Positions 1-64,000 of a DNA stretch of 64,000 nucleotides are shown here, piece after piece (position 1 is the first letter of the stretch; each line of letters begins with the position of its first letter). Where the stretch lies: assembly GCA_029259185.1 (NCBI GenBank), contig JAPDJF010000001.1, positions 9,156 to 73,155 of the forward strand. Reading direction: 5' to 3'. This stretch comes from Hadesarchaea archaeon (GTDB lineage: Archaea; Hadarchaeota; Hadarchaeia; Hadarchaeales; WYZ-LMO6). A program made the translations under genes and the position numbers. A model generated the notes under the pieces. The model was given only the letters and a program-made list of their open reading frames with translations, was not told where the DNA came from and made no database searches.

Positions 1-219
1 ATACGCGTGAAGATCTGCCAATAGTAAGATCGTGTGTGCACCCACCTCCTGAAAATCCAACAATTTCCAAAGAGTAATCACGTGGCCGTAGTGGATCTTA
101 CCCGAAGGTTCATAACCACAATACACGACCGGCCTTCTCGCTGTCAACACCTTGCGGAGTTCTGTCTCTGTCACCACCTCGATTGTTCCCCGCGTGACCA
201 GTTCGTACTTTTTCTGCAT
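1..219 (-). CDS. tyrS: Tyrosyl-tRNA synthetase, N-terminal part; the gene continues beyond the window start
   Basis: The reverse-strand translation from the ATG (revcomp of cat at 217-219) reads MQKKYELVTRGTIEVVTETELRKVLTARRPVVYCGYEPSGKIHYGHV...LADLHAY. This carries the class I HIGH-type motif and the archaeal TyrRS N-terminal pattern. It is not in the ORF track because it is partial. Confidence 0.65.
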   Translation of the reverse strand, partial: MQKKYELVTRGTIEVVTETELRKVLTARRPVVYCGYEPSGKIHYGHVITLWKLLDFQEVGAHTILLLADLHAY

Positions 220-258
220 CCCATTAGACTCAGACAGATTACTAAAAAAACCGAGAGT

Positions 259-597
259 TTAGCTCCTACCCCTTGATTTCCACTCCAGCACTTTTCTCTT
301 CCATCTCTCAAATTGTTGACATTTTACCTTGGTTTTGAGTTTCCCGCTCAAGTATTCCGTTAAAGCGATTACATCTTCCTTCCTTCTGACTTCCCACCTG
401 TGTAAAATACCACACTTTCTCACTTCCCCACATCCCATCAGATTATTGATCAAGTCTAACGGTTCTCTTTCCACACTCGTAACATAAAAGACGGGGTTTA
501 GATACACTCGCTCTTTCCCAGACCCACTCACGTATTTCACTTTATTCAACGTGAAACATCCTTTCGCTTCGATATATCCTAAAACCCATTCTTTCAT
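259..597 (-). CDS. Free-standing LAGLIDADG-type homing-endonuclease-like protein, 112 aa
   Basis: LGYIEAKGCF resembles the LAGLIDADG motif (LAGFIDGDGSF). A second conserved block follows, EREPLDLINNLMGCGEV ... LTEYLSGKLKTKVKCQQFERW, typical of LAGLIDADG domains. The gene sits immediately upstream of tyrS on the same strand. Confidence 0.5.
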   Translation of the reverse strand: MKEWVLGYIEAKGCFTLNKVKYVSGSGKERVYLNPVFYVTSVEREPLDLINNLMGCGEVRKCGILHRWEVRRKEDVIALTEYLSGKLKTKVKCQQFERWKRKVLEWKSRGRS

Positions 598-639
598 GTA
601 TAATTATAACAAAAATCTCTTCCTTTTTATAAATTTTTG

Positions 640-660
640 TTCCAGTGGAAATAAGGGGGG
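640..660. promoter_or_regulatory. ORB-like dyad TTCCAGTGGAAAT followed by a G-string (AAGGGGGG). Candidate origin-recognition box or transcription-factor site in the divergent promoter region
   Basis: The sequence gTTCCAGTGGAAATAAGGGGGGccc matches the archaeal ORB architecture, a TCCAGTGGAAA dyad plus a G-rich tract. The AT-rich palindromic TATA-like element tttttataaattttt lies directly upstream at 621-637. Confidence 0.35.
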
Positions 661-725
661 CCCGGATATTCGTTTGTAAAACTTTTATTAATGGAATCCC
701 GTAGAAACAATCTTGAGAAGAGCCC

Positions 726-1223
726 ATGTTTGAGGACGAGTTCTTTAAGAGGATTCGAAAAGTAATCGAGGAAAGGATAGAAAGGGAAGAGCGAGGCAGG
801 AAGGAAGAATTCTGGGGCAAGTTGGGCCTCCGGGGAATCTCCATTGAAATAAGAAATGGGGAGGGGGAAGAACCCCAAGTGAAGATTAGGAGGATAAGGG
901 AGCGACCGAGGAGCTATCGTGAGAGTATCAGAACAAAAAATATAGGGACGGAGAAAAGAATAACTAAGATGCTCGATTCGAGTTGCGTGAGAATCGAGAA
1001 ACCTCGAGAGATCCTTTTCAGCATGCATATCCCTGGAGCAACTGGCGAGAGAATTGAGATCAGGAGATACGGAAACGCGCTGGAGGTGCTCGCTAGGAAA
1101 GATGATGGAAAGGCGTATTTTTCCACTTTTGAATTACCCTCCGATGCAGTTCCCGAGGAACGCGTGGTGAGGGTGAAGGGGGACATCCTTACTATAATAG
1201 TACCGAGACGAAGGAAGCAATAG
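726..1223 (+). CDS. Hsp20/alpha-crystallin family small heat-shock protein
   Basis: The C-terminal region ERIEIRRYGNALEVLARKDDGKAYFSTFELPSDAVPEERVVRVKGDILTIIVPRRRK has the alpha-crystallin-domain pattern. A paralog lies at 43915-44523. Confidence 0.55.
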   Translation: MFEDEFFKRIRKVIEERIEREERGRKEEFWGKLGLRGISIEIRNGEGEEPQVKIRRIRERPRSYRESIRTKNIGTEKRITKMLDSSCVRIEKPREILFSMHIPGATGERIEIRRYGNALEVLARKDDGKAYFSTFELPSDAVPEERVVRVKGDILTIIVPRRRKQ

Positions 1224-1235
1224 GGAAATCCAGAG

Positions 1236-1751
1236 GTGGGCGCAATTCAAGTCAGGCTGGAGATGGAGCTAGAGGATATACCCGGACAACTCGTTCGGGC
1301 ACTTGAGCCCATATCGAGGTTTGGAGGAAATATAAAGAGCGTGGTTCATCGAAGGGAGAGAAAAACTCAGCTAGGAATGGTCCCGGTGACCGTGGTTTTG
1401 GAGGTGGGAGAAAAAGAGAGATTCAACAGGATCCTTTCAGAACTCAAATCCATGGGCGTGAGGATAACCCATGTAGGGGAAAGGGAGGAAATGAAGAAGA
1501 GGGTAGTCCTGATATCTGGTCCTCTAACGATTGAAGAACTGGATGAGATCACGAAGAGGGTTGGGGAACTGAAAGGCACAAAGATCTCGGACGTGAGCTT
1601 GGCGATGGAAAGCGTAGGGGGTGGAATGGCAGCGCGCTTGACGATCAGCGGAAGGAGCGATCGATCCTTGGATAGTGCTTTCTCCCTGATCGAGTCGATT
1701 GCGGAAAAAAAGAGATTCCTTTTGATGAAGTCGGTGGAGGAAGGTGGTTGA
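1236..1751 (+). CDS. ACT-domain regulatory protein upstream of homoserine dehydrogenase
   Basis: It is 171 aa and overlaps the hom start by 4 nt, which suggests coupling. Composition and length fit the archaeal ACT-domain partner of Hom. The assignment rests on context. Confidence 0.5.
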   Translation: MGAIQVRLEMELEDIPGQLVRALEPISRFGGNIKSVVHRRERKTQLGMVPVTVVLEVGEKERFNRILSELKSMGVRITHVGEREEMKKRVVLISGPLTIEELDEITKRVGELKGTKISDVSLAMESVGGGMAARLTISGRSDRSLDSAFSLIESIAEKKRFLLMKSVEEGG

Positions 1752-2752
1752 AGCTCATATTGGTTGGATTCGGAAATGTGGGGAGAGGTCTCGTTCGAGC
1801 GCTCGTGCAGAAAAGGAATTTTTTTTTGAAGGAGCATGGGATGTCATGTGAAATCGTTGCGGTGGTGGACGGACACGGGGCGGTGGTGGATGAGAATGGA
1901 CTGAGCTTCAGACGGCTCCTCAGGATGGTGGAGGAAGGAAATCTGATCGGAAGTGAAAGAAAACTTGGGGTTGAGATCATCCGAGAGGTGGATGCCGATG
2001 TCGTTTTCGAGCTCACACCCACCAACATCAAAACAGGAGAACCAGGGTTGACGCATATCAAGACAGCAATGCGTACGGGAAAGAGCGTGATAACTTCCAA
2101 TAAAGGCCCATTGGTGGTCGCATTCAGGGAGCTTGAAGAGTTAGCCAAGAAGAGAGGGGTAGAGTTCAGGTATTCTGCTTCGGTGGGTGGAGCCGTGCCC
2201 GTGATAGGATTGGCCAAGAGGATCTTGATGGGGAACGAGGTTCTGGCGATCAGGGGGGTATTGAACGGGACGACGAACTACATCCTCACCCGAATGGCCC
2301 AGGAGGACGCACCCTTCGACATCGTTTTGAAGGAGGCTCAAGAGCTAGGAATAGCAGAAAAGGATCCGAGCCTAGACATCCAAGGAATAGACACAGCTTG
2401 TAAGATAACGATTCTGGCCAATTCGGTCCTAGGAATCGACGCGAAACTCGGAGAGGTGAAGACGAAGGGGATCTCCGGAGTTACCCCGGAGGCAATCAGG
2501 CTCGCCCGAGAGGCAGGATTCACCGTTAAGCTGGTCGGGATTGCGAGTAAGAGGACATTGGAAGTAGGGCCCAAGCTCGTTCCGATTCACCACCCGCTGG
2601 CTGTGAGCGGGACTTTAAATGCCGTGACCTTCGAAGTCGACTTGGCTAGGGAGATCACCATCAGCGGATTTGGTGCTGGGCCGAGGGAGACTTCAAGTTC
2701 TCTACTCGGTGATTTAGTGGATGTATACCAGGCGATCAGTCAGAGGGGTTGA
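1748..2752 (+). CDS. hom: Homoserine dehydrogenase
   Basis: N-terminal Rossmann motif LILVGFGNVGRGL is present, and the body pattern ...SNKGPLV...GTTNYIL... is typical of Hom. The start is a non-ATG (TTG) codon. Confidence 0.85.
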   Translation: MKLILVGFGNVGRGLVRALVQKRNFFLKEHGMSCEIVAVVDGHGAVVDENGLSFRRLLRMVEEGNLIGSERKLGVEIIREVDADVVFELTPTNIKTGEPGLTHIKTAMRTGKSVITSNKGPLVVAFRELEELAKKRGVEFRYSASVGGAVPVIGLAKRILMGNEVLAIRGVLNGTTNYILTRMAQEDAPFDIVLKEAQELGIAEKDPSLDIQGIDTACKITILANSVLGIDAKLGEVKTKGISGVTPEAIRLAREAGFTVKLVGIASKRTLEVGPKLVPIHHPLAVSGTLNAVTFEVDLAREITISGFGAGPRETSSSLLGDLVDVYQAISQRG

Positions 2753-2950
2753 CCGGTCTAGAGAACTTCGTGATTGGCGTGTGGATGGGTAGGGTTGGGG
2801 ATAGGATTTTCCGCGATCACCGGAAAGCTCGTTTCGGAGATAGTGTTGGATGGAAAGCCGTCCATACCGATAGACGAATTCGGTTACCCTAGACCCATCG
2901 GATAGCGTTCTCTCTCTCATCACGCATAGGCTATTAATCGGTTAAACGTA

Positions 2951-4183
2951 GTGGAATGGATGAGGTCGTGGTTCGAGTATGAGTGTATAGATTGCGGTAA
3001 GAGACAGCCTCCTGAGAAGAGATTTTATGTCTGTCCTGAGTGTGGAGGATTGTTGGAGATAGAGCTAGACCTCCAGTATATCTCAGAGCGTTTGGATCGG
3101 GAGGCGCTTGAGAGGAAACCCCTGAACGTGTGGAGGTATCGACAGTTTTTGCCGATCGTGGATGAGTCCAAGATAGTCACTCTCCAAGAAGGAGGGACAC
3201 CACTGTACAGGTGTAGACGATTAGAGGAGAAGCTCGGGATAGCAGAGTTCTACGTGAAGTACGAGGGAGCTAATCCTACCGGATCCTTCAAAGACAGGGG
3301 GATGACGGTAGGGGTCACAAAGGCCCTCGAGTTTGGGGTGAAGACAGTGGCTTGTGCATCCACCGGCAACACCTCAGCCTCACTCGCGGCTTATGCGGCC
3401 AAAGCTGGGCTGAAGTGTTTAGTGATCCTCCCTAGCGGAAAAGTAGCCCTGGGGAAACTGGCACAGGCGGCGATTCACGGGGCACGCATAGTAGCCGTTA
3501 AGGGAAACTTCGATCGGGCACTTTCACTCGTCCGGCAGATATGTGAGAAGCGTGGGGACATATATCTACTAAACTCCCTCAATCCCTTCAGGCCGCAGGG
3601 ACAGAAGACGATAGGGTTCGAAATAGCCGATCAACTCGGGTGGGGCGTTCCGGATCGATTAGTGGTCCCGATGGGGAACTGCGCTAACATATGGGCGATA
3701 TACAAGGGATTCTTTGAGTTAAAAGAGGTGGGCATGATAGAAAACATACCGAGGATGGTGGGGATCCAAGCTGAAGGGGCTAAACCCATAGTCGATGCGG
3801 TGAGGAAGGGGATTGATAAATTCATTCCAGTTGAGAACCCGGAGACGATAGCAACGGCTATCCGTATAGGCAATCCGGTGAACGGTTCGAAGGCGATCCG
3901 GGCCATAAAGCGCTCGGGCGGTACGGCTGAGAGCGTAACGGATGAGGAGATAATAGAAGCCCAGCGTGAACTAGCTAGGTCAGAGGGAATAGGTGTCGAA
4001 CCCGCCAGCGCGGCAGCGATAGCAGGGATTAAAAAGCTCATAGAGAGAGGGGAAGTGGACAGAGATGAGAAGGTAGTTTGTGTGGCCACGGGTAACGTGC
4101 TCAAGGATCCGGAAGAAGCAGTGCGGGTATCTGAGAGCCCCTTGGAAACGGAGCCGGAGGAGGTATTGAAGGTGGTAGGATGA
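2951..4183 (+). CDS. thrC: Threonine synthase, archaeal type with an N-terminal zinc ribbon
   Basis: N-terminal CxxC...CxxC ribbon (CIDCGK...CPECGG). PLP-lysine motif GSFKDRGMTV. Length 410 aa. Confidence 0.9.
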   Translation: MEWMRSWFEYECIDCGKRQPPEKRFYVCPECGGLLEIELDLQYISERLDREALERKPLNVWRYRQFLPIVDESKIVTLQEGGTPLYRCRRLEEKLGIAEFYVKYEGANPTGSFKDRGMTVGVTKALEFGVKTVACASTGNTSASLAAYAAKAGLKCLVILPSGKVALGKLAQAAIHGARIVAVKGNFDRALSLVRQICEKRGDIYLLNSLNPFRPQGQKTIGFEIADQLGWGVPDRLVVPMGNCANIWAIYKGFFELKEVGMIENIPRMVGIQAEGAKPIVDAVRKGIDKFIPVENPETIATAIRIGNPVNGSKAIRAIKRSGGTAESVTDEEIIEAQRELARSEGIGVEPASAAAIAGIKKLIERGEVDRDEKVVCVATGNVLKDPEEAVRVSESPLETEPEEVLKVVG

Positions 4184-5508
4184 GACTGATGCATCCGAGC
4201 GAAATCCTTAATCGAACATTTGAACTCCTCAGGAAACATCACGAGTGGATGAAGGGGACTGTAAATCTGATAGCTAGTGAGAATGTAACGAGCGTTGCCG
4301 TTAGGGAAGCGTTGATAAGTGATTTCCAGCATCGATACGCCGAGGGCTGGCCGGGGGAAAGAGTTTACGCGGGTTGTAAGTACATCGACCAGATAGAGCT
4401 CATGAGCATAGACTTAGCCAAGCAGCTCTTTAAGGCGGAGCATGCCAACGTTCAGCCGACCTCAGGAGTGGCGGCAAACTTGGCAATGTTCACCGCACTC
4501 ACTGAGCCAGGGGACACGATGATGTGTCTCTCCATCCCATCGGGGGGGCACATAAGCATGGGAAAGAAAAAGCTTGGAGGGACAGCAGGGGCAGTTCATG
4601 GCTTGCAGGTGGAGAACTGGCCCTTCGATGAAGGGCGCATGAACATCGATGTGGATGCAGCGATAAAGAAAGTGAGAGAGGTGAGACCGAAACTCTTACT
4701 CTTCGGTGGGAGCGTGTTCTTGTTCCCCCATCCTGTGAAAGAGTTCGCAGAAATCGCAAACGAGGTGGGAGCACACATCGCGTATGATGCCGCTCATGTG
4801 GCGGGCCTGATAGCTGGGGGACAGTTCCAAGATCCACTCAGGGAGGGGGCGGACGTGATGACTTGTAGTACCCATAAAACCCTGCCCGGACCCCAACACG
4901 GGATGATCCTTTGCAAGCAGGAGCTTGCAGAGAGGATAAACAAAGCGGTTTTCCCAGGTGTGGTGAGCAACCATCATCTCCACTGTGTTGCTGCGTTGAA
5001 CGTAGCGCTGGCGGAGATGTTAGAGTTTGGGAAGGAGTATGCCATCCAGATAATCAAGAATGCGAGAGCACTCGCTAAAGAGCTCTATGAAAGAGGATTC
5101 AGTGTGCTGTGTCCGGATCAAGGGTTCACTTCTTCTCACACGATTCTCATAGACGTGACGAAATACGGTGGGGGAGGGATCATTGAGAAGAGGCTAGAGG
5201 AGGCTAATATAATCATAAACCGCAACTTGCTCCCCTGGGATCTACGAGAGGGCAGACACTACGTGAATCCAGGTGGTATAAGACTGGGAGTCTCAGAGGT
5301 CACCAGGCTTGGTATGAGAGAAGGAGAAATGAAGGAAGTGGCAGACTTCATCACAAGAGTGGTAGTGGATGGGATCTCACCTACTCGAGTTGCGGTGGAA
5401 GTTCAGGAGTTCAAGAAGAGGTTCACCAAGCTTCACTATGCGTTCGACTCCATGGATGAGGCATACGAATACATAAGGATACGAGGGAATCCCCCCTCAT
5501 CCGGATAA
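4180..5508 (+). CDS. glyA: Serine hydroxymethyltransferase
   Basis: Motifs NLIASEN and THKTLPGPQHG (PLP-lysine region) are present. Length 442 aa. It overlaps the thrC stop by 4 nt. Confidence 0.9.
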   Translation: MRLMHPSEILNRTFELLRKHHEWMKGTVNLIASENVTSVAVREALISDFQHRYAEGWPGERVYAGCKYIDQIELMSIDLAKQLFKAEHANVQPTSGVAANLAMFTALTEPGDTMMCLSIPSGGHISMGKKKLGGTAGAVHGLQVENWPFDEGRMNIDVDAAIKKVREVRPKLLLFGGSVFLFPHPVKEFAEIANEVGAHIAYDAAHVAGLIAGGQFQDPLREGADVMTCSTHKTLPGPQHGMILCKQELAERINKAVFPGVVSNHHLHCVAALNVALAEMLEFGKEYAIQIIKNARALAKELYERGFSVLCPDQGFTSSHTILIDVTKYGGGGIIEKRLEEANIIINRNLLPWDLREGRHYVNPGGIRLGVSEVTRLGMREGEMKEVADFITRVVVDGISPTRVAVEVQEFKKRFTKLHYAFDSMDEAYEYIRIRGNPPSSG

Positions 5509-5805
5509 CTTTCAACGATCTCTCTGAGAGGTGCTTTTTTCTGGAGTGATGGCCGTGTAGGTTAGAGATGGCACGCTTGTCTCTTCTCGGGAGAAGAAAA
5601 ATAACACAACATATTCTTAGGGGAGTGCAAAAAATTTGCTTCTTTTTAAACCATGTGAACCAATGGACACCGATTTGGCTAAATAGCTCCCACTTCCTCC
5701 AAGGGAACCGGAGGTCAAGGGGGGTAATTTCTGGAGGAGATAGGTCTCTCCGTCGATGAGGAAATAAAGGAGAAGCTTACAGGATTTTTCCAGAGCAAGC
5801 GGATT

Positions 5806-8800
5806 TTGAAGGAGGTATATGCAGCTTCGTCAGCGGGGCGGGATTCGCTCGTGATAGATTTCGACAATTTGGTTGAGCACGACATTACACTAGCAAAATA
5901 CTTGTTGGAGAGCCCCCATCCCTTTTTCAAAATAGCCAACGGGCTGCTTGTTGAACTGACTGGAAACCCGAAAATACAACTCCGGGTTAGGGGGGCGGGG
6001 GGCCTCACCAGGATAAGGGAGCTCAGGGCCACCCATGTCGGAAAGTTTGTCCAAGTGGAGGGGATCCTCACCCGTGCGAGCGAGATAAAGCCGGAGATAA
6101 GGGAGGCCCTCTTCAGGTGTCTCCATTGCGGGGAGCTTAATCCGGTGCCCCAGAGCGACGAGGTGTTCAGAGAGCCGTTGAGTTGTCAGAATCCAAATTG
6201 TAGACGACGAGGCCCCTTCAAACTGGAAGTGGAGCAATCGGAGTTCAGGGACTGGCAGAGCCTCCGTGTTCAAGAGAGACATGAGGAGCTCAGGGGGGGA
6301 CGCATGCCGATGATGCTCGATTGCATAGTCAGGGACGACTTGGTGGATGTAGCAGTTCCTGGAAATCACGTGATCCTGAGTGGCGTGTTGGAGGTATTCC
6401 AGGAGAGTTTCAAGCAGAGACGAAAGACTTTCCGCAAGATCCTCTATGTTTCCTACCTAGAGGTAATTCAGAAGGGCGTCGAAGAAACGGAGCTGAGTGA
6501 GGAAGACGAGAAGCAGATAGAGGAGATGGTAAAGGACCCTTGGCTCTACAATAGGGTGATTCAGTCCATAGCTCCGAGCGTCCACGGGTATGAAGCCGTC
6601 AAGGAAGGAATAGCTCTCATGCTTTTCGGATGTGATCCTTTGGCCCTCCCAGATGGTACGCGCGTGAGGGGAGATACCCACATCCTGCTAACAGGTGATC
6701 CGGGGGTGGCGAAGAGCATGCTCCTGACATGGGTGGCGGGGGTAGCGCCACGCGGGCTCTACACGTCTGGGAAGAAGGCGACGGGGGCAGGGCTTACAGC
6801 CACAGCCGTTAGAGATGAACTCGGCGGGGGATGGACACTCGAAGCTGGAGCTCTCGTGATAGCCGATGGGGGGGTTGCTTGCTTGCATCCCTCAACTCAC
6901 ATAATTTACAATGGGAGGATCGTTCGGATAAGTGAACTCGCTGATGGAGTGAACTTCGAGAAAGCTTGGTCTGGGGGGGAAGAGGTTGAAGTTGGAGCCA
7001 TCGATGGCGAGGTTCCTTCCCTAAACTTGAGAACTTTAAAGGTTGAATACACGCCGGCCGTCCTGATCCGGCGGAAACGTTACTGTGGAGAGATGGTGAG
7101 AATGAGGTTCAGATCAGGGTTTGAGATAAGTGTCACTCCAGACCACCTCTTGTTGGACGGAGATACGTTCGGGTGGAAGGAGGCATCGGATTTTAGAGAG
7201 CTGGATCGAGTGGTAGCACCGTCTCACATTCCGAGCTACAGGGGAGAGGTTTTCCTGTGGGATATCCTACCCGAGGACTGCTTGGTCTACCTAACCCCAA
7301 AGGAGAAAAATGAATTGGAACGGCTGTTGAAGCAGAGATTCAGAACGTTGGCTACTGCCAGTAAAGTGCTTAGTATCCCGTGTTTGCCTGCATTTTTCCA
7401 TGGGGGGGTACATCCCCTCCTTGGGGAACTCAGAGCGATGGTAAGGGCGGTGGGCGTTGAGTGGGAGTGGAGAGTCAAGCCTCACCGGTACTTCGGGTCG
7501 GAAACAAAAATCGCAAGGTTGACATGGGAGCTAGGGTACCTTCTAGGATTCATCTTCGGAAGCGACACGGTGGAGAGTGAACCCGAGGCAGATGTCCCTC
7601 CGAGTCGATCGGTCAAGTCGCGAGCGTGCATTGAGAGATTCAGAGACTGCTGGAACAGGGTTTTCCCAGAGTTTTCGTACGGGGAATTGGGGAGACGATT
7701 CCATCCGAGGAGTGGGAATAACCGTGAGTTAAGGATGCTGGCTTGGCTCTACAATTTCTCCTTCGGAAACGATTTGAAGAATCTCCCATCTCTATCACCA
7801 GAATTCATAGCGGGAGTTTTTGCTGGCCTGACGGATTCACATGAAGGTAATCTAGGGTGTGGGGGGGAGGGGGAAAAACTCGTCCGTAACGTGTCCGAGG
7901 GGATCAACCGATTGGACTTGAATTTTTTGCTCGCCCTTCGGATGATCGACCGGTACGGAATCTGTGGGGGGTGTGTGAATAATGTTGTACCTTCTGGAAA
8001 GCGCGATTGTCAGGGGTTCGAACAGGTCGGCTGTTTGGTGGAGGTGTCCACCGAGGTCGGGAGGAGAGGTGGTTCAGAGTTCAGCGTACGAGAAAGAGAG
8101 CGCGGAACTTTCCCTACAGGGGAAGGAAAAGATTGGTTCAGTCCTCGAGATTCGATCCGCTTCGATTGTTTCTTAGATCAGTTAGTCAAAGTGGAACGGG
8201 AGAAGTATGAAGGGTACGTGTACGATATCTACGTGCCCCATTCACATAATTTCATCGCGGAGGGGGTGTTCGTCCACAATTGTATAGATGAGTTCGACAA
8301 GATGAGCGAAGAGGATAGGAGCGCAATACTCGAAGCACTTGAGCAACAAACGATAAGTGTGGCGAAAGCAGGGATAGTCGCAACGCTTAATGCACGCACC
8401 TCGGTGCTTGCAGCCTCCAACCCGAAGGCTGGAAGGCTCGATCGGAGCAGGAACTTAAACGAACAGATAGCACTGGACCCCGTGCTCCTTTCGAGGTTTG
8501 ATCTCATTTTCGTAATGAGGGATGAACCTAGAGGGGATGTGGATAAGAGGATCGCTAGACACATGTTGGAGCTCCATAGAAAGCCAGAGATCGCGAAGCC
8601 CCCGATCGATGCTGAAACCCTACGTAAACTCATAATTTACGCGAGGAAGTACATCCATCCAAAACTAACCAGCGAGCGCGTGATAAAGCGCATAGAAGAT
8701 TTCTACGTGAGGAACAGGAGTGTGGCCGAGAGGGGTGAAGCACCGATCCCCATAACCCCGAGGCAACTGGAGTCCCTGATAAGACTAGCCAAGGCGAGCG

Positions 8801-9156
8801 CCCGGATGCACTTCAGAGAAGAGGTGACAGAGGAAGATGCGACGCGGGCAATAGAGCTGATCAACCGATACCTTAGGGAAGCGGGATTCGATGCGTCTAC
8901 GGGCAAAATAGATGTGGACATAATACTCACGGGTAAGAGCAAGTCTCAGCGAGATAAGATCCAACGAGTCATGGATATCATAGCTAAGCTTGAAACTACC
9001 CACGGTGGAGCGGCACCCTTGGAAGAGATCAAGAGGGTAGCCGAGGAGGATGGGATAGAACCCAACTTCGTCCAACGGGTGATAGAGGAGGAGATGCGCA
9101 ACGGCTTCTTATACGAGCCCAAACCGGGGCACGTGACTAGGGTGATAAAGGGATGA
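5806..9156 (+). CDS. mcm: MCM replicative helicase containing one intein. The true start may lie about 75 nt upstream at a non-ATG codon
   Basis: Walker A ILLTGDPGVAKS is present. The extein junction GALVIADGGVA|C...HN|CIDEFDKM shows the intein inserted before the conserved CIDEFDKM. In-frame upstream sequence FLEEIGLSVDEEIKEKLTGFF also looks like MCM N-terminus. Confidence 0.9.
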   Translation: MKEVYAASSAGRDSLVIDFDNLVEHDITLAKYLLESPHPFFKIANGLLVELTGNPKIQLRVRGAGGLTRIRELRATHVGKFVQVEGILTRASEIKPEIREALFRCLHCGELNPVPQSDEVFREPLSCQNPNCRRRGPFKLEVEQSEFRDWQSLRVQERHEELRGGRMPMMLDCIVRDDLVDVAVPGNHVILSGVLEVFQESFKQRRKTFRKILYVSYLEVIQKGVEETELSEEDEKQIEEMVKDPWLYNRVIQSIAPSVHGYEAVKEGIALMLFGCDPLALPDGTRVRGDTHILLTGDPGVAKSMLLTWVAGVAPRGLYTSGKKATGAGLTATAVRDELGGGWTLEAGALVIADGGVACLHPSTHIIYNGRIVRISELADGVNFEKAWSGGEEVEVGAIDGEVPSLNLRTLKVEYTPAVLIRRKRYCGEMVRMRFRSGFEISVTPDHLLLDGDTFGWKEASDFRELDRVVAPSHIPSYRGEVFLWDILPEDCLVYLTPKEKNELERLLKQRFRTLATASKVLSIPCLPAFFHGGVHPLLGELRAMVRAVGVEWEWRVKPHRYFGSETKIARLTWELGYLLGFIFGSDTVESEPEADVPPSRSVKSRACIERFRDCWNRVFPEFSYGELGRRFHPRSGNNRELRMLAWLYNFSFGNDLKNLPSLSPEFIAGVFAGLTDSHEGNLGCGGEGEKLVRNVSEGINRLDLNFLLALRMIDRYGICGGCVNNVVPSGKRDCQGFEQVGCLVEVSTEVGRRGGSEFSVRERERGTFPTGEGKDWFSPRDSIRFDCFLDQLVKVEREKYEGYVYDIYVPHSHNFIAEGVFVHNCIDEFDKMSEEDRSAILEALEQQTISVAKAGIVATLNARTSVLAASNPKAGRLDRSRNLNEQIALDPVLLSRFDLIFVMRDEPRGDVDKRIARHMLELHRKPEIAKPPIDAETLRKLIIYARKYIHPKLTSERVIKRIEDFYVRNRSVAERGEAPIPITPRQLESLIRLAKASARMHFREEVTEEDATRAIELINRYLREAGFDASTGKIDVDIILTGKSKSQRDKIQRVMDIIAKLETTHGGAAPLEEIKRVAEEDGIEPNFVQRVIEEEMRNGFLYEPKPGHVTRVIKG
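6880..8280 (+). mobile_element. Intein inside MCM, 467 aa, with a LAGLIDADG homing-endonuclease domain
   Basis: It starts with Cys (CLHPSTH) and ends with HN followed by the extein Cys (VHN|CIDEF). Two LAGLIDADG-like blocks are present, LGYLLGFIFGSD and FIAGVFAGLTDSHEG. Removing 1401 nt restores a contiguous MCM. Confidence 0.85.
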
Positions 9157-9689
9157 AGATCAGGGCCATCGTTCGAAAGGGGGTCGGTGAAGTGGAGATC
9201 GCGGGGAGGAAGTTGGGCCCGTTCAGGGAGGGGGAAGAGGTAGAGCTGGAGCACTGGGAGTTAAGAGTCTTGAGGAGACATGGGATGGCTGAACCTGCTC
9301 AAAGGATGGGCATTGCCGAGTTGCGGAAGGTGTTAATCTCGGAGGGAAAGCAAGCGGAGCTCTCCGTTTTGCCAGAGTGGTTTTATCACTCGGTTGCTGG
9401 AGAAATAGAGAGTCTCCGGAGGGAGGGAAAAAACGAAAAAGCCAATGAACTTCGGGCGGCGCTGGAGAGTTTCATAGAGATGCGGTTACACAAACTCGTG
9501 AAACTCGCACTCTCTCCCTCGGAGGCCAAGGGGGCACTCCCTGAAGAACGGATGCTTTTGTCTCGTCTATCCTCTTGTGTGGAGGAATGGATCGAATGGT
9601 TGAATGAGCGTTTCGAGAGAAAGGAGGTGGGGGGAATTGGAGCACGAGGGAATATTCCGAATGTGGTTGGAGAGAAAACCGATATTTAA
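9153..9689 (+). CDS. Hypothetical protein between mcm and cdc6, possibly GINS subunit Gins23
   Basis: It is 178 aa. The segment GEEVELEHWELRVLRRHGMAEP resembles the GINS B-domain pattern (v.lP.W.A..L...G.AE). Its position between MCM and Cdc6 fits this. The call is a context and pattern inference only. Confidence 0.35.
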   Translation: MKIRAIVRKGVGEVEIAGRKLGPFREGEEVELEHWELRVLRRHGMAEPAQRMGIAELRKVLISEGKQAELSVLPEWFYHSVAGEIESLRREGKNEKANELRAALESFIEMRLHKLVKLALSPSEAKGALPEERMLLSRLSSCVEEWIEWLNERFERKEVGGIGARGNIPNVVGEKTDI

Positions 9690-10881
9690 GAACAGGGAGT
9701 ACCTGCGACCAACCTACACTCCCGAGAGACTCCCGCATCGTGAGGAACAGATCCACCAACTAGCTAGGATCTTGGTCGCCCCGCTTCGGGGGGAAACCCC
9801 GTCCAACATCTTCATTTACGGGAAGACGGGGACGGGAAAGACGGCGACAGTTAAGTACGTGATAAAGGAGCTGGAGAAGGTGGGAAAAGAGCTCCAGCGG
9901 AGGGTAGAGGGGATTTATGTAAATTGTGAGATGGTCAACACACGCTACAGGGTACTAGCAACCTTGGTGAATTGCTTGGTGGGAGGCGATAGGGGGGCTC
10001 GAGGCGTTCCAATGACTGGGTGGCCAACCGATGCGGTCTATGATTGCTTCCTCCGATCCCTTGACTCAACGGAGCGCGTGGTGGTGATAGTTATGGACGA
10101 AGTGGACAGGCTCGTTGCCAAGAACGGAGACGATGTGCTTTACGACTTGACCAGAATAAACTCAGAGCTTAGGAGCACTAAGGTGAGCGTCATCGGGATC
10201 TCAAACGATGCTAGGTTCACGACTTACCTTGATCCGCGGGTGAAAAGCAGTCTCGGAGAGGAGGAGATAGTTTTTCCTCCTTATAACGCGATCCAACTCA
10301 AAGACATTTTAGAGCAGAGGGCGTCGGAGGCTTTCAACCCAAGGGTCTTGGGGGAGGGCGTGATTCAGCTTTGTGCCGCCCATGCAGCGAGGGAGCATGG
10401 GGATGCGAGAAGGGCTCTTGATCTGTTGAGAGTAGCCGGAGAACTTGCGGAGAGGGATAATACTGGAATGGTGACGGTGGAGCATGTGAGGAGGGCATAC
10501 GAGAAAGTAGAGCAGGACAAAATGATGGAGCTCATAAGAACTCTCCCGAGCCAGTCGAAACTCGTGCTCTACAGCGTACTCTTGTTGACCGAAAAGGGGA
10601 GGAACAGGATAACGACGGGAGAGGTTTACGAAGCGTACAGGAGGATATGCAGGTCCGGTGGGGTGGACGTCTTGACCCCCCGCAGGGTGAGTGACCTCAT
10701 CTCAGAGTTAGACATGCTCGGAGTGATAAGCACCCAACTTATCAGCAGCGGGCGTTACGGTAGGACGAAAGAGATAGTCCTCAACATTTCTCCGGTTCAG
10801 CTTAGAGCGGCCTTGCAAGAAGATGACTCAATAAGCACTATCGACGTGCTCACGCTCCCACGTCAGCTGACGCTCATGTAG
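9661..10881 (+). CDS. cdc6: Cdc6/Orc1 replication initiator
   Basis: N-terminal motif YTPERLPHREEQI. Walker A IFIYGKTGTGKT. Walker B/sensor VVIVMDEVD. C-terminal winged-helix region. The start is chosen at the internal Met (MWLERKP) because the longer ORF overlaps the upstream gene. Confidence 0.9.
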   Translation: MWLERKPIFKNREYLRPTYTPERLPHREEQIHQLARILVAPLRGETPSNIFIYGKTGTGKTATVKYVIKELEKVGKELQRRVEGIYVNCEMVNTRYRVLATLVNCLVGGDRGARGVPMTGWPTDAVYDCFLRSLDSTERVVVIVMDEVDRLVAKNGDDVLYDLTRINSELRSTKVSVIGISNDARFTTYLDPRVKSSLGEEEIVFPPYNAIQLKDILEQRASEAFNPRVLGEGVIQLCAAHAAREHGDARRALDLLRVAGELAERDNTGMVTVEHVRRAYEKVEQDKMMELIRTLPSQSKLVLYSVLLLTEKGRNRITTGEVYEAYRRICRSGGVDVLTPRRVSDLISELDMLGVISTQLISSGRYGRTKEIVLNISPVQLRAALQEDDSISTIDVLTLPRQLTLM

Positions 10882-12423
10882 GTGGAGAAGGTGGATGGAG
10901 AGTTACTGGTTCGGAAATTCCGAGATGCAGACCTTTGCCTCACCCCGGAGGCTCTGGAGTTCCTCCTCAGAATGGAGGGCAAAGAGGTAGAGGAGCTCCT
11001 GGAGAAGCTGAAGAAGGTTCGTGATGGTCCTTTCGTTACTCCGGAGGTGTTGAGAAAAGCCCTAGGTCTTGAAGAGAAACCCTCCAAAGCGGAGGGAGAA
11101 GAGGGTGGAGCCACGGGTGGTCGCGCTCCGGAGAGAGGGTTAAAAGAGCTCTCTCATGGATCAAAACCCCTCGCGGCCGAGATAGATGCTAGGGTGGAGG
11201 TAATAAAGGACATAACCGGGAAGAGTTACAGCCGTGGGGAGATCAGGGATTTCTTGAGTCTATTCCGTGACCGTTACGAGCGTCTCAGCGCGCTTCTAAG
11301 GAGGCGAACAGATTTTCAGAATCCGGTTTATATTGAGGAGCTTGGGAGGATGGAAGGCGAGACGGTTACCGTTATAGGGATGGTAATGAGCAAGCGTGAA
11401 ACCTCCAGCGGACACCTACTGATCGAAATAGAGGACCTAACGGGGAGGGCGGCGGTTTGGGTTTTCAAGGGGCAGAGAGAGCTAATGCAGAAGGCCGGTG
11501 AGGTGGTACCGGATGAAGTCATAGGAGTAGAAGGAAACGTTCGTCCAGGCGATAAGATCCCCCGCATCCTAGCCAGAGACATAGTTTGGCCCGACCTGCC
11601 GACTCCGAGAGAACCAACGCGCGCTGACGAGCCTGTTTGTGCTGTGTTGATCTCCGATCTGCATGTGGGGAGCAAAATGTTTCTCGAAGACGTTTTCATG
11701 AGGTTCATTAAGTGGCTGAGGGGGGAGCTGGGAAATGCGGATCACCGCGAGCTCGCGGGTAGAACGAAGTATGTGGTTATAGCTGGGGATGTGGTGGACG
11801 GAATAGGTATCTATCCAAAACAGGAGGAAGAACTCTTGATCCATGATATCTTCAGACAGTACGAGGAGGCCGCGAGATTGCTGGAGCAGATCCCTGATCA
11901 TATAACAATAATAATCTCCCCTGGAAATCACGATGGGGTAAGACCCTCTGAACCTCAACCGGCTATTTCGAGGGAGGTGGGTGGACGATTGTATGAGCTG
12001 AATTCGGTCATGGTCGGAAACCCAGCTTGGGTTTCCCTCCACGGAGTTAAATTTCTGATCTACCACGGCAGGAGTTTTGATGACCTAGCGGCCACGGTGC
12101 CCGGGAGCAGCAGGAGCGATATTTCATCGATGATGATTAAACTATTACAAAAGAGACACATGGCCCCGGTCTACGGTGGGAGGGTAGCGGTGGTTCCGGA
12201 AGAAAAAGATTTCTTGGTGATAGAGGAAGTTCCAGATGTTTTTCACTGTGGTCACGCCCATGTTTACGGGCTCAAAAGCTATCGATCTGTCTGGGCGGTC
12301 AACTCGGGGACATTTCAGACGATGACTACTTACATGTGGGAGAGGGGGATAACTCCGACCCCCGGGATAATCACGGTGATGGATTTACAAAAAAATCAAC
12401 CGAAGGTGATAAGACTTGCGTGA
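10882..12423 (+). CDS. DNA polymerase II (PolD) small subunit DP1
   Basis: Calcineurin-like phosphoesterase motifs are present: ISDLHVG, AGDVVDG, GNHD, YHGRSFDD and CGHAHV. The N-terminal region is PCNA and DP2-interacting type. Length 513 aa. Confidence 0.9.
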   Translation: MEKVDGELLVRKFRDADLCLTPEALEFLLRMEGKEVEELLEKLKKVRDGPFVTPEVLRKALGLEEKPSKAEGEEGGATGGRAPERGLKELSHGSKPLAAEIDARVEVIKDITGKSYSRGEIRDFLSLFRDRYERLSALLRRRTDFQNPVYIEELGRMEGETVTVIGMVMSKRETSSGHLLIEIEDLTGRAAVWVFKGQRELMQKAGEVVPDEVIGVEGNVRPGDKIPRILARDIVWPDLPTPREPTRADEPVCAVLISDLHVGSKMFLEDVFMRFIKWLRGELGNADHRELAGRTKYVVIAGDVVDGIGIYPKQEEELLIHDIFRQYEEAARLLEQIPDHITIIISPGNHDGVRPSEPQPAISREVGGRLYELNSVMVGNPAWVSLHGVKFLIYHGRSFDDLAATVPGSSRSDISSMMIKLLQKRHMAPVYGGRVAVVPEEKDFLVIEEVPDVFHCGHAHVYGLKSYRSVWAVNSGTFQTMTTYMWERGITPTPGIITVMDLQKNQPKVIRLA

Positions 12424-13225
12424 GCGAAGAATCGAAAGGGCCTCAGGATTCATCTTAGACATGGACGGGGTTCTCTACTTGGAAGACTCTCCGATCGAAG
12501 GGGCATCGGAGACCGTGAGGAAATGGCGTGAGAAAGGGAAAAAAGTCATATTCCTAACCAACAACTCCTCCCTCTCAAGGAGGATGTATGTGAAGAAGCT
12601 ATCCAAGATGGGCATTAGGGCGGACGAGCGAGAGATAATAACCTCAGCTTACATGACGGCTCTCTATTTGCAGAGGAGGTGTGAGGAAACCTTATTGTAT
12701 GTGGTTGGGGAGAGAGGGCTCAGAGAGGAGCTAAAGGAGGCGGGACTTGAGATGGTTGGAGAGGAGGAGGCGGAAACCGCTACCCATGTGGTGGTGGGAA
12801 TAGATCGATCGTTTAGCTACGATAAGATAGCGGCCTCATTGAGCGCCCTCAGCAGAGGGGCCAAACTGATAGCGACGAACCCAGATCCAACCTATCCAAC
12901 GGGGAGGGGACTCCTACCCGGAGCGGGAGCGATGGTAGCGGCCATCTCCAAGTGTTCAGGAAAGAGACCTCTCATCGTGGGCAAACCTTCTCTGAGGATG
13001 TATGAGTTCGCTCTCCGTATCTTGGGGATGAAACCGGGTGAGGTGGTAGCGGTGGGTGATAGGGTTGATTTAGACATCAAACCTGCGAAGAAGCTGGGGA
13101 TGATCTCGGTGCTGGTTCTCAGCGGGGTGAGCGGGCGTGATTCGCCGATACCGAAGGAAGCTTATTTCCCTGACTATGTCGTTGATCGGATATCAGATTT
13201 GGAGGTGAATCGATGGAAGCGATGA
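12416..13225 (+). CDS. HAD-superfamily hydrolase, subfamily IIA-like
   Basis: Motif I FILDMDGVLY and motif IV VAVGDRVDLD are present. Length 269 aa. It is embedded between the two PolD subunit genes. Confidence 0.6.
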   Translation: MRERRIERASGFILDMDGVLYLEDSPIEGASETVRKWREKGKKVIFLTNNSSLSRRMYVKKLSKMGIRADEREIITSAYMTALYLQRRCEETLLYVVGERGLREELKEAGLEMVGEEEAETATHVVVGIDRSFSYDKIAASLSALSRGAKLIATNPDPTYPTGRGLLPGAGAMVAAISKCSGKRPLIVGKPSLRMYEFALRILGMKPGEVVAVGDRVDLDIKPAKKLGMISVLVLSGVSGRDSPIPKEAYFPDYVVDRISDLEVNRWKR

Positions 13226-16200
13226 GTTCGAGAATGAAGGAGTACTTTGACGAAATCGAGAGGAAGGTCGAGGAAGCGTATGAGATCGGGAGGAGAGCTC
13301 GCTCACTCGGCCTTGATCCCGAGCTGAGTCCAGAGATTCCGATCACGCGAGACTTGGCCTCCAGAGTAGAGGAACTCGTGGGTCCACCGGGTGTGGGTGA
13401 GGTAATCCGAAGGCTGGAGAAGGAAATGTCGAGAGAGGAGTTGGCACTCAAGGTCGCGGAGATGATCGTTGATGGAGAATTGAGTGGGGAGAGAAGTGAT
13501 GAGAAAAGAGCAGAGCAAGCGATCCGAACTGCGCTCGCGATAATAACCGAGGGAATAGCGGTGGCCGCACCCCTTGAAGGGCTAACGCAAGTGAAGATAC
13601 GGAAGAACTTGGATAAAACCCCATACTTAGCGTTGTACTTTTCGGGCCCGATAAGATCCGCAGGGGGGACAGCGGCTTCGCTTGCTGTTCTTACGGGCGA
13701 CTTTGTCCGCAGGAAGTTGCTCCTGGAGCCGTTTAAACCGACGGAGGAGGAAGTTGAGAGATTCGTGGAAGAGGTTAATCTCTACGCTAGCGAGGTAGCC
13801 CATCTCCAATACACTCCTCCTTCCGCCGATGACATACGCCTCGCGGTGCGCAACCTTCCGATAGAACTTACCGGAGAACCCACGAGGCGGGATGTGATGG
13901 TGACGGCTCACAGGGATCTTCCTAGGATCGGGCATAACTTCGTTCGGGGCGGGGCGGTCTTGGCACTCGTTGAAGGGGTGTTGCAGAAGGCTCCGAAGAT
14001 CCTGAAATACGTTAAAAAACTGGGGATCGATGGCTGGGAGTGGCTTGAGGAGCTGGTGGGCAGGATCCCGGCTACGGATGAGGAAGTGGAAGTGCCGAGG
14101 GGAGACAAATATTTGGAAGAAGTGATAGGAGGCAGACCGGTGATATCCCATCCAGGCAAACCTGGTGGACTGAGGCTTAGGTATGGGAGGTCTAGGAACA
14201 CGGGAATAGCGGCACTGGGACTTCACCCCGCAACGATGGTGATTTTGGGTGGATTCCTAGCGGTTGGAACTCAACTCAAGATCGAGCGTCCAGGTAAGGG
14301 GGGAGCCGTGGCCCCAGTGGACTGTATAGAGGGACCAATAGTGAAGCTCGTGGACGGGTCGGTGGTGCAAGTCTCGTCGGTGGAGGAGGCCCAAGAGTTG
14401 GTTGGCAAGGTCAAGGAGGTGATTTCACTCGGGGATTTGCTCGTGGGGTTCGGGGAATTCTTGGAGAATAATCATCCATTAATGGTAGCGGGGTACTCTG
14501 AAGAATGGTGGGCTCAGGAGGTCGAGCGAGCGCTCACTAAACAGGCATTCGGTAGAGATCTCTCCCCTTACCTTTCTCCTCCTTATCCGAAGCCACCTGC
14601 GAGGCTCGCGATAGAAATTTCAGAGAGGCTTGGGGTTCCACTTCATCCAGCTTACACGTACTTTTTCCACGATGTGGGCGTCCCGGAGTTGCTTGACTTA
14701 GCTAGGTGGCTTGCTGAGGGGAAAGCGGAATTCAAGGATGGCGAACTACAAATGTTGGTTTTGTCGTTCAACGAAAGGGCTAAGCGGATACTGGAATTGC
14801 TCGGTGTACCCCATCGGGTTGAGGGGGGGGAGGTAAAAGTGGGGGAGCACGCTTTGCCCCTCTGCAGGTTGTTAGGAATGTTGGGAAGAGGTGAACTGAC
14901 GGATGAAAAACTCAAGAAGTTGGCGAGGGAGAAGCCGGGTGTAGATGCAGTGGAGTTCGTCCAGGAGCTGGCAGGGTTCCCGATAAGGAAGAAGGCCCCA
15001 ACCAGAATAGGGTGCAAGATGGGTAGACCCGAAAAAGCGAGTCCTAGGGAGATGAGACCTCCGCCCCACCTGTTATTTCCCGTGAGTTCCAAAGGGGGGC
15101 CGACGAGGAGTGTGGTGAAAGCGGCGATGAGCGATGAGGTTTGGGTAGAGATCGCCCACCTCCAGTGTCCCGCATGTAAAACGGTGGGATTCTCTAGGAA
15201 GTGTCCGAATTGCGGGCAGCAGATGGAGTTCGTAAAGACGTGCCCTAGGTGCGCCCGGCAATCGACGGAGGAGAGGTGTCCTACGTGCAGGGTCAGAACG
15301 GAGTACTTCAGCAAAAGGAGGGTGGAAATCGGTAAGCTCTTGGAAGAGGCTCAGCGGAGACTCGGGGAGAAGGCCCCGGCGGGACTCAAGGGGGTAAGGG
15401 GCATGTCAAGTGCTTGTAAGATCCCTGAGCTCCTCGAGAAGGGGATCTTGAGGGCAAAGCACGGCTTACATGTGTTCAAGGATGGTACCGTTCGCTTCGA
15501 CGCGACGAATCTCCCACTAACCCACTTCCGCCCGAGGGAGATAGGAATTTCGGTGGGGAGGTTGATAGAACTCGGTTATACGCGTGACTACTTAGGACAA
15601 CCACTTGAAAGAGACGACCAGATACTCGAACTCAAGGTTCAGGATCTAATCCTCTCAGAGAGTTGTGCGGACTACATGCTCAGGGCATCGAAGTTCGTAG
15701 ATGAATTGCTCCAGAAGGTGTACCATCTTCCCCCTTATTACAATGCTTCCAAGAAGGAGGACTTGGTGGGCCACCTCGTGATCGGCCTTGCCCCCCATAC
15801 TTCGGTGGGAGTGGTCGGAAGAATAGTAGGGTTTACCAAAGCGAACGTGGGATACGCACATCCATATTTCCACGCGGCGAAAAGAAGGGATTGCGATGGT
15901 GATGAGGATGCGGTGATGCTTTTGCTGGACGCCCTCCTCAATTTTAGCAAACGTTTTCTTCCGGCCACGCGAGGAGGATTTATGGATGCCCCCCTGATCC
16001 TCAATGTCCACATCAATCCTAGGGAAGTGGATAAAGAGGTACACAACATGGATACGATGTTTAGATATCCGTTGGAGTTCTACGAGGCTACCCTCAGGTT
16101 CGCCCATCCGTCTGAGGTGGTGCACCTCGTGGAAACCGTGGAACGTCGGCTCGGGAGCGAGACCCAATATGAGGGGCTGACCTTCAGCGTCGATACCTCC

Positions 16201-16644
16201 GACATAGCTAAAGGGCCCCTCGTCTCAAGTTATTCGATTCTCGAGAGTATGGAGGAGAAAACATTAGCACAGCTGGAGCTCGCAAGACGAATCCGGGCCG
16301 TTGACGAGCGAGATGTAGCCGAACGTGTAATAGAACACCATTTCATTCCAGATTTGAGGGGGAATTTGCGCAAGTTTTCGAGTCAGCAGTTCAGATGCAC
16401 GGGATGCAATGCAAAATATCGCCGTATTCCACTTGGGGGATCTTGTCCTGAGTGTGGGGGAAACCTCGTTTTGACCGTTTCGAGGGGTACGGTGGAAAAA
16501 TACCTAAACATGGCAATGAAGGTGGCTGATGAGTTTCAAGTCAGAGAGTACACTAAGCAGTGTTTGAAGCTCGTTGAGAAAGACATAAAATCTGTCTTCG
16601 AAAGCGATGCCCAAAAGCAAGTGAGTTTGGCAGATTTTCTGTAG
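13213..16644 (+). CDS. DNA polymerase II (PolD) large subunit DP2, no intein
   Basis: N-terminus MEAMSSRMKEYFDEIERKVEEAYEIGRRARSLGLDPE. Catalytic region GHLVIGLAPHTSVGVVGRIVGFT...DCDGDEDAV. C-terminal zinc module CTGCNAKYRR...CPECGG. Length 1143 aa, continuous. Confidence 0.9.
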   Translation: MEAMSSRMKEYFDEIERKVEEAYEIGRRARSLGLDPELSPEIPITRDLASRVEELVGPPGVGEVIRRLEKEMSREELALKVAEMIVDGELSGERSDEKRAEQAIRTALAIITEGIAVAAPLEGLTQVKIRKNLDKTPYLALYFSGPIRSAGGTAASLAVLTGDFVRRKLLLEPFKPTEEEVERFVEEVNLYASEVAHLQYTPPSADDIRLAVRNLPIELTGEPTRRDVMVTAHRDLPRIGHNFVRGGAVLALVEGVLQKAPKILKYVKKLGIDGWEWLEELVGRIPATDEEVEVPRGDKYLEEVIGGRPVISHPGKPGGLRLRYGRSRNTGIAALGLHPATMVILGGFLAVGTQLKIERPGKGGAVAPVDCIEGPIVKLVDGSVVQVSSVEEAQELVGKVKEVISLGDLLVGFGEFLENNHPLMVAGYSEEWWAQEVERALTKQAFGRDLSPYLSPPYPKPPARLAIEISERLGVPLHPAYTYFFHDVGVPELLDLARWLAEGKAEFKDGELQMLVLSFNERAKRILELLGVPHRVEGGEVKVGEHALPLCRLLGMLGRGELTDEKLKKLAREKPGVDAVEFVQELAGFPIRKKAPTRIGCKMGRPEKASPREMRPPPHLLFPVSSKGGPTRSVVKAAMSDEVWVEIAHLQCPACKTVGFSRKCPNCGQQMEFVKTCPRCARQSTEERCPTCRVRTEYFSKRRVEIGKLLEEAQRRLGEKAPAGLKGVRGMSSACKIPELLEKGILRAKHGLHVFKDGTVRFDATNLPLTHFRPREIGISVGRLIELGYTRDYLGQPLERDDQILELKVQDLILSESCADYMLRASKFVDELLQKVYHLPPYYNASKKEDLVGHLVIGLAPHTSVGVVGRIVGFTKANVGYAHPYFHAAKRRDCDGDEDAVMLLLDALLNFSKRFLPATRGGFMDAPLILNVHINPREVDKEVHNMDTMFRYPLEFYEATLRFAHPSEVVHLVETVERRLGSETQYEGLTFSVDTSDIAKGPLVSSYSILESMEEKTLAQLELARRIRAVDERDVAERVIEHHFIPDLRGNLRKFSSQQFRCTGCNAKYRRIPLGGSCPECGGNLVLTVSRGTVEKYLNMAMKVADEFQVREYTKQCLKLVEKDIKSVFESDAQKQVSLADFL

Positions 16645-16691
16645 TCGGTTCTGGGGATCGTCATTTATTTTTGAAGGGGAGAATTGTTTTG

Positions 16692-16776
16692 GCCGGGGTA
16701 GCCTAGCCAGGTAAGGCGACAGCCTCGAGAGCTGTTGACCCATCGGGTCTCGAGGGTTCGAATCCCTCCCCCGGCG
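16692..16776 (+). tRNA. tRNA-Ser (anticodon CGA) with a long variable arm
   Basis: Manual fold: acceptor GCCGGGG/CCCCGGC, D-arm GCCT/AGGC, anticodon stem ACAGC/GCTGT with loop CUCGAGA, variable hairpin GACCC..GGGTC, and T-arm GAGGG-TTCGAAT-CCCTC. CCA is not encoded. Confidence 0.8.
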
Positions 16777-17095
16777 CTGTAGCAAAGTGAAGGATATCCC
16801 CTTTGATGGGGGATTCAATGGGAATTTTCCTTCGGATCTTGAAATTCATTTAGCGCTACAATTAGAGCAGATGCCGGTGGGTTCTAATCTGGTTCAAAAT
16901 TTACAGGATTATTTCGAAAAATGTTCTCCAATACCTAATTGCTGGCGGGGCTGTTCCCCGGCGTGTGGACACCCGTTTCATTGTAAAATACTCGAGGGGC
17001 CATGGCTACCGGGGGCTAACACCCCGCCAGCGATTATTTTGGATATAAAACATGTTTTAATCTAACGGCTAAATACTCAATCAGGAAACGTTAGG

Positions 17096-17171
17096 GCCGC
17101 CGTAGCTCAGCCGGTAGAGCGACCGCCTCGTAAGCGGTAGGTCGTGGGTTCAAAGCCCACCGGCGGCTCCA
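17096..17171 (+). tRNA. tRNA-Thr (anticodon CGU), CCA encoded
   Basis: Manual fold: acceptor GCCGCCG/CGGCGGC, D-arm GCTC/GAGC, anticodon stem ACCGC/GCGGT with loop CUCGUAA, and T-arm GTGGG-TTCAAAG-CCCAC. Discriminator T followed by CCA. Confidence 0.8.
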
Positions 17172-17179
17172 GATTTTGG

Positions 17180-17365
17180 TTACATCTTCTCCAACAGCTC
17201 GAAGAATTTTTCTCGAGTGAGCTCCGCCTCCCGGATTATCGCCCTCACAAGTGCTGGCTTGACCTCTTTGCCCGGATGAACTGGGACAACAGTGCGCATG
17301 TTCCCTTTCATCAGGATAACATGAGAACCCTTCCTTCTTACGACCTGAAATCCTTCATGGATCAA
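17180..17365 (-). CDS. hicA: HicA-family mRNA-interferase toxin
   Basis: The 61-aa sequence MIHEGFQVVRRKGSHVILMKGNMRTVVPVHPGKEVKPALVRAIIREAELTREKF matches the YcfA/HicA fold signature (GSH...PvH). Confidence 0.75.
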   Translation of the reverse strand: MIHEGFQVVRRKGSHVILMKGNMRTVVPVHPGKEVKPALVRAIIREAELTREKFFELLEKM

Positions 17366-17402
17366 TATTTTGATGAGCTTCTCAGCTGGAACGGGTCCGA
17401 TT

Positions 17403-17642
17403 TTAGGTATGAACCTCTACTTTTTGTAATCCTACAACTGACTGAGCCATTTTGAGAACTTCTGATTTCTCCTCTTCATCCAAGGTTTCTAGGTAGAGCT
17501 CAATCGCTTCTTCAACGTTTTTCATCAACTCTTCGAGCGTTTCGCCTTGCGTGTGGCACCCGGGTAGGGAAGGAACAAACGCCACATACCCGCCCGTTTC
17601 ATCTTTTTGAACCACGACATCAAACATCAATCTCTTGGCCAT
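17403..17642 (-). CDS. hicB: HicB-family antitoxin (UPF0150)
   Basis: The 79-aa sequence MAKRLMFDVVVQKDETGGYVAFVPSLPGCHTQGETLEELMKNVEEAIELYLE is the classic HicB N-domain. It lies directly upstream of hicA on the same strand. Confidence 0.75.
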   Translation of the reverse strand: MAKRLMFDVVVQKDETGGYVAFVPSLPGCHTQGETLEELMKNVEEAIELYLETLDEEEKSEVLKMAQSVVGLQKVEVHT

Positions 17643-17768
17643 GCTCTCTCCAACCGCTACTTTATGTGAATCTGAGTATAAAATCTATTTCTGGAAGTTC
17701 TAGACTCTGAATATTGCTCAACTTCCAGTTTGACAAGCAATTATAAGGGGTGTTGAGCCAGGAGGCAA

Positions 17769-18020
17769 GTGGGAGAAACCTCTGTCCCTTATACTTCTGG
17801 TGAGAAACCCACCGGCGAAAAGGCTTTGAAGGTGCTCACCTACTTCTTTGAGAACCCGCGAGAGGAAGTTTACTTGCGGGAACTGGCGCGCCGGCTACGG
17901 ATGAGCCCAGCAACTGTTATGCGAGCTCTGCGTCTCCTCATTAGAGAAGGCTTGATAACCAAGCGCCCGGAGAAGCACGCCACCTATTTCAAGGCCAACC
18001 TTAACAGTTATGTAAAGTAA
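17769..18020 (+). pseudogene. 5-prime (winged-HTH) half of an HTH-nucleotidyltransferase (MNT) gene disrupted by an IS630 insertion
   Basis: YLRELARRLRMSPATVMRALRLLIREGLITKRPEKHATYF is homologous to the N-terminus of the intact 186-aa paralog at 57559-58119 (YVRELAEKLGLSPSKVSVASRALELQGILKSEERGLAKFY). The ORF terminates 14 nt before the IS left end. Confidence 0.55.
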
Positions 18021-18033
18021 CAGAACTTCAAAG

Positions 18034-19105
18034 TTGTAAAGTATTTATATTTCAATAGGAAACGAGAGATAGGGCGATGAGACAGCTGTTTGTCAGAAGG
18101 CTCACCAAGCGGGAGAGGGACTTCGTTTACAGACTCATCGAGGACAAGCGGTACAGAGCGCGGGGGCTCGTGATCGCGCTGAGCTACGAGGGCTATCCTG
18201 TAGACATGATTGCTAGAAAGGTCAATATGCACCCGGTCAACGTGAGGAAGTGGATACGGAGGTTCAACCGATCCGGTGTCGAGGGCATTGCTCCCCAGAA
18301 GGTCGGGAGGAAGCCGAAGCTGGACAAGCGGACGGAGGATCGGATCGTCGCGATCGCGCTGATCGACCCGGAAGCGCTGGGGCTCCGATTCTCGACTTGG
18401 AGCCTGCGCAAGCTGAGCGCCTATCTGAGATCAAGGGGGATAGCCGACCTGAGCCACACCCAGCTCAGAACCATCCTGACGAGCAGGGGGTTGAGGTTCA
18501 GGCGGAGCAGGGCCAAGCTCATTTCCCGAGACCCCGAGTACGAGGCCAAAAAGCGCAGAATTCAGCGCCTGCTGAGACACCCCAACTGCAGGGTCATGTT
18601 CGAGGACGAGAAGCGTCTGGTGGCCAAGGAGTACGGCGGGTGAAGCTGGTGTAGGAAGGCAAAAGTGGTGGAGCTGAACCAGCGGACGCGGGGGAAGGAG
18701 ATTCTCTTCGTCGCCTACGACCCGCACCGGCATCGGATCGTGAGGCGGTACACACCGAACATGCACGCGCGGTGCTTTGTCGAGTTCCTGAAGCTCCTGT
18801 CGCGCACGACCGACGAGGACATCTATCTGATCTTGGACAACCATCCATCTCATCGCTCGAGGGAGGCCGGGGAGGTGTTCGCGAAGGGCAAGATAAAGCC
18901 CGTGTGGTTGCCGAAACATGCGCCCGAGCTGAACGATGTGGACAAGATCATCTTCTCTCTTCTTCAGCGGGAGGTCATTCAGAACCGGAAGTTCAGGTCG
19001 CTCGATGAGATGGAGCGATGCATCGACCGATGGATAAGAGGGTTCAACTCCTCACACAGAATAAATCCAAGTTTACAAAATTGAAGCACAATTATTTTAC
19101 AATAC
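18034..19105 (+). mobile_element. IS630/Tc1-mariner family insertion sequence, about 1.07 kb, with imperfect terminal inverted repeats
   Basis: The left end TTGTAAAGTATTTATATTTCAAT pairs with the reverse complement of the right end, TTGTAAAATAATTGTGCTTCAAT. The interior is markedly more GC-rich than the flanks. It encodes an IS630-type transposase. Confidence 0.65.
18077..19084 (+). CDS. IS630-family transposase (HTH plus DDE_3 domains), interrupted by a single in-frame TGA at 18641-18643
   Basis: The N-part (188 aa) carries HTH and pairing domains. The C-part (139 aa) is the DDE region (ILFVAYDPHRHRIV...LILDNHPSHRS...LPKHAPELNDVDKIIFSLLQREV). Both parts are in the same frame and are separated only by the TGA (EYGG*SWCRKAKVVEL). 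Confidence 0.7.
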
Positions 19106-19127
19106 TCTTAACCCATGCTTCAGAGAG

Positions 19128-19457
19128 TTGAAGAAAGCGTATACGGTTTCCAAAATCTTGCGCTCCGGAGTCCTTGGACTCCTCAGCGAGAAATCGGTTG
19201 GTCTGAGTTCAATACTGCTCTACGGTAGCGCTGCTAAGGGTGAAGACGACCGAGAAAGCGATTACGACTTTTTGGTAATCGCCGCAAGATGTACCGCGAA
19301 AAGTAGTGAGCTCTTGAGGCTCCTAGGAAGAGAGGTCACCCTGCAGGTCTTCGACGCAGCGGGCTGGAAGCGAGTAGCAAAACGAAATCGAGCATTCTAC
19401 CTAGACGTTATAAGCAGCTCCATTGTCCTTTATGGTGAAAAGCCGGTGATCGATTGA
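19128..19457 (+). pseudogene. 3-prime (nucleotidyltransferase) half of the IS-disrupted HTH-MNT gene
   Basis: LLYGSAAKGEDDRESDYDFLVIA is the minimal-nucleotidyltransferase motif GSx9-13Dx[DE]. It is homologous to the C-half of the 57559-58119 paralog (IAVYGSYASGTNDEKSAIKLLVIS). It starts 23 nt after the IS right end. Confidence 0.55.
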
Positions 19458-19467
19458 CGCTTAGGGA

Positions 19468-19668
19468 TTGTTTCGCGCTGACAAAGTGGCGGATGCTTAC
19501 ATCTGCAAGGTAACATCCGTAGGTCAAATAACCTTACCAAAAGAAATTAGAAAGGAGCTAAACATCAAAGGAGACGATTTCGTTATTTTGGAGAAAATCG
19601 GGAAAACATATTTTCTCAGAAAGGTCGGGATCGAGAAAGACATTTTGAAAAAATTAGGGCACGAGTGA
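19468..19668 (+). CDS. AbrB/SpoVT (swapped-hairpin) domain protein, likely a VapB/MazE-like antitoxin
   Basis: The 66-aa sequence contains VTSVGQITLPKEIRKELNIKGDDFVILEK, which is the looped-hinge helix pattern. Confidence 0.5.
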   Translation: MFRADKVADAYICKVTSVGQITLPKEIRKELNIKGDDFVILEKIGKTYFLRKVGIEKDILKKLGHE

Positions 19669-19743
19669 AGAAGAGTGCCATAACGGGGAACAAATTGTTT
19701 AAGATCTTCGAGAATATTTCCGAAGACGTGTGGAGAAAAACTT

Positions 19744-19947
19744 ATGAAAGTGTTCGTTGACGCGAACACTATTGTAAGTTTGGTGACATGTGGTGGGACT
19801 TTTTTCTCAATCCGAAACTCAACCACTTTTTTGCCTGTGGGAGAAAGGAGAAATGATGTCCAAGAAGAGGAGATGTGGGATAATCGCGGTTGGAAACGAA
19901 ATCTTGCAAGGCTATGTTCGAGACTCGAATTCCTTTTGGCTTGCTAG
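19744..19947 (+). pseudogene. PIN-domain (VapC-like) toxin remnant. Only the N-terminal 14 aa are recognisable
   Basis: MKVFVDANTIVSLV is the canonical PIN N-terminal strand with the first acidic residue. The sequence then diverges and is overlapped by the cinA-like start. Confidence 0.3.
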
Positions 19948-20644
19948 GAGACTCAACAATTTAGGGTTCGATGTGGAGAGAATTTTCGTTGTCGGAGACG
20001 TGATAAACGATATAGTCGATGTCTTGGATTCAGCTTTGAGGCTAGGACTGGATTTGATATTCGTTTGTGGAGGAGTGGGCGGAACCCCGGATGATAGGAC
20101 TGTGACCGCAGTGGCACAGGCCTTGGGTCTCGAGTTGGTAAGAGACGAAACCGTCTTAGGGGAGATCCAGAAAAAAATAGAGCTTTTAAAGAAGAAGAAT
20201 TTCGAGATAGAACTATCCAAGTGGATTCTGAAAATGGCGTATATCCCTAAAGGAAGCATTCCGTTGAAAAACAGCCTAGGTTTTGCTCCTGGAATAATGA
20301 TCGAGCTTCAGGGAACGAAGATCTTCGTTCTCCCGGGAGTGCCTGTTGAGATGAAGACGGTTTTCGCTGAGGAAGTTGAGCCTAAACTAGGTTTCGGTGA
20401 GAGAAGGGTGATGCGGGAAGTCAAATTAGATTCTGAAGAAACTAAATTCAGTGGGATCGTGGAAAGATTGGAGAAAAAGCATGAAGGCGTGACCATAGGC
20501 ATGTATCCTCACTTCGGAAAAATGCAGGTGATAATTAGGATCATCGGAGACGAACGGGAAGTAAAAAATGTGGAAAGGGAGATAATCGAGAAAGCGAAAA
20601 GGCTTGGGGTAGGTTTTTCTTCGGTGACCGATGATTTCGAGTGA
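19853..20644 (+). CDS. CinA-like / MoCF-biosynthesis (molybdopterin-binding) domain protein
   Basis: GIIAVGNEILQGYVRDSNSFWLARRL...FVCGGVGGTPDDRT follows the MoaB/CinA-N fold pattern (GGTG motif). An RBS GGAG lies 8 nt upstream of the ATG at 19853. Confidence 0.6.
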   Translation: MMSKKRRCGIIAVGNEILQGYVRDSNSFWLARRLNNLGFDVERIFVVGDVINDIVDVLDSALRLGLDLIFVCGGVGGTPDDRTVTAVAQALGLELVRDETVLGEIQKKIELLKKKNFEIELSKWILKMAYIPKGSIPLKNSLGFAPGIMIELQGTKIFVLPGVPVEMKTVFAEEVEPKLGFGERRVMREVKLDSEETKFSGIVERLEKKHEGVTIGMYPHFGKMQVIIRIIGDEREVKNVEREIIEKAKRLGVGFSSVTDDFE

Positions 20645-20828
20645 ACTACCCCTCCTCACGGAAGGAGCTTCTCCGACCGTGCCTTCGCAGCTTGGGGAAC
20701 TCCAGCACGGAACCCCTTTACGGAGACCTCTGTCCCAGAGGCGTCCCCGACAAAGAAATATCACCAAAAGTGTGTATATGAATTGCGGGCTCTCATCCCC
20801 TCCCTTTCGAACTTCCCGTCCGCATCGG

Positions 20829-21641
20829 TTAAAAGGCGGGTTCACACTCGACTTCAAAAGCTTCGCAAATGGATTCGATGTTCGTGCAGATTTTCTTCCA
20901 GTACCCCGAACCACTTGCTAGGAGGGCTGGGATCTGTTCTTTCATTCCGGGGTATTCTCGATCCAAGAAGGATCCAAGCCGGTGCAAGACCCACCTTCTC
21001 AAGTTCAGCTTGTCATATATGAGATAGCTATTCGTACTTTTAGCCACTTCAACGATTTGCTTGAAGTTTTCTTGGCTGTCGTTTACTCCGGGAATGATTG
21101 GTCCGAGGAAGAGCCAGGTTCTCACCCCTGAGGAAGAGAATTCTTCAAGGATGCGAGCTCTAGCTTCGGGTGGGGAGGCATTTGGTTCCAGCTTCTCGGC
21201 TAACTTCCGGTTCATGGTTGTTATGGTCACTCCGACCTCGAATCCATCAGGTTTGATCACATCCATATCGCGTAGGATCAGGCTGGACTTGGTCTGGATG
21301 CATACTGACAAGTTCCTAAACGACAGCAGTTCGATGCATTTGCGCGTGAGTTCGAATTTAGCCTCGGCCGGCTGGTATGGGTCACATGTAGTACCTAAGC
21401 CGACGACTCCGGCCGGTCTTCTCCTTAGTTCGGTCTCCAGTACTTCAGCGATGTTTTGTTTCACCTTAACGAGTTTCCCCCAGTTCAATCCCATCCATTC
21501 GTCGCGTAGGGTAGATGGGGAATAACAATACAGACAAGCATGTTCGCATCCGATGTACGGGTTGAGAGCATAACGTAGCCCTGGGAGCCTGCTCGGGGAG
21601 AGGGCTGACCTACACTTTATTATCGATATTTCTGCTCTCAT
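20829..21641 (-). CDS. Radical SAM protein, spore-photoproduct-lyase / DNA-repair-photolyase-like (COG1533)
   Basis: CX3CX2C cluster CEHACLYC is present. Length and pattern fit (...LGTTCDPYQP...). Its start ATG overlaps the stop of the upstream Nre-like gene as ATGA. Confidence 0.6.
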   Translation of the reverse strand: MRAEISIIKCRSALSPSRLPGLRYALNPYIGCEHACLYCYSPSTLRDEWMGLNWGKLVKVKQNIAEVLETELRRRPAGVVGLGTTCDPYQPAEAKFELTRKCIELLSFRNLSVCIQTKSSLILRDMDVIKPDGFEVGVTITTMNRKLAEKLEPNASPPEARARILEEFSSSGVRTWLFLGPIIPGVNDSQENFKQIVEVAKSTNSYLIYDKLNLRRWVLHRLGSFLDREYPGMKEQIPALLASGSGYWKKICTNIESICEAFEVECEPAF

Positions 21642-22954
21642 GAGAACTCCGTGATCTTCTTCTGGAAGAACGCATTCCTCAGGAGGGCACTGTTTTCGAC
21701 CCACTTCGACACGGGAACGGTCAATTTCTCGCTGATGTGTTTCATGACTTGTTGAAGGGAATCGAAAACATGTGGTTTGTTCCTAAGCGCTACTCGCACA
21801 CATTCCCGCGTGAACCATACCCCAACCGGAAGCACATAGCCAGGATGAATTTCTCTCAAAGCCAACACGGATGCTTGTTTTCTTTCTCGGTTGAGTTTCT
21901 CAGCTACCGCTAGTCTGCACGCGTAGTAACATCCCCCGATATCAGGATAGGTTTTCCTTCCTTGATAAGGTTCCCAATCCCCCATGATCGCTGGGTTCTC
22001 TGCGGTTGGGGGATTCCATGTGGTTCCTGGAAACCAAGATTCGATCCACTCAAAGCTCCACCGTTCCGGCATCATGATAATCACAAACACGTTGTCCATT
22101 TGTTTCAAGTGATAAACTCTGTATTCGTTGATCGTCTCCCATTGTTTTATTCGTTCGATAAGTTTGGATGAGACGATCGAGTCTACAGCGGTGATACTCC
22201 ACCTCGTCGGCACGAGTTTTCTGTTATGGCCCAGTCCGAAAATCCCTAGACTAAATGCCCGCTGGATTCGTGTGATGGTTACTCCCTCCTCATAGAGCTT
22301 TACGACGGCATCGTCTGCCCTCAGGTCTCGGTCGTAGAAGAGCTTCTCTATCCTTTTATCGACCTTGATGTCGGAGAGCTTTAGTTGGCGCATGGGGGCT
22401 GAGGGGCCGAATGGGGGAGTTTCGTGGCTTAGGGTCAGCACCGCCTTTGGTATTTTTGCCAGCAGGACTTCGGCATCGATCGGATGTTTTCCCATCGCCA
22501 CTTCTTGTAAACTTTCCACCATCCTGTTTCCAGCACGTATTGCCCGGACATCGGTACACACACTCCCGCGAATCAGTGCGGATCGGTAATCCACTATTGC
22601 TTGGAGCGGCTTCCCTAACCAAAGTTCTGGTGTATCGAGGATCTCCGTGTTTCCCTTGTATGGAGGTACCATTGGCCCTACGAATACCTTGGGATATCCT
22701 ATTCGTCCTACGAATACGGCAGGGGGAGTTGAACCTTCGATACGCGGAGAGTCGATTTGAACGGTAGCCTTTAGCAAAGACCTCGCTCTCAGGAGGATGG
22801 GGCACCTCAGCTTTCCACACAACATTTTTGCCCCCCTACACAGAAGGCAAATGGTCTCTCTTGTCCCTGAGACCCTGAGGTTGTTCGTGGATAGTTCCCT
22901 AGCGATCCGGAGGGGGAGGATTTCTCTCAGCCAATGAATGTCTTCGGTCACCAT
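21638..22954 (-). CDS. Nre-family protein (archaeal NreA-like putative DNA-repair factor, COG1602)
   Basis: Length 438 aa. N-terminal C4 zinc finger CLLCRGAKMLCGKLRCP. C-terminus ends ...LLRNAFFQKKITEFS, a PIP-like FF motif. The family call is made from length and architecture. Confidence 0.45.
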   Translation of the reverse strand: MVTEDIHWLREILPLRIARELSTNNLRVSGTRETICLLCRGAKMLCGKLRCPILLRARSLLKATVQIDSPRIEGSTPPAVFVGRIGYPKVFVGPMVPPYKGNTEILDTPELWLGKPLQAIVDYRSALIRGSVCTDVRAIRAGNRMVESLQEVAMGKHPIDAEVLLAKIPKAVLTLSHETPPFGPSAPMRQLKLSDIKVDKRIEKLFYDRDLRADDAVVKLYEEGVTITRIQRAFSLGIFGLGHNRKLVPTRWSITAVDSIVSSKLIERIKQWETINEYRVYHLKQMDNVFVIIMMPERWSFEWIESWFPGTTWNPPTAENPAIMGDWEPYQGRKTYPDIGGCYYACRLAVAEKLNRERKQASVLALREIHPGYVLPVGVWFTRECVRVALRNKPHVFDSLQQVMKHISEKLTVPVSKWVENSALLRNAFFQKKITEFS

Positions 22955-22991
22955 TCTAATTGTTTGGGATTTCGAGATTTAGAGGTTAGAT

Positions 22992-23669
22992 TCAGAGACG
23001 ACTAAGGGCTATGCACCTTATTATGTCACTAACATCTTCACAGTAGTCAGCCACATTTTCCATGTTGTCGGTGATCTCCTTCAGCAAGAGGGAGGAACCT
23101 ATATCTCTGTTCTTCCTATACCATTCGAGGAGTTGGGGCATCAATTTTTCAGCTCGGAGGTCGTCTATCTCTTCTTCGAGTTTTTCCACTTGGTGGGATA
23201 TGGCCACGGCAGAAGTTGGGTTTTTGCTCAGGACGAGAAAGTTCTTATATGTAGTCTTTGAAATCTCCACCAATCGATTCGAAAAAGTACACAGCGTCTT
23301 ACGCAGTTTCTGGGGAAGACTCTTGGGGTCTATGAAGGTCAATTTTCTCGCCACGGCTTTGGCGTTGGAGGCCACATCGTCGGCAGTCATGACGAGTCTA
23401 ACTATCTCATCCCTGTTTATGGGGTGAAAGATACCTTTCGCTAGATCTTCTAATATCTTCCTCTTTATTTCGTCAGCTTCCCTTTCTCTTTTGAAAGTAC
23501 CGGAAAAGCCGTTTATGGTCTTCTTCTTGTTCAGATTGCATACCCCTTGAACGGCTTTGTCCATCTCAATTACGGTCTCCATTATCTTCTTCATGTGAAT
23601 GTCACAACTCTTCAGAACCTCTTTCTCCCTTCCCTTCGCAACCCAGAAAAGAGGACCCGCGTGTCTCAT
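22992..23669 (-). CDS. DUF47 / PhoU-like Pit accessory protein
   Basis: It is helical and about 225 aa. It lies immediately downstream of the PiT permease gene on the same strand. The start is chosen at the Met abutting the pit stop codon. Confidence 0.55.
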   Translation of the reverse strand: MRHAGPLFWVAKGREKEVLKSCDIHMKKIMETVIEMDKAVQGVCNLNKKKTINGFSGTFKREREADEIKRKILEDLAKGIFHPINRDEIVRLVMTADDVASNAKAVARKLTFIDPKSLPQKLRKTLCTFSNRLVEISKTTYKNFLVLSKNPTSAVAISHQVEKLEEEIDDLRAEKLMPQLLEWYRKNRDIGSSLLLKEITDNMENVADYCEDVSDIIRCIALSRL

Positions 23670-24874
23670 GCTATCCCCAATCCATGTCCCAATAACACGA
23701 AAAGCACGATGCTTAATAAGGCTACGCATGGGATGGTCAAGATCCAGAACAACAAAATCTTTAGCGTAGTTGGCTTGTGGAGGGCGCCCATCCCCCCCCT
23801 CGCCAAACCCACCCCTATTATGGTCCCTATGCTGCTATGGGTGGTAGAAACGGGTATGCCGAACCCCATTAAGAAGGTGGGAACCACGGTGAATAAAAAG
23901 ACGGTGAGGGCATTCGAAAACTCAGCTACCATCCCCATCAAGGGATCAAGTCTTGTCACCCTGTAAGCGCATGTGGAGATGACCCTGTATCCCCAAGTGA
24001 GACCTCCTATAAGTATGCCCGTGGCTCCCAGAATGCTGAGAAGAAACATGGTGAGAAGTGTTGGTTCTCCTATCAGTCGCTGGGTAGGAGTGACGAAAAC
24101 TCCGGTTGCGTTCGCCATGTCGTTGGCACCGAAGGAGAGGGCAGAGAAACAGAGGGAAACTATGAGAAGGGAAGAAAGGACGAACTCGTTCTTGAAGGTT
24201 TTGTACTTCTTCCACATCGATGTGATAAGGATGGAGGGGGGGAGAAAAGAGATGGTCAGGCTACCGACCACTGCAGATAGCTTATCCCACTCGAGGAGTT
24301 TGTAGAGGACGGAGACTGAGGTGATGAAACTCAGGAAATAGGTGACGAAGTAAACTAAGATAACGTTTCCATGCTTTCTCTCCCTGCTGAAGTAGTTCCT
24401 CGCTGGACGGAAAAGACCGAACGAAAGCAGAATGGAGAGAAGGGGGGAGAGGAGGAGACTGAGGATCACGGTGAAGAGAACTCCATGGTTTATCAATCCG
24501 GGCGAGATGAGCAGACCGAAGCCTAGGACACCTCCTATCACCGAGTGGGTGGTGGACACGGGCATTCCCTTCCAGCTCGAGAAGGTGACCCAAAGGCATG
24601 CAGCGAGAGAGGCAACGAAGCTTCCCAAGATGAGTTTTTGTGTCTCGAGTTCTTCCCTCGCTATCAGTCCCCTATCGATGGTTTTCATGACGAAGGGACC
24701 GAGTATTATCCCTCCGGTGGCGGTGAAAATCGCAAAAAGGATAAAGGCTTTCTTCAAGGAGAGTACTCCAGATCCGACCGCACAATCGGTAGGATTGGCG
24801 GCATCGTTGGCCCCCATGTTCCATGCGTAGTAGAAAGCGAGAGCGATTCCAAGGGCGTATACGACCTCTAGCAT
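23666..24874 (-). CDS. pit: Inorganic phosphate transporter, PiT family
   Basis: The PiT signature GANDAAN is present near the N-terminus and the protein is polytopic. Length 402 aa. Confidence 0.85.
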   Translation of the reverse strand: MLEVVYALGIALAFYYAWNMGANDAANPTDCAVGSGVLSLKKAFILFAIFTATGGIILGPFVMKTIDRGLIAREELETQKLILGSFVASLAACLWVTFSSWKGMPVSTTHSVIGGVLGFGLLISPGLINHGVLFTVILSLLLSPLLSILLSFGLFRPARNYFSRERKHGNVILVYFVTYFLSFITSVSVLYKLLEWDKLSAVVGSLTISFLPPSILITSMWKKYKTFKNEFVLSSLLIVSLCFSALSFGANDMANATGVFVTPTQRLIGEPTLLTMFLLSILGATGILIGGLTWGYRVISTCAYRVTRLDPLMGMVAEFSNALTVFLFTVVPTFLMGFGIPVSTTHSSIGTIIGVGLARGGMGALHKPTTLKILLFWILTIPCVALLSIVLFVLLGHGLGIA

Positions 24875-24957
24875 TTTCCCCCTATAGAGGAGGGATTTAT
24901 ATAGTTTACTGAAAGGGAGACATATAGAGTTTAAATATAGAAAAATAATCTATATAG

Positions 24958-25989
24958 ATGGAGAGCGAGCGAAGGAAAGTTCAATTGACGGGCAAATCTA
25001 CCTACATAATCTCCATCCCGAAGAAGTGGGCCGTGGAGATGGGGATAAAGGAAGGCGATGAGCTTGTAATAGAAAAGCAAGATGGGTTATTACGTATCTC
25101 CCCAAAAGCGGTGAAAAGGGCCAACAAAACGGGGGAGGTTACCCTAAAGCTCTCCGCTACCGAGGATCCCCATGCGGGGGCTAGAAAGGTCGTCTCTCTG
25201 TACTTGGTGGGTTATAACGTGATACGACTTCAAGCGGAGGAGGAGAGGATATCCGCTCCCCAGAGGGAAACGATAAAACAATTCGTGAGGACGAAGCTCG
25301 TTGGGATGGAAATAACGACCGACTTACCGAACGAGATGGTTCTCCAAGTCCTCATGAGCTATCCCGAACTATCCGTCAAAGATGCTTTAAAGCGAATGTG
25401 TTTGATAGCCACATCGATGAAGAGGGATGCGATCAGCGCGTTGGAGAACTTCGATGAGACCCTCGCCAGAGACGTGATTGGGAGGGACGACGAGGTCGAC
25501 AGGTTCGGTATGTACGTGATCAGACAGCTGAAGTCAGCGGTTCAGGAGCAGAGTTTAATAAAGGAGATAGGATTGGAGACACCCCGCGATTGTCTCGGGT
25601 ACCGGCTCATCGCCAAGATAATCGAGAGGGTCTCCGATCATGTTGTCTTGATAGCCCAAAACATTCTCCAGATGAAGGGCAGGGTTGGACGTTTCCTCGT
25701 AAAGAAAATAAAAGAGATGGATTCCTTCGTTTCCGAGATATTCGAGGATGCGGTGAAATCGTTGTTTGAGGGGGATTACGAAATGGCAGAGAAAGTGATA
25801 GAGAGAGGAAGGGCATTGGTCGAGGTCGAGGAAGGTGTGGTTCGAGAAGTGCTTCGGAGGGCCTCACGGGAGCACCTGATAGCCCTGAGATTGATAATAG
25901 AGAGTCTAAGGAGGATAGGGGAATACGGGAGTGACATAGCAGAGATAGTGCTGAACCTGAATGCCACCAAAATGGTGGAAGGACGGTAG
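24958..25989 (+). CDS. Phosphate-uptake regulator, PhoU-like with an N-terminal AbrB-type domain
   Basis: N-terminus VQLTGKSTYIISIPKKWAVEMGIKEGDELVIEKQDGLLRISP is a swapped-hairpin domain. The rest is a helical PhoU-like repeat region. It is divergent from pit. Confidence 0.55.
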   Translation: MESERRKVQLTGKSTYIISIPKKWAVEMGIKEGDELVIEKQDGLLRISPKAVKRANKTGEVTLKLSATEDPHAGARKVVSLYLVGYNVIRLQAEEERISAPQRETIKQFVRTKLVGMEITTDLPNEMVLQVLMSYPELSVKDALKRMCLIATSMKRDAISALENFDETLARDVIGRDDEVDRFGMYVIRQLKSAVQEQSLIKEIGLETPRDCLGYRLIAKIIERVSDHVVLIAQNILQMKGRVGRFLVKKIKEMDSFVSEIFEDAVKSLFEGDYEMAEKVIERGRALVEVEEGVVREVLRRASREHLIALRLIIESLRRIGEYGSDIAEIVLNLNATKMVEGR

Positions 25990-26030
25990 ACGGTGGTAGG
26001 ACGGAGATTTACGATTTCGAAGAGAATCGC

Positions 26031-27002
26031 GTGAGGGAGTTCCTCCGGAAGTATCGAGCCGAACTCGCCGCCATCCAATTACCTCCGGGGCTGAGGAGGT
26101 GGACTGCTAAGATCGGAAAAGTTTTCGAAGAGGAAGGAGTAGAATTCGTGATTCTCGGGAAGAGTTGTTACGGAGCCTGTGATCTCGCGGATAAAGAGGC
26201 GAAGCAGGTCGGTGCCGATGTGCTCGTACACTACGGACATGCGGACATGGGGCTCCCTGCCTCTTTGCCTGTTTTGTTTGTTGAGGCTAGGATGCTCGTG
26301 AACGTTACCGAAAAGCTCGAGCAGGGTTTTGAAGAGATCGACTCGAGGAGGGTGGGGGTAGTCACTACGGTTCAACATGTTGGTGAATTGCAGAAGGTTC
26401 GGGAATTACTGACTTCTCGGGGAATAGAAGTGGCGATCGGGAAACCCGGGTTCAGGGCGAGATATCCTGGGCAGGTCCTCGGGTGTGATATGGGCTCGGC
26501 AACCTCTGTGATGGGAGAGGTGGACGAGTTTCTCTACCTAGGTACGGGAAGGTTCCATCCCCTAGGAGTGGCTTTGGTCACCGGAAAGGAAGTTTTGACG
26601 ATAAATCCCATAACTGGAAATTTTGAAAGGTGGTCGAGGGAAACGGAAAGCTTTTTGAAGAAGAGGAGAGCTCTCGTAGCCCGAGCAGCGTGTTGCAGGA
26701 GATTTGGGGTCGTGACGAGCACAAAGATAGGGCAGGCTCGGTTCAAGCTTGCAAGACATTTGGTGGAGAAGTTGACGAAGGCGGGAAAGGATGTACAGAT
26801 GATATTGGTGGATGAAGTCACGCCTGAAACGCTCGGAGATTTCGGGTTAGACGCTGTGGTGTGCGCCGCCTGTCCCAGAATTCCGATAGATGATGCTGAG
26901 CGGTTTGAGATCCCTCTTCTGACTCCTTTTGAATTGTCGCTCGTGCTTGGTGAGAGGTGGGAGGGCTACAGGTTGGATGTGGTAAAGGCAATTGATTTTT
27001 AA
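26031..27002 (+). CDS. dph2: Diphthamide synthesis enzyme Dph2 (2-(3-amino-3-carboxypropyl)histidine synthase)
   Basis: Length 323 aa. The three-domain pattern with conserved Cys residues (ILGKSCYGACD..., GCDMGSAT..., VVCAACPRI) is typical of archaeal Dph2. Confidence 0.8.
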   Translation: MREFLRKYRAELAAIQLPPGLRRWTAKIGKVFEEEGVEFVILGKSCYGACDLADKEAKQVGADVLVHYGHADMGLPASLPVLFVEARMLVNVTEKLEQGFEEIDSRRVGVVTTVQHVGELQKVRELLTSRGIEVAIGKPGFRARYPGQVLGCDMGSATSVMGEVDEFLYLGTGRFHPLGVALVTGKEVLTINPITGNFERWSRETESFLKKRRALVARAACCRRFGVVTSTKIGQARFKLARHLVEKLTKAGKDVQMILVDEVTPETLGDFGLDAVVCAACPRIPIDDAERFEIPLLTPFELSLVLGERWEGYRLDVVKAIDF

Positions 27003-27037
27003 TAGTTGGATCCAAGTTAAATGGTGGTTTTCTGGAA

Positions 27038-27625
27038 GTGATAAAAACTGGAACTTTCGTAGTGCCTGGCGTCTTCCTCTCTACGGTAGAGGAGTTCATG
27101 CCTGGAGAAGGTGCGTACGAGGAGAATGGGAAAGTCTACTCTTCGTGTGCGGGTTTGGTGTTGGTGGATCTCCGAACTCGGAGGATCTCGGTATTTCCTG
27201 CGGCGGCACCGCCAATCCTGAAGCGTGGGGATACCATCATAGGTGAAGTGGAAGAAGTTACTCCTCAGAGGGCAGACGTGTCCATCGAGATTCTCCACGG
27301 ACATGAAGGGAGGGAGTTGCCTCCTCCGAGGGTCGGAACGATCCATGTCTCTCACACGAGCAAGAGCTATGTGAGGGACGCGACGAAAAAGTTTAGGGTT
27401 GGGGACGTGGTGCGGGCACGTGTACTCAATGTCGGGCGGGAACTCGTTCAGCTCTCTACCGAGGGCGAGGATCTGGGGGTTATCTTCACGAAGTGCTCCA
27501 GATGTAGTACCCCGCTAGAAGTGGAAAACCAGAGGACGGGAAAGCTGAAATGTCCGATATGTGAAAAGGTGGAATTCAGGAAGCTCGCTAGGGACTACCG
27601 CAAGGGGGTGCTGTGGGGGGAATGA
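27038..27625 (+). CDS. csl4: Exosome complex RNA-binding subunit Csl4
   Basis: N-terminal domain, S1-like core, and C-terminal zinc ribbon (CSRCSTPL...CPICEKV). Confidence 0.75.
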   Translation: MIKTGTFVVPGVFLSTVEEFMPGEGAYEENGKVYSSCAGLVLVDLRTRRISVFPAAAPPILKRGDTIIGEVEEVTPQRADVSIEILHGHEGRELPPPRVGTIHVSHTSKSYVRDATKKFRVGDVVRARVLNVGRELVQLSTEGEDLGVIFTKCSRCSTPLEVENQRTGKLKCPICEKVEFRKLARDYRKGVLWGE

Positions 27626-27831
27626 AAGGAAAAAAAGTTTTGAGTTTCAAGCTACCCAACTCCCAGAGTGCGGTAGAAGTTATGCGCCGGCTTGGTGAGC
27701 TGAGGGCGAATCTGGAGGCCGAGGCGAAGTTGAATCGGATAGTGTTAACGATCCATGGCCCCTCCTCTGAAATTAAAAAGGTGAGCAGAGAAGTAAGAGA
27801 GATCATCAAAGGCGTACACGGAGGGAGTTGA
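27613..27831 (+). CDS. Small hypothetical protein between csl4 and rpoL. A KEOPS Pcc1-like identity is possible but unverified
   Basis: 72-aa ORF in the conserved exosome/RNAP neighbourhood. No diagnostic motif was recognised. Confidence 0.3.
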   Translation: MGGMKGKKVLSFKLPNSQSAVEVMRRLGELRANLEAEAKLNRIVLTIHGPSSEIKKVSREVREIIKGVHGGS

Positions 27832-28113
27832 GTGAAAATCGAGGTAGTGGAAAGAGGGGAGAAAAGCATACGTGTGAGGATCATAGGTGAGGATCATACC
27901 TTTTGTAACATACTCAGGAAAATGATGTACGAAGATGACAATGTAGAGATGGCTCCCTACACCATAGAACATCCGATGTTGGGGCACCCAGAATTCTATG
28001 TGAAGGTCAGGAGGGGAAAACCCGAAGACGCGATGCTCAAGGCAGCTAAGCGCTTGATGGAGAGATGTGAGGAACTCCGCGAAAAACTCAAAAACAAACT
28101 GGAGACGCGGTAA
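27832..28113 (+). CDS. rpoL: DNA-directed RNA polymerase subunit L (Rpb11 homolog)
   Basis: MKIEVVERGEKSIRVRIIGEDHTFCNILRKMMYEDDNVEMAPYTIEHPMLGHPEFYVKV is the canonical RpoL sequence pattern. Confidence 0.8.
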   Translation: MKIEVVERGEKSIRVRIIGEDHTFCNILRKMMYEDDNVEMAPYTIEHPMLGHPEFYVKVRRGKPEDAMLKAAKRLMERCEELREKLKNKLETR

Positions 28114-28118
28114 TCCAA

Positions 28119-28724
28119 GTGTCCTTGGGGCACGTTAAGTTCTGGGGCATCAAACCGGAAATAAGAGTACTGGGCCTCGACGACGGTTCTTTTAAACCTA
28201 GGGTCAGAGGTAAAGCTTTGGTCATCGGTGTGGTTCTTCGAAGTGGGCGCATGCTCGAGGGAGTGATGAGCACAAGTGTCGAGATAGATGGTACAGATGC
28301 TACTGGGAAGGTGATTGAAATGGTCAATCGGAGTAGACACAAGCCTCAACTGAGGGTCATCATGAGCGAGGGAATAACGCTTGCCGGATTCAACGTCTTG
28401 GATTTGGGAGAGATATTCAGACAGACGGGGTTGCCCATGATCGTAGTGACACGCAAGAAACCCAACATGTTGGAGGTAAAAAAAGCCTTAAAGCACCTCC
28501 CCTGCTGGCGCGAGCGATGGAGGATGATGAAAGCGGCTGGAAAGGTATACCCCGTGAGTTTCAGGGGAAGAAAGATCTACATGCAGTTGGCCGGCATACG
28601 GAGGGAGGATGCTGAAAAGATTTTAACCATCACGACCACGCACGGGGTGATGCCTGAACCTCTCCGGGTTGCTCACCTCATCGCCACTGGCATGACGAGG
28701 GGGGAAAGTGTAGGGAGGGTCTGA
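28119..28724 (+). CDS. DUF99/UPF0215 family protein (archaeal EndoV-like fold)
   Basis: GIKPEIRVLGLDDGSF... matches the UPF0215 N-terminal signature. Confidence 0.55.
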   Translation: MSLGHVKFWGIKPEIRVLGLDDGSFKPRVRGKALVIGVVLRSGRMLEGVMSTSVEIDGTDATGKVIEMVNRSRHKPQLRVIMSEGITLAGFNVLDLGEIFRQTGLPMIVVTRKKPNMLEVKKALKHLPCWRERWRMMKAAGKVYPVSFRGRKIYMQLAGIRREDAEKILTITTTHGVMPEPLRVAHLIATGMTRGESVGRV

Positions 28725-28725
28725 G

Positions 28726-29277
28726 ATGGGGGGGCGGAAAGGGATCAAGAGAGTTTTCATCCCACTTGTGAAGAACGATTTTATCTATGAGGTACTTTCC
28801 TTCTTTCTTTGCATCGGTATCTTGTACTTTTCCCATCAGGGAATCCTGATGTTGGCCCTGGACTGCGATACCCCCCTCATGCCTGTCATCTCGAATAGCA
28901 TGCAACACCACAGCGAGAGCTGGAAAGTACCATACGAGCAGATGGGTTATGACCCCTCCCAGTTTCCGTTTCAGGGGGGATTCGAGAGGGGCGATCTTCT
29001 TGTGATAAAGGGTGTAGATTCACCTAGTGAGATATCGGTCGGAGATGTGGTGGTATACCAGCGAGTGCCGGGTACGATACCGGTGGTGCATAGGGTGCTA
29101 TCGAAGTCAGAAGACGGACAGATCATCGTCCTGAAAGGGGATGCGAATTCGAGTCCGGATCCGAGCATATCTTTCGAGATGGTTAGGGGAAAGGTGATAT
29201 TGGCAATCCCTAACCTCGGTTGGTTCTCTATATCAGTTTGGAAGTACAGATGGCTTTGCACAAAAATTAGCCCCTGA
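28726..29277 (+). CDS. Signal peptidase I, archaeal Sec11-type
   Basis: N-terminal TM segment. Catalytic Ser box VISNSMQH. The GDLLVIKG and KGDANSSPD boxes are present. Confidence 0.7.
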   Translation: MGGRKGIKRVFIPLVKNDFIYEVLSFFLCIGILYFSHQGILMLALDCDTPLMPVISNSMQHHSESWKVPYEQMGYDPSQFPFQGGFERGDLLVIKGVDSPSEISVGDVVVYQRVPGTIPVVHRVLSKSEDGQIIVLKGDANSSPDPSISFEMVRGKVILAIPNLGWFSISVWKYRWLCTKISP

Positions 29278-30406
29278 GGCCAATTTCCGTGCTTGGGGGC
29301 TCGGAGTCCCCCTCAAGGGCCGAAAGCCCTACGGCCCCGTCCCTGAGCCAGTGGCCCAGGAACCTCTCTCCAATGTTTATGGCTCCGTTGAGGTCGGCGT
29401 TGTACTCGAGGCCACACGAGGGACATTTGAAGAAGCCTTGAGAGACCCTTCGTCCTTCGTTTCCGCAGCGGTGGCACGTTCGGCTGGTGTACGCCTCGCC
29501 GGCGTGCACCACGGGGATCCCCTCCCAGAGAGCCTTGTACTCGATGTACCTTGACAGCCGGTGGTGGGGCATCGAGTGCACGATGCGCCTGAACCTCCGC
29601 CCCTTTGCCCGCTTGCGGATTCCCTTCAGATCTCCTATCACGATAACCGAGTTCCGCTCCTTAGCTTCGCTGACGATAGCCCTTGAGATCTTGTGGCACA
29701 GGTCGTCTATTCGCCGGCGCTCCGTTCTGCCTATCCGCTTGATCACCCGCAGTAGCTTGCGCTCGCCGAGTCGCTTTCGGAGCCAAGCGTAGTGGCGCCT
29801 TATCCCCCTTGCTTCCTTCCCGTAGAGCTTGGGGGAGGTGATGTTGGCCTCCTTCTGCAGCGCCACAGACGCCGCGAGAAAGCGCTCCCCCAAGTCCACT
29901 GCGAGGACGCCGGAGGGACGCATCGGCTTGACCCTACGCTTGACCGTGAGGTGGAGGAAGAACCTCCCGTTGCGGTGGACGAGCTGTGAGTCGGAGATCT
30001 CAACCCTACCCGAGGAGAGAAGCTCCTCGTGGGAGCGCCACATCCGCAGCGGGCACCAGATGCGCCCGCCGGGGGTTGAAACGGATACGAAAAACCTGGC
30101 GAACCTGTTTCCGGTGTCGGTGAGCTTGAATGAGTCCTTATCGATGAGGATGGGAGCCTTCCGCCTGTCCCCGGCCTTCCAAGCTAAAGCACGGCAGTAG
30201 TAGGAGGGCAACCTCGTTTGCTCTCTCAGAGTCCGGTAGTCCCTCTCAAGGGCCTGGGCGCGATCCCACTCGGCTTGGAGGTCCTCCAGAAGCTTGCGCT
30301 TGAACCGGGTGAGGCCGTAGAGTTCAGCCCTTATCGTCTTGGAGACCAACATCGAACGTGGTCTGTCGGAACCATTTTAAGTTTTCCGGTATTTTTGTGC
30401 AAAGCG
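29252..30406 (-). mobile_element. TnpB-only transposon, 1155 bp, with 15-bp perfect TIRs (GCTTTGCACAAAAAT) and a 9-bp TSD (AGTACAGAT)
   Basis: AGTACAGAT occurs at 29243-29251 and at 30407-30415, directly abutting the inverted termini GGCTTTGCACAAAAAT ... ATTTTTGTGCAAAGCG. The element encodes a single full-length TnpB. Confidence 0.75.
29267..30352 (-). CDS. tnpB: TnpB (OrfB) RuvC-like RNA-guided endonuclease family protein, apparently intact
   Basis: Length 361 aa. RuvC-I VLAVDLGE. Zinc finger CHRCGNEG...CPSCG. RuvC-III YNADLNGAINIG. Confidence 0.85.
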   Translation of the reverse strand: MLVSKTIRAELYGLTRFKRKLLEDLQAEWDRAQALERDYRTLREQTRLPSYYCRALAWKAGDRRKAPILIDKDSFKLTDTGNRFARFFVSVSTPGGRIWCPLRMWRSHEELLSSGRVEISDSQLVHRNGRFFLHLTVKRRVKPMRPSGVLAVDLGERFLAASVALQKEANITSPKLYGKEARGIRRHYAWLRKRLGERKLLRVIKRIGRTERRRIDDLCHKISRAIVSEAKERNSVIVIGDLKGIRKRAKGRRFRRIVHSMPHHRLSRYIEYKALWEGIPVVHAGEAYTSRTCHRCGNEGRRVSQGFFKCPSCGLEYNADLNGAINIGERFLGHWLRDGAVGLSALEGDSEPPSTEIGLRG

Positions 30407-30464
30407 AGTACAGATGAAAGATTTATTGGTACCCAAGTGAGTAGATTTAGCTTGGAGGCAGGCG

Positions 30465-30785
30465 ATGAGGTTCTGCAAGAAATGTGGTGGTCTGATGGTT
30501 CCCAAGAAGAGTGGGGGAAAGAACGTATTGCTTTGTGAGATGTGTGGAGAGACGGAGGAGGCCGATAGCTCCGGCTACACGTTGGTTCGAAAAGTTGAGG
30601 AAAAAGCGGAAGTGGTGGTGATTGAGAATGAGCCTTCTACCTTGCCGACCACACGCGCCAAGTGTACTAAATGTGGGAATGACAAAGCGTATTGGTGGAT
30701 GAGACAGACGAGGAGTGCGGACGAGCCCTCTACTCGATTCTACAGGTGTACCAAGTGCGGGAATACATGGAGGGAATACGCATAG
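30465..30785 (+). CDS. tfs: Transcription factor S (TFS) / RNAP subunit M
   Basis: N-terminal ribbon MRFCKKCGGLMVP...CEMCG. C-terminal TFIIS-type ribbon CTKCGNDKAYWWMRQTRSADEPSTRFYRCTKCGNTW. Confidence 0.8.
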   Translation: MRFCKKCGGLMVPKKSGGKNVLLCEMCGETEEADSSGYTLVRKVEEKAEVVVIENEPSTLPTTRAKCTKCGNDKAYWWMRQTRSADEPSTRFYRCTKCGNTWREYA

Positions 30786-31160
30786 GTGGTTCAGGTGGAT
30801 GAGTTTCAGCCCCGAAGGAAAGTGGCCAAACCGAGACGAATTTCGGAAATAAGGGTGGGGGAGGAGTTCGTGAGGGTCACCGGGTGTGTCGCCTACAAGA
30901 AGAACAGCGAGATAGTCCTAGATGACGGATCCGGGATGCTCACGGTTTTTTCAGACGATTCTGGGATGTTCCGCGATGTCGATATAGGCTCGAAGATAAG
31001 GGTTTTCGGCACGCCGTTAATAACGGAGGGTGGGCAAGAGCTTAAGGCGGAGATAGTTCAAAAGGTGGACGGGCTGGATCTCCAGCTCCTCGAAAAAGTT
31101 ATGGAGGAAGTAAAAAAATTCGAGTCAGAAGTGAAGGGGGAAGAGAGTGTTCAGAGCTAG
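30786..31160 (+). CDS. OB-fold nucleic-acid-binding protein, possibly a small RPA-like ssDNA-binding subunit
   Basis: Length 124 aa. VRVTGCVAYKKNSEIVLDDGSGMLTVF...IRVFG resembles the PF01336-type OB barrel. It lies between tfs and pcna. Confidence 0.35.
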   Translation: MVQVDEFQPRRKVAKPRRISEIRVGEEFVRVTGCVAYKKNSEIVLDDGSGMLTVFSDDSGMFRDVDIGSKIRVFGTPLITEGGQELKAEIVQKVDGLDLQLLEKVMEEVKKFESEVKGEESVQS

Positions 31161-31902
31161 AATGTCGGATACGAGGGTTTGGAAAACTTGCGTCGGAGCG
31201 ATAGTGAATCTGATCGAGGAAGCGGCTTTTAAATTCACGGGGGAAGGGGTCAGGATGAGAGCTATGGACCCCTCCCATGTCGCTTTGGTGGATTTCGACC
31301 TTCCCGCAAAGGCATTCGATGAGTACGAGGTTTCAAAGCCTGTGGTTCTGGGTATCGTGCTGGTCGAACTTAACAAGATAATGTCTAGGGCGAAGAGTGA
31401 GGATTCCCTGATATTGGAATTTGAGGAGGAGAAAAACCGTCTATCACTCGTCTTCAAAGGTAGATCCAGCAGGAGATTCAATCTTCCTCTCGTCGACATA
31501 AAAGAGAGCGAGCTTCCCGAGCCCAAACTCCAGTTCGGTGCCACCGTCCGGGTTCTAGGCGAGATAATTCAGGATGGACTCCGCGATGCCGAGGTGGTTG
31601 GGGATACCGTACGCTTCGAGGCTAACGAATCTGGATTCTTCATGTACTCGGAGGGGGACGGAAGATCGGTTGAACTCAAACTCGAAAAGGGTAGTGAAGC
31701 ACTGGCGAAGTTGGAGGTGCGACAACCATCGAGAGCGATGTTCAACGTGAAGTATCTTTCTGACATGCTTAAAGCCGCAGACATGAAGGATTTCATAACG
31801 ATAAATCTGGGAACGGATCTCCCAATAAAACTCGATTTCCCAATAGCGGGTGGGGAAGGGAGGCTCAGCTTCATCCTAGCTCCACGGATCGAGTCAGAGT
31901 GA
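31147..31902 (+). CDS. pcn: PCNA sliding clamp. The start may be the Met at 31162
   Basis: IEEAAFKFTGEGVRMRAMDPSHVALVDFDLP...LAPRIE aligns closely with the Pyrococcus PCNA pattern. Confidence 0.85.
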   Translation: MFRARMSDTRVWKTCVGAIVNLIEEAAFKFTGEGVRMRAMDPSHVALVDFDLPAKAFDEYEVSKPVVLGIVLVELNKIMSRAKSEDSLILEFEEEKNRLSLVFKGRSSRRFNLPLVDIKESELPEPKLQFGATVRVLGEIIQDGLRDAEVVGDTVRFEANESGFFMYSEGDGRSVELKLEKGSEALAKLEVRQPSRAMFNVKYLSDMLKAADMKDFITINLGTDLPIKLDFPIAGGEGRLSFILAPRIESE

Positions 31903-33167
31903 CCCGAGAGCCATATATGTTTCCCCTTCCAGAGTATCCAGCTGTTTTAGATCTCTTTTCCCAAGAAGCAAAGGAGATCGTCCGAACCTCTCCACCGCTC
32001 GGCTCCTTGCCCCAAGAGGTAAGCGAGAGAGCCGTGAAGAGGGTGATGTGGAAAACGGGTGGGGAGATGATGGTGGGGTTCAAATCCTCCGAAGTCAGAA
32101 TGGATGTGCTCTCTTTCTATCTGATGTGTCAAGGAGTAGCGGCAGTCTCGTATCCCTATTCTAGAGAGGTCAGGCTGGTGAGTGAAAAGACTGCGGAGAC
32201 GATCCGATATAGGATGTATTATCTGTTTTCCCACGGTTATGGGGAGCAGTGCTTGGGGGTTGTTCGGAGGTACTTCAGGATTTCAAGACTTGAAAATCGC
32301 AGGGTTGCGGGTGAGGAAATCCCAAAGGAGGATCTCTTCAAACTGAGAAACGCGTGTTTGGCTCGTGCAGGTATCCAAGTTCCATCGGATCGGATCCCCC
32401 CCCAGTACGTGCCCGAGTACACCTTACCTTGGGTCGACCTCGCCCCCTTGCTGAGGCAGGGGCGGATACAGCTTACAGATCTTTATGTGGTGAGAGGGAG
32501 CGTTGTAATAACTCCCTACGAGCTTTGGGACATGTTCGCGTGGATGATGAGTATGAAGTGCGAAGAGTACATAGCTGCTCTCTATGAACGCTTCACGGAG
32601 ACGGGTCCTCCTCCCGAAGTGATCGGTAAAGTAGGTGAGCGCATATCCTCCCTCTTCCCCCCCGAACTTGAGGTAGTGGAGAGAGGGGGCAGGTTTCCGA
32701 GGGGGAAGCTCCGTCCGGAGTTCTTCCCCCCATGTGTCAAACGTGCACTTGCTGGGGTGGGTTCTGGGGCTAGGAATTACGCGATAACGGTTCTTTTGAC
32801 TTCTTTTCTTTCCTACGCCCGTATTTCTCCCTCCGGAAAAGCTGCGATGAGGATAAAGGACTTTGTGGATAACCTCTCCGTGTTACAGGAGGAGGTCATC
32901 CCTCTCATATTCGAAGCCGCTGAGCGATGCAATCCCCCCCTTTTCAGGGATCAGCCCCAAGAACGCGCCAATGTGTATTACCATCTCGGGTTTGGAATGA
33001 CCACCGAACCAAGACTTGAGGATTCGGGGAGGAGTCGCTGGTATAAAACCCCCAATTGCCGGAAAATAGCTTCTTCTGCACCACTCCTCTGCACCCCTGA
33101 TGAGACATGTAAGGAAGTGAAGAACCCTCTCACCTATTACTATAAGCGTTTAGCGAGAAAGAGTTGA
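31899..33167 (+). CDS. priL: DNA primase large subunit PriL
   Basis: Length 422 aa. C-terminal Fe-S domain cysteines: FPPCVKR, ERCNPP, TPNCRK and CTPDETC. Confidence 0.75.
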   Translation: MTREPYMFPLPEYPAVLDLFSQEAKEIVRTSPPLGSLPQEVSERAVKRVMWKTGGEMMVGFKSSEVRMDVLSFYLMCQGVAAVSYPYSREVRLVSEKTAETIRYRMYYLFSHGYGEQCLGVVRRYFRISRLENRRVAGEEIPKEDLFKLRNACLARAGIQVPSDRIPPQYVPEYTLPWVDLAPLLRQGRIQLTDLYVVRGSVVITPYELWDMFAWMMSMKCEEYIAALYERFTETGPPPEVIGKVGERISSLFPPELEVVERGGRFPRGKLRPEFFPPCVKRALAGVGSGARNYAITVLLTSFLSYARISPSGKAAMRIKDFVDNLSVLQEEVIPLIFEAAERCNPPLFRDQPQERANVYYHLGFGMTTEPRLEDSGRSRWYKTPNCRKIASSAPLLCTPDETCKEVKNPLTYYYKRLARKS

Positions 33168-33174
33168 AAAATGG

Positions 33175-34119
33175 ATGTTGGAGCTACGGAAAGCAACACC
33201 GGAGGAAAGGAAAATATTCTATGCGGAGGAGTGGGACAAGCGTGAGATCCCTGATTTTATCCTTCACACCCTTTCCCTCCGGGAGTTCGGCTTCGACCCG
33301 GATGGTAGCGGGCCCAATCAGAGATACAAGCAGTTCACCACTCCCGAACAGCTCGCGGATTATCTGAGGAGGACGGCTCCCTATTCGGTCTTCTCGAGTG
33401 TTGCCCTCTACGAAGATCCCTCCCAACGGAGGGGTTGGCTGAAAGCTGAACTCGCTTTCGACATAGATGCGAAGGATCTGCCGATAAAGCCATGCTCTTG
33501 TACGGGGGGAAAGGTATGTGAACGATGTTTGGACGAGGCTAAGAGGGTGCTGATGCTCATCTCCGATGTGTTGTCTTCCAACCTGGGCTTGCGCGATCAG
33601 CATTTCTCTTACTCCGGGAGGGGATTCCACCTGCGTGTTCTCGACGAGCCAGTCATGCGCATGGAACAAAACGAGAGAACCCAGTTGGTCGCCTATGTTA
33701 CCGGGGGAGTGATACCGAGCGATATAACCCTAGCGTTGGGGTACTCGAAAGTTTTCAGGGAGTTCGCCGCGCGGACTTTTGAGCGTTTGGATAGGGAGAA
33801 ACTCGGGGAGGTTCTTACCCAAAGGGCAGTGAGGAAGTTGATCGAAAAGAAGGACGAGGTCTTGGGGGCCATACGCAATGGGAGGATCGAGGAGATAAAA
33901 AACCTAGGGGGAAGGAAAAGCGTGGAGCAATTGCTTGGATTCTTAGCTAGACTCAACTCCGAGTTCGTGGACGGAAAGGTTACGGTAGACGTTAAACGAA
34001 TCCTCCGTCTTCCTTCGAGTCTTCATTCGGGGGTGAGCATGAAGTGCATCTCTATCCGGAACATAGAGAAGTTTTCTCTGGATGAGGCGGTCCCCAAGTT
34101 CGTGTCCGAGAGGCGATGA
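33175..34119 (+). CDS. priS: DNA primase small (catalytic) subunit PriS
   Basis: Catalytic motif ELAFDIDAKD. SGRGFHLRV motif. Zinc knuckle CSCTGGKVCERC. Confidence 0.85.
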   Translation: MLELRKATPEERKIFYAEEWDKREIPDFILHTLSLREFGFDPDGSGPNQRYKQFTTPEQLADYLRRTAPYSVFSSVALYEDPSQRRGWLKAELAFDIDAKDLPIKPCSCTGGKVCERCLDEAKRVLMLISDVLSSNLGLRDQHFSYSGRGFHLRVLDEPVMRMEQNERTQLVAYVTGGVIPSDITLALGYSKVFREFAARTFERLDREKLGEVLTQRAVRKLIEKKDEVLGAIRNGRIEEIKNLGGRKSVEQLLGFLARLNSEFVDGKVTVDVKRILRLPSSLHSGVSMKCISIRNIEKFSLDEAVPKFVSERR

Positions 34120-34673
34120 GGGTGGATGACTTTTCGTTTCAGGATCTCGAGCGGGTTTGGATATCGGAGAGGACTTCAAGCAAGCTCTCAGAGCTTCCTA
34201 AGGAGTTTTATGCACGAGTGGCCGGTTGCATCTCCCAGTTGATCAAAGAGTTGGATCTGAGCGAGGGATTGCGGAGGGAACTCCTCCAAGAAGAGCTGAT
34301 TGAAATCACGAAGATGGTTAGCGAGATTTACTCAGTCCGTATGCTCAAGGCGATGGGTGAGATGTTGAGGGGAAGGGAGGTATTCTCCCTAGATGAACGT
34401 GAGCTCGCGGCTTTCAAGGAGATGAAAAAAATTCTTGAGAAGGCGCACGAGCTCATGGAGTGGCCAGGCGAGGTGGATCTCTCCCCTCCCCAGCTGGCGA
34501 ACGAATTGTTGCTGTTGCGTGGGGAAGTCCCTCGTATAGTGGGCGAGGACCTGAAGTATTACGGGCCCTTCAGTCCAGGGGATATCGTTAGTCTACCGAG
34601 ATCCACGGCGGAACTCCTGGTAAAACACAGACTTGCCGAGAAAATCCGAGCCAAATGGTATTTTTTTGGGTAG
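34116..34673 (+). CDS. GINS subunit Gins51 (Gins15)
   Basis: Length 185 aa. Helical A-domain followed by a C-terminal B-domain, GDIVSLPRSTAELLVKHRLAEKI. It sits directly after priS, which is a conserved euryarchaeal and TACK arrangement. Confidence 0.5.
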   Translation: MRVDDFSFQDLERVWISERTSSKLSELPKEFYARVAGCISQLIKELDLSEGLRRELLQEELIEITKMVSEIYSVRMLKAMGEMLRGREVFSLDERELAAFKEMKKILEKAHELMEWPGEVDLSPPQLANELLLLRGEVPRIVGEDLKYYGPFSPGDIVSLPRSTAELLVKHRLAEKIRAKWYFFG

Positions 34674-34689
34674 AATGATAAGTAGTGAG

Positions 34690-34968
34690 ATGAAAATCCC
34701 AAAAAAGATTCGAACCTATTGCCCGTCGTGCAGGAAACACACTGAGCACACAATGACCCAGCTCAAAAAGAGATCCCCGAGGTCGCTGAGCTGGGGGCAG
34801 AGACAGTTTGCTCGCGTGATGAAGGGATACGGTGGACAACCCAGATCGGAGCAGAAGAGGTTTGCCAAGACAACAAAAAAGGTGGCCTTGGTGTTAAGGT
34901 GTAGCATATGTGGCAAGTCTCATCCGAAGGTCGGGTTCAGGGCCAAAAAAGTGGAAATGGTGGGGTGA
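34690..34968 (+). CDS. rpl44e: Ribosomal protein L44e
   Basis: MKIPKKIRTYCPSCRKHTEHTM... C-terminal CSICGKS. Confidence 0.8.
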   Translation: MKIPKKIRTYCPSCRKHTEHTMTQLKKRSPRSLSWGQRQFARVMKGYGGQPRSEQKRFAKTTKKVALVLRCSICGKSHPKVGFRAKKVEMVG

Positions 34969-35155
34969 CGTGCCCGGCAGGTTCTTGAGGATAGCTTGTG
35001 ATGGATGTGGTAACGAGCAGGTGGTCTACAGCCATTCCTCCACCTCAGTTAGGTGCTCGGTGTGTGGTAGGACTCTAGTGAAACCACGGGGCGGTAAGGC
35101 GGAGATATTCGGCACCATCAAGGAGGGTGATAGAAGTGGTGAGGTACAGGAGTGA
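34910..35155 (+). CDS. rps27e: Ribosomal protein S27e. The start is uncertain, and an internal GTG near 34971 is possible
   Basis: C4 ribbon FLRIACDGCGNEQVVYSHSSTSVRCSVCGRTL. Confidence 0.7.
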   Translation: MASLIRRSGSGPKKWKWWGDVPGRFLRIACDGCGNEQVVYSHSSTSVRCSVCGRTLVKPRGGKAEIFGTIKEGDRSGEVQE

Positions 35156-35942
35156 ATTCCCTTCTCCAGATGAGCTCGTGGTCTGTACGGTCTCAAAGGT
35201 TTTCTCTCAGGGTGCTTTCGTCAAGCTGGATGAATACGGTGGGAAAGAAGGGTTAATTCACATTTCTGAGGTGGCCTCTGGCTGGATAAAGAATATCCGG
35301 GAACACATAAGGGAAGGTCAAAAGGTTGTGTGCAAAGTTTTGGCCGTGGATGAACAGAAAGGTCATGTCGATTTGTCCCTCCGGAGGGTCAAAGAGAACG
35401 AGAAGCGTTGGAAAAGGGAGCAGTGGAGGAGGGAGCAAAGAGCGGAAAAACTACTTGAGCTAGCCGCTCGGAAGCTCAAGAAAACGTTGGACGAAGCATA
35501 CGAGGAGGTGGGGTTCGCGATCCAAGATAAATTCGGGGATTTGTATTCGGGGTTGGAAGCACTCGCGAGGGAGGGGAAGAAAGTGTTCGATGGGTTGAAT
35601 GTATCCAAACGTTGGGTTAACGCGCTAGCCCACGTTTCTTCTTCGTTGGCCGAGTTGCCGACTTTCAAAATATACGGATATTTGGAGCTTTACTCTCCAG
35701 CTCCGGACGGGGTGGAGAAGTTGAGATCCGCGATGATGAGGGCACGCGACTCAGTCTCGGATGGAGACGTAAAAGTCGAGATCTCCTATATGGGTTCCCC
35801 CAGGTATAGGGTGGAGGTGGCTGCTCCTTCCTACAAGGAGGCTGAGGCCGCAATGCAAAAGGTAGCGGAGTTGGTTATAAATTCATTGGAAGCTGATGGG
35901 GGAAGAGGGGAATTTCACGCTGAGAGGAAGGCGGGGAAGTGA
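35127..35942 (+). CDS. Translation initiation factor 2 alpha subunit (aIF2-alpha)
   Basis: N-terminal S1 domain ELVVCTVSKVFSQGAFVKLDEYGGKEGLIHISEVASGWIKNIREHIREGQKVVCKVL. Length 271 aa. Confidence 0.85.
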   Translation: MIEVVRYRSEFPSPDELVVCTVSKVFSQGAFVKLDEYGGKEGLIHISEVASGWIKNIREHIREGQKVVCKVLAVDEQKGHVDLSLRRVKENEKRWKREQWRREQRAEKLLELAARKLKKTLDEAYEEVGFAIQDKFGDLYSGLEALAREGKKVFDGLNVSKRWVNALAHVSSSLAELPTFKIYGYLELYSPAPDGVEKLRSAMMRARDSVSDGDVKVEISYMGSPRYRVEVAAPSYKEAEAAMQKVAELVINSLEADGGRGEFHAERKAGK

Positions 35943-36100
35943 AGCTCAGAAGATGCAAGCGTTGCGGAAGCTACACGCTGAAAGAGGCGTGTCCAAAATG
36001 CGGAGGGTCCACGACCTCACCCCACCCCCCAAGGTTCTCTCCTCTCGACCCATACGGAAGGTACAGAAGGAGATTGAAGAAGGAGGTGGAAGGAAAGTGA
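35939..36100 (+). CDS. nop10: H/ACA RNP protein Nop10 (53 aa, GTG start overlapping the aIF2-alpha stop as GTGA)
   Basis: The translation VKLRRCKRCGSYTLKEACPKCGGSTTSPHPPRFSPLDPYGRYRR matches the Nop10 consensus (zinc ribbon plus PPRFSP). It is not in the ORF track because it is under 60 aa. Confidence 0.75.
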   Translation: MKLRRCKRCGSYTLKEACPKCGGSTTSPHPPRFSPLDPYGRYRRRLKKEVEGK

Positions 36101-36858
36101 AGACGGAGATAAGATTTACTTCCGTTCCCAAGGTGAGGGGGCCTATAATGATCGAGGGATTGCCTGGAGTGGGCCACGTGGGAAAACTGGCAACCGAACA
36201 TCTAATCGAGGAGTTCGGTGCTCAGAAGTTCGCAGATCTCTACTCCCCCCACTTTCCCCATCACGTTATTGTGGAAAAAGACGGATCGGTAAGGTTGCCG
36301 CGGAACTCGTTTTATCTAGCCAAGGTTGGCGGAAAGGATCTCATCATAGTGGCGGGGGATGCGCAAGCGGTTTCATCTGAGGGGTATTATGAAATAGCGA
36401 ATAAGATCCTTGACTTGGCAGAGAGGTTTGGCGTGAAAAGACTTTTCGCTCTTGGGGGTTACGCTACCGGAAGGTACACGAGTGGGAAACCTAGAGTGGT
36501 GGTTTCAGCCACAGACCCTTCGCTGTTGAAAGAATGTGGGGATTTGGGAATAACCGGTGGGGAGGAGACAGGATCGATTGTGGGTACCACAGGACTTCTT
36601 CTCGGTTTAGGAAAAGTGCGGGGGATAGAGGGGATATGTCTGCTTGGTGAGACCCACGGGGCCCTTATAGATCACCGCTCTACTCAGTCGGTGCTGGAGG
36701 TGCTAGGCACTATCTTAGGTATAAAAATTAACACCGTCGTGCTCGAGGAGAGGGCGAGGGAGGTGGAGCGAATGCTTGCCAAGTTCAAAAGGGAGTTTGA
36801 GCGTAGAGAAGCGATAGAAAGACAGAAGGCGAAGGAGGAGCTCTGGTACATAGGGTGA
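36097..36858 (+). CDS. PAC2-family (proteasome assembly chaperone-like, COG1938) protein
   Basis: IMIEGLPGVGHVGKLA is the family N-terminal signature. It completes the conserved archaeal aIF2a-Nop10-PAC2 cluster. The start is approximate. Confidence 0.6.
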   Translation: MKTEIRFTSVPKVRGPIMIEGLPGVGHVGKLATEHLIEEFGAQKFADLYSPHFPHHVIVEKDGSVRLPRNSFYLAKVGGKDLIIVAGDAQAVSSEGYYEIANKILDLAERFGVKRLFALGGYATGRYTSGKPRVVVSATDPSLLKECGDLGITGGEETGSIVGTTGLLLGLGKVRGIEGICLLGETHGALIDHRSTQSVLEVLGTILGIKINTVVLEERAREVERMLAKFKREFERREAIERQKAKEELWYIG

Positions 36859-36862
36859 TGGA

Positions 36863-37396
36863 ATGCCGGCACTCACCCGGCTGACCATAGCTTTAGATAA
36901 AGAGACAGAGGAGATCTTGAGGAAGCTCACCAACGAGAGTGGAATGTCCTATAGTGCATTGATCAGGACCACCCTGAAATTCTTCTCTCAGTATGGGGAT
37001 CTGATGAAAGATCCGGAAAAAGTCAGGCTTTGGTTGAACCTCCTTACGAGCGGAGAACACCTGATACTTGACATAGACCACTGGGCACTATTTCTGAAAT
37101 ACATAGAGGAGTGTGGTAAAAAAGAAGAGTTCTATGAGGAATGCAAGAATGTAGCGAAATCTCATGCGGAGCAGCTCTTGAGGGTTACATCCACTCCAGC
37201 GGATTACCTCAAGAGGATTGAGGCTTGTAATTTTTATAGGCTTAGCAAGGAATCGGATAGCGAGTTCACTTTGGTTCTTAACTCGGAGGCTAGCAAGAGA
37301 TTCATTAGAGAACTTCTATCAGAGACGATGGAGGGAATGGGATACAAAATTGAGATCAAAGAAGACCTGATGAAGCTGAGGGTCAAGATTCTTTGA
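36863..37396 (+). CDS. Ribbon-helix-helix (CopG/Arc) domain protein with a C-terminal domain of unknown function
   Basis: N-terminus RLTIALDKETEEILRKLTNESGMSYSALIRTTL is RHH-like. The remaining roughly 120 aa are uncharacterised. Confidence 0.4.
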   Translation: MPALTRLTIALDKETEEILRKLTNESGMSYSALIRTTLKFFSQYGDLMKDPEKVRLWLNLLTSGEHLILDIDHWALFLKYIEECGKKEEFYEECKNVAKSHAEQLLRVTSTPADYLKRIEACNFYRLSKESDSEFTLVLNSEASKRFIRELLSETMEGMGYKIEIKEDLMKLRVKIL

Positions 37397-37523
37397 AGTG
37401 TCTAGAATCCTATTCGGTGGATGCGGGCATAGCCGGATGCGAGCATCACCAACTCCATGGGGACGAGTTCCGAAAACAACACCTTTTGCAAGGCACCGAT
37501 CCCCACTGGTGATGGGGTAGTGA

Positions 37524-38408
37524 TTAGCCTGGGTCTTGGCTGTACACCCTCAGGGAAGTGTGAGTTTCGTCCCACACGGTGATCTCCTTAAATTCGTCTC
37601 CCTCAACAGGTTTTTTTCTGTAGAGCGAGGGGTCTGGGATATCCGCACTTTTAAACGCTAGGTACCGCCTCCTGCAGTTACTGCAGATCCCACAGTGGAC
37701 TGGGAGTTTTTCCTCCCCGTGGATTACCCAGATATCGCCCGAGTAACAGCTGTAAGTGTATCTCCAATCAACACCCAAGATCTTGCCGATCTTTATACAT
37801 GAGTCTTTATCCAAGTTGATGAAAGGTGCGTACACACGATATCCACCGAAGTGGGTGGAAACTTCGGCGACCCGATTCATTTCCTCGATGAACTCGGGAG
37901 TGTTGTCCTTCATCGCTACCGGGGTTTCCCTCCTTATCCCGATGTAGATATCCCATATTTCCCTGGTGCCTTTGGTGATGTAGCTTTTGAGATCGAAAGA
38001 CTCGGCGTGTGCCAATCCTATCGTGATCAACTGTAGGTTCCGAACGACATCCCACCATCTGAGGATCCTATCGCTGGCCTTTTGGGGATCCCACAGGGCG
38101 TCCACAGGTGTCTCGGGTATTGGCTCATCACTAACGAGTTTACTCGTTGATAGTTCTCCAAGCCATCTCACGTCAATCTCTTTGAATGGAACCTTAAGAA
38201 CCTCAGCGGTTTTTGCTGCACACCATCTTTCGTATTGGACCATTCTCTGTCCGTAGTTAGCGTGGATTATCAGCATCTTTGGAGGATTAACCACCTTTTT
38301 CACATAGTAGGTCATTGGAACACTGTCGGCACCCCCACTAACGAGGCAAACGGCATTTCGCTTTCCGATAACTTCCACCTCCGCGCTTTTCCCAAGTATC
38401 ATTTTCAC
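37524..38408 (-). CDS. queC: 7-cyano-7-deazaguanine synthase QueC-like PP-loop ATPase
   Basis: PP-loop CLVSGGADS. HANYGQR. C-terminal zinc site CGICSNCRRR. Confidence 0.65.
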   Translation of the reverse strand: MKMILGKSAEVEVIGKRNAVCLVSGGADSVPMTYYVKKVVNPPKMLIIHANYGQRMVQYERWCAAKTAEVLKVPFKEIDVRWLGELSTSKLVSDEPIPETPVDALWDPQKASDRILRWWDVVRNLQLITIGLAHAESFDLKSYITKGTREIWDIYIGIRRETPVAMKDNTPEFIEEMNRVAEVSTHFGGYRVYAPFINLDKDSCIKIGKILGVDWRYTYSCYSGDIWVIHGEEKLPVHCGICSNCRRRYLAFKSADIPDPSLYRKKPVEGDEFKEITVWDETHTSLRVYSQDPG

Positions 38409-38455
38409 CCATCAAATAATAGAGCACGCTTTATTAACTTCGACTTCGGGAGTGA

Positions 38456-40183
38456 TTAGAAGCTCCTGTATCGATTGGTGATGGGCATCTTACGATCTTT
38501 CCCCAGTGCCCGAGGAGTGATCTTTACGCCTGGGGGCGCTTGCCTGCGCTTGTATTCGTTCCTGTCGACCATGGTTACAACTTTTCTCACGGTTTTTTCA
38601 TCGAACCCAAGATTCAAGATTCCCTCGTATGGGACATCATCTTCCACGTAAGATTTCAGGATAGGATCGAGAACCTCATACGGGGGAAGGGTGTCTTGAT
38701 CTTTCTGGTTCGGTCTCAGTTCGGCACTCGGAGGTTTTTCTAACACCCTTTGCGGTATAACAGGGGATAAGGAATTTCTGTACAGTGCTAGTCTGTAAAC
38801 CCTCGTCTTGAACACATCCTTTAGAACTGCGAAGCCACCCGCCATGTCTCCGTAGAGGGTGGCATAACCCACACTCATCTCACTTTTGTTTCCAGTAGTC
38901 AAGACGAGGGAGCCGAACTTATTCGAAAGCGCCATGAGTATGTTGCCCCTTATCCTCGCTTGGATGTTCTCCTCCGTTACATCCGGTTTTTCCTGTTTGA
39001 AAACCTCTGAGAGACTCCGGAGGTATGCATCAAAAATGCCCTCTATAGAAATTGTGATAGTCTTTATCCCTAGATTCTCTGAAAGTTCCAGCGCATCTTC
39101 CACGGACTCCCTCGAGGTGTAGCGGGAGGGCATGAGAACACCTGTGACGTTTTCTCTTCCAAGAGCATCCACAGCGATGGCGGCAGTTAGAGATGAGTCA
39201 ATACCTCCGCTCAATCCGATGAGCACCCCTTTGAAGCCATTTTTTCTCACATAGTCTCTCGTCCCAACAACGAGTGCTTTGTATACCTCTTCGTCCTCCT
39301 GGAGCGGGCTCGTGAGGCTCGTTTTTATCCGAGGCTTGCTCCTTCGTGCAACTTTCTTTAGCTTTATGGTAACGACCTCTTGATCCCCCTTAAATTTCAG
39401 GATTTCTTTCCGCCTCCGAGGGTCGTGAAGCCTCGTCCTGAACACGGACTCGGGATTAACGTCGACCACGAGGAGCTCTTCTTCGAAAGCCTTCGCCCTA
39501 GCAGTGATTTCACCGCATTCGTTCACCACGAAGCTCTGACCATCGAAAACGAGCTCATCTTGTCCCCCCACCATGTTCACATAAGCTATGATGAGTTCGT
39601 TGTCGAACGCCCTTGTGGAGATCATCTTCTCCTTCAGGTTCCTCTTTCCTGCGTGGTAAGGGGATGCATTGAGGTTGATGGCTATCTGTGCCCCGGCCAG
39701 GGACTGAACGTGCACCGGTCCTTTCGGGTACCAAATATCTTCGCATATGCTTACTCCTATCCTCACCCCGTCCAGTTCAAAAATAACATTCTTGTCTCCA
39801 GCTTGGAAGTAACGATCCTCGTCAAATACACCATAGTTGGGGAGGAACATCTTGTGGTATATCCCAGCGAGTTCACCATCATGGATTAGAGCGGCAGCGT
39901 TATAGATGTCATCACTTTTGTCCACGAAACCGACGAGTGCGGTTATCCCGACGCACTTTTCCTCGATCTTTTCCAGAGTTTTGATGTTATCCTTTATGAA
40001 CTGAGGCTTGAGCAGTAGGTCCTCGGGAGGATATCCGGTCAAACACAGCTCCGGGAATGCTATCAGGTCAACTCCGAGCCTCTTGCCTTCTTCTACTCGC
40101 TTTAAGATTTTTTTTCTGTTTCCTTCTAGATCCCCAACCACTGGGTTTATCTGAGCCAGTCCGATCCTCATTTTATCGACCAC
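38456..40183 (-). CDS. nadE: Glutamine-dependent NAD+ synthetase (CN-hydrolase plus NAD synthetase domains)
   Basis: N-terminal nitrilase-like domain ([12 protein letters not shown]...FPEL). C-terminal PP-loop GLSGGIDSS. Length 575 aa. Confidence 0.85.
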
Positions 40184-40232
40184 AGCTTCACATAGTCTTC
40201 CACTCGTTCAAAATAAGTCTTTCAGAGACCTC

Positions 40233-40823
40233 TGCTTTGCACAAAAATACCGGAAAACTTAAAATGGTTCCGACAGACCACGTTCGATGTTGGCCTCCAA
40301 GACGATAAGAGCTGAACTCTACGGCCTCACCCGGTTCAAGCGCAAGCTTCTGGAGGACCTCCAAGCCGAGTGGGATCGCGCCCAAGCCCCTTGAGAGGCC
40401 GGACTCTGAGAGAGCAAACGAGGCTGCCCTCCTACTACTGCCGTGCTTTAGCCTGGAAGGCTGGCGATGGGCGGAAGGCTCCCATCCTCATCGATAAGGA
40501 CTCATTCAAGCTCACCGACACCGGAAACAGTTCGCCAGGTTTTTCGTATCCGTTTCAACCCCCGGCGGGTGTACGCCGGCGAGGCATACACCAGCAAATG
40601 TGCCACTGGAAACGAAGGACGAAGGGTCTCTCAAGGCTTCTTCAAATGCTCGTCGTGTGGGCTGGAGTACAACGCCGACCTCAACGGAGCCATAAATATT
40701 GGAGAGGGGTTCCTGGGCCACTGGCTCAGGGACGAAGGCGTGGGGCTTTCGGCCCTTAGGGGATCCCGAGCCCCCAAGCACGGAAATTGGCCTCAGGGGC
40801 TAATTTTTTTTGTGCAGAGCCAG
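40233..40823 (+). mobile_element. MITE-like internally deleted derivative of the TnpB transposon, about 590 bp, with both TIRs and a 9-10-bp TSD (AGAGACCTC(T))
   Basis: Left end tGCTTTGCACAAAAATACCGGAAAACTTAAAATGG... Right end ...GGCCTCAGGGGCTAATTTTTTTTGTGCAGAGCC. The flanking direct repeat AGAGACCTCT lies at 40224-40233 and 40824-40833. Only the 5-prime and 3-prime parts of tnpB remain. Confidence 0.7.
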
Positions 40824-40835
40824 AGACCTCTCAGG

Positions 40836-42383
40836 TCACTCCCACTCTATGGTAGCTGGAGGCTTGTGGGTGATGTCGTATACCACCCGGCTTACTTGGG
40901 GGATCTCGTTAGTGATTCTCGTGGAGATCCTCTCCATAAGGTCATGGGGTAATTTTGCATAGCTCGCCGTCATTCCATCCACACTCTCAACCGCTCTTAT
41001 GGCTACTGTGTATCCGTACGCTCTCGCATCCCCTTTCACACCCGTGGATTTCGTGTCCAAGAGAACCGCGAAATATTGCCAGAGGGATCCCTTAACTTCA
41101 TGCTTTTCGATTTCCTCCCTCACTATTGCATCCACCCTCTTGAGTATCTCGATCTTCTCCTTAGTCACCTCACCGATTATCCTTATGGCCAATCCAGGGC
41201 CGGGAAAAGGCTGTCTGTTCACTATACTTTCGGGTATTCCAAGGGATCGGGCTATTTTCCTGACCTCGTCCTTGTATAACTCTCTCAAGGGTTCCACCAC
41301 CCCCTTGAACTTGATTTCGGTCGGGAGACCACCCACGTTGTGATGGGTTTTTATCTTCTCGGAGTGTTTCGAAGCCCCTGACTCTATCCTGTCCGGATAG
41401 ATCGTTCCTTGGATGAGGTATTCCGCCTCGCTCTCTTCTGCTACTTTCTCGAACACATGGATGAATTCTTCCCCGATGATCTTCCTCTTAAGCTCGGGAT
41501 CGCTTACCCCCCTGAGCTTTTCCATAAACCGTTTTCGTTCGTCTAAGACGAGGAGATTCATCCCAAGCTCGGTAAAAGTCTTCTTTATACTCTCTGGTTC
41601 CCCCTCCCTCATGAATCCGTGGTCAACGAAGACGGCTGTCAAATTTCTCCCCACGGCCTTAGCGGCTAGCACAGCAGCTGTGCTTGAGTCTATTCCACCA
41701 CTCAGGGCGATGATACATTTCGAGTTTCCAACCTTTTCCCTGATCTCCTCAACGCACTTTTTCACGAAGTTTTCGGGTGTCCAGTTCGGAACACATCCAC
41801 ATATCTCGAAAAGGAAGTTCCTCAGCAACATCTTTCCTCTGGGTGTGTGGACGACCTCGGGGTGCCACTGGACTCCATAGAGGGGTTTGTGTCTGTGGCG
41901 GAACGCAGCTACTGGGCAATTTTCGGTGTGTGCGAGTATCTCAAACTCTTCGGGCATTTCGTACACGGTGTCTCCATGGCTTGTCCAAACTCTCTCGACC
42001 TTTTGGTGTCCTTTCAGCAAGGTGTCGGTTACATCCACATAGACTTCGGTGATACCGTATTCCATTTTGTCTCCCTTCCTCACATCACCCCCCATGTAAT
42101 GGGCTACCAGCTGGTGACCATAGCATATCCCCAAGATGGGCAACCCCATCTCGAGTATTTCCTTCCGGCATCGGGGAGCCCCTTTCTCATAGATGCTGGA
42201 GGGCCCTCCCGAGAGGATGATCCCTTTCACCGAGTATTCATCATCAAAAGATCGAATCTCCTCGGGCGTGATATCCGGAGGGACGATCTCGGCATACACC
42301 TCCTCTTCCCTGATTCTCCGTTTGATCAAGTGGCAGTACTGCCCGCCGAAGTTCAAGACAAGCACGACATCAGTTTTCATCAA
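40836..42383 (-). CDS. guaA: GMP synthase (glutamine-hydrolysing), full-length with GATase and ATP-PPase domains
   Basis: GATase catalytic region GICYGHQL. PP-loop SGGIDSS. C-terminal dimerisation domain. Length 515 aa. Confidence 0.9.
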   Translation of the reverse strand: MMKTDVVLVLNFGGQYCHLIKRRIREEEVYAEIVPPDITPEEIRSFDDEYSVKGIILSGGPSSIYEKGAPRCRKEILEMGLPILGICYGHQLVAHYMGGDVRKGDKMEYGITEVYVDVTDTLLKGHQKVERVWTSHGDTVYEMPEEFEILAHTENCPVAAFRHRHKPLYGVQWHPEVVHTPRGKMLLRNFLFEICGCVPNWTPENFVKKCVEEIREKVGNSKCIIALSGGIDSSTAAVLAAKAVGRNLTAVFVDHGFMREGEPESIKKTFTELGMNLLVLDERKRFMEKLRGVSDPELKRKIIGEEFIHVFEKVAEESEAEYLIQGTIYPDRIESGASKHSEKIKTHHNVGGLPTEIKFKGVVEPLRELYKDEVRKIARSLGIPESIVNRQPFPGPGLAIRIIGEVTKEKIEILKRVDAIVREEIEKHEVKGSLWQYFAVLLDTKSTGVKGDARAYGYTVAIRAVESVDGMTASYAKLPHDLMERISTRITNEIPQVSRVVYDITHKPPATIEWE

Positions 42384-42660
42384 TTTCGATTATCGTCTGG
42401 GCTTAAAACTTCCCTCGCAAGGTTTTTGGTCCTCGGGTTGAAGTTTTAGGAACTTTTAACTCCACCGCCGGGGAGTCCCCTTCCGCAAGGGGGGGAATGA
42501 GAGGTGGAACGATATATAGTTTGTAGTAATCTATTGCGATGACGAAATACATCATCACGGTTGAAGATAGGTTGGGGGGAGGAATTCAAGCGGACCATAA
42601 CGAAGGACAAGACCATCAATGAAGCAATGGAGCTGATAAAGAAAAAAGTGGGGCAGGGGC

Positions 42661-43440
42661 GTGCTTAGCCACAGGTTCTGCTTGTATCCTTCAAAGACAG
42701 CCGAGCGCGCTCTGAATCGACACATGGCACTTTGCAGGTGGCTCTACAACCGCCTGCTCTCGGAGCTGAACTTGGTGAGGGAGAAGGGAATGAGGCTGAG
42801 AGACACCCAAGCCTTGATCGTTGACCTGAAAAAGCACGAGAAGCCTGAACTCAACGAGGTGCACTCAAGAGTTTTACAGATGGTCAGCTCTGGTCGAACG
42901 TTCGTGCTCTTGCTTGGCTGAAGCGGAGCGGTAAAAAAATCGAGAAGTTGTGGTTCAAGGGAAGGGGCTGGTTCAAGACGCTGAACTACAACCAGTCGGG
43001 GTTCAAGCTTGAGAGCGGAAAGCTCGCCCTCTCGAAAATCGGGGAAATCCCCATCAAGCTCCACCGAAAGATTGAGGGAAAAGTGAAGGGGGTTATCTGT
43101 CAAGCGCGAACGCTAGGGCAAGTGGCACGCGATATTTCAGGTGGAGGGGGAATTGGAACCCCTGCCGAAGACGGGCAAGGCGGTCGGGATCGATGTCTGA
43201 TCAAGCGCTTCCTGAGCCTCAAGAACCCGCGCTTCTACGAGCGAACACTTGAACGGATAAGGGTGAGGCAAAAACAGTTGTCTAAGAAGCGGGAGGGTTC
43301 AGCCAACAGGAGAAAAGCTCGATCTTCTCAACTTTTTTGGGGAAGGCCTCAGTCCGCCCATCATCAAATCATCGCTGGGCTCAAAGGTACCGTGACATCA
43401 TCGGCGAATGATTTTTGTCTTGGATCCATAAATCCTTGTC
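42661..43440 (+). pseudogene. Degraded TnpB/OrfB-like gene of a second family, with frameshifts and a truncated C-terminus
   Basis: The N-terminal signature HRFCLYPSKTAERALNRHMALCRWLYNRLL is the TnpB N-terminal pattern. The middle part is in another frame. KAVGIDV (RuvC-I) is readable only in a third frame and is followed by a stop. The zinc-finger and RuvC-III C-terminus is absent. Confidence 0.5.
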
Positions 43441-43442
43441 GG

Positions 43443-43814
43443 CTACACCACTTCGAGGAGAAGCTTCTCTTCATTTGGAGCGTATACGGCTATGTTGGTT
43501 TCTCCGTATGGATATGCGACGATCATGAGCAATCGTCCGAATGTGTAGTTCATATCGTGTGCGGAGGGAATCAAGATGCCAGAGGGATGTGAGTGAACGC
43601 TCCCCATTATTGAGGGATCCAAGGGAAGTGCATGTAGGGGGAACCCGGCGAAATCTCTACCCCGGGTGACGAATGGGGGAAAGAGAAATTCAGTTAATTC
43701 GACCACCCCTCTCTTCGATTTTCCCCGCAGGAGGAGAAGCATTTCTTTTGGGTGCATATCCCCGGCATTTTTTAGGATGAGACTCAGTAGCTCTCTGTCG
43801 ATTCGGACTCTCAC
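43443..43814 (-). CDS. JAMM/MPN-family metalloprotease (Mov34-like)
   Basis: JAMM motif HSHPSGILIPSAHD (HxHx7Sx2D). Length 123 aa. Confidence 0.65.
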   Translation of the reverse strand: MRVRIDRELLSLILKNAGDMHPKEMLLLLRGKSKRGVVELTEFLFPPFVTRGRDFAGFPLHALPLDPSIMGSVHSHPSGILIPSAHDMNYTFGRLLMIVAYPYGETNIAVYAPNEEKLLLEVV

Positions 43815-43914
43815 ATCTCTGTTTTGTTGGGATCGTTTTTTAACTTCGGTACTTCTGGTGCTTGGTGCCGAAGTGTTTATTTTTGTTTGATCCCTTATTT
43901 TTTATGGTGAAACG

Positions 43915-44523
43915 ATGTGGGATTTCTGGGAGGATTGGTTCAGGAGATGGCGACGGAATTTCTTTAGAGATGTCTTCAGGGATTTCAGGGAGATGAACAG
44001 GGAGTTTGAAGAGATGTTTGCCCGGATGTTCAGGGAGTTACCGAGAGAGTTTCTCCGAGAGTCGAAACTCCCCGATGGAAGCATCGTCAAGACGTGGGGT
44101 CCTGTGGTCTACGGGTACTCCATGACGGTCGGGCCTGATGGTAAACCGTCCGTGAAGGTATTCGGTAATGTGAGTCCAGAACTTGGCCTGCCTAACGTAG
44201 AGATGAAACGCGAGCCACTGGTCGAGTGCATTCCTGGTCCGAAGCACGTGAGGGTGATAGTCGAACTTCCCGGGGTGAGTAAATCCGATATCGATCTCAA
44301 AGCGGAGGAGAATAGGGTTGTGGTTTCTGCCGAGAGGGGGGATTGGAAGTACTACAAAGAGATCGAGCTTCCTTGCAAGGTAGATCCTAAGTCCGCGGAC
44401 GCGAGTTACACCAACGGGATCCTAGAGGTGATATTCCGAAGGCAAGAGAAACCTGAACCCAAAGAGAAAATCGAGATAAAGGGGCCAGAGGAGAGGAAAG
44501 AAGAAAAGAAGGAAAAGAAGTGA
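43915..44523 (+). CDS. Hsp20/alpha-crystallin family small heat-shock protein with a Lys/Glu-rich tail
   Basis: KHVRVIVELPGVSKSDIDLKAEENRVVVSAERGDWKYYKEIELPCKVDPKSADASYTNGILEVIFRR is a clear alpha-crystallin domain. Confidence 0.7.
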   Translation: MWDFWEDWFRRWRRNFFRDVFRDFREMNREFEEMFARMFRELPREFLRESKLPDGSIVKTWGPVVYGYSMTVGPDGKPSVKVFGNVSPELGLPNVEMKREPLVECIPGPKHVRVIVELPGVSKSDIDLKAEENRVVVSAERGDWKYYKEIELPCKVDPKSADASYTNGILEVIFRRQEKPEPKEKIEIKGPEERKEEKKEKK

Positions 44524-44689
44524 ACTCCTTTCTTATCTTTTTTTAAGCTCATTGGATAATGTTGACGTTAGAAGTCGAGGTATGCGTACAGCCATATTTT
44601 GTCCCCCATTAGATCTAAGAATGTTCAGAAACGATCTTGATAGGTTCCCGAGAAATCGAATTTATAATTTGAGGCACAAAAGGTATTGG

Positions 44690-44798
44690 GCCCCGGTGGT
44701 GTAGACCGGTCAAGGAGGAAGCTCCGCCGAAATCATACAGCCCTTTCGAGCAACGAGGACAGGCTGTGACGTGGGTTCAAATCCCGCCCGGGGCACCA
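44690..44798 (+). tRNA. tRNA-Glu (anticodon UUC) with two putative introns: about 19 nt in the D-loop (44714-44732) and 12 nt at the canonical 37/38 position (44749-44760). CCA is encoded
   Basis: With both inserts removed, the sequence GCCCCGG-UG-GUGUAGACCGGUCAA-UCAU-A-CAGCC-CUUUCGA-GGCUG-UGAC-GUGGGUUCAAAUCCCGC-CCGGGGC-A-CCA matches the canonical archaeal tRNA-Glu. Without splicing, the D-arm and anticodon stem cannot form. Confidence 0.55.
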
Positions 44799-44878
44799 CC
44801 TCCGAAATACTCGTTTGTGGATCTCGGAAAACACGAACAGGGGAAGTCAATGTACCAAGAATAATCTAAAGAAACTCA

Positions 44879-45136
44879 GTGATGGAGTTTCCGTGCCACC
44901 GTTGTAGAGAACTTATTCTTTCATTCGTGTTCGTCCTCTTATTCCTGGGTCAGATTACCCCAGTTGGATCACAGGCGCTAACATCGGTTCCAGAGGAGGG
45001 AGTGGTGGTGGCTGTTTTTGATCCCACAACCGGAGATATCGTATACCTCTTCTCTTTCATGGGTGACTGTGGCCCCAGTTTTGAAATGTATGAACGCATG
45101 GGTCTTATCCCCATTGTTATCGAAAACCATCCATGA
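44879..45136 (+). CDS. Small hypothetical secreted or membrane protein
   Basis: 85 aa with an N-terminal hydrophobic segment (LILSFVFVLLFLGQI). No known motif. Confidence 0.25.
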   Translation: MMEFPCHRCRELILSFVFVLLFLGQITPVGSQALTSVPEEGVVVAVFDPTTGDIVYLFSFMGDCGPSFEMYERMGLIPIVIENHP

Positions 45137-45585
45137 AAAACGAGATATGGAGGGATCCAACTAGATTTCTACTTCGATTTTGAAGACGAGCGAGCACATC
45201 AAGAACCGCACCATCAGAGGCGAAGACATAGGTTAGGGACAAGTCACGAACACGAGATAGCTTTGGGTACAATCCTTCCCAGGAGCCTCAAGCTCAAAGA
45301 AAAGTTATTAGCATCGGACGGTGGAGTTTTTCGCCACCTTTTTACCTGCGCTACCAAATCCATTAGTTTGGGCGGAGATGGGCTCCAAGTTCGGTGATTA
45401 CCTCCTTCGGATAGGTTATGTTCTCGAAACCGTCGCGCTCCACGAAGTAGCGCTTGCACTTTTGCATCGATAGCCCTGTTCACTTCTTCGTCACCTACCA
45501 AGTCCAGCCTCCAAGATGAATTGACCAATCTTAAATCACTAATCCTAGGAAAACCTTAAATCCAGATGAAGTCATTGAGTGATGA

Positions 45586-46911
45586 GTGGAAGACAAAAGT
45601 AAAGTTCTGAAAACCGCTGAAACCGAGAAGGTAAAATTCGTCCAGATGCAGTTCATGGACATCCTTGGTACAGTGAAAAATGTCACGATACCCGTGAGTA
45701 GGCTTGAGAGGGCCTTAGAGGAGGGTGTTTTCTTCGATGGTTCCTCGATCTTGGGATATGCCACCATCGAAGAATCAGACATGCGCCTCATGCCCGACCC
45801 AAAAACTTTCACCATATTGCCTTGGACCGAAGAGGGACTCAAAACTGCCCGCATGGTCTGCGACGTTTACGACCATGAAAACAATAGGTTCGAAGGGGAT
45901 CCTAGATACGCTATACAGAGGATCTTGGGCAAAGCTAGAGAGATGGGGTACATTTTCAACACGGCACCAGAATACGAGTTCTTCTTCCTACTTCTCGATG
46001 AGAAAGGGAACCCGACAAACAAACCTTCCGATTCTGGGGGATATTTCGACCTCATGAAAGATCGTGGAGATGAAATAAGGAAGGAAATTGTTTCCCACTT
46101 GAACGCGATGGGTTTTGAGGTAGAGGCCTCACATCATGAAGTGGCTCCGGGACAGCACGAGATTGACCTCAGGTATGCTGACGCGCTGACCTCTGCAGAC
46201 AGGGTAGCGATGATGAAATACGTGGCCAAGGTCATCGCTTACAAACACCAACTCTTTGCCACCTTTATGCCAAAACCTATATACGGGGTCAACGGTTCAG
46301 GCATGCACACCCATATGTCGCTTATAACCCCGGACGGAAGGAATGTGTTTTACGATCCGAATGGCAAATACCAACTCAGCGATCTCGCCCTGTACTTCAT
46401 AGGCGGGCTGCTGAAGTACGCTAAAGAGATCTGTGCAATCCTAGCATCATCCGTCAACTCTTACAAGAGACTCGTGCCCGGCTACGAAGCCCCAGTATAT
46501 ATCTCCTGGGCGAACAGGAACAGGAGTGCCTACATAAGGGTACCCTCGGGAAGAGGCATGAGAACCAGAATAGAACTACGCAGTCCTGACCCGGCGGGGA
46601 ATCCCTATCTCCAATTCACGGTCATGCTGGCTGCTGGTTTGAAAGGGATTAAAGACAAGATTTCACCTCCTGATCCCGTCGAGAAAAACATTTTCCGCAT
46701 AAACGCTGAAGAGAAGAAAGCTCTGGGAATCGAATCGCTACCGAGAAACTTGGGAGAAGCGCTGGAATACATGGAAAAAAGTAGCCTAGTGAAGGAGGCT
46801 CTGGGAACCCACCTCTTCGAGCACTTCCTTTACATCAAGGGACAGGAGTGGGACACTTATAGGGCTCAGGTGAGCGACTGGGAAGTCAAAAACCTCCTGC
46901 CTTCCCTTTAA
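45586..46911 (+). CDS. glnA: Glutamine synthetase type I
   Basis: Length 441 aa. The N-terminal beta-grasp region (VKFVQMQFMDILGTVKNVTIP) and the catalytic-domain patterns (GSGMHTHMS, NPYL) are present. Confidence 0.9.
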   Translation: MEDKSKVLKTAETEKVKFVQMQFMDILGTVKNVTIPVSRLERALEEGVFFDGSSILGYATIEESDMRLMPDPKTFTILPWTEEGLKTARMVCDVYDHENNRFEGDPRYAIQRILGKAREMGYIFNTAPEYEFFFLLLDEKGNPTNKPSDSGGYFDLMKDRGDEIRKEIVSHLNAMGFEVEASHHEVAPGQHEIDLRYADALTSADRVAMMKYVAKVIAYKHQLFATFMPKPIYGVNGSGMHTHMSLITPDGRNVFYDPNGKYQLSDLALYFIGGLLKYAKEICAILASSVNSYKRLVPGYEAPVYISWANRNRSAYIRVPSGRGMRTRIELRSPDPAGNPYLQFTVMLAAGLKGIKDKISPPDPVEKNIFRINAEEKKALGIESLPRNLGEALEYMEKSSLVKEALGTHLFEHFLYIKGQEWDTYRAQVSDWEVKNLLPSL

Positions 46912-46963
46912 ATTCATCAAAGCTCAATAATCTTGAGGAGAACCCCTCCGAACATGAATAGAC

Positions 46964-47527
46964 ATGAAAAAGAAAGTTTCGAACGAGGATGTTTATAGGT
47001 TGCTTCACCCCAGACAGGTTGTTCTCGTGACAAGCATCGGTGAATCAGGGGAACCGAACATCATGCCCGTTGCTTGGTCTACCCCCCTATCTTTCAGCCC
47101 TCCCTTGGTCGGGGTCTCGGTGGGATTTCAGCGATATTCTCACAAGCTCATCATCGAGAGTGGTGAGTTTGTGATCAACATCCCCGGGGTCGAGCTTGCT
47201 TTGAAGGTGCAGGAGTGCGGTAGGGTTTCAGGAAGAACCCATGCCAAATTCGAGGAGGTGGGCCTCACCCCGAAACCTTCCAAGAAGTTGAAGACTCCGA
47301 TCGTAGAAGAGTGTTTAGCCCACTTGGAATGTAAACTCTTCAAGTCGTTGGAAGTTGGGGACCATACCTTCTTCGTCGGTCGGGTGGTGGAAGCATACGC
47401 TGACGAAAAAGTCTTCAAGAGAGGAGTATTCGATCTCAATAAGGCTAAGATACTTTATCATGTTGGGGGTAGCTCTTTCACCACGTTGAGCGATCGTCTA
47501 CTGAATGGTGGGGATGTATCCGCTTAA
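46964..47527 (+). CDS. Flavin reductase-like FMN-binding split-barrel protein
   Basis: RQVVLVTSIGESGEPNIMPVAWSTPLSFSPPLVGVSV follows the flavin-reductase-domain pattern. Confidence 0.6.
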   Translation: MKKKVSNEDVYRLLHPRQVVLVTSIGESGEPNIMPVAWSTPLSFSPPLVGVSVGFQRYSHKLIIESGEFVINIPGVELALKVQECGRVSGRTHAKFEEVGLTPKPSKKLKTPIVEECLAHLECKLFKSLEVGDHTFFVGRVVEAYADEKVFKRGVFDLNKAKILYHVGGSSFTTLSDRLLNGGDVSA

Positions 47528-47612
47528 AGCCCGAGACTTGTGAACAGTTCGATCCGTCATCCCCTCCAACCTATGGGTGGTTCCACTTTGGCCCTTGGCC
47601 CGAAGGTTTTAA

Positions 47613-48044
47613 ATGTGGAACAGAGGGAAAAATAGCAAAGGTGGGAGTTTGCAGAGGATGCCCGTAGTCGTGCAAGAAGTATTGAATAACCCGGGAAGAT
47701 TGTTGGGGATTGCCGGGATCCTGTTGTTTGTGGGTTCTCTAGGTTCCTGGTATTCGGGTCCCACCACAAGTGGCTGGGATGCCGGGATAGGTAAGATCAG
47801 CTTCTTCATTTCGCTGATTTTCTTAGCGACGGCGGCTACTCATCTCGGGTACATCCGTCACCCAATCGCCCACCCACTCCTGCCCATGCTCAGCATTTCC
47901 TCGATTTGCGGATTCATAGCGCTGATAACTTGTCTCGTGGGGTTTGACTTGCGCCCGAATTATTCTTGGGGACTCCTCCTCAGCACCGTAGGGGCACTGG
48001 CTGCGCTTTTCGCGGCTTACAAGGCGTACACGCTCAGGGTTTAG
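47613..48044 (+). CDS. Hypothetical integral membrane protein
   Basis: 143 aa with four predicted hydrophobic helices. Confidence 0.4.
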   Translation: MWNRGKNSKGGSLQRMPVVVQEVLNNPGRLLGIAGILLFVGSLGSWYSGPTTSGWDAGIGKISFFISLIFLATAATHLGYIRHPIAHPLLPMLSISSICGFIALITCLVGFDLRPNYSWGLLLSTVGALAALFAAYKAYTLRV

Positions 48045-48059
48045 TCTTCTTTGGGATGA

Positions 48060-48293
48060 GTGGGGGAGAGGAAAAGCGAAATGTCGGTCTGTCCAGTCTG
48101 TGGAAAACCGCTTGAAGCGAGAAAAGTGAAGTGTTTCGGTTGTGCCGTTGAGCTCCACAGGGAGTGTGCTAAAAAAACAATGGGTAAGTTCTATTGCAGG
48201 CGGTGTTACAGGGAGGGGAAAAGGCGCGCGCGGTTAGAACGGATGCGGCAGTGGGGGGGTATGGGCAAAAAAGTCCCGCACAAGCTCTGGTAG
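48060..48293 (+). CDS. Small zinc-ribbon protein
   Basis: CPVCGK...CFGC...C..C..CRRC cysteine pairs in a 77-aa basic protein. Confidence 0.3.
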   Translation: MGERKSEMSVCPVCGKPLEARKVKCFGCAVELHRECAKKTMGKFYCRRCYREGKRRARLERMRQWGGMGKKVPHKLW

Positions 48294-48362
48294 GATCCCT
48301 CATCCCCGGTCGCGCATGATGGTTAGGTTGAATAAAGGGTCGAAATCGAGTATAATTATGGT

Positions 48363-48447
48363 GCGAGGGTGGCCGAGCCAGGTCAAAGGCGTAAGCCTTA
48401 GGAGCTTATCCCGTAGGGGTTCGAGGGTTCAAATCCCTCCCCTCGCA
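48363..48447 (+). tRNA. tRNA-Leu (anticodon UAG) with a long variable arm
   Basis: Acceptor GCGAGGG/CCCTCGC. D-arm GCC-AGCCAGGTCAAA-GGC. Anticodon stem TAAGC/GCTTA with loop CUUAGGA. Variable hairpin CCCGTAGGGG. T-arm GAGGG-TTCAAAT-CCCTC. Discriminator A. Confidence 0.75.
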
Positions 48448-48576
48448 CTTCCAAGGAGTAAACTGATCCCAGCAGTCGAACGCCAGTCTTTTCGTGAGTC
48501 AAGAAGCGTTTCCGCACCCAATTTGACTTAGAAGTGGTTCTTGAGGATTTTTTATATGGAATAGACAAAAAGACGA

Positions 48577-48753
48577 ATGATGAGGACCGAAGAAATCGTT
48601 GCACTCGCCGGTATTCTGCTCATCATGCTCGGCATGGTGGGGGGAGGGAGCTCGTATCTCCCTTGGTGGGCTATCTCCATCCTCATTGGAGTATTGCTCC
48701 TGTTGGTAGCGTTTGTACTTACGCGGATGGCCCCCAGATTCGGTGTTCCTTGA
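48577..48753 (+). CDS. Possible 58-aa small membrane protein, below the ORF-track cutoff
   Basis: ATGATG start. The translation MMRTEEIVALAGILLIMLGMVGGGSSYLPWWAISILIGVLLLLVAFVLTRMAPRFGVP contains two hydrophobic helices. Confidence 0.25.
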   Translation: MMRTEEIVALAGILLIMLGMVGGGSSYLPWWAISILIGVLLLLVAFVLTRMAPRFGVP

Positions 48754-48765
48754 GGAGCGACTTGG

Positions 48766-49560
48766 ATGAGGGCGGAAATAGGGATAATAGGGGGAACGGG
48801 AGTTTACGAGTTCGAGGGGATAGCAAATCCAAAATGGAGAGTTGTCAAAACCCCTTACGGCAAGGTGGAGATCCTTCTCGGCTCAGTCGGCTCTCGAAGT
48901 GTGGGGTTTCTCTCCAGACATGGGAGAACTCACAAGTTGCCCCCCCACAAGGTGAATTATCGTGCCAATCTGTGGGCACTGTGGTCGATAGGCGTCCAGA
49001 GGATCCTCGGAATCACCGCGTGTGGTTCTTTGAATCCAGTGTTGAAACCAGGGGAACTGGTGCTACCGGATCAGTTTATAGATTTTACGAAGGGTCGGAT
49101 CCCCAGTTTCTACGAAGGGGGGAGAAAGGGGGTCGTGCATGTGGATGTTACGAACCCGTACTGTCCTGAACTGCGCACATTGGTGGCGGGGGTGGCGAGG
49201 AGGATGGGATTTCGCGTCCACCGAAAAGCGACCTATGTATGCACCGAGGGACCAAGATTCGAAACCGCGGCAGAGATAAGAATGTTCAGGAGACTGGGCG
49301 GGGATCTCGTCGGGATGACGAATGTCCCGGAATGTGTTCTAGCTCGGGAGCTGGAGATGTGCTATGCCGTTATTGGTGTGGTCACGAACTTCGCAGCTGG
49401 TATTTCCAAGACCAAGCTCACCCACACGGAAGTCGTCGAGCGCATGGGGGCGGGAATAAAAAAAATTAAAGGAATAGTTTCGAGTGTTATACCAGAAGTT
49501 CCCAGGGAACGGTCATGTCCGTGTCGGAGAGCTTTAGAAGGGGCCGTGGTAAAGCCATAG
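48766..49560 (+). CDS. mtnP: 5-prime-methylthioadenosine / purine nucleoside phosphorylase
   Basis: IGIIGGTGVYEF, LSRHGRTH, GITACGSLNP and MTNVPE motifs of the PNP/MTAP family are present. Confidence 0.85.
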   Translation: MRAEIGIIGGTGVYEFEGIANPKWRVVKTPYGKVEILLGSVGSRSVGFLSRHGRTHKLPPHKVNYRANLWALWSIGVQRILGITACGSLNPVLKPGELVLPDQFIDFTKGRIPSFYEGGRKGVVHVDVTNPYCPELRTLVAGVARRMGFRVHRKATYVCTEGPRFETAAEIRMFRRLGGDLVGMTNVPECVLARELEMCYAVIGVVTNFAAGISKTKLTHTEVVERMGAGIKKIKGIVSSVIPEVPRERSCPCRRALEGAVVKP

Positions 49561-49611
49561 CTCTCTCCCCGTGAGCATTTCCCCTTCCGTTCGGGTGCGG
49601 GTCTCTCATCT

Positions 49612-49956
49612 TCATTCCTCAAACATATCTTCGTAAAACTCGATAGGTTCCAGCTCGTATTCTTGTTGGATCAGTTTTCTCTTCTTCTTTTCAGATTTTG
49701 TTATGATTGGGATCTCTTTCGGTTCCCCCCCTTTCTCCCTTATTTTGTAGGCCTCCCTACTCCGGACGTTGATCTTGTACCCGCATCGCTTGCACATCAA
49801 TCTGGTAGCTCTCTTCACTTTTTCCGGATACAGGATACTCCCACACTTAGGACAAAACTCCATGTTCTCGCTGTGAGTTGTTAAAGGCAGAGGAGACTTA
49901 TAAGTGTATCGATTGATTTTGGATTTTTTAGCACCTCGTCCACGTTTGGAGGCCAC
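49612..49956 (-). CDS. Zinc-ribbon protein with a Lys-rich acidic C-terminal tail
   Basis: MEFCPKCGSILYPEKVKRATRLMCKRCGYK is a TFIIS/RpoM-like N-terminal ribbon. Function unknown. The start may be the internal Met. Confidence 0.35.
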   Translation of the reverse strand: MASKRGRGAKKSKINRYTYKSPLPLTTHSENMEFCPKCGSILYPEKVKRATRLMCKRCGYKINVRSREAYKIREKGGEPKEIPIITKSEKKKRKLIQQEYELEPIEFYEDMFEE

Positions 49957-49960
49957 GTTT

Positions 49961-51001
49961 TCAAGGGGTTCTTAGGATTTCAGGTATTTTCTTTCTGAAT
50001 GGAGGATAGACGATTCCACGTTCGGTGACTATCGCGGTTACGAGATCCGGAGGGGTAATATCGAAAGCGGGGTTCAGGGTTTTCACTCCTCGGGGAAGCA
50101 CCCTCTTCCCGAATATCTCCTCGATCTCGCGTCGGTCTCTCTCCTCGATCTTCACTTCCCGCACTTCACTTTTAGGATCAAAGGTTGAGAGGGGTGCTAC
50201 CACGTAGAAGGGGATGCGATGGCGCTTGGCCGCCACCGCTATCGTGTACGTACCGATCTTGTTGATCACATGCCCATCCTTCAGGATGCGATCAGCACCC
50301 ACCATCACGAGGTCTACCATCCGGTTGGAGAGGCAATATCCTACCATGTTATCGGTTATCACGGTAACGTTTATTCCATCCCTTTTGAGTTCCCAAGCTG
50401 TGAGCCTCGCCCCCTGCAAAAGGGGTCTGGTTTCGGTGGCTATCACTCGCACTCTCTTTCCTTCCTCTTTTGCCATCCTTACGGCCGCGAGGGCAGTTCC
50501 GTACCCTCCTCCGGTCGCAAGCCACCCGGCGTTACAGTGGGTCAGGACAGTGTCGTTGTCACGTATGAGTTTAGCACCGATCGTTCCGAGAGTCCGGTCA
50601 GTCTCGTCGACTTCTCTCACTATACACTTGACCTCCATGACCACGGCTCTCCGCACTTCTTCCGCGCTTCCCTTGGCTCGTTCGGCAACTCCCACTACAC
50701 GTTCCAAGCGGGTGAACAGGTCAGCGCCAGTTGGTCTCGTGCGTCGAAGTCTGGCAGCAGCTCGTTTGAGGTCTTTAAGTATCTCTCTCTTGGTCTTTCC
50801 TTTAGATCCGAGTGCAGCGATTGCCAATCCCATGGCTCCCGCGATTCCGACCGCTGGAGCACCTCTGATCTTCATCCCTTCGATAGCTCTGGCCACATCT
50901 TCCACCGTCAGGCATTCTAGGGTTTTGAGTCTGTCGGGCAATTTCGTTTGGTCGATCAACACCACTTTTTTCCCTTTGAGTTCTACAGCTCGCATACTCA
51001 A
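49961..51001 (-). CDS. mtnA: Methylthioribose-1-phosphate isomerase / aIF-2B-like protein (ribose-1,5-bisphosphate isomerase family)
   Basis: Length 346 aa. RGAPAVGIAGAMGLA and C-terminal TGADRI motifs of the eIF-2B alpha/beta/delta family are present. It is adjacent to MTAP. Confidence 0.8.
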   Translation of the reverse strand: MSMRAVELKGKKVVLIDQTKLPDRLKTLECLTVEDVARAIEGMKIRGAPAVGIAGAMGLAIAALGSKGKTKREILKDLKRAAARLRRTRPTGADLFTRLERVVGVAERAKGSAEEVRRAVVMEVKCIVREVDETDRTLGTIGAKLIRDNDTVLTHCNAGWLATGGGYGTALAAVRMAKEEGKRVRVIATETRPLLQGARLTAWELKRDGINVTVITDNMVGYCLSNRMVDLVMVGADRILKDGHVINKIGTYTIAVAAKRHRIPFYVVAPLSTFDPKSEVREVKIEERDRREIEEIFGKRVLPRGVKTLNPAFDITPPDLVTAIVTERGIVYPPFRKKIPEILRTP

Positions 51002-51039
51002 GACCCTAAATATTAGTAGGATTACAATTCAATGGTCTT

Positions 51040-52434
51040 ATGCTTGCAGGAATAAAAAAGGCGGCCGAAATCATAAGGAAGCACAGGGGCGACTTGGTTG
51101 AGATCATTTCACACATGGACGCGGATGGTGTTTGTGCAGCGGCTATAATGTCTAGGGCCTTGGATAGGGAGAACGTGGAGCACAGGGTCAAGTTCGTCCG
51201 CATGCTCTACAGGGATGTGGTTGAGAAGCTGGATCCTGCTCCACTCACGATATTCACAGACCTTGGAAGTTCCCAGCTTGAAAATCTTCGGCAAAGCTAT
51301 CGTTCAGCTCGGGTGATAATCTGTGACCACCACCCCCCACAGCGGGTGGATGGGTTGGAGGGTCTGGTTCACCTCAACGCTTACGAGATGGGAATGGACG
51401 GGCTCAAAGAGATAAGTGGGGCTGGTATGGCGTTTCTGCTAGCTAGGGAACTCAATCGAAAGAACTCAGACCTCTCCGCGTTGGCAGTGATCGGGGCGAT
51501 CGGAGATATCCAGAACGCATGGGGGAAGCTCTCGGGTAGTAACCGGGAGATCCTGAATGAAGGAATGAGGGCAAAAGTGCTCGATCGGAGAATAGATCTG
51601 CAGCTATACGGGAGATATACCAAACCTCTATTCCAGAGCTTAGAGAGTTTCTCGGATCCACCAATTGAGGGCGTGACCAATTCTAGTGCTGGTTGTATGG
51701 AGTTGATCCGCTCGCTCGGAATACCTGTGAAAGGGGAAAATGGATGGAGACGGTTGGCGGATCTCAGTGAGCACGAGAGACGTATGTTGGCAACTGAGCT
51801 CATATCACGTGCTCTCTCCAGCGTTCCGGAGGAATTCATCCCATACGTTCCGAATCTGATAGTTGGGGAGTGCTATACGATCCTCGGTGAGGATGAGAAC
51901 TCGGAACTGAGAGACGCTGGGGAGTTCGCTACGTGTCTGAACTCCACCGCTAGACACGAGCAACCACTGATAGGGCTTGAGGTCGCGAAGGGAGATAGGG
52001 GTGCATATTACCGCGCTATGCTTAACCTCCTACACCACCACCGGCGCGCTATAGCGAGGGGGATGGAATTCATAGAAACCGAAGGATTGAAGGTTGGCGA
52101 TGGCGGCTACCTCCAATACTTCGACGCGACGGGTGTGGTGAAAGAGACATTCGTGGGGACTCTCGCCAGTCTTTCCCTCGGCTCCCGAGTGGCGGATCCA
52201 TACAAGCCTGTCGTTGGGACAGTCCGGGAAGGGGGTATGGCGAAGGTCTCAGCGAGGTGCTCAAAACTTCTCTTTTTGAGGGGGCTGGATCTGGCCGCCG
52301 CTATCAAGGAGGCTGCGGAGGAGGTTGGTGGGGAAGGGGGAGGGCACCCCATCGCTTCGGGTGCGCAGGTCGAGGAGGAGAGAATATCCGAGTTCCTCCA
52401 CAGCCTTGAGCAGAACATACTGCGGCAACTCTGA
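51040..52434 (+). CDS. RecJ-like DHH phosphoesterase (archaeal GAN/Cdc45 homolog)
   Basis: DHH-family motifs HMDADG, ICDHH and GAIGDI. The C-terminal region (GGGHPIASGA) is DHHA1-like. Confidence 0.75.
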   Translation: MLAGIKKAAEIIRKHRGDLVEIISHMDADGVCAAAIMSRALDRENVEHRVKFVRMLYRDVVEKLDPAPLTIFTDLGSSQLENLRQSYRSARVIICDHHPPQRVDGLEGLVHLNAYEMGMDGLKEISGAGMAFLLARELNRKNSDLSALAVIGAIGDIQNAWGKLSGSNREILNEGMRAKVLDRRIDLQLYGRYTKPLFQSLESFSDPPIEGVTNSSAGCMELIRSLGIPVKGENGWRRLADLSEHERRMLATELISRALSSVPEEFIPYVPNLIVGECYTILGEDENSELRDAGEFATCLNSTARHEQPLIGLEVAKGDRGAYYRAMLNLLHHHRRAIARGMEFIETEGLKVGDGGYLQYFDATGVVKETFVGTLASLSLGSRVADPYKPVVGTVREGGMAKVSARCSKLLFLRGLDLAAAIKEAAEEVGGEGGGHPIASGAQVEEERISEFLHSLEQNILRQL

Positions 52435-52792
52435 GTTTTCCGTGTACTTTGAGGCCTCTTTCTTGACCACCGCAAGGAGACCCCATCCGAAAGGGCGGGG
52501 AGGGATTGTGACCATTGCCGGCAGGACTTTCGGGCGCGGTCACTCCACCGTGGGTGCTCACGGTAGCACCCCCGGCGGTTCGGATATACCGAGCCGCCTC
52601 AGTCAGGTTCCGACCAGCTTTGCGGCTTTCGCCCGATGCACTTCTATTTCGGAGAGTTGACCGCCAAGCGCGTTTGACGCCTGCTGGGTGGCGTTCTCCG
52701 AAGCCCACGCCCCATACGAAAGAGGCGTGTTGATCTCCTTCGGAACCTAACCGGCCATTGGTTTGTTGTTTCTCCGTAAATATACCGCCTCG

Positions 52793-54556
52793 CTAACCCC
52801 TCCCTTTCGGAAAGGGACTGCGTTCTGCATTGAGTTCACCTCCTTTTCGCCCGTGCTGGGTGCGGTACATCTGCATGATCTCTTCGATGGTGGTTGCCTC
52901 CTCGGGCCTGCGATCTTCCCTTATCCGAATGAACCTCGGGAACCTTAGCCCTACACCTCCAGTGTGCTTTTCGGGTGGACTCAGCTGGATTTCTTCAAAC
53001 GCTACTTCAAAAATTACCTCGGGTTTGAAGTAAGCGTCGCACTCTATTTCGATGTCCACCTCATCCGAGGGCTTCTCGAGCTTGATACGGTTAAAGAACT
53101 CAGTGAGTTCTTTTAGATCTTTGTCCGTGTATCCACTACCACATCGAGTAACAGTCTTATATCTCCCGGTTTTTTCATCTCTGGCTGCGAGTACATAGCT
53201 TCCGAAGGTTCCAGCCCTTTTTCCTTTTCCATAATGTGCTCCCACGACCACAAGGTCGACCGTGTCTACTTCGGGCTTAAGTTTGAGCCAGAGAAACTCC
53301 CTCCTCCCAGCTCGATACGGAGATTCTAGATCTTTCGCAACGAGTCCCTCATGGCCGAGGCTGAGGGAGTGCTTTAGGAACTTCAGGATGTCTTCCTTCT
53401 TCCCGGTTACTATTTTTTCCACTATCATGACCTTGCCGGGAACGGATGTAACGATCTGTTCGAGGATCTCTCTCCTCTCCTTGTAGGGCTTGTCGATAAC
53501 ACTTCTCCCCTCGACCATCAACACGTCGAATAGATATATCTCGATCGGAATTTGTTCAGCGGCTTTCTCTATTCCATACTTCCTTCTTCGCTTTAGCACT
53601 TCTTGGAATGGCATGGGTTTCTGGCGATCTTTGTCCATTGCGACAAGTTCTCCGTCGACTATCACCCTTTTTGGATTCAGGGCCTTACGTATTGGATCCA
53701 CGAGGTCTGGAAACATGGAGGTGTAGTCCTCCATCCTCCGAGTGAAGAGGGTGATCTTATCCTCGTTTTTGTGGGTCTGAATTCTTATCCCATCCAGCTT
53801 TATCTCGAAAGCCGCTTTTCCCCCCATTCGCTCTAGGATCTCGTCCACACTCTCCGCTCGTTGGGCTAGCATAGGACTCACGGGGTGTCCGAGAGTGACG
53901 CCTAGCTTCCTCAGAGTTCCCACCCCTTGCGCCGCCGCTTTCGCTACGATCGCATAGTCGGTGGTGAGCATGTAGGCATGTTCTACGATTTCGGGGGGCA
54001 AGTTGAAGGTTGCCGCTATAGCGTCCCTCATTCTCCCCTCGGCCACCCCTATCCTGAGATCCCCCAGCACGGTTCTAACGATGAACTTTGCCTCGATGGG
54101 GGTGGCGCTCGTCAGGAGTTCTGAAATGAGTGCGATCTTCCGGTCCACCGATCCCTCCCCTGTTACATCGGGGAGAGATTTCACTCTATCGAATACTTTT
54201 TCTACCGTGAGCGGTTCTGAAAAGAGAACGACCTGTTTCCTCCTTTCGGCTAGGAGCTTAGCGACCTCTCCCAGATCCCCGATACGGGCCATCAAGTTTT
54301 CTATCTCTTTTAGTGAGTGACCGGAGGCTGTGCTGATAGCCTTTTTCATTTGTTGGATTCCCACCCCAGTTTCCTTCGAGACATAAGTTGGCCACGGTCT
54401 TCCGAGGAGAAGGTAGACCACACGATCCATTTCTTCCACCGCCGTCCGTTTCAGGAGATCCACGATTATGGCATTTTTCTCCAAGTAACCCGATGCCTGC
54501 TCCAATTTCTCCAGTGCTTCGGCTAAAACTCTGTAGAGCATTCGCCCCACTCCCAA
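52793..54556 (-). CDS. lig: ATP-dependent DNA ligase
   Basis: Adenylation motif KLDGIR (KxDG). Length 587 aa with N-terminal DNA-binding, adenylation and OB domains. Confidence 0.9.
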   Translation of the reverse strand: MGVGRMLYRVLAEALEKLEQASGYLEKNAIIVDLLKRTAVEEMDRVVYLLLGRPWPTYVSKETGVGIQQMKKAISTASGHSLKEIENLMARIGDLGEVAKLLAERRKQVVLFSEPLTVEKVFDRVKSLPDVTGEGSVDRKIALISELLTSATPIEAKFIVRTVLGDLRIGVAEGRMRDAIAATFNLPPEIVEHAYMLTTDYAIVAKAAAQGVGTLRKLGVTLGHPVSPMLAQRAESVDEILERMGGKAAFEIKLDGIRIQTHKNEDKITLFTRRMEDYTSMFPDLVDPIRKALNPKRVIVDGELVAMDKDRQKPMPFQEVLKRRRKYGIEKAAEQIPIEIYLFDVLMVEGRSVIDKPYKERREILEQIVTSVPGKVMIVEKIVTGKKEDILKFLKHSLSLGHEGLVAKDLESPYRAGRREFLWLKLKPEVDTVDLVVVGAHYGKGKRAGTFGSYVLAARDEKTGRYKTVTRCGSGYTDKDLKELTEFFNRIKLEKPSDEVDIEIECDAYFKPEVIFEVAFEEIQLSPPEKHTGGVGLRFPRFIRIREDRRPEEATTIEEIMQMYRTQHGRKGGELNAERSPFPKGRG

Positions 54557-54649
54557 CTAAGTATCGCCCTCTAACTATTTTCACTTTCCCGAGCCGTAAC
54601 ATCCGGAAAGCATATTAACGTAGCTATCTTAAAGAGAGTAGGGCTGGGG

Positions 54650-55519
54650 GTGGGGGGAAGGGAGAAAAGGATGAGACCCCCTAAGGCCCTCTTGGAAAGC
54701 GCATTGGACTTGGCGTCCAAGGTTAAGGCGAAAGCTTTGCTAGTGTTAGCTTCGACTGAGCAAGACTTGGTTCCTCTTCTTTCAGAAAATGGATTAAAGC
54801 TTGTGGTTGCGACGACAGACGACCACCTCTACCGAGAATTGAAAAAGGTCGTTGACGGTGGGGCACTTAAGCTCACGTTTTTGCCCCGGGGACGGGAGAA
54901 GAAGATCGTACACGCGGTTTCGTGCGGGCTGAGCGAAGGGTTGTTTTCAGAGGGGGATCGGCTGGTGTGTTTGGTTGGGGAGGGTTCCATCTCCTTTGAT
55001 TCCATCTTCGTCCATGAAGTCTCAGGCGGGGAGTCAGTGTTTTCCCTTATTGAATCCCACCCAGTTCACAGGTCGATCGTGGAGCTGGCATTAGAACTCG
55101 GACACCCGAGGGCAGGAGGTCCGGTTGGATCAGCTTTCCTCGTGGGTGATGAAAGGGCCGTGATGAAAAATTCGCGTCAGCTTATGCCCAATCCGTTCAA
55201 AGGTCACAGAATAAGTGTTGTTGATAGGAAGAACTGGGATCTGTTGAGACGATACGCAACCTTCGATGGAGCGTTCGTGGTGAGGGAGGACGGGCGCGTG
55301 TTGGCTGCGATGAGATATCTGGAAGCGAGAGCAGATGTAGGTATCCCAGTGGGGCTGGGGACGCGTCACCGTGCCGTGGCGGCTGCGACATCGGTCACCA
55401 GAGCTATGGGGGTTACGGTTTCTGGTCAGGACGGAGTGGTCAGAGTGTTTAAAGGAGGTGCGTTGGTGGCATGGATTCACCCTCTCACCCGAAGGTTGGA
55501 ATCTCTGGAGAAGACTTAA
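54650..55519 (+). CDS. dacZ: Diadenylate cyclase (DAC domain, archaeal DacZ-type), c-di-AMP synthase
   Basis: DAC signature motifs DGAFVV and GTRHRAVAAATSVT are present. Confidence 0.7.
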   Translation: MGGREKRMRPPKALLESALDLASKVKAKALLVLASTEQDLVPLLSENGLKLVVATTDDHLYRELKKVVDGGALKLTFLPRGREKKIVHAVSCGLSEGLFSEGDRLVCLVGEGSISFDSIFVHEVSGGESVFSLIESHPVHRSIVELALELGHPRAGGPVGSAFLVGDERAVMKNSRQLMPNPFKGHRISVVDRKNWDLLRRYATFDGAFVVREDGRVLAAMRYLEARADVGIPVGLGTRHRAVAAATSVTRAMGVTVSGQDGVVRVFKGGALVAWIHPLTRRLESLEKT

Positions 55520-55595
55520 GGTTCGGCTTGCTTAAGAGTTCAGGAACGGTATTGGCTAGGGGCACATTTTTAGTGGAGTATTCATATCAAGACCG

Positions 55596-56384
55596 ATGGG
55601 ATTCCATCTCGTGGACAAGAAGACAAGAGTGAACTCTGGGAGAAACCGGCCCCAATTTTTCGTTTTAGTGTGTGTCTTGGCACTTGTTTTGGTTTTTATG
55701 GGTCTCATTTTGAGGGTCTTCCATCAAGGGCCCCTGATCGGAGTAGGGGAAGAAATGGTTTATGGGGTATATGTGGGTGGCAACAGGGCCGGCACGATGA
55801 CGTTCTGGGTGGAGGGAACTGAGAGTTTCGATGGTGTAGCTTGTTATGTGGGAAGATATTCGATGATGGTTGGAGATACCGTTCAAGCTGGGAGGATGGT
55901 GTTTGATAAACAGGGCAGACTCAGGCATGCAAAAATCGCTTTGGTGGAGAATCGGAGCCTGAAATGGTCTACGGAGATCGGTTACTCGCGGGCGGTCGGG
56001 GTGATGCGGATCATCTTCGAAGACAATCGGAACCCTGAAAATTATTCTGTGACAGATAACGCGGTGCTGATGCCCGGGGAGACGGTGCTCCCCGCCTACC
56101 TCTGGTATCGGTTACGCATGGAAAATTTGGGTCTCGGCTACCAGCTGGAGTTCTACATAAATGTTCTCCCCCAAGCCACCACACTTGTACCGGCTAGAGT
56201 AGCAGTGCGGGGAGAAGAGAGGGTCGACACCCCAATCGGTCGGTTTGATTGTTGGGTAATCAAAGGAGAGAATACAACGAGTGGATTTTGGATCACGAAA
56301 GATAGGCGTTTGGTGGTGAAGGCGGTGGAAGAGGCGGAGGGGGTGAGCTGGCTATACGTACTTGAAAAACATCGGTTGGATTAA
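55596..56384 (+). CDS. Hypothetical N-terminally membrane-anchored protein downstream of dacZ
   Basis: 262 aa with a single N-terminal TM segment (FFVLVCVLALVLVFMGLIL) and a beta-rich extracellular part. Confidence 0.35.
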   Translation: MGFHLVDKKTRVNSGRNRPQFFVLVCVLALVLVFMGLILRVFHQGPLIGVGEEMVYGVYVGGNRAGTMTFWVEGTESFDGVACYVGRYSMMVGDTVQAGRMVFDKQGRLRHAKIALVENRSLKWSTEIGYSRAVGVMRIIFEDNRNPENYSVTDNAVLMPGETVLPAYLWYRLRMENLGLGYQLEFYINVLPQATTLVPARVAVRGEERVDTPIGRFDCWVIKGENTTSGFWITKDRRLVVKAVEEAEGVSWLYVLEKHRLD

Positions 56385-56422
56385 ATATCAAAAAAAAGAA
56401 GAAATTAGCTCCCGGCGGCGGA

Positions 56423-57403
56423 TCAGGTCGCTATCCAGTAGAAGTCCACAGATATCCGCCAATTCTCCACCGTACTGTTGTATCTCAGCACAACCGTGAA
56501 ATTCTCCTGTGTCACGTTGCTCACCATTAGAACTATCCAGTTCTCCACGTTTTCCGAGGTAATTCTAATGGGTGTGACGACTACAGAGGGTGATGTACCG
56601 AAATTATCTAGGAACGGGATGGTCTTGGTATTTTCATGTAATCCTACAGAATCACCCACTACATTGTCACTAGTGATTGAGTTCTCGCCAGCCTCAACGT
56701 GTCGGGCAACGGTTGGAGGTCCTATCGTTCCCGTTATGTACAGGTTTTCGACTTGGAGGTTATCCAGAACTTTTATGTTGTCTGCATTGGGATATGCGGC
56801 GATATTTTCTACATACAATGTTGATGCTAGTGACGAGTCTCCGCTGACCGAGAGGGAAGATAGCGTAGTTCCACCAGCGCTCAGCGTCCCACTTATCGTA
56901 ACGTTGCCAGTAACAGAGGCGTTCCCTCCGATGCTCAGGTTGTCACCGATCGTTATATTGTCGTTGGCCGTGAGGTTGGTCACGGTGATATCATCGGCCA
57001 GTTGTGTGCTAGTTACCGAGTTTGCTGCGAGTTTACTTCCGGAGATATTGGCATTTGCCGCAATGTCAGCGTTCACGATTGTTCCGTCGAGAATTTTTTC
57101 TGAAGTGATCGCGCCAGCTGCTATATCTGCGGCCACGATCGTTCCATTAACTATCTTGCCACTGGTGATGGATTCGTCCGCGATTTTTGCAGTCGTCACG
57201 GCCGAATCAGCGATTTTTGCAGTCGTCACAGCACCGTTCGCCAAGTGGACGGTCTCTACTGCGCCGGCCCCTATCCCTTCCGTTGATTCCAAGTAAGTCA
57301 CTCTACTCTCGAGAGATGACAATTGCTGGTAGGTGGCGACTCCGAGGGCTGCTATGGCGAGCACTATCGCAACCGAGAGGACTACTATTCTGGGTATTTC
57401 CAT
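56423..57403 (-). CDS. Membrane-anchored protein with phage-tail-fibre-type repeats (Phage_fiber_2-like) and a beta-helix-like region
   Basis: N-terminal TM segment and coiled coil. Tandem repeats GAVTTAKIADSAVTTAKIADESITSGKIVNGTIVAADIAAGAITSEKILDGTIVNADIA, also visible as tandem DNA repeats around 57180-57240. Then an N/T/S-rich repetitive region. Confidence 0.5.
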   Translation of the reverse strand: MEIPRIVVLSVAIVLAIAALGVATYQQLSSLESRVTYLESTEGIGAGAVETVHLANGAVTTAKIADSAVTTAKIADESITSGKIVNGTIVAADIAAGAITSEKILDGTIVNADIAANANISGSKLAANSVTSTQLADDITVTNLTANDNITIGDNLSIGGNASVTGNVTISGTLSAGGTTLSSLSVSGDSSLASTLYVENIAAYPNADNIKVLDNLQVENLYITGTIGPPTVARHVEAGENSITSDNVVGDSVGLHENTKTIPFLDNFGTSPSVVVTPIRITSENVENWIVLMVSNVTQENFTVVLRYNSTVENWRISVDFYWIAT

Positions 57404-57558
57404 TTCATTCCTACCTCCACTTTTGTTGGGTATTTCTATAGCGCCCCTCCTCGGCGCTTCTCCGTTTCAAACAAGGGGGTTAGAGGCACGATTTAAAACT
57501 TTTCATTAGTTTTTTAAAAAGAACAAAAATTTTTTAAAGAAAACGATGGAGGGATTGT

Positions 57559-58119
57559 GTGGATCTGTTCAAAAAATATGCGGATTTTTTGCTGCTGAGT
57601 TTTTTCCTCCAAAATCCAACGGGCCAGTTCTATGTAAGAGAACTGGCTGAGAAGTTAGGGCTCAGTCCCTCTAAGGTGAGTGTGGCTTCCAGAGCACTCG
57701 AACTTCAAGGGATATTGAAAAGTGAAGAAAGAGGATTGGCCAAATTTTACAGACTCAACAATGACGTTCCGTTGGTGAAGGCTTTTAAGGTCGTTCACAG
57801 TTTAGCGAAACTCAGCGAAGCTAAGCTCGTCGAAAAACTCTTAGAAAGAGATCCGTCCATAATCTCGATCGCGGTTTATGGAAGCTATGCATCTGGAACG
57901 AACGATGAGAAAAGTGCCATCAAGCTCTTGGTGATCAGTCAGAAAGAAAAAGAAGTGTTTCTAGAGGTATTGAGGAGCATCGAGGAACGTCATGGGATCC
58001 GGCTTGATCTGGAAGTACTCAAGCTCGGGGAGTGGAGAGATCGGGTGAAAAAAAGTGATTCCCTCTATCGAGAAGTTCTTTCCGCCCACATCTTGCTCTT
58101 CGGTTCGAACCTCATCTGA
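57559..58119 (+). CDS. HTH plus minimal nucleotidyltransferase (MNT) protein, the intact paralog of the IS-split gene at 17769/19128
   Basis: N-terminal winged HTH. NT motif IAVYGSYASGTNDEKSAIKLLVIS. Confidence 0.6.
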   Translation: MDLFKKYADFLLLSFFLQNPTGQFYVRELAEKLGLSPSKVSVASRALELQGILKSEERGLAKFYRLNNDVPLVKAFKVVHSLAKLSEAKLVEKLLERDPSIISIAVYGSYASGTNDEKSAIKLLVISQKEKEVFLEVLRSIEERHGIRLDLEVLKLGEWRDRVKKSDSLYREVLSAHILLFGSNLI

Positions 58120-58330
58120 TTGAACTACCTTTTGGAAGAAAATGATTTCGAGAACCCACAAAGCATCAGCTTTGTCGGAGTTCAGAGCGGAGCCGTGGGG
58201 GTGGGGTTAAGAAAATTGAAAATTCTTAATGTGTTTTTGGGTGACCCACACGGCTCCAAACTCGATTTTAAACTTTGGATTATATTAATGCTACGGGGAG
58301 AGGGCTTCCCCACGAAAAAGGCGGGGATTC

Positions 58331-58741
58331 TCATCCTTTGGATAGTTCCTTCTCTATGGCCTTTATGAATTCCTTAGCAGAATCCATTGCTCCTTTAGCA
58401 TCGCTTCGTTTGACAGATAATGTGGGGTCACTATAGATGGCTGAGACGAATCGATTGAACTGATCTAAAGAGGTCACGTGCTCTCTCAGCTCAGGGTATC
58501 GACACCGAAGATACTCGATCATCGTTTGTCTTTCAACCTCGCTCACCCCATTTCTGAAGAGGAGAGCCCTAGCGGCATGAAACATGGAGATGAGCGAGGC
58601 CACCACGGCCATGTCCCGGTATCCTAGAGCATTGCTATCTTTCGCCCGCTTTAACCATTCTTTTGCAACTTTCAGGGATCTCATACTCATGTTCAACGGC
58701 AAAACCAATTTGAATTGCGTCTCAAAATTTAAAAATTTCAA
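58331..58741 (-). CDS. HEPN-domain protein, the toxin-type partner of MNT
   Basis: LKVAKEWLKRAKDSNALGYRDMAVVASLISMFHAARALLFRNG is the HEPN helical pattern. It is convergent with the MNT gene. Confidence 0.55.
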   Translation of the reverse strand: MKFLNFETQFKLVLPLNMSMRSLKVAKEWLKRAKDSNALGYRDMAVVASLISMFHAARALLFRNGVSEVERQTMIEYLRCRYPELREHVTSLDQFNRFVSAIYSDPTLSVKRSDAKGAMDSAKEFIKAIEKELSKG

Positions 58742-58748
58742 ACTTTGG

Positions 58749-59185
58749 CGCTTTGCACAAAAATACCGGAAAACTTAAAATGGTTCCGACAGACCACGTT
58801 CGATGTTGGCCTCCAAGACGATAAGAGCTGAACTCTACGGCCTCACCCGGTTCAAGCGCAAGCTTCTGGAGGACCTCCAAGCCGAGTGGGATCGCGCCCA
58901 GGCCCTTGAGAGGGACTACCGGACTCTGAGAGAGCAAACGAGGCATCCACCAGCCGAACGTGCCACCGCTGCGGAAACGAAGGACGAAGGGTCTCTCAAG
59001 GCTTCTTCAAATGCTCGTCGTGTGGGCTGGAGTACAACGCCGACCTCAACGGAGCCATAAATATTGGAGAGGGGTTCTTGGGCCACTGGCTCAGGGACGG
59101 GGGCGTGGGGCTTTCGCCCCTTTAGGGGATCCCGAGCCTCCAAGCACAAAAATTGGCCTCAGGGCTGATTTTTTTGTGCAGAGCC
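58749..59185 (+). mobile_element. Second MITE-like deletion derivative of the TnpB transposon, 437 bp, with TIRs and a 9-bp TSD (AAACTTTGG)
   Basis: AAACTTTGG lies at 58740-58748 and 59186-59194. Ends are cGCTTTGCACAAAAATACCGG... and ...TTTTTTTGTGCAGAGCC. The interior retains only the tnpB 5-prime fragment (MLASKTIRAELYGLT...) and the 3-prime fragment (…CSSCGLEYNADLNGAINIGEG…). Confidence 0.7.
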
Positions 59186-59299
59186 AAACTTTGGTTCCGT
59201 AAAAGTTTTTGAGGTAATCTCATTAATCTCGCTGGTCAAGGCAGGTGGGTGCGACAAAATCCCATGAGGTGATGTGAATGAGCCCCAGAACAAACCCAA

Positions 59300-59509
59300 A
59301 TGCCCGCCCCTGCGGAGCAGGGTTCTTGGAAGGTCGGCTTAAGCCAAAGCAAGAGGCGAGTCTACAAGTGTAGTTCTTGTAGAAAGAGGTTCAATGAGCG
59401 GGTGGGAACGCCGTTCCATGGACTGCACTTCCCAGAGGGGGGCCGGGTATTTCACGTAACAGGTGCGCCCCATCAGGGGCTGTCGAGTTACGATGTGGGT
59501 GCACTGTGA
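59300..59509 (+). pseudogene. Transposase N-terminal zinc-ribbon fragment (IS1/IS1595-like)
   Basis: YKCSSCRKRFNERVGTPFHGLH resembles transposase zinc-ribbon domains. Only 69 aa with no catalytic domain. Confidence 0.3.
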
Positions 59510-59643
59510 CCTGAAATTTTGCTCCAAGCTTTTTTACGGAACCCAAACTTTGGGATAATCCCAAAGTTTGGAGAAGCCCCCCAAACTCTGGAGAAAGAGG
59601 AAAGAAAATGGGAAAAAAAGAAGAAAAAAATTCGTTTTCTTTT

Positions 59644-62511
59644 TTACTTTTTCACTCGCAGTATCGCGATCGCAGCCAGCACCAACGCGATTATCACGAG
59701 GATTATTGCGTAGGTGCCTGTAGGTGTCACAGTCCGTTCCACCGTGAGTGAAATTGCTGGGCTCGTGTTTCCTGCTGCATCGGTGGCAATCAGCGTGATC
59801 ACATTTGATCCCTCGAAGACACGAATGCTTTTGCTGAAGCTCCCGTCAGCCTCCAGCGGGACAGTTATCGAGGTGTCTCCGTAGCTTATGCGCAACTCGA
59901 TCTCCGTGGGTTCGCTCACGTCATCTGTCACTTTGCCGCTCACGATGACTGAACTCTTGCTTGTGCTCAGCGAGGTCACAGCTTTTCCGTCGATCGTCAG
60001 CTCCGAGATCGTCGGTGGGGTGGCATCAGCCTTCACGTAACCGTATAGCGTTCGTTCACTCTCGTTTCCAGCAACATCAGTCTGGCTTACCTCGATCTTG
60101 GTCGTTACTCCGGCTGTTATGTCCAAGCTAGCGACCCATATCCCGTCTCCATCGGAGTCGGTGACCGTCGTCGCCAGAGTGGCGGTGGTCCACGGGGAAA
60201 CGCTTGTGTAGACGTTGATCGTGGCATAGGGTTCGCAAGTACCGCTTATGGTTATCGTTGTCGTATTCAGAGCTTTAGGTTTGTCGGCTGTCGATGTGGG
60301 GTAGCTCGTTGTCAGGACGGGTACACTCGGTGCTTTCGTGTCAACCACGAACGTATAGGACTTGTTGTCCGATTGCAGATTGTCGCCGGCGATCACGAAT
60401 ATGCGGTACGTGTTATCGGGTAATCCTCCGGTGAAGGAACCTATCGCCAGCGGGATGGTGTTTTCGAAGTTCAGTGTGTAGTTGTCATGAGCGAGGGCGT
60501 TCGCTAAAGTCGCTATCACGGTACCATTCTCATACTGGAGTTGTACACTGTAGCCACCGTTGTCGCTGAACGGCAGGTTCTCTACACCTAGGACGGCATC
60601 AGTTATAGTAAGGGTCAACGTGGGAGTGTTGTCGTTGATCACCACACCGTTCTCAAATGCCTTGCCTCCAATCGTGCCGAACGTAATCGTTGGGGCAGTC
60701 TTGTCGAATGTCACATTCTCCACGTTTTCGGTTCCCTCGTTCCCGGCCTTGTCGATTATCTTGATACCGATCACATGGGTTCCTTCGGTCAGTGACAGCT
60801 GGTAGTGCCAGTACCCACCGTCACCTGTCGTGGCAGTGTAAGTGGTATTATCGATGCGGATCTTCACCGTCATTCCCTTCTGAGTCTGGAGTGCTCCAGC
60901 CACGTTGTCCAGCGCACAGTTCTCCAGTAAGTAGGAACCAACATTGGTCTGAACGCCCGGTAGGGCTGCAAGCATGTCTTGCGGGAACCCTGCTATCTGA
61001 TCCAGCACTGGAGCAGGTGGGGCTATTCTGTCGATGGTGAAAGTACCCGTGTTATCGCTGACAGCGGTGTGCCCGACCAGATCTTCAAGCTGGGAGCCGA
61101 TAACATAGACGGTAGCCGTACCGTCACGCTGTATGTTGTCTCCAGTCGTGTAAGTACCAGTCCATACCGTGTTGTCAGCGTTTGGGGTCATCGATATCTG
61201 AACATTTTCTCCGTTGTTCTCAGCTACCATCACGTTTTCGAGCTTAGCCAAGGGTTCACTAGCCGTGACGGTGATGGTCACGGTCACGTTGTCTTTGACC
61301 CAGTCTGGTGACACACTCACACTCACGGTTGGTGGGGTGTTGTCGACCGTCAGCGTGATTTCCTTCTGAACAAGTGCTCCCTGAGCATCGGTGGTTCGCA
61401 CATAGATGGTATAGTCTCCTCCAGCCGTGGGGGTAATCAGGGCGAACGGGAAGTCGAGTTGTGCACCACTCGCTATCTTGTTGTCCCCTATACCAGCCCA
61501 CTCGGCAAAATTGCCTGTGGGTAGCGTGCTCGTGCCTGTGGTCTGAGTCCATCCTACTGGCTGGTTCTCAGCGGCGGCGGCGGTTTCCGAAGTCATGAGG
61601 AGGTTCTCTCCGGATTTTCTAATGACTCGGGTATTCTCGGCTACCACAGCCCCGATCGCATTTTCGAGCTTCACTAGGGTACCCACTGGTAGTACGACCT
61701 CATTTTCGCCGCTGCCACCCACCGTGGCGGGCAACTCCAACAGGGTACCGGCCGCAATGGTCACAGCTTCGACGTTTTCCTTCTTCGCACTCACATCCGT
61801 GACCGTTGTAGAAGTTCCATTGTCGAGCACCACGTTCTCCTCCTCAGCCATCTTCACGTAGGTATTCTCTCCAACCGTTACGTTCCTGTCTGCGGTCAGG
61901 TACACTAGGGTGTTCTCCGGCAACTTCACGATGTTTCCGCTCAGCACGATTACCTGAGTATCGCTGACAAGTTTCACGTCGCCATTGTCCAGCGTGAATT
62001 CATTTTCAACCGTAGTCTCCACATTTTCGCCAGCCAATTGGGCCCTGGAGTCCTGCTGTAACTTCAAGCTAGCATTTTCGGATAGGAGGTACCAAACCCC
62101 CGTAGTCACCGCTCGCACATTATCCCCGGCTTTTCGGATCACAACCGTTCCACTAGGTACGACGATGTTTTCACCAGGCAGCAAGGACAACGTAGTACCA
62201 GCTGGTAGGACAACAATGTTGTCGTTCCCGACTTCACTTCCGCTAAGTTGGACTACACTATCCTTAGGTATCTTCGTTAGGGTGTTGATCGTAAAGGTGG
62301 AGGGAACGACGATCCGAACGTTATCGATCGCGTCAGGCCCCCCGTTCTGGACGGTTATAGTCAAGACCACCGAGGTATTCTCTCTGACCAAGTTCTCGCT
62401 AATGCTCACCGTGGGTTCATGGGTAGCACTGACGCTGGTCGACACCGCCATAGCGGCAATCGACGTCATCATTATGGCTGCGATCACTAGCGCCGCTTTT
62501 TCTTTCATCAT
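59644..62511 (-). CDS. Large surface (S-layer-like) protein with a signal peptide and a C-terminal transmembrane anchor
   Basis: The start is chosen at MMKEKAALVIAAIMMTSIAAMAVSTSVSA, which has an RBS GGAGG upstream. About 900 aa of Thr/Val/Asn-rich beta-type sequence. C-terminus TYAIILVIIALVLAAIAILRVKK. The ORF-track N-terminal extension to 62748 is probably untranslated. Confidence 0.6.
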   Translation of the reverse strand: MMKEKAALVIAAIMMTSIAAMAVSTSVSATHEPTVSISENLVRENTSVVLTITVQNGGPDAIDNVRIVVPSTFTINTLTKIPKDSVVQLSGSEVGNDNIVVLPAGTTLSLLPGENIVVPSGTVVIRKAGDNVRAVTTGVWYLLSENASLKLQQDSRAQLAGENVETTVENEFTLDNGDVKLVSDTQVIVLSGNIVKLPENTLVYLTADRNVTVGENTYVKMAEEENVVLDNGTSTTVTDVSAKKENVEAVTIAAGTLLELPATVGGSGENEVVLPVGTLVKLENAIGAVVAENTRVIRKSGENLLMTSETAAAAENQPVGWTQTTGTSTLPTGNFAEWAGIGDNKIASGAQLDFPFALITPTAGGDYTIYVRTTDAQGALVQKEITLTVDNTPPTVSVSVSPDWVKDNVTVTITVTASEPLAKLENVMVAENNGENVQISMTPNADNTVWTGTYTTGDNIQRDGTATVYVIGSQLEDLVGHTAVSDNTGTFTIDRIAPPAPVLDQIAGFPQDMLAALPGVQTNVGSYLLENCALDNVAGALQTQKGMTVKIRIDNTTYTATTGDGGYWHYQLSLTEGTHVIGIKIIDKAGNEGTENVENVTFDKTAPTITFGTIGGKAFENGVVINDNTPTLTLTITDAVLGVENLPFSDNGGYSVQLQYENGTVIATLANALAHDNYTLNFENTIPLAIGSFTGGLPDNTYRIFVIAGDNLQSDNKSYTFVVDTKAPSVPVLTTSYPTSTADKPKALNTTTITISGTCEPYATINVYTSVSPWTTATLATTVTDSDGDGIWVASLDITAGVTTKIEVSQTDVAGNESERTLYGYVKADATPPTISELTIDGKAVTSLSTSKSSVIVSGKVTDDVSEPTEIELRISYGDTSITVPLEADGSFSKSIRVFEGSNVITLIATDAAGNTSPAISLTVERTVTPTGTYAIILVIIALVLAAIAILRVKK

Positions 62512-62739
62512 TTTTCCTCCTTTTTTCGGTTTAAGCTCTTGGGGGAGGCTATTTAAGCGTTTCGAACTTGATAATTTCAAATCTTCAAAAATGGAGGAGG
62601 TTGGATCCAACTGGTCAAAATCGTTGAATGTTGAAATCGACATCGACATTTGATGAACTTCAGGAGTTGTACCAGAACCGGTCGCTGTATTCGTTAAATC
62701 CGCTCGGGTTATATCGTCAGAGGGAGAGAAAAGAATAAC

Positions 62740-63174
62740 ATGACGCACATGGTGGACATAGGCGAGAAAGAGGACGTGGTGAGGATCGCCCGAGCGGAAG
62801 GTAAAATCCTTCTCAAACCGGAGACCGTGAAAGCGATTTTAGAAAAAAGAGTGGGAAAAGGTGATGTTATGGTGGCAGCTGAGTTGGCTGCAATAAGTGC
62901 AGCGAAGAGGACCCCAGAGTTGATAGTTCACTGTCATCCCATCCCCCTAAGTCAGGTTAAAGCGACCCTCACTCCGGAGAGCGATGGGATACGTGTCTTC
63001 GTGGAGGTGAGAAGTGTGGGAAAAACAGGGGTCGAAATGGAGGCCTTGGTAGGAGCCTCCATAGCGCTGCTGACCGTATGGGATATGGTAAAATCGCTGG
63101 AAAAAGATGAGAAGGGGCAGTATCCTACCACTGCGATCACTGAAATAAAAGTTTTGGAGAAGATCAAAAATTAG
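62740..63174 (+). CDS. moaC: Cyclic pyranopterin monophosphate synthase accessory protein MoaC
   Basis: MVDIGEK...KGDVMVAAELAAISAAKRTPELIVHCHPIPL is the MoaC signature. Confidence 0.85.
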   Translation: MTHMVDIGEKEDVVRIARAEGKILLKPETVKAILEKRVGKGDVMVAAELAAISAAKRTPELIVHCHPIPLSQVKATLTPESDGIRVFVEVRSVGKTGVEMEALVGASIALLTVWDMVKSLEKDEKGQYPTTAITEIKVLEKIKN

Positions 63175-63259
63175 TCGCGGGATTTGGCCCGGACAAAGGA
63201 GGTTAAAAACTGGTGGAACTCGGGGTGAAGTTAAAGGGTAGAAAAAAGGAGGTTTGACG

Positions 63260-63775
63260 ATGAGCTTTTTCAAACATCGCAGGGAGGCACCGAAACGACT
63301 AAGGGTTGGGGTTCTAACGATTAGTGACTCTAGGTACAGAGCTAAGCAAGAGGGGAGGGATGAGGATGTTTCTGGGAGAATCATTGAGACCAAGCTGCGG
63401 AAAGCGGGGCATGAGGTGTTTAGAGAAATAGTGCCAGATGAAAAGGACATGATAGCCGATATGGTGAAGCGTTTCTTGGAGGATGAGCGCATCGACGCTT
63501 TGATCACATGTGGAGGCACGGGAATAACACACAGGGACGTAACTTTAGAGACCTTGCGTCCGCTCTTTGAGAAGGAGCTTCCCGGATTTGGGGAGCGTCT
63601 GAGGCAGTTGGGATATGAAATGGTTGGTACCCCGGCGCTCCTGACTCGTGCGACTTGTGGCATAGCGAACAGAAAGCCCATCTTTTGTTTGCCCGGCGCT
63701 CCGTCCTCGGTGGAGGTCGGGATGGGTCTCATACTCCCGGAACTCGGGCATGTGGTGAAGCATGCACGTGAGTAA
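63260..63775 (+). CDS. moaB: Molybdopterin adenylyltransferase MoaB/MogA family
   Basis: RVGVLTISDSR...LITCGGTGITHRDVT is the MoCF-biosynthesis domain. An RBS AGGAGG lies 8 nt upstream of the ATG at 63260. Confidence 0.8.
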   Translation: MSFFKHRREAPKRLRVGVLTISDSRYRAKQEGRDEDVSGRIIETKLRKAGHEVFREIVPDEKDMIADMVKRFLEDERIDALITCGGTGITHRDVTLETLRPLFEKELPGFGERLRQLGYEMVGTPALLTRATCGIANRKPIFCLPGAPSSVEVGMGLILPELGHVVKHARE

Positions 63776-63779
63776 ATCC

Positions 63780-64000
63780 ATGTCAAGCAAACGAATGCGG
63801 GGGTTCGAGAGCTACCTCAAGTTCGAGGATGCGTTGAAAGTTGTGCTATCTGAAGTGAGACCTCTGGGCTGGGAGTGGGTTCCCTTCCATAATGCATGTG
63901 GGAGGATTTTGAGTGAAAGTGTGGTCTCTAAAATAGACTTCCCCCCATTCGACAGAGCGGCGGTCGATGGCTATGCGGTTAGAGCATCCGACACTTTCGG
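63780..64000 (+). CDS. moeA: Molybdopterin molybdenumtransferase MoeA, N-terminal part; continues beyond the window end
   Basis: LKFEDALKVVLSEVRPLGWEWVPFHNACGRILSESVVSKIDFPPFDRAAVDGYAV is the MoeA N-domain pattern. Confidence 0.7.
   Translation, partial: MSSKRMRGFESYLKFEDALKVVLSEVRPLGWEWVPFHNACGRILSESVVSKIDFPPFDRAAVDGYAVRASDTF

Follow-up and report, generated by a model that had tools for sequence, protein, structure and literature searches.

A 589-bp element in the spacer between nadE and guaA (positions 40233–40821 of the 64-kb stretch of DNA analysed here, the window) probably derives by internal deletion from a non-autonomous mobile element of 1.16 kb and no longer encodes a working protein. 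Decayed transposon copies between two housekeeping genes are routine, and the interest of this one lies in the type of its parent, an unusual element with tnpB, an RNA-guided nuclease gene, between inverted repeats, which inserts like a classical cut-and-duplicate transposon, unlike the usual tnpB carriers.

The deleted copy and its parent

Alignment to the full-length copy in the window (29252–30406, minus strand) resolved the element into two collinear blocks with ~94% identity. This bears out a preliminary description of an internally deleted tnpB derivative of about 590 bp, with both ends retained, between nadE (38456–40183, minus strand) and guaA (40836–42383, minus strand). More of the parent is kept than was first reported: 337 nt from the 5′ side (40233–40569) and 252 nt from the 3′ side (40570–40821), against estimates of ~150 and ~200 nt. 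The lost segment, parental positions 29511–30066, measures 556 bp and spans codons ~96–281, including RuvC-I and RuvC-II; at 51% of the ORF, it falls short of the central two-thirds of tnpB previously thought to be missing. Both ends carry 15-nt inverted repeats that match at 13 of 15 positions. The left repeat, found by alignment and an end-motif search, is TGCTTTGCACAAAAA (40233–40247, plus strand), and the right repeat is GGCTCTGCACAAAAA in reverse complement (40807–40821, minus strand), which begins with GGnnnTG (PMC6807381).

Alignment and translation identified a 5′ tnpB remnant (40287–40569, plus strand) that corresponds to parental codons 1 to ~95, in which a 1-nt insertion introduces a stop after 35 codons. 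The 3′ remnant (40570–40803, plus strand) retains the residues GEAYTS.., a zinc finger, the RuvC-III motif NADLNGA and the C-terminal tail, ending with TAA at 40801–40803. Zinc finger and RuvC-III had both been assigned to this part and both are there, but the zinc finger is damaged. An ORF covering the 3′ remnant (40467–40952) still matches the Pfam domain Cas12f1-like_TNB (6.5e-9). The frame is further broken by 4-, 1- and 5-nt indels, and this short copy consists solely of broken tnpB pieces, without a functional transposase. At the deletion junction (40569/40570, plus strand) there are 2–3 nt of GG microhomology inside similar CCCCG..GG contexts; a 556-bp deletion between these short GG/CCCCG microhomologies would have removed RuvC-I and RuvC-II, and small indels would have broken the frame.

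The full-length element is 1,155 bp long and its tnpB ORF (29267–30352) encodes a protein of 361 aa, with Pfam matches to Cas12f1-like_TNB (2.6e-23) and OrfB_IS605 (1.5e-6). The RuvC-I Asp, the RuvC-III Asp and the CxxC..CxxC zinc finger are intact, while alignment to solved Cas12f/TnpB structures places a Gly at the position of the RuvC-II Glu. Across 20 homologues, D153, G240, D320 and the four Cys residues are invariant. Replacement of the RuvC-II Glu is likewise described for RIIr-type TnpB clades, for which another Glu has been proposed as a substitute (PMC10691335). The parent encodes solely TnpB and no transposase, and is thus as non-autonomous as its derivatives, a property correctly recognised for the 589-bp copy at the outset. 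It begins with the left inverted repeat (15 nt), followed by a putative archaeal promoter, tnpB and a predicted four-hairpin module (~115 nt), which overlaps the last ~40 tnpB codons and stops 6 nt short of the right terminus. A second deletion derivative of 437 bp (58749–59185, plus strand) lacks parental positions 29489–30206 (718 bp) and has CGAGG microhomology at its junction. The promoter and the terminal ~250 nt, with the RNA module, are preserved in both derivatives.

The promoter in question is a TATA-like box, CTTAAAATGG (40258–40267, plus strand), which follows a purine-rich GGAAAA and lies ~20 nt upstream of the tnpB ATG. This region is identical across all three window copies, and a TATA-like box is found at the corresponding place in four related elements (L006, L007, L008 and L010). 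Judged by its sequence, it is a putative archaeal promoter that would yield a nearly leaderless tnpB mRNA. Host promoters lie close by. The nadE promoter, read from the sequence as GAAAGAC and TTATTTTG on the minus strand (40209–40223), directly abuts the left duplication of the target site, with its TATA box 45 nt from the nadE ATG (40171), and the same geometry is seen beside the other two window copies. On the opposite side, the guaA stop codon (40836–40838, minus strand) lies 5 nt past the right 9-bp duplication.

Target-site duplications and the timing of the deletion

A perfect 9-mer, AGAGACCTC, flanks the 589-bp copy on both sides (40224–40232 and 40822–40830, plus strand), as expected from the direct repeat of 9–10 bp noted earlier; the tenth shared base is a T at 40233, where the other two copies start with C. 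The full copy is likewise flanked by a perfect 9-mer, ATCTGTACT (29243–51 and 30407–15), as is the second deleted copy, by AAACTTTGG (58740–48 and 59186–94). The three window copies therefore have three different perfect 9-mers at identical offsets, with a chance of ~4^-9 per copy. A search of the window with the 14-mer GCTTTGCACAAAAA, allowing up to 2 mismatches, returned 6 matches, which are all six ends of the three copies, whereas 0.3 matches are expected in shuffled sequence. Outside the window, an element from another archaeon with a 62%-identical TnpB (L006) carries a 14-nt inverted repeat, GGTTCTCTTCGGAA, and is flanked by a duplication of 9 bp, TAACTAGCC, and a further relative (L008) has a duplication of 8–10 bp. 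Two others (L007 and L010) are short contigs that have inverted repeats without a clean duplication and may be assembly chimeras, and they were excluded as duplication evidence.

With an own 9-bp duplication for each copy and another in an archaeal relative, the target duplications are real and chance is excluded. A coincidental flanking repeat, or an origin of the two halves as independent partial insertions, had been named as possible grounds for rejecting the element. Either could be imagined a priori, and nothing more speaks for them; identical 9-mers sit at both outer boundaries, two more copies with their own perfect 9-bp repeats share the architecture, and the halves align in the same orientation and in parental order with a single junction. 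We regard this explanation as extremely improbable.

The same evidence separates the element from canonical IS200/IS605 transposons. Members of this group, of the IS1341 type, could in principle account for a solo tnpB if it were moved by a Y1 TnpA, with the inverted repeats being parts of subterminal hairpins and the 9-bp repeats incidental. Such elements are the usual carriers of TnpB (PMC4810608, PMC10691335), a homologue with 47% identity (P0098) has a Y1 domain fused to it or next to it, and the right end does contain a hairpin. However, Y1 elements, which insert 3′ of a 4–5-nt site, have no terminal inverted repeats or duplications (PMC4810608, PMC13565253), whereas five independent insertions (the three window copies, L006 and L008) show duplications of 8–10 bp. 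Moreover, there is no same-strand matching hairpin at the left end and tnpA is absent from the window, making this origin very unlikely. Some features are nevertheless shared. TnpB-only coding and a structured RNA that overlaps the tnpB 3′ end are found in the IS1341 group of IS200/IS605, and core deletions between short repeats yield its short non-coding derivatives, the PATEs (PMC3119063, PMC4810608). IS605-type elements and PATEs differ in having neither terminal inverted repeats nor a target duplication, both of which are present here.

The preliminary description also held that an independent duplication shows transposition after the deletion, but a private duplication proves insertion only, not that the element was already deleted on arrival. 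Its label of classic MITE behaviour fits the inverted repeats, the duplication and the short length, but amplification of one founder predicts copies with shared breakpoints, and none was found: aligned to the full copy, the second short derivative has different breakpoints, and a search with the junction-spanning ORF (P0130) among ~5.8 billion protein clusters returned only the nadE–guaA locus with its 40569/40570 junction. Since there is no second copy with the same junction in these data, deletion after insertion (decay in place) is no less likely than deletion beforehand and is somewhat favoured, and a classic MITE is possible but unproven.

For a true MITE, a master copy would have been deleted first and the 589-bp element would then have moved into the nadE–guaA spacer with a transposase acting in trans. 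The retention of both inverted repeats, the perfect duplication and the presence of two short derivatives within 64 kb that keep the same parts are compatible with this course of events, and the IS6 family is known to include MITEs (PMC7986276). The 3′ breakpoints of the two derivatives are only ~20 nt apart (29511 and 29489), which could reflect a need for the 3′ module. In addition, three other assemblies have contigs that end within the element, as is expected at repeats, but these breaks are already accounted for by the three known copies. The window copies differ from each other by about 5–6%, which argues against a recent burst. Together with the differing breakpoints and the sole locus of the junction ORF, this leaves the MITE route possible but rather doubtful.

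Contig scans brought up no further copies of the element. Among genome contigs, the 20-nt left end had five matches, all of them bacterial, unrelated and due to chance; the 34-nt left end matched one metagenome contig, which represents the same locus as the full copy of the window. Viral contigs searched with the TnpB protein and with the 20-sequence alignment gave no match, and the cluster members of the exact TnpB on record come only from the same loci. The nadE–guaA insertion is present at the same site in three other assemblies of the same organism. An empty-site allele was not recovered among the closest guaA relatives, which are at most 75% identical and not syntenic with nadE. One conclusion drawn from comparing the three window copies was dropped, as it was based on n = 3 sequences and the pattern was merely the private branch of the full copy.

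Candidate transposases acting in trans

Insertion took place by a staggered cut that duplicated 9 bp of the target. Because the element encodes no transposase, the enzyme would have to come in trans; no transposase gene is present inside the element, and none with matching ends occurs in the 64-kb window. An IS630-like gene at 18077–19084 was considered as the mobiliser and ruled out, because the IS630 family duplicates TA alone.

The right ends of the element offer a lead. They read GGCTTTG and GGCTCTG in the window and GGTTCTG in L007, L008 and L010, while position 1 of the left terminus is C or T, not G. The inverted-repeat consensus of IS6/IS26 is GGTTCTGTTGCAAA, with a GGnnnTG hallmark that is common to IS1 (PMC6807381). 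The window repeats match this consensus, which is a bacterial one, at only 9 of 14 positions, which, like the C or T at the left terminus, speaks against an IS6 assignment. Archaeal IS6 members generate 8-bp and sometimes 9-bp duplications, and ISfinder lists 9 bp for ISH15 and ISPfu5 (PMC6807381). The 9 bp observed here count against an IS6 assignment to the extent that 8 bp is usual in the family.

A second lead is a 351-bp remnant of an IS6-like transposon, element X (59193–59543, plus strand), which has inverted repeats GGTTCCGTAAAA and an 8–9-bp duplication, CAAACTTT(G), and occupies the same target site as the second deleted copy. Its repeats are related to those of the tnpB element, yet different. 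The coding sequence left in element X corresponds to the first ~70 codons of a zinc-ribbon transposase, and this ORF shares 56% identity over 39 aa with a protein (P0262) that matches DDE_Tnp_IS240 (1e-11) and the NCBIfam IS6 transposase model (2.4e-28). Given the GGnnnTG ends and this remnant in the same target site, the best candidate would be, on circumstantial grounds, a DDE transposase of the archaeal IS6-like type that carries a zinc ribbon at its N terminus. The cognate gene would be expected to encode a zinc-ribbon and IS240-type DDE transposase flanked by the inverted repeats GGCTTTGCACAAAAA or GGTTCCGTAAAA. Neither an intact IS6-like transposase nor a transposase-bearing element with the exact inverted repeats was found in the window or in the contig scans.

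IS6/IS26 and their archaeal relatives, a family that is abundant in archaea and has known MITEs, share with the element GGnnnTG repeats and 8–9-bp duplications (PMC6807381, PMC7986276). They differ in cargo, which here is tnpB and a structured RNA rather than an IS6 transposase, and the duplication in the window is consistently 9 bp. Lacking an IS240/IS6-type transposase gene, the element is not an IS6 member, only a possible substrate. As both inverted repeats, the promoter and the RNA module survive, the 589-bp copy could still be mobilised.

It is also conceivable, although we consider it improbable, that the trans-acting enzyme belongs to another family with 9-bp duplications and GG-starting ends, a combination found in the IS1 family and in the IS903 group of IS5 (PMC10569121). 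In IS903B the inverted repeats are GGCTTTGTTGAATAAATC and the duplication measures 9 bp, and the IS1-family element ISKpn14 combines GGTGATG.. ends with a duplication of the same length (PMC10569121). GGCTTTG, at the right end of the full copy, equals the first 7 nt of IS903, and the IS903 target motif WTTYA-N9-TRAAW (PMC2577343) faintly resembles the TTTC|A to the left of the three window duplications, but its symmetric TRAAW half is absent from their right flanks. The ORF of element X and its homologues also weakly match IS1 transposase models and the zinc domain of IS1/IS1595. Against this, there is no IS5- or IS1-type gene within the window, the GGTTCTG ends of the relatives agree with the IS6 consensus (PMC6807381), and the homologues of the sole related transposase remnant on site possess a catalytic domain of the IS240/IS6 type. 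The IS903 group was initially favoured as the source of the ends and was downgraded after the IS6-like remnant and the GGTTCTG ends of the relatives were found.

TnpB links to DDE transposons are rare in prokaryotes. They were surveyed by Altae-Tran et al. 2023 (PMC10691335), and associations with ISL2, IS630 and IS1031 are given in PMC13565253. In the elements described in the survey, tnpB likewise lies within symmetric inverted terminal repeats, with its 3′ end less than 250 bp from the transposon end (15 bp here), and mobilisation in trans is presumed for solo tnpB copies (PMC10691335). Compared with these, none of the copies found here has a transposase gene, the ends look IS6/IS1-like, and the 9-bp duplications contrast with the 2–3 bp of ISL2, IS1031 and IS630. 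No link between TnpB and the IS6 family was found in the literature searched. Eukaryotic DNA transposons that carry Fanzor are also comparable, as they combine a TnpB-type nuclease passenger with inverted repeats, target duplications and mobilisation by a DDE enzyme (PMC3627910, PMC10530073); the window element differs in its archaeal host, its small prokaryotic TnpB and the lack of a transposase in cis. In several archaeal lineages, a solo tnpB with an omega-RNA-like module lies between IS6/IS1-like repeats and produces 9-bp duplications.

The omega-RNA-like module and possible guide-only copies

The last ~115 nt of the element are predicted to form four hairpins that are conserved by compensatory changes, like an omega-RNA scaffold. 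In the 589-bp copy, RNAalifold and RNAfold place hairpins H1–H4 and a 6-nt tail, AGAGCC, at 40709–40821 (plus strand), and the inner part of the right inverted repeat supplies the 3′ arm of H4. A covariance model matched positions 40641–40821 with 177.6 bits. Paired cells amount to 88.7%, compared with 74.8% in shuffles and at most 59% when the partner columns are slid. Compensatory changes occur in 20 of 31 pairs across 11 distinct sequences, in an alignment that was fitted to the model and represents ~6 independent lineages. No match to the module was found in Rfam. This conservation of structure supports an earlier suggestion that the 3′ portion could yield an omega-RNA-like transcript: the 589-bp copy could still be transcribed into such a molecule, with the guaA-proximal flank (AGAGACCTCTCAGGTC...) as its guide.

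On the usual view, TnpB earns its keep by restoring elements whose excision leaves no scar, as in IS200/IS605 and IS607. If an IS6-like copy-in enzyme moves the present element, TnpB must provide a benefit other than donor repair, for example homing into empty alleles in polyploid archaea. One scenario is that a tnpB and omega-RNA cassette was captured between IS6-like ends in Hadarchaeota-like archaea and spread by a trans-acting DDE transposase that makes duplications and is possibly replicative, its deletion derivatives, reduced to the promoter and the RNA module, being guide-only satellites that borrow TnpB and home into TTTC-flanked sites just upstream of host promoters. Taken as a whole, this is speculative and not likely to be correct; if true, it would separate the role of TnpB from the rescue of scarless-excision transposons.

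Taken by itself, the idea that the deleted copies are maintained as guide-only satellites, with the TnpB of the full copy using their RNA to cut empty alleles so that the satellite is copied in (homing), is one that we likewise consider unlikely. The geometry of the insertions suggests the idea. TTTC stands immediately 5′ of the left duplication in all three window copies, so an empty site would place it right before the sequence now found past the right end, which is the arrangement of a TAM and its target. The three copies thus give TTTC as a TAM prediction, with two of them as natural "RNA-only" derivatives. Nevertheless, these are three sites only, TTTC is the complement of GAAA (BRE-like) in the neighbouring promoters and it may simply mark where insertions are tolerated; L006 has CCTT and L008 has TTTT in its place, and the coding parts of the 589-bp copy are decaying through indels. 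In favour of such satellites, the identical promoter region and all four hairpins are present in both deleted copies, and two G·U pairs of H4 have turned into A-U pairs in the second.

An internally deleted tnpB element between nadE and guaA

The spacer between nadE (38456-40183, minus strand; CN_hydrolase and NAD_synthase domains) and guaA (40836-42383, minus strand; GATase and GMP_synt_C domains) contains a segment that appears non-coding, as judged from the sequence of 39900-41200 and the ORF list. When the entire window was searched for repeats, this segment matched two further places: a full-length tnpB element with a 361-aa ORF (29252-30406, minus strand) and a second short copy (58749-59185). 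In a three-way alignment, the 589 bp of 40233-40821 run collinearly with the full copy apart from a single gap, in agreement with the preliminary description of an internally deleted tnpB element. That description was also correct in its other particulars, apart from two lengths: 337 nt of the left side is retained rather than about 150 nt (with 252 nt of the right side), and the missing part, put at two thirds of tnpB, is a 556 bp gap corresponding to full-copy positions 29511-30066. This gap removes codons ~96-281, including RuvC-I and RuvC-II, and is not a multiple of three, while additional indels of 4, 1 and 5 nt lead to a stop after 35 codons and also ruin the first zinc-finger CxxC.

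The deletion junction features a GG microhomology of only 2-3 nt. The second short copy lacks 718 bp (29489-30206) and has a CGAGG microhomology at its junction. Neither short copy has lost its inverted repeats, the promoter or any of the four 3' hairpins. The 3' breakpoints of these two independent deletions lie ~20 nt apart (29489-29511), with the last ~230-250 nt kept in both, which could mean that the GC-rich stretch there (GCCGGCGAGGCG) is prone to recombination or that a minimum of 3' sequence is required. Haloarchaeal PATEs are core-deletion derivatives of IS605-type elements (PMC3119063) and ISfinder includes MITEs of IS6 (PMC7986276), so the nadE-guaA copy is an ordinary object, a deletion derivative of an expected kind. 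The carrier from which it derives is of a less usual type and represents a variant on a known theme; the interest of the copy is moderate, and comes from the type of its parent element and from the RNA module that it retains. The gene content is archaeal, as indicated by the gene table of a syntenic contig, and the closest named relative of the window guaA (73% identity) is from "Candidatus Hadarchaeales". Taken with a probable intron-containing tRNA (44690-44795), these observations indicate an uncultured archaeon, probably belonging to Hadarchaeota or a neighbouring lineage.

Target-site duplications and insertion sites

All three window copies start with (C/T)GCTTTGCACAAAAA and finish with TTTTTGTGCA(A/G)AGCC, and a search with the 14-mer end core (up to 2 mismatches) returned six matches in 64 kb versus 0.3 expected. 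A perfect 9-bp direct repeat, different for each copy, sits directly outside these ends: AGAGACCTC for the nadE-guaA copy, ATCTGTACT for the full copy and AAACTTTGG for the second short copy. A 62% identical TnpB on a 258-kb contig from another archaeon (L006) has a perfect 14-nt inverted repeat, GGTTCTCTTCGGAA, at its flanks and a 9-bp flanking repeat, TAACTAGCC, while a relative at 64% identity (L008) is flanked by a repeat of 8-10 bp. Given these private repeats and those of the two relatives, the flanking repeats are genuine target-site duplications, as had been proposed from the nadE-guaA copy alone. IS200/IS605 and IS607 elements lack inverted repeats and duplications alike (PMC4810608, PMC13565253, PMC3119063), and the duplications therefore place this tnpB element outside the canonical forms of both families. 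DDE-associated TnpBs with inverted terminal repeats were described in 2023, together with solo TnpBs that share the same ends and are presumably moved in trans (PMC10691335). A 2026 review lists ISL2, IS630 and IS1031 as DDE partners of TnpB (PMC13565253), but these duplicate 2-3 bp, whereas the window element duplicates 9 bp. The literature searched, including the text of the 2023 survey, yielded no paper tying TnpB to IS6-like ends.

The adjacent gene's BRE/TATA-like promoter, reading away from the element, lies 4-7 nt from the duplication on the left (tnpB 5') side of all three window copies and of the L006 and L008 elements (window 30416-30467, 40171-40223 and 58688-58739; L006 9876-9900; L008 890-908). 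These five comprise every reliable insertion of the family, with the related elements on L007 and L010 not among them. In the window, these promoters have TATA-to-ATG distances of 43 nt (a TFS-like gene), 45 nt (nadE) and 45 nt (a HEPN gene). TTTC directly precedes the duplication in 3/3 window copies, and the guaA stop codon lies 5 nt from the duplication of the nadE-guaA copy. It is possible that TTTC is a TnpB TAM, as the empty site would place it before the exact sequence that follows the right end. Equally, it may represent a transposase preference, or survivorship if insertions are tolerated nowhere but in the handful of neutral bases that separate a stop codon from the following promoter. 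The second short copy adjoins a convergent pair of genes encoding an MNT-like nucleotidyltransferase with a wHTH (57559-58119, plus strand) and the HEPN protein (58331-58741, minus strand). A 183-aa gene next to the full copy (28726-29277, plus strand) now ends 26 nt inside the right inverted repeat of the element, whose insertion swapped out the original C-terminus and stop codon.

The parent TnpB and its 3' hairpin module

Pfam analysis of the 361-aa ORF (Cas12f1-like_TNB, 2.6e-23; OrfB_IS605, 1.5e-6) identified it as TnpB. A TATA-like box ~20 nt upstream of its ATG, past the left inverted repeat and common in position to relatives, is a putative promoter for a nearly leaderless mRNA. Alignment to solved Cas12f and TnpB structures showed that the RuvC-I Asp, the RuvC-III Asp (NADLNGA) and the CxxC..CxxC zinc finger are intact, and that the RuvC-II Glu position is Gly. 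Across 20 aligned homologues, D153, G240, D320 and the four Cys do not vary, and on this comparison the Gly is a family trait resembling the rearranged "RIIr" TnpB clades of Altae-Tran et al. (PMC10691335), not decay.

Another assembly of the same organism carries the full copy at the same locus (L016, 9926-11096) with both ends identical to the window. It differs at 26 positions, frameshifts included, all of which (26/26) fall inside 29511-30075, the segment deleted in the nadE-guaA copy; possible causes are a chimeric assembly that mixes in a different genomic copy, gene conversion, or a variant strain whose tnpB is dead. Just upstream of guaA, an unrelated and degraded tnpB (42661-43592, plus strand) has an HTH_OrfB_IS605 N-terminus followed by frameshifts and is cut off by a JAB-domain gene on the opposite strand (43443-43814); neither inverted repeats nor a duplication were found for it.

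The last ~115 nt of the element is predicted to fold into four consecutive hairpins, which recur in the window copies and in the related elements on L006, L007, L010, L008, L011 and L012-15 despite differing primary sequences and encoded C-terminal tails. Six sequences were used to build a covariance model, which gave full-length matches in every one of these; Rfam had no family matching the module. In the model-fitted alignment, 88.7% of cells are paired versus 74.8% in shuffles and at most 59% with partner columns slid, and two-sided changes occur in 20/31 pairs. Given that this alignment was itself fitted to the model and covers few independent lineages, an omega-RNA-like scaffold is well but not conclusively supported. 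The last hairpin draws on the inner half of the right inverted repeat, and a tail of 6 nt (AAAGCC or AGAACC) comes after it.

Timing of the deletion and a candidate transposase

The private duplication had been taken as proof that the nadE-guaA copy moved after its deletion. This does not follow, since the duplication dates the insertion and not the deletion. A post-deletion move would be revealed by the same breakpoints at different loci, and the two short window copies differ in theirs. A search of the junction-spanning ORF against ~5.8 billion protein clusters returned a sole match, P0130, from the same locus on the 127-kb source contig, and DNA scans of genome and metagenome contigs gave only chance matches or the full-copy locus again. 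The same insertion is present at the same place in three other assemblies of the organism, whose contigs end within the element. The window copies are ~5-6% apart, and thus show no sign of a recent burst. Overall, a deletion derivative with its own target-site duplication stands, the argument for movement after the deletion does not, and decay in place is somewhat favoured over a prior deletion.

None of the copies encodes a transposase, and nothing else with these inverted repeats was found in the window by the 14-mer core search, among its genes or in the gene table of the syntenic contig. The end sequence in relatives is GGTTCTG; the IS6/IS26 consensus is GGTTCTGTTGCAAA, GGnnnTG is a hallmark common to IS6/IS26 and IS1, and archaeal IS6/IS26 members generate duplications of 8 bp, occasionally 9 bp (Harmer and Hall, PMC6807381). 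The second short copy is immediately followed on its right by a 351 bp IS6-like remnant, element X (59193-59543), with inverted repeats GGTTCCGTAAAA that closely resemble those of the tnpB elements on L007 and L010 (AGGTTC(C/T)GGTAAG), and a duplication of 8-9 bp, CAAACTTT(G). The motif CAAACTTTGG is present three times (58739-48, 59185-94 and 59544-53), indicating that X and the second short copy inserted successively into the same few bp. The 69-aa X ORF represents the N-terminal portion of a zinc-ribbon transposase and itself matches the IS1/IS1595 zinc domain weakly. A full HMMER scan against 1.8 billion representatives gave homologues of this ORF, among them P0262 (294 aa), in which the same N-terminal zinc ribbon precedes an IS240/IS6-type DDE domain (1e-11 against the Pfam IS240/IS6-type model; 2.4e-28 against the NCBIfam IS6 transposase model, below its curated cut-off). 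Circumstantially, this points to the tnpB elements being mobilised in trans by an IS6-like archaeal transposase, with X as its remnant. An IS1- or IS903-type enzyme is a possible alternative mover, and the GGCTTTG end and 9-bp duplication of IS903 agree with the window element (PMC10569121; IS903 target motif in PMC2577343). However, the GGTTCTG ends of the relatives and the neighbouring X remnant, with its IS240/IS6-type homologues, lead us to prefer the IS6-like enzyme.

Elsewhere in the window, a small island (17180-19668) that follows tRNA-Ser and tRNA-Thr contains HicA/HicB-like, AbrB-like and nucleotidyltransferase genes and the pieces of a split IS630-like transposase (18077-19084, plus strand; HTH part 18077-18643 with HTH_32 and HTH_29, DDE_3 part 18665-19084); no clear inverted repeats were seen for the transposase. 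At 44690-44795 (plus strand), Rfam but not ARAGORN detects a tRNA (41 bits, 106 nt) with an insert of intron size, which is probably an intron-containing archaeal tRNA.

Follow-up and report, generated by a model that had tools for sequence, protein, structure and literature searches.

An interrupted tRNA-Glu(UUC) gene at 44690-44798

The window, by which we mean the whole stretch of DNA that was analyzed (64,000 nucleotides), carries four tRNA genes, one of which is interrupted. This gene, for tRNA-Glu(UUC), is split into three exons (23, 17, and 38 nt) by two introns (19 and 12 nt), and its spliced product is 78 nt long with the encoded CCA included (Table 1). The Rfam tRNA model (RF00005, gathering score 29) matched the locus at 44690-44795 with 41 bits (E 3e-05, model positions 1-71), and the alignment placed 27 nt in the D-loop, where the model has 4, and 15 nt in the anticodon loop, where the model has 3. 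Standard ARAGORN did not call the gene, returning only Ser-CGA, Thr-CGU, and Leu-UAG from the 64-kb window. With the 19-nt D-loop insert deleted, ARAGORN -i returned a tRNA-Glu(ttc) with a 12-nt intron, AGCAACGAGGAC, and with both inserts deleted ARAGORN returned an intron-free 78-nt tRNA-Glu(ttc).

The cloverleaf formed from the exons alone is that of a standard tRNA, with all four stems intact and the conserved nucleotides of the D- and T-loops in place. When the spliced product was aligned with the tRNA-Glu of Haloquadratum walsbyi, which has no intron, no gaps were needed and 57/75 positions were identical. A first reading of the DNA, made from the sequence only, had proposed a tRNA-Glu(UUC) gene with two introns, one in the D-loop and one at 37/38, and this was borne out by the covariance-model alignment, by ARAGORN after splicing, and by the search for splicing motifs, with further support from the orthologues and the literature described below. 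The other three tRNA genes were found by both ARAGORN and Rfam to be free of inserts, as that reading had also stated, and a permissive Rfam scan of the 64-kb window returned no further tRNA-like element at E<=1 beyond the four genes.

Table 1. Positions of the tRNA-Glu(UUC) gene, its parts, and other features of the window.
Feature	Position	Strand	Basis	Remarks
MCM helicase	5806-9156	+	Pfam	1116 aa; interrupted by an intein (Intein_splicing, residues 373-825)
Cdc6/Orc1	9604-10881	+	Pfam	
PolD small subunit	10882-12423	+	Pfam	
PolD large subunit DP2	13213-16644	+	three DP2 domains, E down to 1e-144	
tRNA-Ser(CGA)	16692-16777		ARAGORN; Rfam	CCA not encoded
tRNA-Thr(CGU)	17096-17171		ARAGORN; Rfam	CCA encoded
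IS630-like transposase	18077-19084	+		split: HTH ORF 18077-18643, DDE_3 ORF 18665-19084
TnpB/Cas12f-like (IS605 OrfB)	29267-30352	-		one intact gene
IS605 OrfB fragment	40467-40952	+		decayed
IS605 OrfB fragment	42661-42921	+		decayed
Putative archaeal TATA box TTTATAAT	44661-44668	+	sequence	centred ~25 nt upstream of tRNA position 1
Pre-tRNA-Glu(UUC) gene GCCCCGGTGGTGTAGACCGGTCAAGGAGGAAGCTCCGCCGAAATCATACAGCCCTTTCGAGCAACGAGGACAGGCTGTGACGTGGGTTCAAATCCCGCCCGGGGCACCA	44690-44798	+	Rfam; ARAGORN after in-silico splicing	109 nt
Exon 1 GCCCCGGTGGTGTAGACCGGTCA	44690-44712	+	BHB-rule search; alignment	acceptor 5′ strand, D-stem 5′ strand, D-loop to A20b
Intron 1 AGGAGGAAGCTCCGCCGAA	44713-44731	+	BHB rule	19 nt, tRNA position 20b/21 (non-canonical, D-loop)
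Exon 2 ATCATACAGCCCTTTCG	44732-44748	+		A21, D-stem 3′ strand, anticodon-stem 5′ strand, anticodon loop to G37
Anticodon TTC	44744-44746	+		
Intron 2 AGCAACGAGGAC	44749-44760	+	ARAGORN -i; BHB rule	12 nt, canonical 37/38 site
Exon 3	44761-44798	+		A38, anticodon-stem 3′ strand, 4-nt variable loop, T arm, acceptor 3′ strand, discriminator A
Encoded CCA of tRNA-Glu	44796-44798	+		
85-aa ORF	44879-45136	+		no Pfam match
Flavin reductase	46964-47527			
Membrane protein	47613-48044			
tRNA-Leu(UAG)	48363-48448		ARAGORN; Rfam	CCA not encoded
Nucleotidyltransferase	57559-58119	+		N-terminal winged HTH
HEPN-domain protein	58331-58741	-		

Both introns lie in relaxed bulge-helix-bulge motifs

Intron boundaries were assigned by the bulge-helix-bulge (BHB) rule, in which a 4-bp central helix (H) lies between 3-nt bulges and each cut falls two nucleotides into a bulge. 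Exactly one solution of this rule in the D region restored a normal D arm: the exon segment CGGU (44707-44710; C17a-G18-G19-U20) pairs with the intron segment GCCG (44726-44729) in 4/4 pairs, the bulges read CA^A on the 5′ side and AA^A on the 3′ side, and an inner hairpin (h′) of 4 bp, GGAG-GAAG-CUCC, closes the intron. The 19-nt D-loop insert of the sequence-only reading is therefore present under this rule, with a boundary one base further to the left than was given there (GGAGGAAGCTCCGCCGAAA becoming AGGAGGAAGCTCCGCCGAA); as A residues flank the insert, splicing at either boundary gives the same product. There is no outer helix immediately next to the 3′ bulge, since the D stem sits 4 nt away, and the motif is thus of the relaxed HBh′ type. 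The MFE fold draws both the D-intron bulge and h′, with H paired at 3/4 positions at 37 C and at 4/4 at 70 C, and only 0.25% of shuffled 19-nt inserts gave a 4-bp H together with an inner helix of 4 bp or more while restoring a normal D arm.

At the 37/38 site, CUUU (tRNA positions 32-35, C32-U35) pairs with GAGG in the intron, again in 4/4 pairs, with the bulges CG^A (5′) and AC^A (3′). The outer helix has 7 bp, and the inner helix consists of just one G-C pair, which makes the motif effectively a bulge-helix-loop (hBH/BHL type). For this arm the MFE fold favors a helix of 5 bp that is displaced by 1 nt (-11.9 vs. -7.4 kcal/mol), and for the whole molecule the MFE is -47.2 kcal/mol vs. -41.2 kcal/mol for the cloverleaf plus BHB. 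Shuffled 12-nt inserts reproduced the motif in 2.4-11% of cases; by these statistics the 37/38 intron is weak, and its assignment therefore rests mainly on comparative evidence. This came from three Hadarchaeota orthologues (L023, L036, and L043) in which exactly the 12-nt segment is missing, CTTTCG being followed by AGGCTG with nothing between, which fixes the boundaries of the intron. In addition, the H pair that involves nucleotide 34 changes along with the anticodon: it is U-A or U-G where the gene reads UUC, and C-G in the one gene that reads CUC. The BHB search suggested in the sequence-only reading could thus draw a motif at both introns, HBh′ at the D-loop and BHL-like at 37/38; neither has the strict hBHBh′ form, and both are relaxed.

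The D-loop intron recurs at one site and covaries in sequence

An identical tRNA-Glu gene was found in two further metagenome assemblies, and in two more it differed by one SNP, located at an unpaired D-loop base. Its recurrence in independent assemblies rules out an assembly artefact; the contig is present in the samples ERZ25515360, ERZ25515408, SRR24791474, and SRR22064147. We searched 185,579 species genomes by pattern for tRNA-Glu genes whose D region is enlarged. This gave 43 loci, among which the species of the window itself did not appear. Seventeen of the 43 have a D-loop intron that lies at the site used in the window and is built in the same way (CGGU CA^A hairpin GCCG AN^A); the label is Hadarchaeota/Hadesarchaea for eight of them, seven are Methanobacteriota/Methanopyri MAGs, one is from Iainarchaeum, and one is labeled Asgard. 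When the BHB rule was applied to the 43 loci, introns were also placed at 15/16 (11 loci, mostly DPANN-like MAGs), around 19/20 (6 loci), at 21/22 (5 loci), and at another site (1 locus), while three loci (Haloquadratum, Methanogranum, and Methanocalculus) were chance matches upstream of an intron-free tRNA-Glu and served as intron-free comparators.

Among the same-site genes, the D-loop hairpin varies in both sequence and length (2 to 12 bp), with pairing always kept, and the insert differs throughout the orthologues in sequence and in length (15-34 nt). Over 14 sequences, h′ showed covariation at pair 2 (GC/CG/GU), pair 3 (AU/GC), and pair 4 (GC/CG/GU). We also aligned 10 short-intron tRNA-Glu genes of the Hadarchaeota type, in which 99.7% of cells form standard pairs, compared with 35-49% when the partners were slid by 1-3 columns; changes on both sides occurred at six pairs, one of them the H pair at nucleotide 34, and RNAalifold, run unguided, recovered the four cloverleaf stems together with the central helix of the D intron. 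The exons of the window gene are near-identical to those of other Hadarchaeota tRNA-Glu genes, differing by 1 nt from L023.

It is possible, if somewhat doubtful, that the 20b/21 intron goes back to one ancient intron, which was already present before Hadarchaeota and Methanopyri separated, was passed on vertically, and has been reduced in Hadarchaeota to a near-minimal 15-20 nt, and that the D-loop is a hot-spot for BHB introns. An Iainarchaeum MAG also has the 20b/21 tRNA-Glu intron, and the occurrence of at least four site classes in different uncultivated lineages suggests that introns recur in the D-loop of tRNA-Glu.

Several observations concern the loci of the scan themselves. Each of the four D-loop site classes has a BHB-rule solution that restores GUAG-N-CCGG-NNAA/ACUA-UCAU. 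Locus L022 (JASEJC010000007.1), labeled Candidatus Hodarchaeaceae (Asgard), carries a tRNA-Glu(CUC) whose exons and D-loop intron are almost identical to those of the Hadarchaeota genes, and which is preceded by the 3′ end of another tRNA, as in the Hadarchaeales locus L026; the contig may be mis-binned or mislabeled. Seven loci labeled "uncultured Methanosarcinales archaeon" (L011, L029, L032, L033, L035, L037, and L047) have AT-rich tRNA-Glu D-loop introns that fall in the same classes as those of Woesearchaeota and Nanoarchaeia loci. Introns of these classes are unexpected for Methanosarcinales, so these taxonomic labels may be unreliable.

Putative promoter, neighboring genes, and probable source lineage

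Upstream of the gene lies the putative TATA box listed in Table 1, preceded by a purine-rich BRE-like element, GAGAAATCGA. The string gaaattggRTTTAATAAT was found at a matching distance upstream of tRNA-Glu in three Ca. Hadarchaeum loci (L005, L036, and L043) and also in L015. Judging from this sequence pattern, the TATA/BRE-like element probably acts as the promoter of the tRNA-Glu gene.

Downstream, the flavin reductase of the window has counterparts (52-56% identity) directly after tRNA-Glu in the Hadesarchaea MAG loci L007, L023, and L024, and in L007 the next gene encodes a homolog of the membrane protein (40% amino-acid identity). In the window, glnA and a small ORF stand between tRNA-Glu and the flavin reductase. 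The ORF directly downstream of tRNA-Glu was also called in three independent metagenome contigs (L001, L002, and L004), there as an 84-aa gene.

The gene content of the window is archaeal by Pfam, with an intein-containing MCM, Cdc6/Orc1, the PolD subunits, PCNA, both primase subunits, GINS, and aIF2-alpha. Thermoproteales/Crenarchaeota are not known to have the family D DNA polymerase (PolD), and the presence of PolD in the window thus argues against Thermoproteales. The lineage hint of the sequence-only reading, toward Thermoproteales or TACK groups, does not suit the window: both PolD subunits are encoded, and the tRNA-Glu gene, its promoter region, and the downstream genes match Hadarchaeota MAGs. 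From these matches, the source of the locus is probably a member of the Hadarchaeota (Hadesarchaea).

Relation to known interrupted tRNA genes

The closest published counterpart is the pre-tRNA-Glu(UUC) of Methanopyrus kandleri, which has an HBh′ intron at 20b/21 in addition to an intron at 37/38 (Kaneta et al., 2018, Nucleic Acids Res 46:1958, PMC5829648), and which therefore shares with the window gene the tRNA species, the anticodon, and both intron sites. Both M. kandleri introns were gone within a minute in vitro with a crenarchaeal (alpha-beta)2 EndA, the D-loop intron was processed inefficiently in vitro by A. fulgidus EndA and by the EndA of M. kandleri itself, and mature M. kandleri tRNAs were detected by RNA-seq (PMC5829648). 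The Methanopyri/Methanobacteriota MAG loci of our scan (L016, L019, L046, and others) have the same junctions as the window gene (CGGU CA^A ... GCCG AU^A). The introns differ in size, at 19 and 12 nt in the window vs. 31-34 and 21-26 nt in the Methanopyri-like loci, as does the inner hairpin of the D intron (4 bp vs. 10-12 bp). A further difference lies in the 37/38 intron, which is relaxed (BHL-like) in the window and canonical in M. kandleri (PMC5829648). The host lineage is another, and the type of EndA probably differs too: Hadesarchaea have an alpha4 EndA with an L3 loop, which is probable here as well, whereas M. kandleri has an (alpha-beta)2 EndA without the loop (PMC5829648).

Hadesarchaea were reported to combine the alpha4 EndA with L3 insert with many disrupted tRNA genes (PMC5829648). 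For Hadesarchaea archaeon YNP_N21, which probably belongs to the same phylum as the source of the window, the main text of that paper refers to the disrupted tRNA genes and names no individual ones (PMC5829648).

More distant parallels exist, which resemble our gene in being interrupted more than once and in having BHB-type introns outside the canonical position. Multi-intron tRNAs of this sort abound in Thermoproteales and in some Asgard lineages (PMC11291895). Multi-intron tRNAs of Thermoproteales are said to have been described by Sugahara et al. in 2008. The share of tRNAs that contain introns has been put at 70% in Thermoproteales and at 92-95% in the Asgard Atabeyarchaeia/Freyarchaeia (PMC11291895). 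The window differs from both groups in lineage, as it has PolD, and in that only 1/4 of its tRNA genes is interrupted.

The double-intron layout of tRNA-Glu was thus already known, and tested in vitro, in M. kandleri, and the window gene is an ordinary further example of it. Mildly new are the near-minimal intron sizes and the presence of four tRNA-Glu D-loop intron sites across uncultivated archaea.

Alternative readings of the locus

One alternative is that the locus is a decaying tRNA-Glu pseudogene, its inserts being junk and its transcript never matured. We regard this as improbable. The relaxed form of both motifs could be taken as a sign of decay, but all four stems are intact, the exons are a single nucleotide away from L023, and the promoter is conserved. 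Moreover, the D-loop insert is of the BHB type with compensatory changes across 17 genomes, the two metagenome variants differ only at one unpaired D-loop base, and the homologous M. kandleri gene yields a mature tRNA (PMC5829648).

Another possibility is that only the 37/38 insert is a true BHB intron, and that the D-loop insert is not removed by EndA, being kept as an enlarged D-loop or lost by another route. As far as is known, every tRNA needs G18G19 for the interaction between the D- and T-loops, and an insert that stayed in place would sequester them. The 4-bp helix flanked by 3-nt bulges is also the recognition geometry of EndA, and it is invariant in 17 genomes. In favor of this possibility, the D-loop motif has no outer helix, and the homologous intron is cleaved poorly in vitro by strict alpha4 and alpha′2 enzymes (A. 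fulgidus EndA) and by the M. kandleri enzyme; against it, the crenarchaeal enzyme removes that intron within 1 min, mature M. kandleri tRNA-Glu was observed, and the EndA of Hadesarchaea has the L3 insert associated with broad specificity (PMC5829648). We regard this possibility as very improbable.

Least credible of all is a single-intron class II tRNA-Leu(CAG) with a 14-nt intron, which ARAGORN -i returned for the same 109 nt when the sequence was left unedited: its intron falls inside the anticodon (35/36), its D-stem has 2/4 sound pairs, its variable arm is heavily mismatched, under the Rfam model the locus reads as a class I tRNA with a UUC loop, no gaps are needed to align the spliced Glu product with tRNA-Glu genes that have no intron, and the "anticodon arm" of the Leu fold is made of the D-loop insert, which differs in every orthologue (15-34 nt), so that such a fold cannot be conserved. 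A better single-intron fold had been named earlier as an outcome that would count against two introns, and the orthologue comparison effectively refutes this candidate.

Proposed processing of the precursor

We consider it very likely that the archaeal tRNA-Glu(UUC) gene at this locus, whose source is most likely a member of Hadarchaeota, is functional, and that its 109-nt precursor has two introns in relaxed BHB motifs that are excised, with ligation of the exons to a 78-nt tRNA. The anatomy of gene, exons, and introns, the two motifs, and their conservation with covariation are observed. Transcription, cleavage, ligation, and the responsible enzyme are what we infer, with the cleavage and ligation steps and the type of enzyme taken from the literature. 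In this scheme, a precursor with two short introns would be transcribed from the TATA/BRE promoter, and its exon-intron junctions would fold into relaxed BHB motifs, each with a 4-bp helix and a 3-nt bulge on either side. At the D-loop, C17a-G18-G19-U20 would pair with the GCCG of the intron while the GGAG/CUCC hairpin closes it (HBh′); at 37/38, C32-U35 would pair with GAGG with almost no inner helix (hBH/BHL). EndA, the archaeal splicing endonuclease, would then cut two nucleotides into each bulge, and an RtcB-type ligase would join the three exons, giving a 78-nt product in which G18G19 of the D-loop are freed for tertiary pairing.

Pfam scans of 50 ORFs found neither EndA nor RtcB in the 64-kb window, and six-frame tblastn and phmmer searches of the window with M. 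jannaschii EndA as the query, which had been validated against PDB 1A79, likewise found no EndA. The sequence-only reading had held that such introns require a splicing endonuclease of relaxed specificity, and this would agree with the alpha4 EndA with L3 insert described for Hadesarchaea (Kaneta et al., 2018, PMC5829648). We also considered a C/D-box or other function for the introns and rejected it, as 19 and 12 nt would appear too short.

The main value of the gene lies in annotation: an ordinary tRNA finder (ARAGORN) overlooks it, and genomes of the lineage would as a consequence appear to be without tRNA-Glu(UUC). Beyond this, it adds to the known class of disrupted tRNAs a near-minimal natural case, with introns of 19 and 12 nt and both motifs relaxed, and it supports the published association of L3-loop alpha4 endonucleases with tRNA gene disruption in Hadesarchaea; it opens no new question. 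If the reading of an ancient intron and a D-loop hot-spot were true, such short, doubly relaxed substrates would offer a natural means of testing the L3-loop alpha4 endonucleases, which are unexplored.

Other features of the window

The replication genes form a cluster on the plus strand (5806-16644), in the order MCM, Cdc6/Orc1, PolD small subunit, HAD hydrolase, and PolD large subunit, and tRNA-Ser and tRNA-Thr come after the last of these. The intein of MCM lies between the halves of the MCM P-loop domain, and the spacer between MCM and cdc6 (9100-9650) contained no origin-type repeats.

Genes of mobile elements, intact or decayed, are present in several places. In addition to the intact TnpB/Cas12f-like gene, two decayed IS605 OrfB fragments flank guaA, one of them a C-terminal TNB piece and the other an N-terminal HTH_OrfB_IS605 piece, and the second fragment lies ~1.8 kb upstream of tRNA-Glu. 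The split IS630-like transposase, which follows tRNA-Thr at a distance of ~900 bp, may have been frameshifted or have decayed. Toward the end of the window, the nucleotidyltransferase lies near the HEPN-domain protein, and the two neighbors look like a HEPN/MNT toxin-antitoxin pair.

Follow-up and report, generated by a model that had tools for sequence, protein, structure and literature searches.

A deleted TnpB element with IS6-like inverted ends and a guide-RNA-like scaffold in a Hadesarchaea genome

TnpB, the ancestor of Cas12, is generally held to restore transposons that Y1 or serine transposases have excised without a scar. The locus described here lies in a 64,000-nt stretch of a Hadesarchaea contig (JAPDJF010000001.1), called the window below. 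The host is an uncultured archaeon of hydrothermal-type metagenomes, present in samples ERZ25515360, ERZ25515408 and ERZ25515786, and its PCNA shows no more than moderate resemblance to Thermococcus/Pyrococcus. The window holds a short, deleted TnpB element that ends in inverted repeats and is flanked by a target-site duplication. As a second deleted copy of its family, the element is ordinary in itself. The inverted ends and duplications are anomalous for a TnpB element and are the more interesting point. Which kind of enzyme inserted such an element, and what could the deleted copy still do?

BLAST and MAFFT reveal three copies of the element in the window, one full and two deleted:

29252-30406, minus strand: full-length, parent-type element of 1155 bp, with duplications ATCTGTACT at 29243-29251 and 30407-30415
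29267-30352, minus strand: its intact tnpB gene, 361 aa, with D152, E285, D319 and a Cys4 zinc finger
40233-40821, plus strand: copy B, a 589-bp derivative with the other deletion, with duplications AGAGACCTC at 40224-40232 and 40822-40830
58749-59185, plus strand: copy C, a 437-bp, internally deleted version of the 1155-bp TnpB-only element

Exactly six occurrences of the end motif GCTYTGCACAAAAA are found in the window and form three inverted pairs (29253/30392, 40234/40807 and 58750/59171). When up to two mismatches are allowed, seven occurrences are observed, against 0.82 in shuffled sequence, and none of 100 shuffles reached seven. The inverted ends measure 14-15 bp and are common to all copies, with 14 of 14 positions identical on opposite strands. 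As reverse complement, the right end reads GGCT(C/T)TGCACAAAAA, while position 1 of the left end is C or T. Perfect 9-bp direct repeats abut every copy and differ from copy to copy (ATCTGTACT, AGAGACCTC and AAACTTTGG); the chance of such a repeat is about 4^-9 per copy. On re-inspection in related strains, the duplication is unchanged at the orthologous copies in L009 and L010 (99.96% and 95.8% identical). In each of the three window copies, TTTC directly precedes the 5' repeat and is separated from the element by nine variable bases. The related elements L013, L022 and L024 lack a common motif before the duplicated bases, and TTTC as a general TAM is unsupported in them.

The full copy encodes TnpB only, of the type found in the IS1341 group of IS200/IS605; copy C keeps fragments of the gene. 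The intact protein matches Pfam Cas12f1-like_TNB (PF07282, 2.6e-23) and NCBIfam guided_TnpB (NF040570, 8e-50), and scores 28.8 bits against PF01385, slightly below the cut-off of 30.5. An alignment of 37 sequences shows no variation at the catalytic D/E/D and Cys4 positions. In this TnpB, the RuvC-II glutamate is relocated (GEAYTSRTC) and the canonical site is occupied by G. An exact look-up of this TnpB returned no record.

The initial annotation had described copy C as a 437-bp TnpB-derived copy that has its inverted ends in common with the others and is flanked by a 9-bp duplication, and direct reading of the sequence confirms this. The copy begins CGCTTTGCACAAAAA, finishes TTTTTTTGTGCAGAGCC and is organised as follows:

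58740-58748, unstranded: left 9-bp target-site duplication AAACTTTGG, with TTTC directly 5' of it
58749-58763, plus strand: left inverted end CGCTTTGCACAAAAA, located by motif scan
58803-58944, plus strand: remnant of tnpB codons 1-47, from alignment to the full copy
58939-58944, plus strand: deletion junction with the 6-nt microhomology CGAGGC, marking the loss of about 713 bp from the full element
58945-59185, plus strand: retained 3' segment, in which a tnpB zinc-ribbon/RuvC-III coding remnant overlaps an omega-RNA-like scaffold
59074-59179, plus strand: four consecutive predicted hairpins, H1-H4 (H1 at 59074-59098, H4 at 59144-59179)
59171-59185, minus strand: right inverted end, in reverse complement GGCTCTGCACAAAAA, with G1, G2 and G7 as in IS6-family ends (PMC6807381)
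59186-59194, unstranded: right 9-bp duplication AAACTTTGG, whose final two bases also begin the inverted end of an IS6 relic

An A/T-rich, promoter-like stretch (AAAACTTAAAAT) precedes the tnpB remnant. The sole ORF of copy C, at 58803-59060, reads exactly as first reported (MLASKTIRAELYG...REQTRHPPAERATAAETKDEG...) and is an out-of-frame fusion of tnpB remnants. Being non-coding and 437 bp long (MITEs are below ~600 bp), with 14-15-bp inverted ends and a perfect 9-bp duplication, copy C has the size and the ends of a MITE. Amplification of the same deleted form at several loci, as expected of a MITE, was seen neither in the window nor in the strains nor in one metagenome scan. Each deletion form occupies a single locus (two forms in the window, and just orthologous copies in related strains).

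How did copy C lose its coding region? Alignment of the three copies bears out the claim that its breakpoints differ from those of the copy at 40233. The further claim that copy B keeps more 3' sequence holds for only ~12 bp; its main surplus, ~147 bp, is on the 5' side. In copy B, ~554 bp are deleted at the junction CCCCGGCGG/CCCCGTGGTG, and both junctions carry microhomology. The deletions are nested. The stretch lost from B lies wholly within the one lost from C, and B still has the two CGAGGC repeats, so that a 161-bp loss from a B-like copy would yield the same product as a 713-bp loss from a full copy. Copies B and C have 16 variants in common against the resident full copy, and these 16 are the allele of the orthologous full copy in the 98%-identical strain L006. 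We propose that slippage or recombination at the 6-nt microhomology removed most of tnpB. Both ends would have been kept, together with the left 195 bp, comprising the putative tnpB promoter region and 47 codons, and the right ~240 bp.

The retained right part is predicted to fold. The four hairpins are predicted in the window as well as in the related elements L004 and L013 (z = -3.6 to -4.1). Compensatory changes affect 16 of the 58 pairs of H1-H4 among six sequences and, for H1, 7 of 10 pairs among 11 sequences. Orthologous copies of C from two strains differ in H2 at both arms (GGGCCG/CGGCCC versus GGGGCG/CGCCCC), a compensatory change that gene conversion among copies could mimic. Copy C has retained H1 and H4 intact, and H2 is disrupted in copy B. 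The 3' arm of H4 coincides with the inner part of the right inverted end; the 6-nt tail AGAGCC comes next, so that the scaffold reaches to 6 nt from the element tip. A subterminal hairpin is found at the right end only, as part of this RNA-like scaffold. Rfam reported no family at gathering score, the region giving chance-level matches only. We also considered that a guide identical to the inverted end might direct TnpB to cut both ends, and rejected this because the ends contain no common motif inside them and the scaffold runs up to 6 nt from the tip. Taken as an RNA, the right ~240 bp would form a conserved four-hairpin scaffold whose last hairpin holds the right inverted end. The order of hairpin, 6-nt tail and flank resembles the layout of a TnpB guide RNA (omega-RNA).

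A clue to the mobilising enzyme comes from the right flank, where a second mobile element sits in the same target site:

59193-59543, plus strand: IS6-family IS relic of 351 bp, internally deleted, with inverted ends GGTTCCGTAAAA at 59193-59204 and 59532-59543
59185-59192 and 59544-59551: 8-bp duplication CAAACTTT flanking the 351-bp relic
59300-59509, plus strand: decayed N-terminus of an IS6-family transposase (zinc ribbon and start of the HTH), frameshifted relative to 59278-59373

At the nucleotide level, the relic matches both ends of a 1053-bp IS from metagenomes (L102/L103) with 85-87% identity. The zinc-ribbon ORF downstream of copy C had been taken for a transposase remnant, and phmmer against 1.84 billion proteins agrees: among 24 matches, the full-length proteins P0130 and P0171 carry DDE_Tnp_IS240 (PF13610). 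A profile check of the ORF had been suggested; on the ORF alone, Pfam and NCBIfam stayed below threshold (NCBIfam gave only weak IS1/IS1595 zinc-domain matches, E = 0.02 and 0.07), and the family was resolved by the exhaustive phmmer search. A word-indexed homologue search with the relic ORF had found no homologue. The proposed insertion hotspot is likewise supported, as two unrelated elements lie 1 bp apart in one palindromic site, the deleted TnpB element and the decayed IS6 transposon occupying the same 10-bp spot. Empty sites, sought via the neighbouring genes, were not found; every related contig carries the insertions or breaks within them.

The ends of the TnpB elements themselves resemble those of IS6-family ISs. 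L094 and L095, both of this family, end in GGTTCTCTT, which is identical to the first 9 nt of TnpB element L013. The ends of the IS6 element L104 (AGGTTCYGTAAAAG) compare with AGGTTCYGGTAAG in TnpB element L004, whose TnpB is 74% identical to that of the window; AGGTTCYG is common to both kinds. The IS6/IS26 end consensus is GGTTCTGTTGCAAA, with G1, G2 and G7 conserved, and archaeal members make 8-bp duplications, or 9 bp in ISH15 (PMC6807381). The three G positions are present at the right end of our elements, the left position 1 being C or T. The TnpB elements have 9-bp rather than 8-bp duplications (three window copies and L013), and the IS6 relic and L096 have 8-bp ones. A DDE_Tnp_IS240 gene is found neither in the TnpB element nor in the window, where only the relic keeps an N-terminal zinc-ribbon remnant. 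No DDE transposase gene was detected in the window or inside any TnpB element examined. An intact IS bearing precisely the ends GGCTYTGCACAAAAA was not detected, and IS6-family ISs elsewhere have similar, not identical, ends. An IS26-like match at L046 proved to be a truncated fragment of no use.

Similar ends recur among relatives. The best match in a genome-collection scan was a Hadesarchaea MAG, whose TnpB element (62% identical) is bounded by 14-bp inverted ends GGTTCTCTTCGGAA and flanked by the perfect 9-bp duplication TAACTAGCC. Copies from Micrarchaeota end in NGCTTTGCACAT and have duplications matching at 7/9 and 8/9 positions. L015 and L055 also have significant inverted ends; in these two and in L017, inverted ends occur without a duplication.

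Taken together, we consider it probable that an IS6-type DDE transposase mobilises the family in trans, as a non-autonomous module of TnpB and guide RNA, and that copy C is a deleted, MITE-like shell of it. The elements are bounded by 14-15-bp inverted repeats that follow the IS6/IS26 pattern, with an initial GG and a G in seventh position, rather than by IS200/IS605-type ends. From IS6-pattern inverted repeats combined with 9-bp duplications, it follows that insertion most likely took place by the staggered cut of a DDE transposase acting in trans. The best candidate for the mobiliser would be an archaeal IS6-family (DDE_Tnp_IS240) enzyme, a decayed member of which sits in the same target site. 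The shell may still be recognisable by the transposase and hence mobile after the deletion, and if expressed it may yield a functional guide RNA for the TnpB encoded at 29267-30352.

Alternatively, copy C could be nothing but a dead relic: a full element deleted in place, whose short form never moved, makes no functional RNA and has merely lingered between genes. The single locus per deletion form fits this view, as does the metagenome scan with the left end, whose one match was the already known full-copy locus and yielded nothing new. The same copy and junction are fixed in the 99.96%- and 95.8%-identical strains, which implies that the insertion at C is old. Further signs of decay are the out-of-frame ORF of C, the disrupted H2 of B and a frameshift in the tnpB of the orthologous full copy in L006. 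Speaking against it, H1 and H4 have stayed intact in C, and the H2 pair is compensated relative to the orthologue. Moreover, the 3' boundaries of B and C are nearly equal, 12 bp apart, despite 5' breakpoints that differ by 147 bp, an arrangement that would result from selection on the scaffold or on terminal sequences required for movement. We think a wholly dead relic unlikely, and such a fate would concern present activity only, being compatible with the same origin and anatomy.

The likeness to IS6 might also be superficial, the true mobiliser belonging to another DDE family (IS1 or IS1595, for example) whose ends are of the form GG...TG and whose duplications measure 8-9 bp. Duplications of 9 bp are typical of IS1 and count in its favour, as do the weak zinc-domain matches of the relic ORF. 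Harmer & Hall point out that G1, G2 and G7 are shared by further families and question whether the archaeal 'IS6' members belong with IS26 (PMC6807381). Against this, the full-length homologues of the relic carry DDE_Tnp_IS240 and not the catalytic domains of IS1 or IS1595, the ends of these homologues (GGTTCTCTT, AGGTTCYG) match TnpB elements L013 and L004 over 8-9 nt, and an IS1 or IS1595 transposase occurs in no locus seen. We regard another DDE family as very unlikely.

TnpB genes of this kind usually travel in IS200/IS605 elements. Among 80 loci, no DDE gene recurs beside TnpB; the search turned up only Y1 TnpA, which adjoins five loci with TnpB relatives at 35-43% identity (L025, L039, L049, L080 and L089). 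Within the same TnpB clade, the group L030/L035/L040/L060 starts right after TTAC and has asymmetric ends. That copy C is an ordinary IS200/IS605-type palindrome-associated element (PATE), moved as a single strand by a Y1 TnpA encoded elsewhere and with incidental ends and repeats, might be argued from these relatives, from the TTTC resembling a fixed target or TAM and from the subterminal right-end hairpin, but is the least probable explanation of all. Y1 transposition leaves no target duplication (PMC4810608, PMC13565253) and uses a fixed 4-5-nt site at ends without terminal inverted repeats, whereas here the tips form a perfect 14-nt inverted repeat, perfect 9-bp repeats of different sequence flank all three copies and recur in L013, TTTC stands off by nine variable bases, and the window has no TnpA gene.

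The IS6-in-trans reading can be taken one step further, and we do so tentatively. Possibly, an archaeal TnpB/guide-RNA lineage exchanged Y1 ends for inverted ends of the IS6 family, which the lists of known TnpB partners do not include (PMC10691335, PMC13565253), and the right inverted end was built into the guide-adjacent RNA hairpin. The modules, and promoter-plus-RNA mini-copies such as C, would owe their movement to an enzyme acting in trans and their persistence to selection. The guide would start with the 9-bp duplication, and the TTTC in front would serve as TAM. TnpB could then cut any allele that loses the element, the candidate target being TTTC followed by AAACTTTGGTTCCGTAAA.

How does this compare with known systems? 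TnpB branches associated with DDE transposases have been described by Altae-Tran et al. 2023 (PMC10691335), with ISL2, IS630 and IS1031 as partners (PMC13565253). In solo TnpB elements of this kind, inverted terminal repeats bound TnpB, solo copies are presumed to have moved in trans, the 3' end of tnpB lies <250 bp from the transposon end and the guide-adjacent hairpin spans that end (PMC10691335), all as in our family, where the hairpin is a predicted one. Unlike them, our elements have ends of IS6/IS240 pattern, a partner not named in either study, no examined member has a transposase gene in the same element, and the clade includes canonical Y1-type members. A second parallel is provided by haloarchaeal PATEs and internally deleted IS1341-type elements (Haloquadratum, PMC3119063). 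These too are short and non-coding, have retained the two termini along with a portion of the tnpB 3' coding region, and arose by deletions between short direct repeats. In contrast to the 14-15-bp ends and 9-bp duplications seen here, they have neither inverted ends nor a duplication and use a 4-6-nt target.

With archaeal IS6/IS26 ISs (PMC6807381; L094-L097, L102-L104), our elements have in common the GG start, G7, the A-rich inner part and duplications of 8-9 bp; a relic of this type also occupies the target site of copy C. They differ in encoding TnpB and no DDE transposase, in duplicating 9 bp instead of the usual 8 and in the left terminal C or T. The sRkB/sRkC and sRk48/52 loci of Pyrococcus abyssi, a related archaeal group, are repeated intergenic loci that match the sense 3' end of an orphan OrfB (TnpB) and are expressed as structured small RNAs that bind L7Ae (PMC3124441). 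They are stand-alone guide-RNA-like remnants, whereas copy C is known from sequence alone, and inverted ends or duplications were not described for them (PMC3124441). Fanzor and TnpB proteins of eukaryotic DDE transposons are also RNA-guided nucleases carried by transposons with inverted ends and duplications, and in Fanzor the RuvC-II glutamate has likewise moved to 6 residues before the zinc finger (PMC13565253). Unlike these, our elements have a prokaryotic host, lack a transposase in cis and belong to another transposon family.

The clade offers close relatives of Y1 type and of inverted-end type, so that an end swap can be dissected directly. IS6-type elements transpose by a copy-in mechanism and make duplications. 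Placing TnpB and its scaffold on IS6-type ends poses the question of what role TnpB plays for a transposon that does not excise. If our reading is right, the case illustrates how a transposase-binding end may become part of a guide-RNA hairpin and how deletion may give rise to stand-alone guide-RNA cassettes. For annotation, it is a warning that TnpB-only elements in these archaea can be delimited by inverted ends and duplications.

A sigma-70 promoter scan was set aside as irrelevant to an archaeon. TTTC is also the complement of GAAA near the T/A-rich, promoter-like DNA of neighbouring genes. The MNT and HEPN genes beside copy C are convergent and form no operon.

The 437-bp element at 58749–59185 (copy C) is, with very high confidence, an internally deleted derivative of a TnpB element that carries inverted ends and makes a target duplication, with the relic of an IS6-family IS adjoining it. 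Copy C itself is an ordinary decayed copy. Direct reading of the sequence agreed with the initial annotation, which had described 58740–59194 as a 437-bp element with common inverted ends and a 9-bp duplication. The ORF quoted there for copy C exists and is an out-of-frame fusion without coding meaning. A BLAST search within the window, together with an alignment of the three copies, defined the full copy and the deleted sibling, copy B.

58740–58748, left duplication AAACTTTGG
58749–59185, copy C, 437 bp, starting CGCTTTGCACAAAAA and ending TTTTTTTGTGCAGAGCC
59186–59194, right duplication AAACTTTGG, directly after copy C
29252–30406, minus strand, full copy, 1155 bp
29267–30352, minus strand, tnpB of the full copy, a single protein of 361 aa
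40233–40821, copy B, 589 bp

Across the whole 64-kb window, exactly six occurrences of the end motif were counted, making up three inverted pairs. With up to two mismatches, seven occurrences were observed against 0.82 in shuffled sequence, and none of 100 shuffles reached seven. One match with two mismatches (37613–37626, GCTCTACAGAAAAA) lies within an ORF, has no partner and was taken as chance. All three copies are bounded by perfect 9-bp direct repeats of different sequence (ATCTGTACT, AGAGACCTC and AAACTTTGG); counting the terminal C of the right end as flank would make them 10 bp.

The full-copy protein matches Cas12f1-like_TNB (2.6e-23) and NCBIfam guided_TnpB (8e-50). Its nearest database relatives are at most 75% identical; the 728 relatives at E ≤ 1e-5 are solo TnpBs of 340–400 aa, and those with a named source are archaeal. 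A 37-sequence alignment shows no variation at D152, E285, D319 or four cysteines. Glycine occupies the canonical RuvC-II glutamate position (VIVIGDLKG), and the invariant glutamate sits six residues ahead of the zinc finger (GEAYTSRTC), a rearrangement known from some TnpB clades and from Fanzors (PMC10691335; PMC13565253). Because the catalytic residues and cysteines are kept, with the glutamate in this known position, tnpB looks functional in the window's strain. Strain L006, 98% identical, has the orthologous full-length element (1800–2960) at this very site and with an identical duplication, its tnpB broken by several frameshifts.

The breakpoints of copy C do differ from those of the copy at 40233, as had been claimed. 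Copy C lacks ~713 bp, its junction lying in CGAGGC (58939–58944), a hexamer found at both breakpoints in the full sequence, while copy B lacks ~554 bp between CCCCGGCGG and CCCCGTGGTG. Copy B is indeed longer on the 3′ side, by only ~12 bp; its extra sequence is mainly 5′ (~147 bp). With refinements such as this one, the earlier interpretation as a whole is supported. Since the deletion in copy C encloses that in copy B, which still has both CGAGGC repeats, copy C could have arisen by one deletion of a full copy or by a further 161-bp deletion of a B-like copy. Copies B and C share 16 substitutions relative to the resident full copy, and the orthologous full copy of L006 has just these variants; we therefore infer that both short copies descend from an L006-type allele and not from the present full copy. 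Re-inspection of strains 99.96% and 95.8% identical showed that copy C is there too, its junction and duplication unchanged. Related contigs also carry copy B, and no empty insertion site was recovered among the related strains and contigs examined. Insertions B and C are old and fixed.

The usual carriers of TnpB, IS200/IS605 or IS607, have neither inverted ends nor a duplication (PMC4810608; PMC13565253). We retrieved 80 genomic loci encoding TnpB relatives and set element boundaries by comparing copies. The clade is mixed, with canonical members and members with significant inverted ends. In L030, L035, L040 and L060, the elements begin directly after TTAC and have asymmetric ends, and a Y1 TnpA gene adjoins tnpB in five of the 80 loci. 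Inverted ends were found in the following loci.

L013, Hadesarchaea, TnpB 62% identical: inverted ends GGTTCTCTTCGGAA, perfect 9-bp duplication TAACTAGCC
L015: significant inverted ends, GGTTC[A/T]TATGCGTCCGTTGT
L004, TnpB 74% identical: inverted ends AGGTTC[C/T]GGTAAGTATTCGT
L022/L024 and L017, Micrarchaeota: inverted ends NG[C/T]TTTGCACAT
L055, Woesearchaeota: inverted ends AGGCT[T/C]TGTAGAA

The duplications in L022 and L024 are imperfect (7/9 and 8/9). Two end types recur, GGTTC... and GGCTYTG..., and the window's element has the second. In L024 (Fermentimicrarchaeum), another left end of the same element type (GCTTTGCACATAAATTCACC, 627–651) lies 2.3 kb upstream of the TnpB copy, which suggests further, possibly short, copies in that genome.

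Copy C is followed directly by a second small element (59193–59543, plus strand), with a perfect 12-nt inverted repeat GGTTCCGTAAAA (59193–59204 / 59532–59543) and an 8-bp duplication, CAAACTTT, on both sides. Zinc-ribbon matches of its ORF (59300–59509) were all below threshold in Pfam and NCBIfam, and a word-indexed homologue search gave no match. An exhaustive phmmer search returned 24 relatives; in the full-length ones (293–294 aa) the catalytic domain is that of the IS6 family, DDE_Tnp_IS240, which bears out the reading of this downstream zinc-ribbon ORF as a transposase remnant. The contigs encoding its closest relative (P0171, 66% identity over 62 residues) carry a 1053-bp IS with ends (T)GGTTCCGTAAAAGTTTTG..., whose first 250 and last 47 bp are 85–87% identical to the relic. 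By this end match, the relic is an IS6-family IS that lost ~700 internal bp and whose gene remnant is frameshifted.

The reconstructed original site reads ...AAAATTTCAAACTTTGGGATAAT..., and the targets of relic (CAAACTTT) and copy C (AAACTTTGG) are one base apart; either order of insertion would fit. Two different elements within one 10-bp target support the proposed insertion hotspot and also fit related transposition machinery. The palindrome CCAAA(C/G)TTTGG is present here in several copies (59543–59591), the site being the first of them. Window-wide it has 6 matches where 1.4 would be expected, and it could serve in protein binding, in termination or as a favoured target for transposition. 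This 11-bp palindrome recurs three more times past the relic (59543, 59561 and 59581), the first two forming an inverted pair with a 7-nt spacer. Bordering the hotspot is the 3′ end of a T/V/S-rich ORF of 1034 aa (59644–62748, minus strand). The product called at this locus in two related strains (L009, L010) has Big-like and Glucodextran_B domain matches, and the ORF probably encodes a surface protein.

The ends of the TnpB elements resemble those of IS6-group ISs. The ISs of L094/L095 end GGTTCTCTT, their first nine bases identical to the L013 TnpB element; that of L096 has ends GGTTC[T/C]GCG and an 8-bp duplication; and that of L104 ends AGGTTC[T/C]GTAAAAG, compared with AGGTTC[C/T]GGTAAG in the L004 TnpB element. 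The IS6/IS26 consensus end is GGTTCTGTTGCAAA, with G1, G2 and G7 conserved (PMC6807381), and the window's element has all three in its right end (reverse complement GGCT[T/C]TGCACAAAAA). These resemblances are good evidence that TnpB elements of the clade with such ends use IS6-type ends; for movement in trans by an IS6-type DDE transposase they are moderate evidence, and such a mobiliser is fairly probable. The 9-bp, not 8-bp, duplication of the TnpB element counts against such a mobiliser; archaeal IS6/IS26 members mostly make 8-bp duplications, one making 9 bp (PMC6807381). No IS6-type DDE transposase gene was found within the window or inside any TnpB element examined, and none of the ISs compared has exactly the ends of the window's element.

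Deleted TnpB derivatives are already known: PATEs are short deletion derivatives of TnpB elements (PMC3119063), and copy C is likewise. Also known are TnpBs inside inverted-repeat DDE-type transposons and solo TnpBs with the same ends (PMC10691335). The partner families named for them are ISL2, IS630 and IS1031 (PMC13565253), whereas the ends here are IS6-type, and IS6 is not named as a partner in the texts consulted.

The full element's rightmost 110 nt are predicted to form four consecutive hairpins (z = -3.6), and the same layout is predicted in L013 (z = -4.1) and L004 (z = -3.9). Compensatory changes affect 16 of the 58 predicted pairs in a set of six sequences, with all four hairpins represented; in the first hairpin, H1, 7/10 pairs covary among eleven sequences. 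The last hairpin contains the tnpB stop codon, and its 3′ arm is formed by the inner portion of the right inverted end. Between this arm and the flank lies a 6-nt tail (AAAGCC, AGAGCC or AGAACC). This is the layout expected of a TnpB guide RNA, here predicted, with the flank as guide, and it agrees with a guide-adapter hairpin described as spanning the transposon end (PMC10691335). No Rfam family matches the scaffold. Both short copies keep the promoter-proximal left end and a nearly identical 3′ boundary. H1 and H4 are intact in copy C, and its H2 differs from that of the L010 orthologue by a double change that preserves pairing, for which gene conversion is a conceivable cause; H2 of copy B is disrupted. 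Function of the retained scaffold, a predicted structure, is a tentative proposal. Pyrococcus abyssi expresses comparable stand-alone RNAs, which match orphan OrfB genes at their 3′ ends (PMC3124441), whereas the RNA here is predicted.

In all three window copies, TTTC lies immediately 5′ of the nine duplicated bases, and the left end points towards a divergent gene, with 50–59 bp to its start codon.

30465, start of TFS-like gene; interval to left-end duplication 30416–30465
40183, start of ORF; interval 40183–40223
58690, start of HEPN gene; interval 58690–58739

Read on the strand of the neighbouring gene, the flank is GAAA and then T/A-rich sequence, resembling an archaeal BRE/TATA region. 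The common TTTC may therefore reflect insertion beside promoters, or else transposase preference or a TAM; relatives from other genomes have no common flanking motif. The HEPN gene (58331–58690, minus strand) and MNT gene (57559–58119, plus strand), whose product has an N-terminal winged-helix domain, had been called a pair; they are convergent, ~210 bp apart, and not a classical co-transcribed pair. The full copy, with duplications at 29243–29251 / 30407–30415, has its insertion point exactly at the stop codon of a signal-peptidase-like ORF (28726–29277). In the reconstructed empty site this ORF ends ...WKYR* (175 aa); at present it has 183 aa, the last 8 encoded by the element. Elsewhere in the window, a 106-nt tRNA match (44690–44795; Rfam, 41 bits), far above standard tRNA length, probably includes an intron, a common feature of archaeal tRNA genes.
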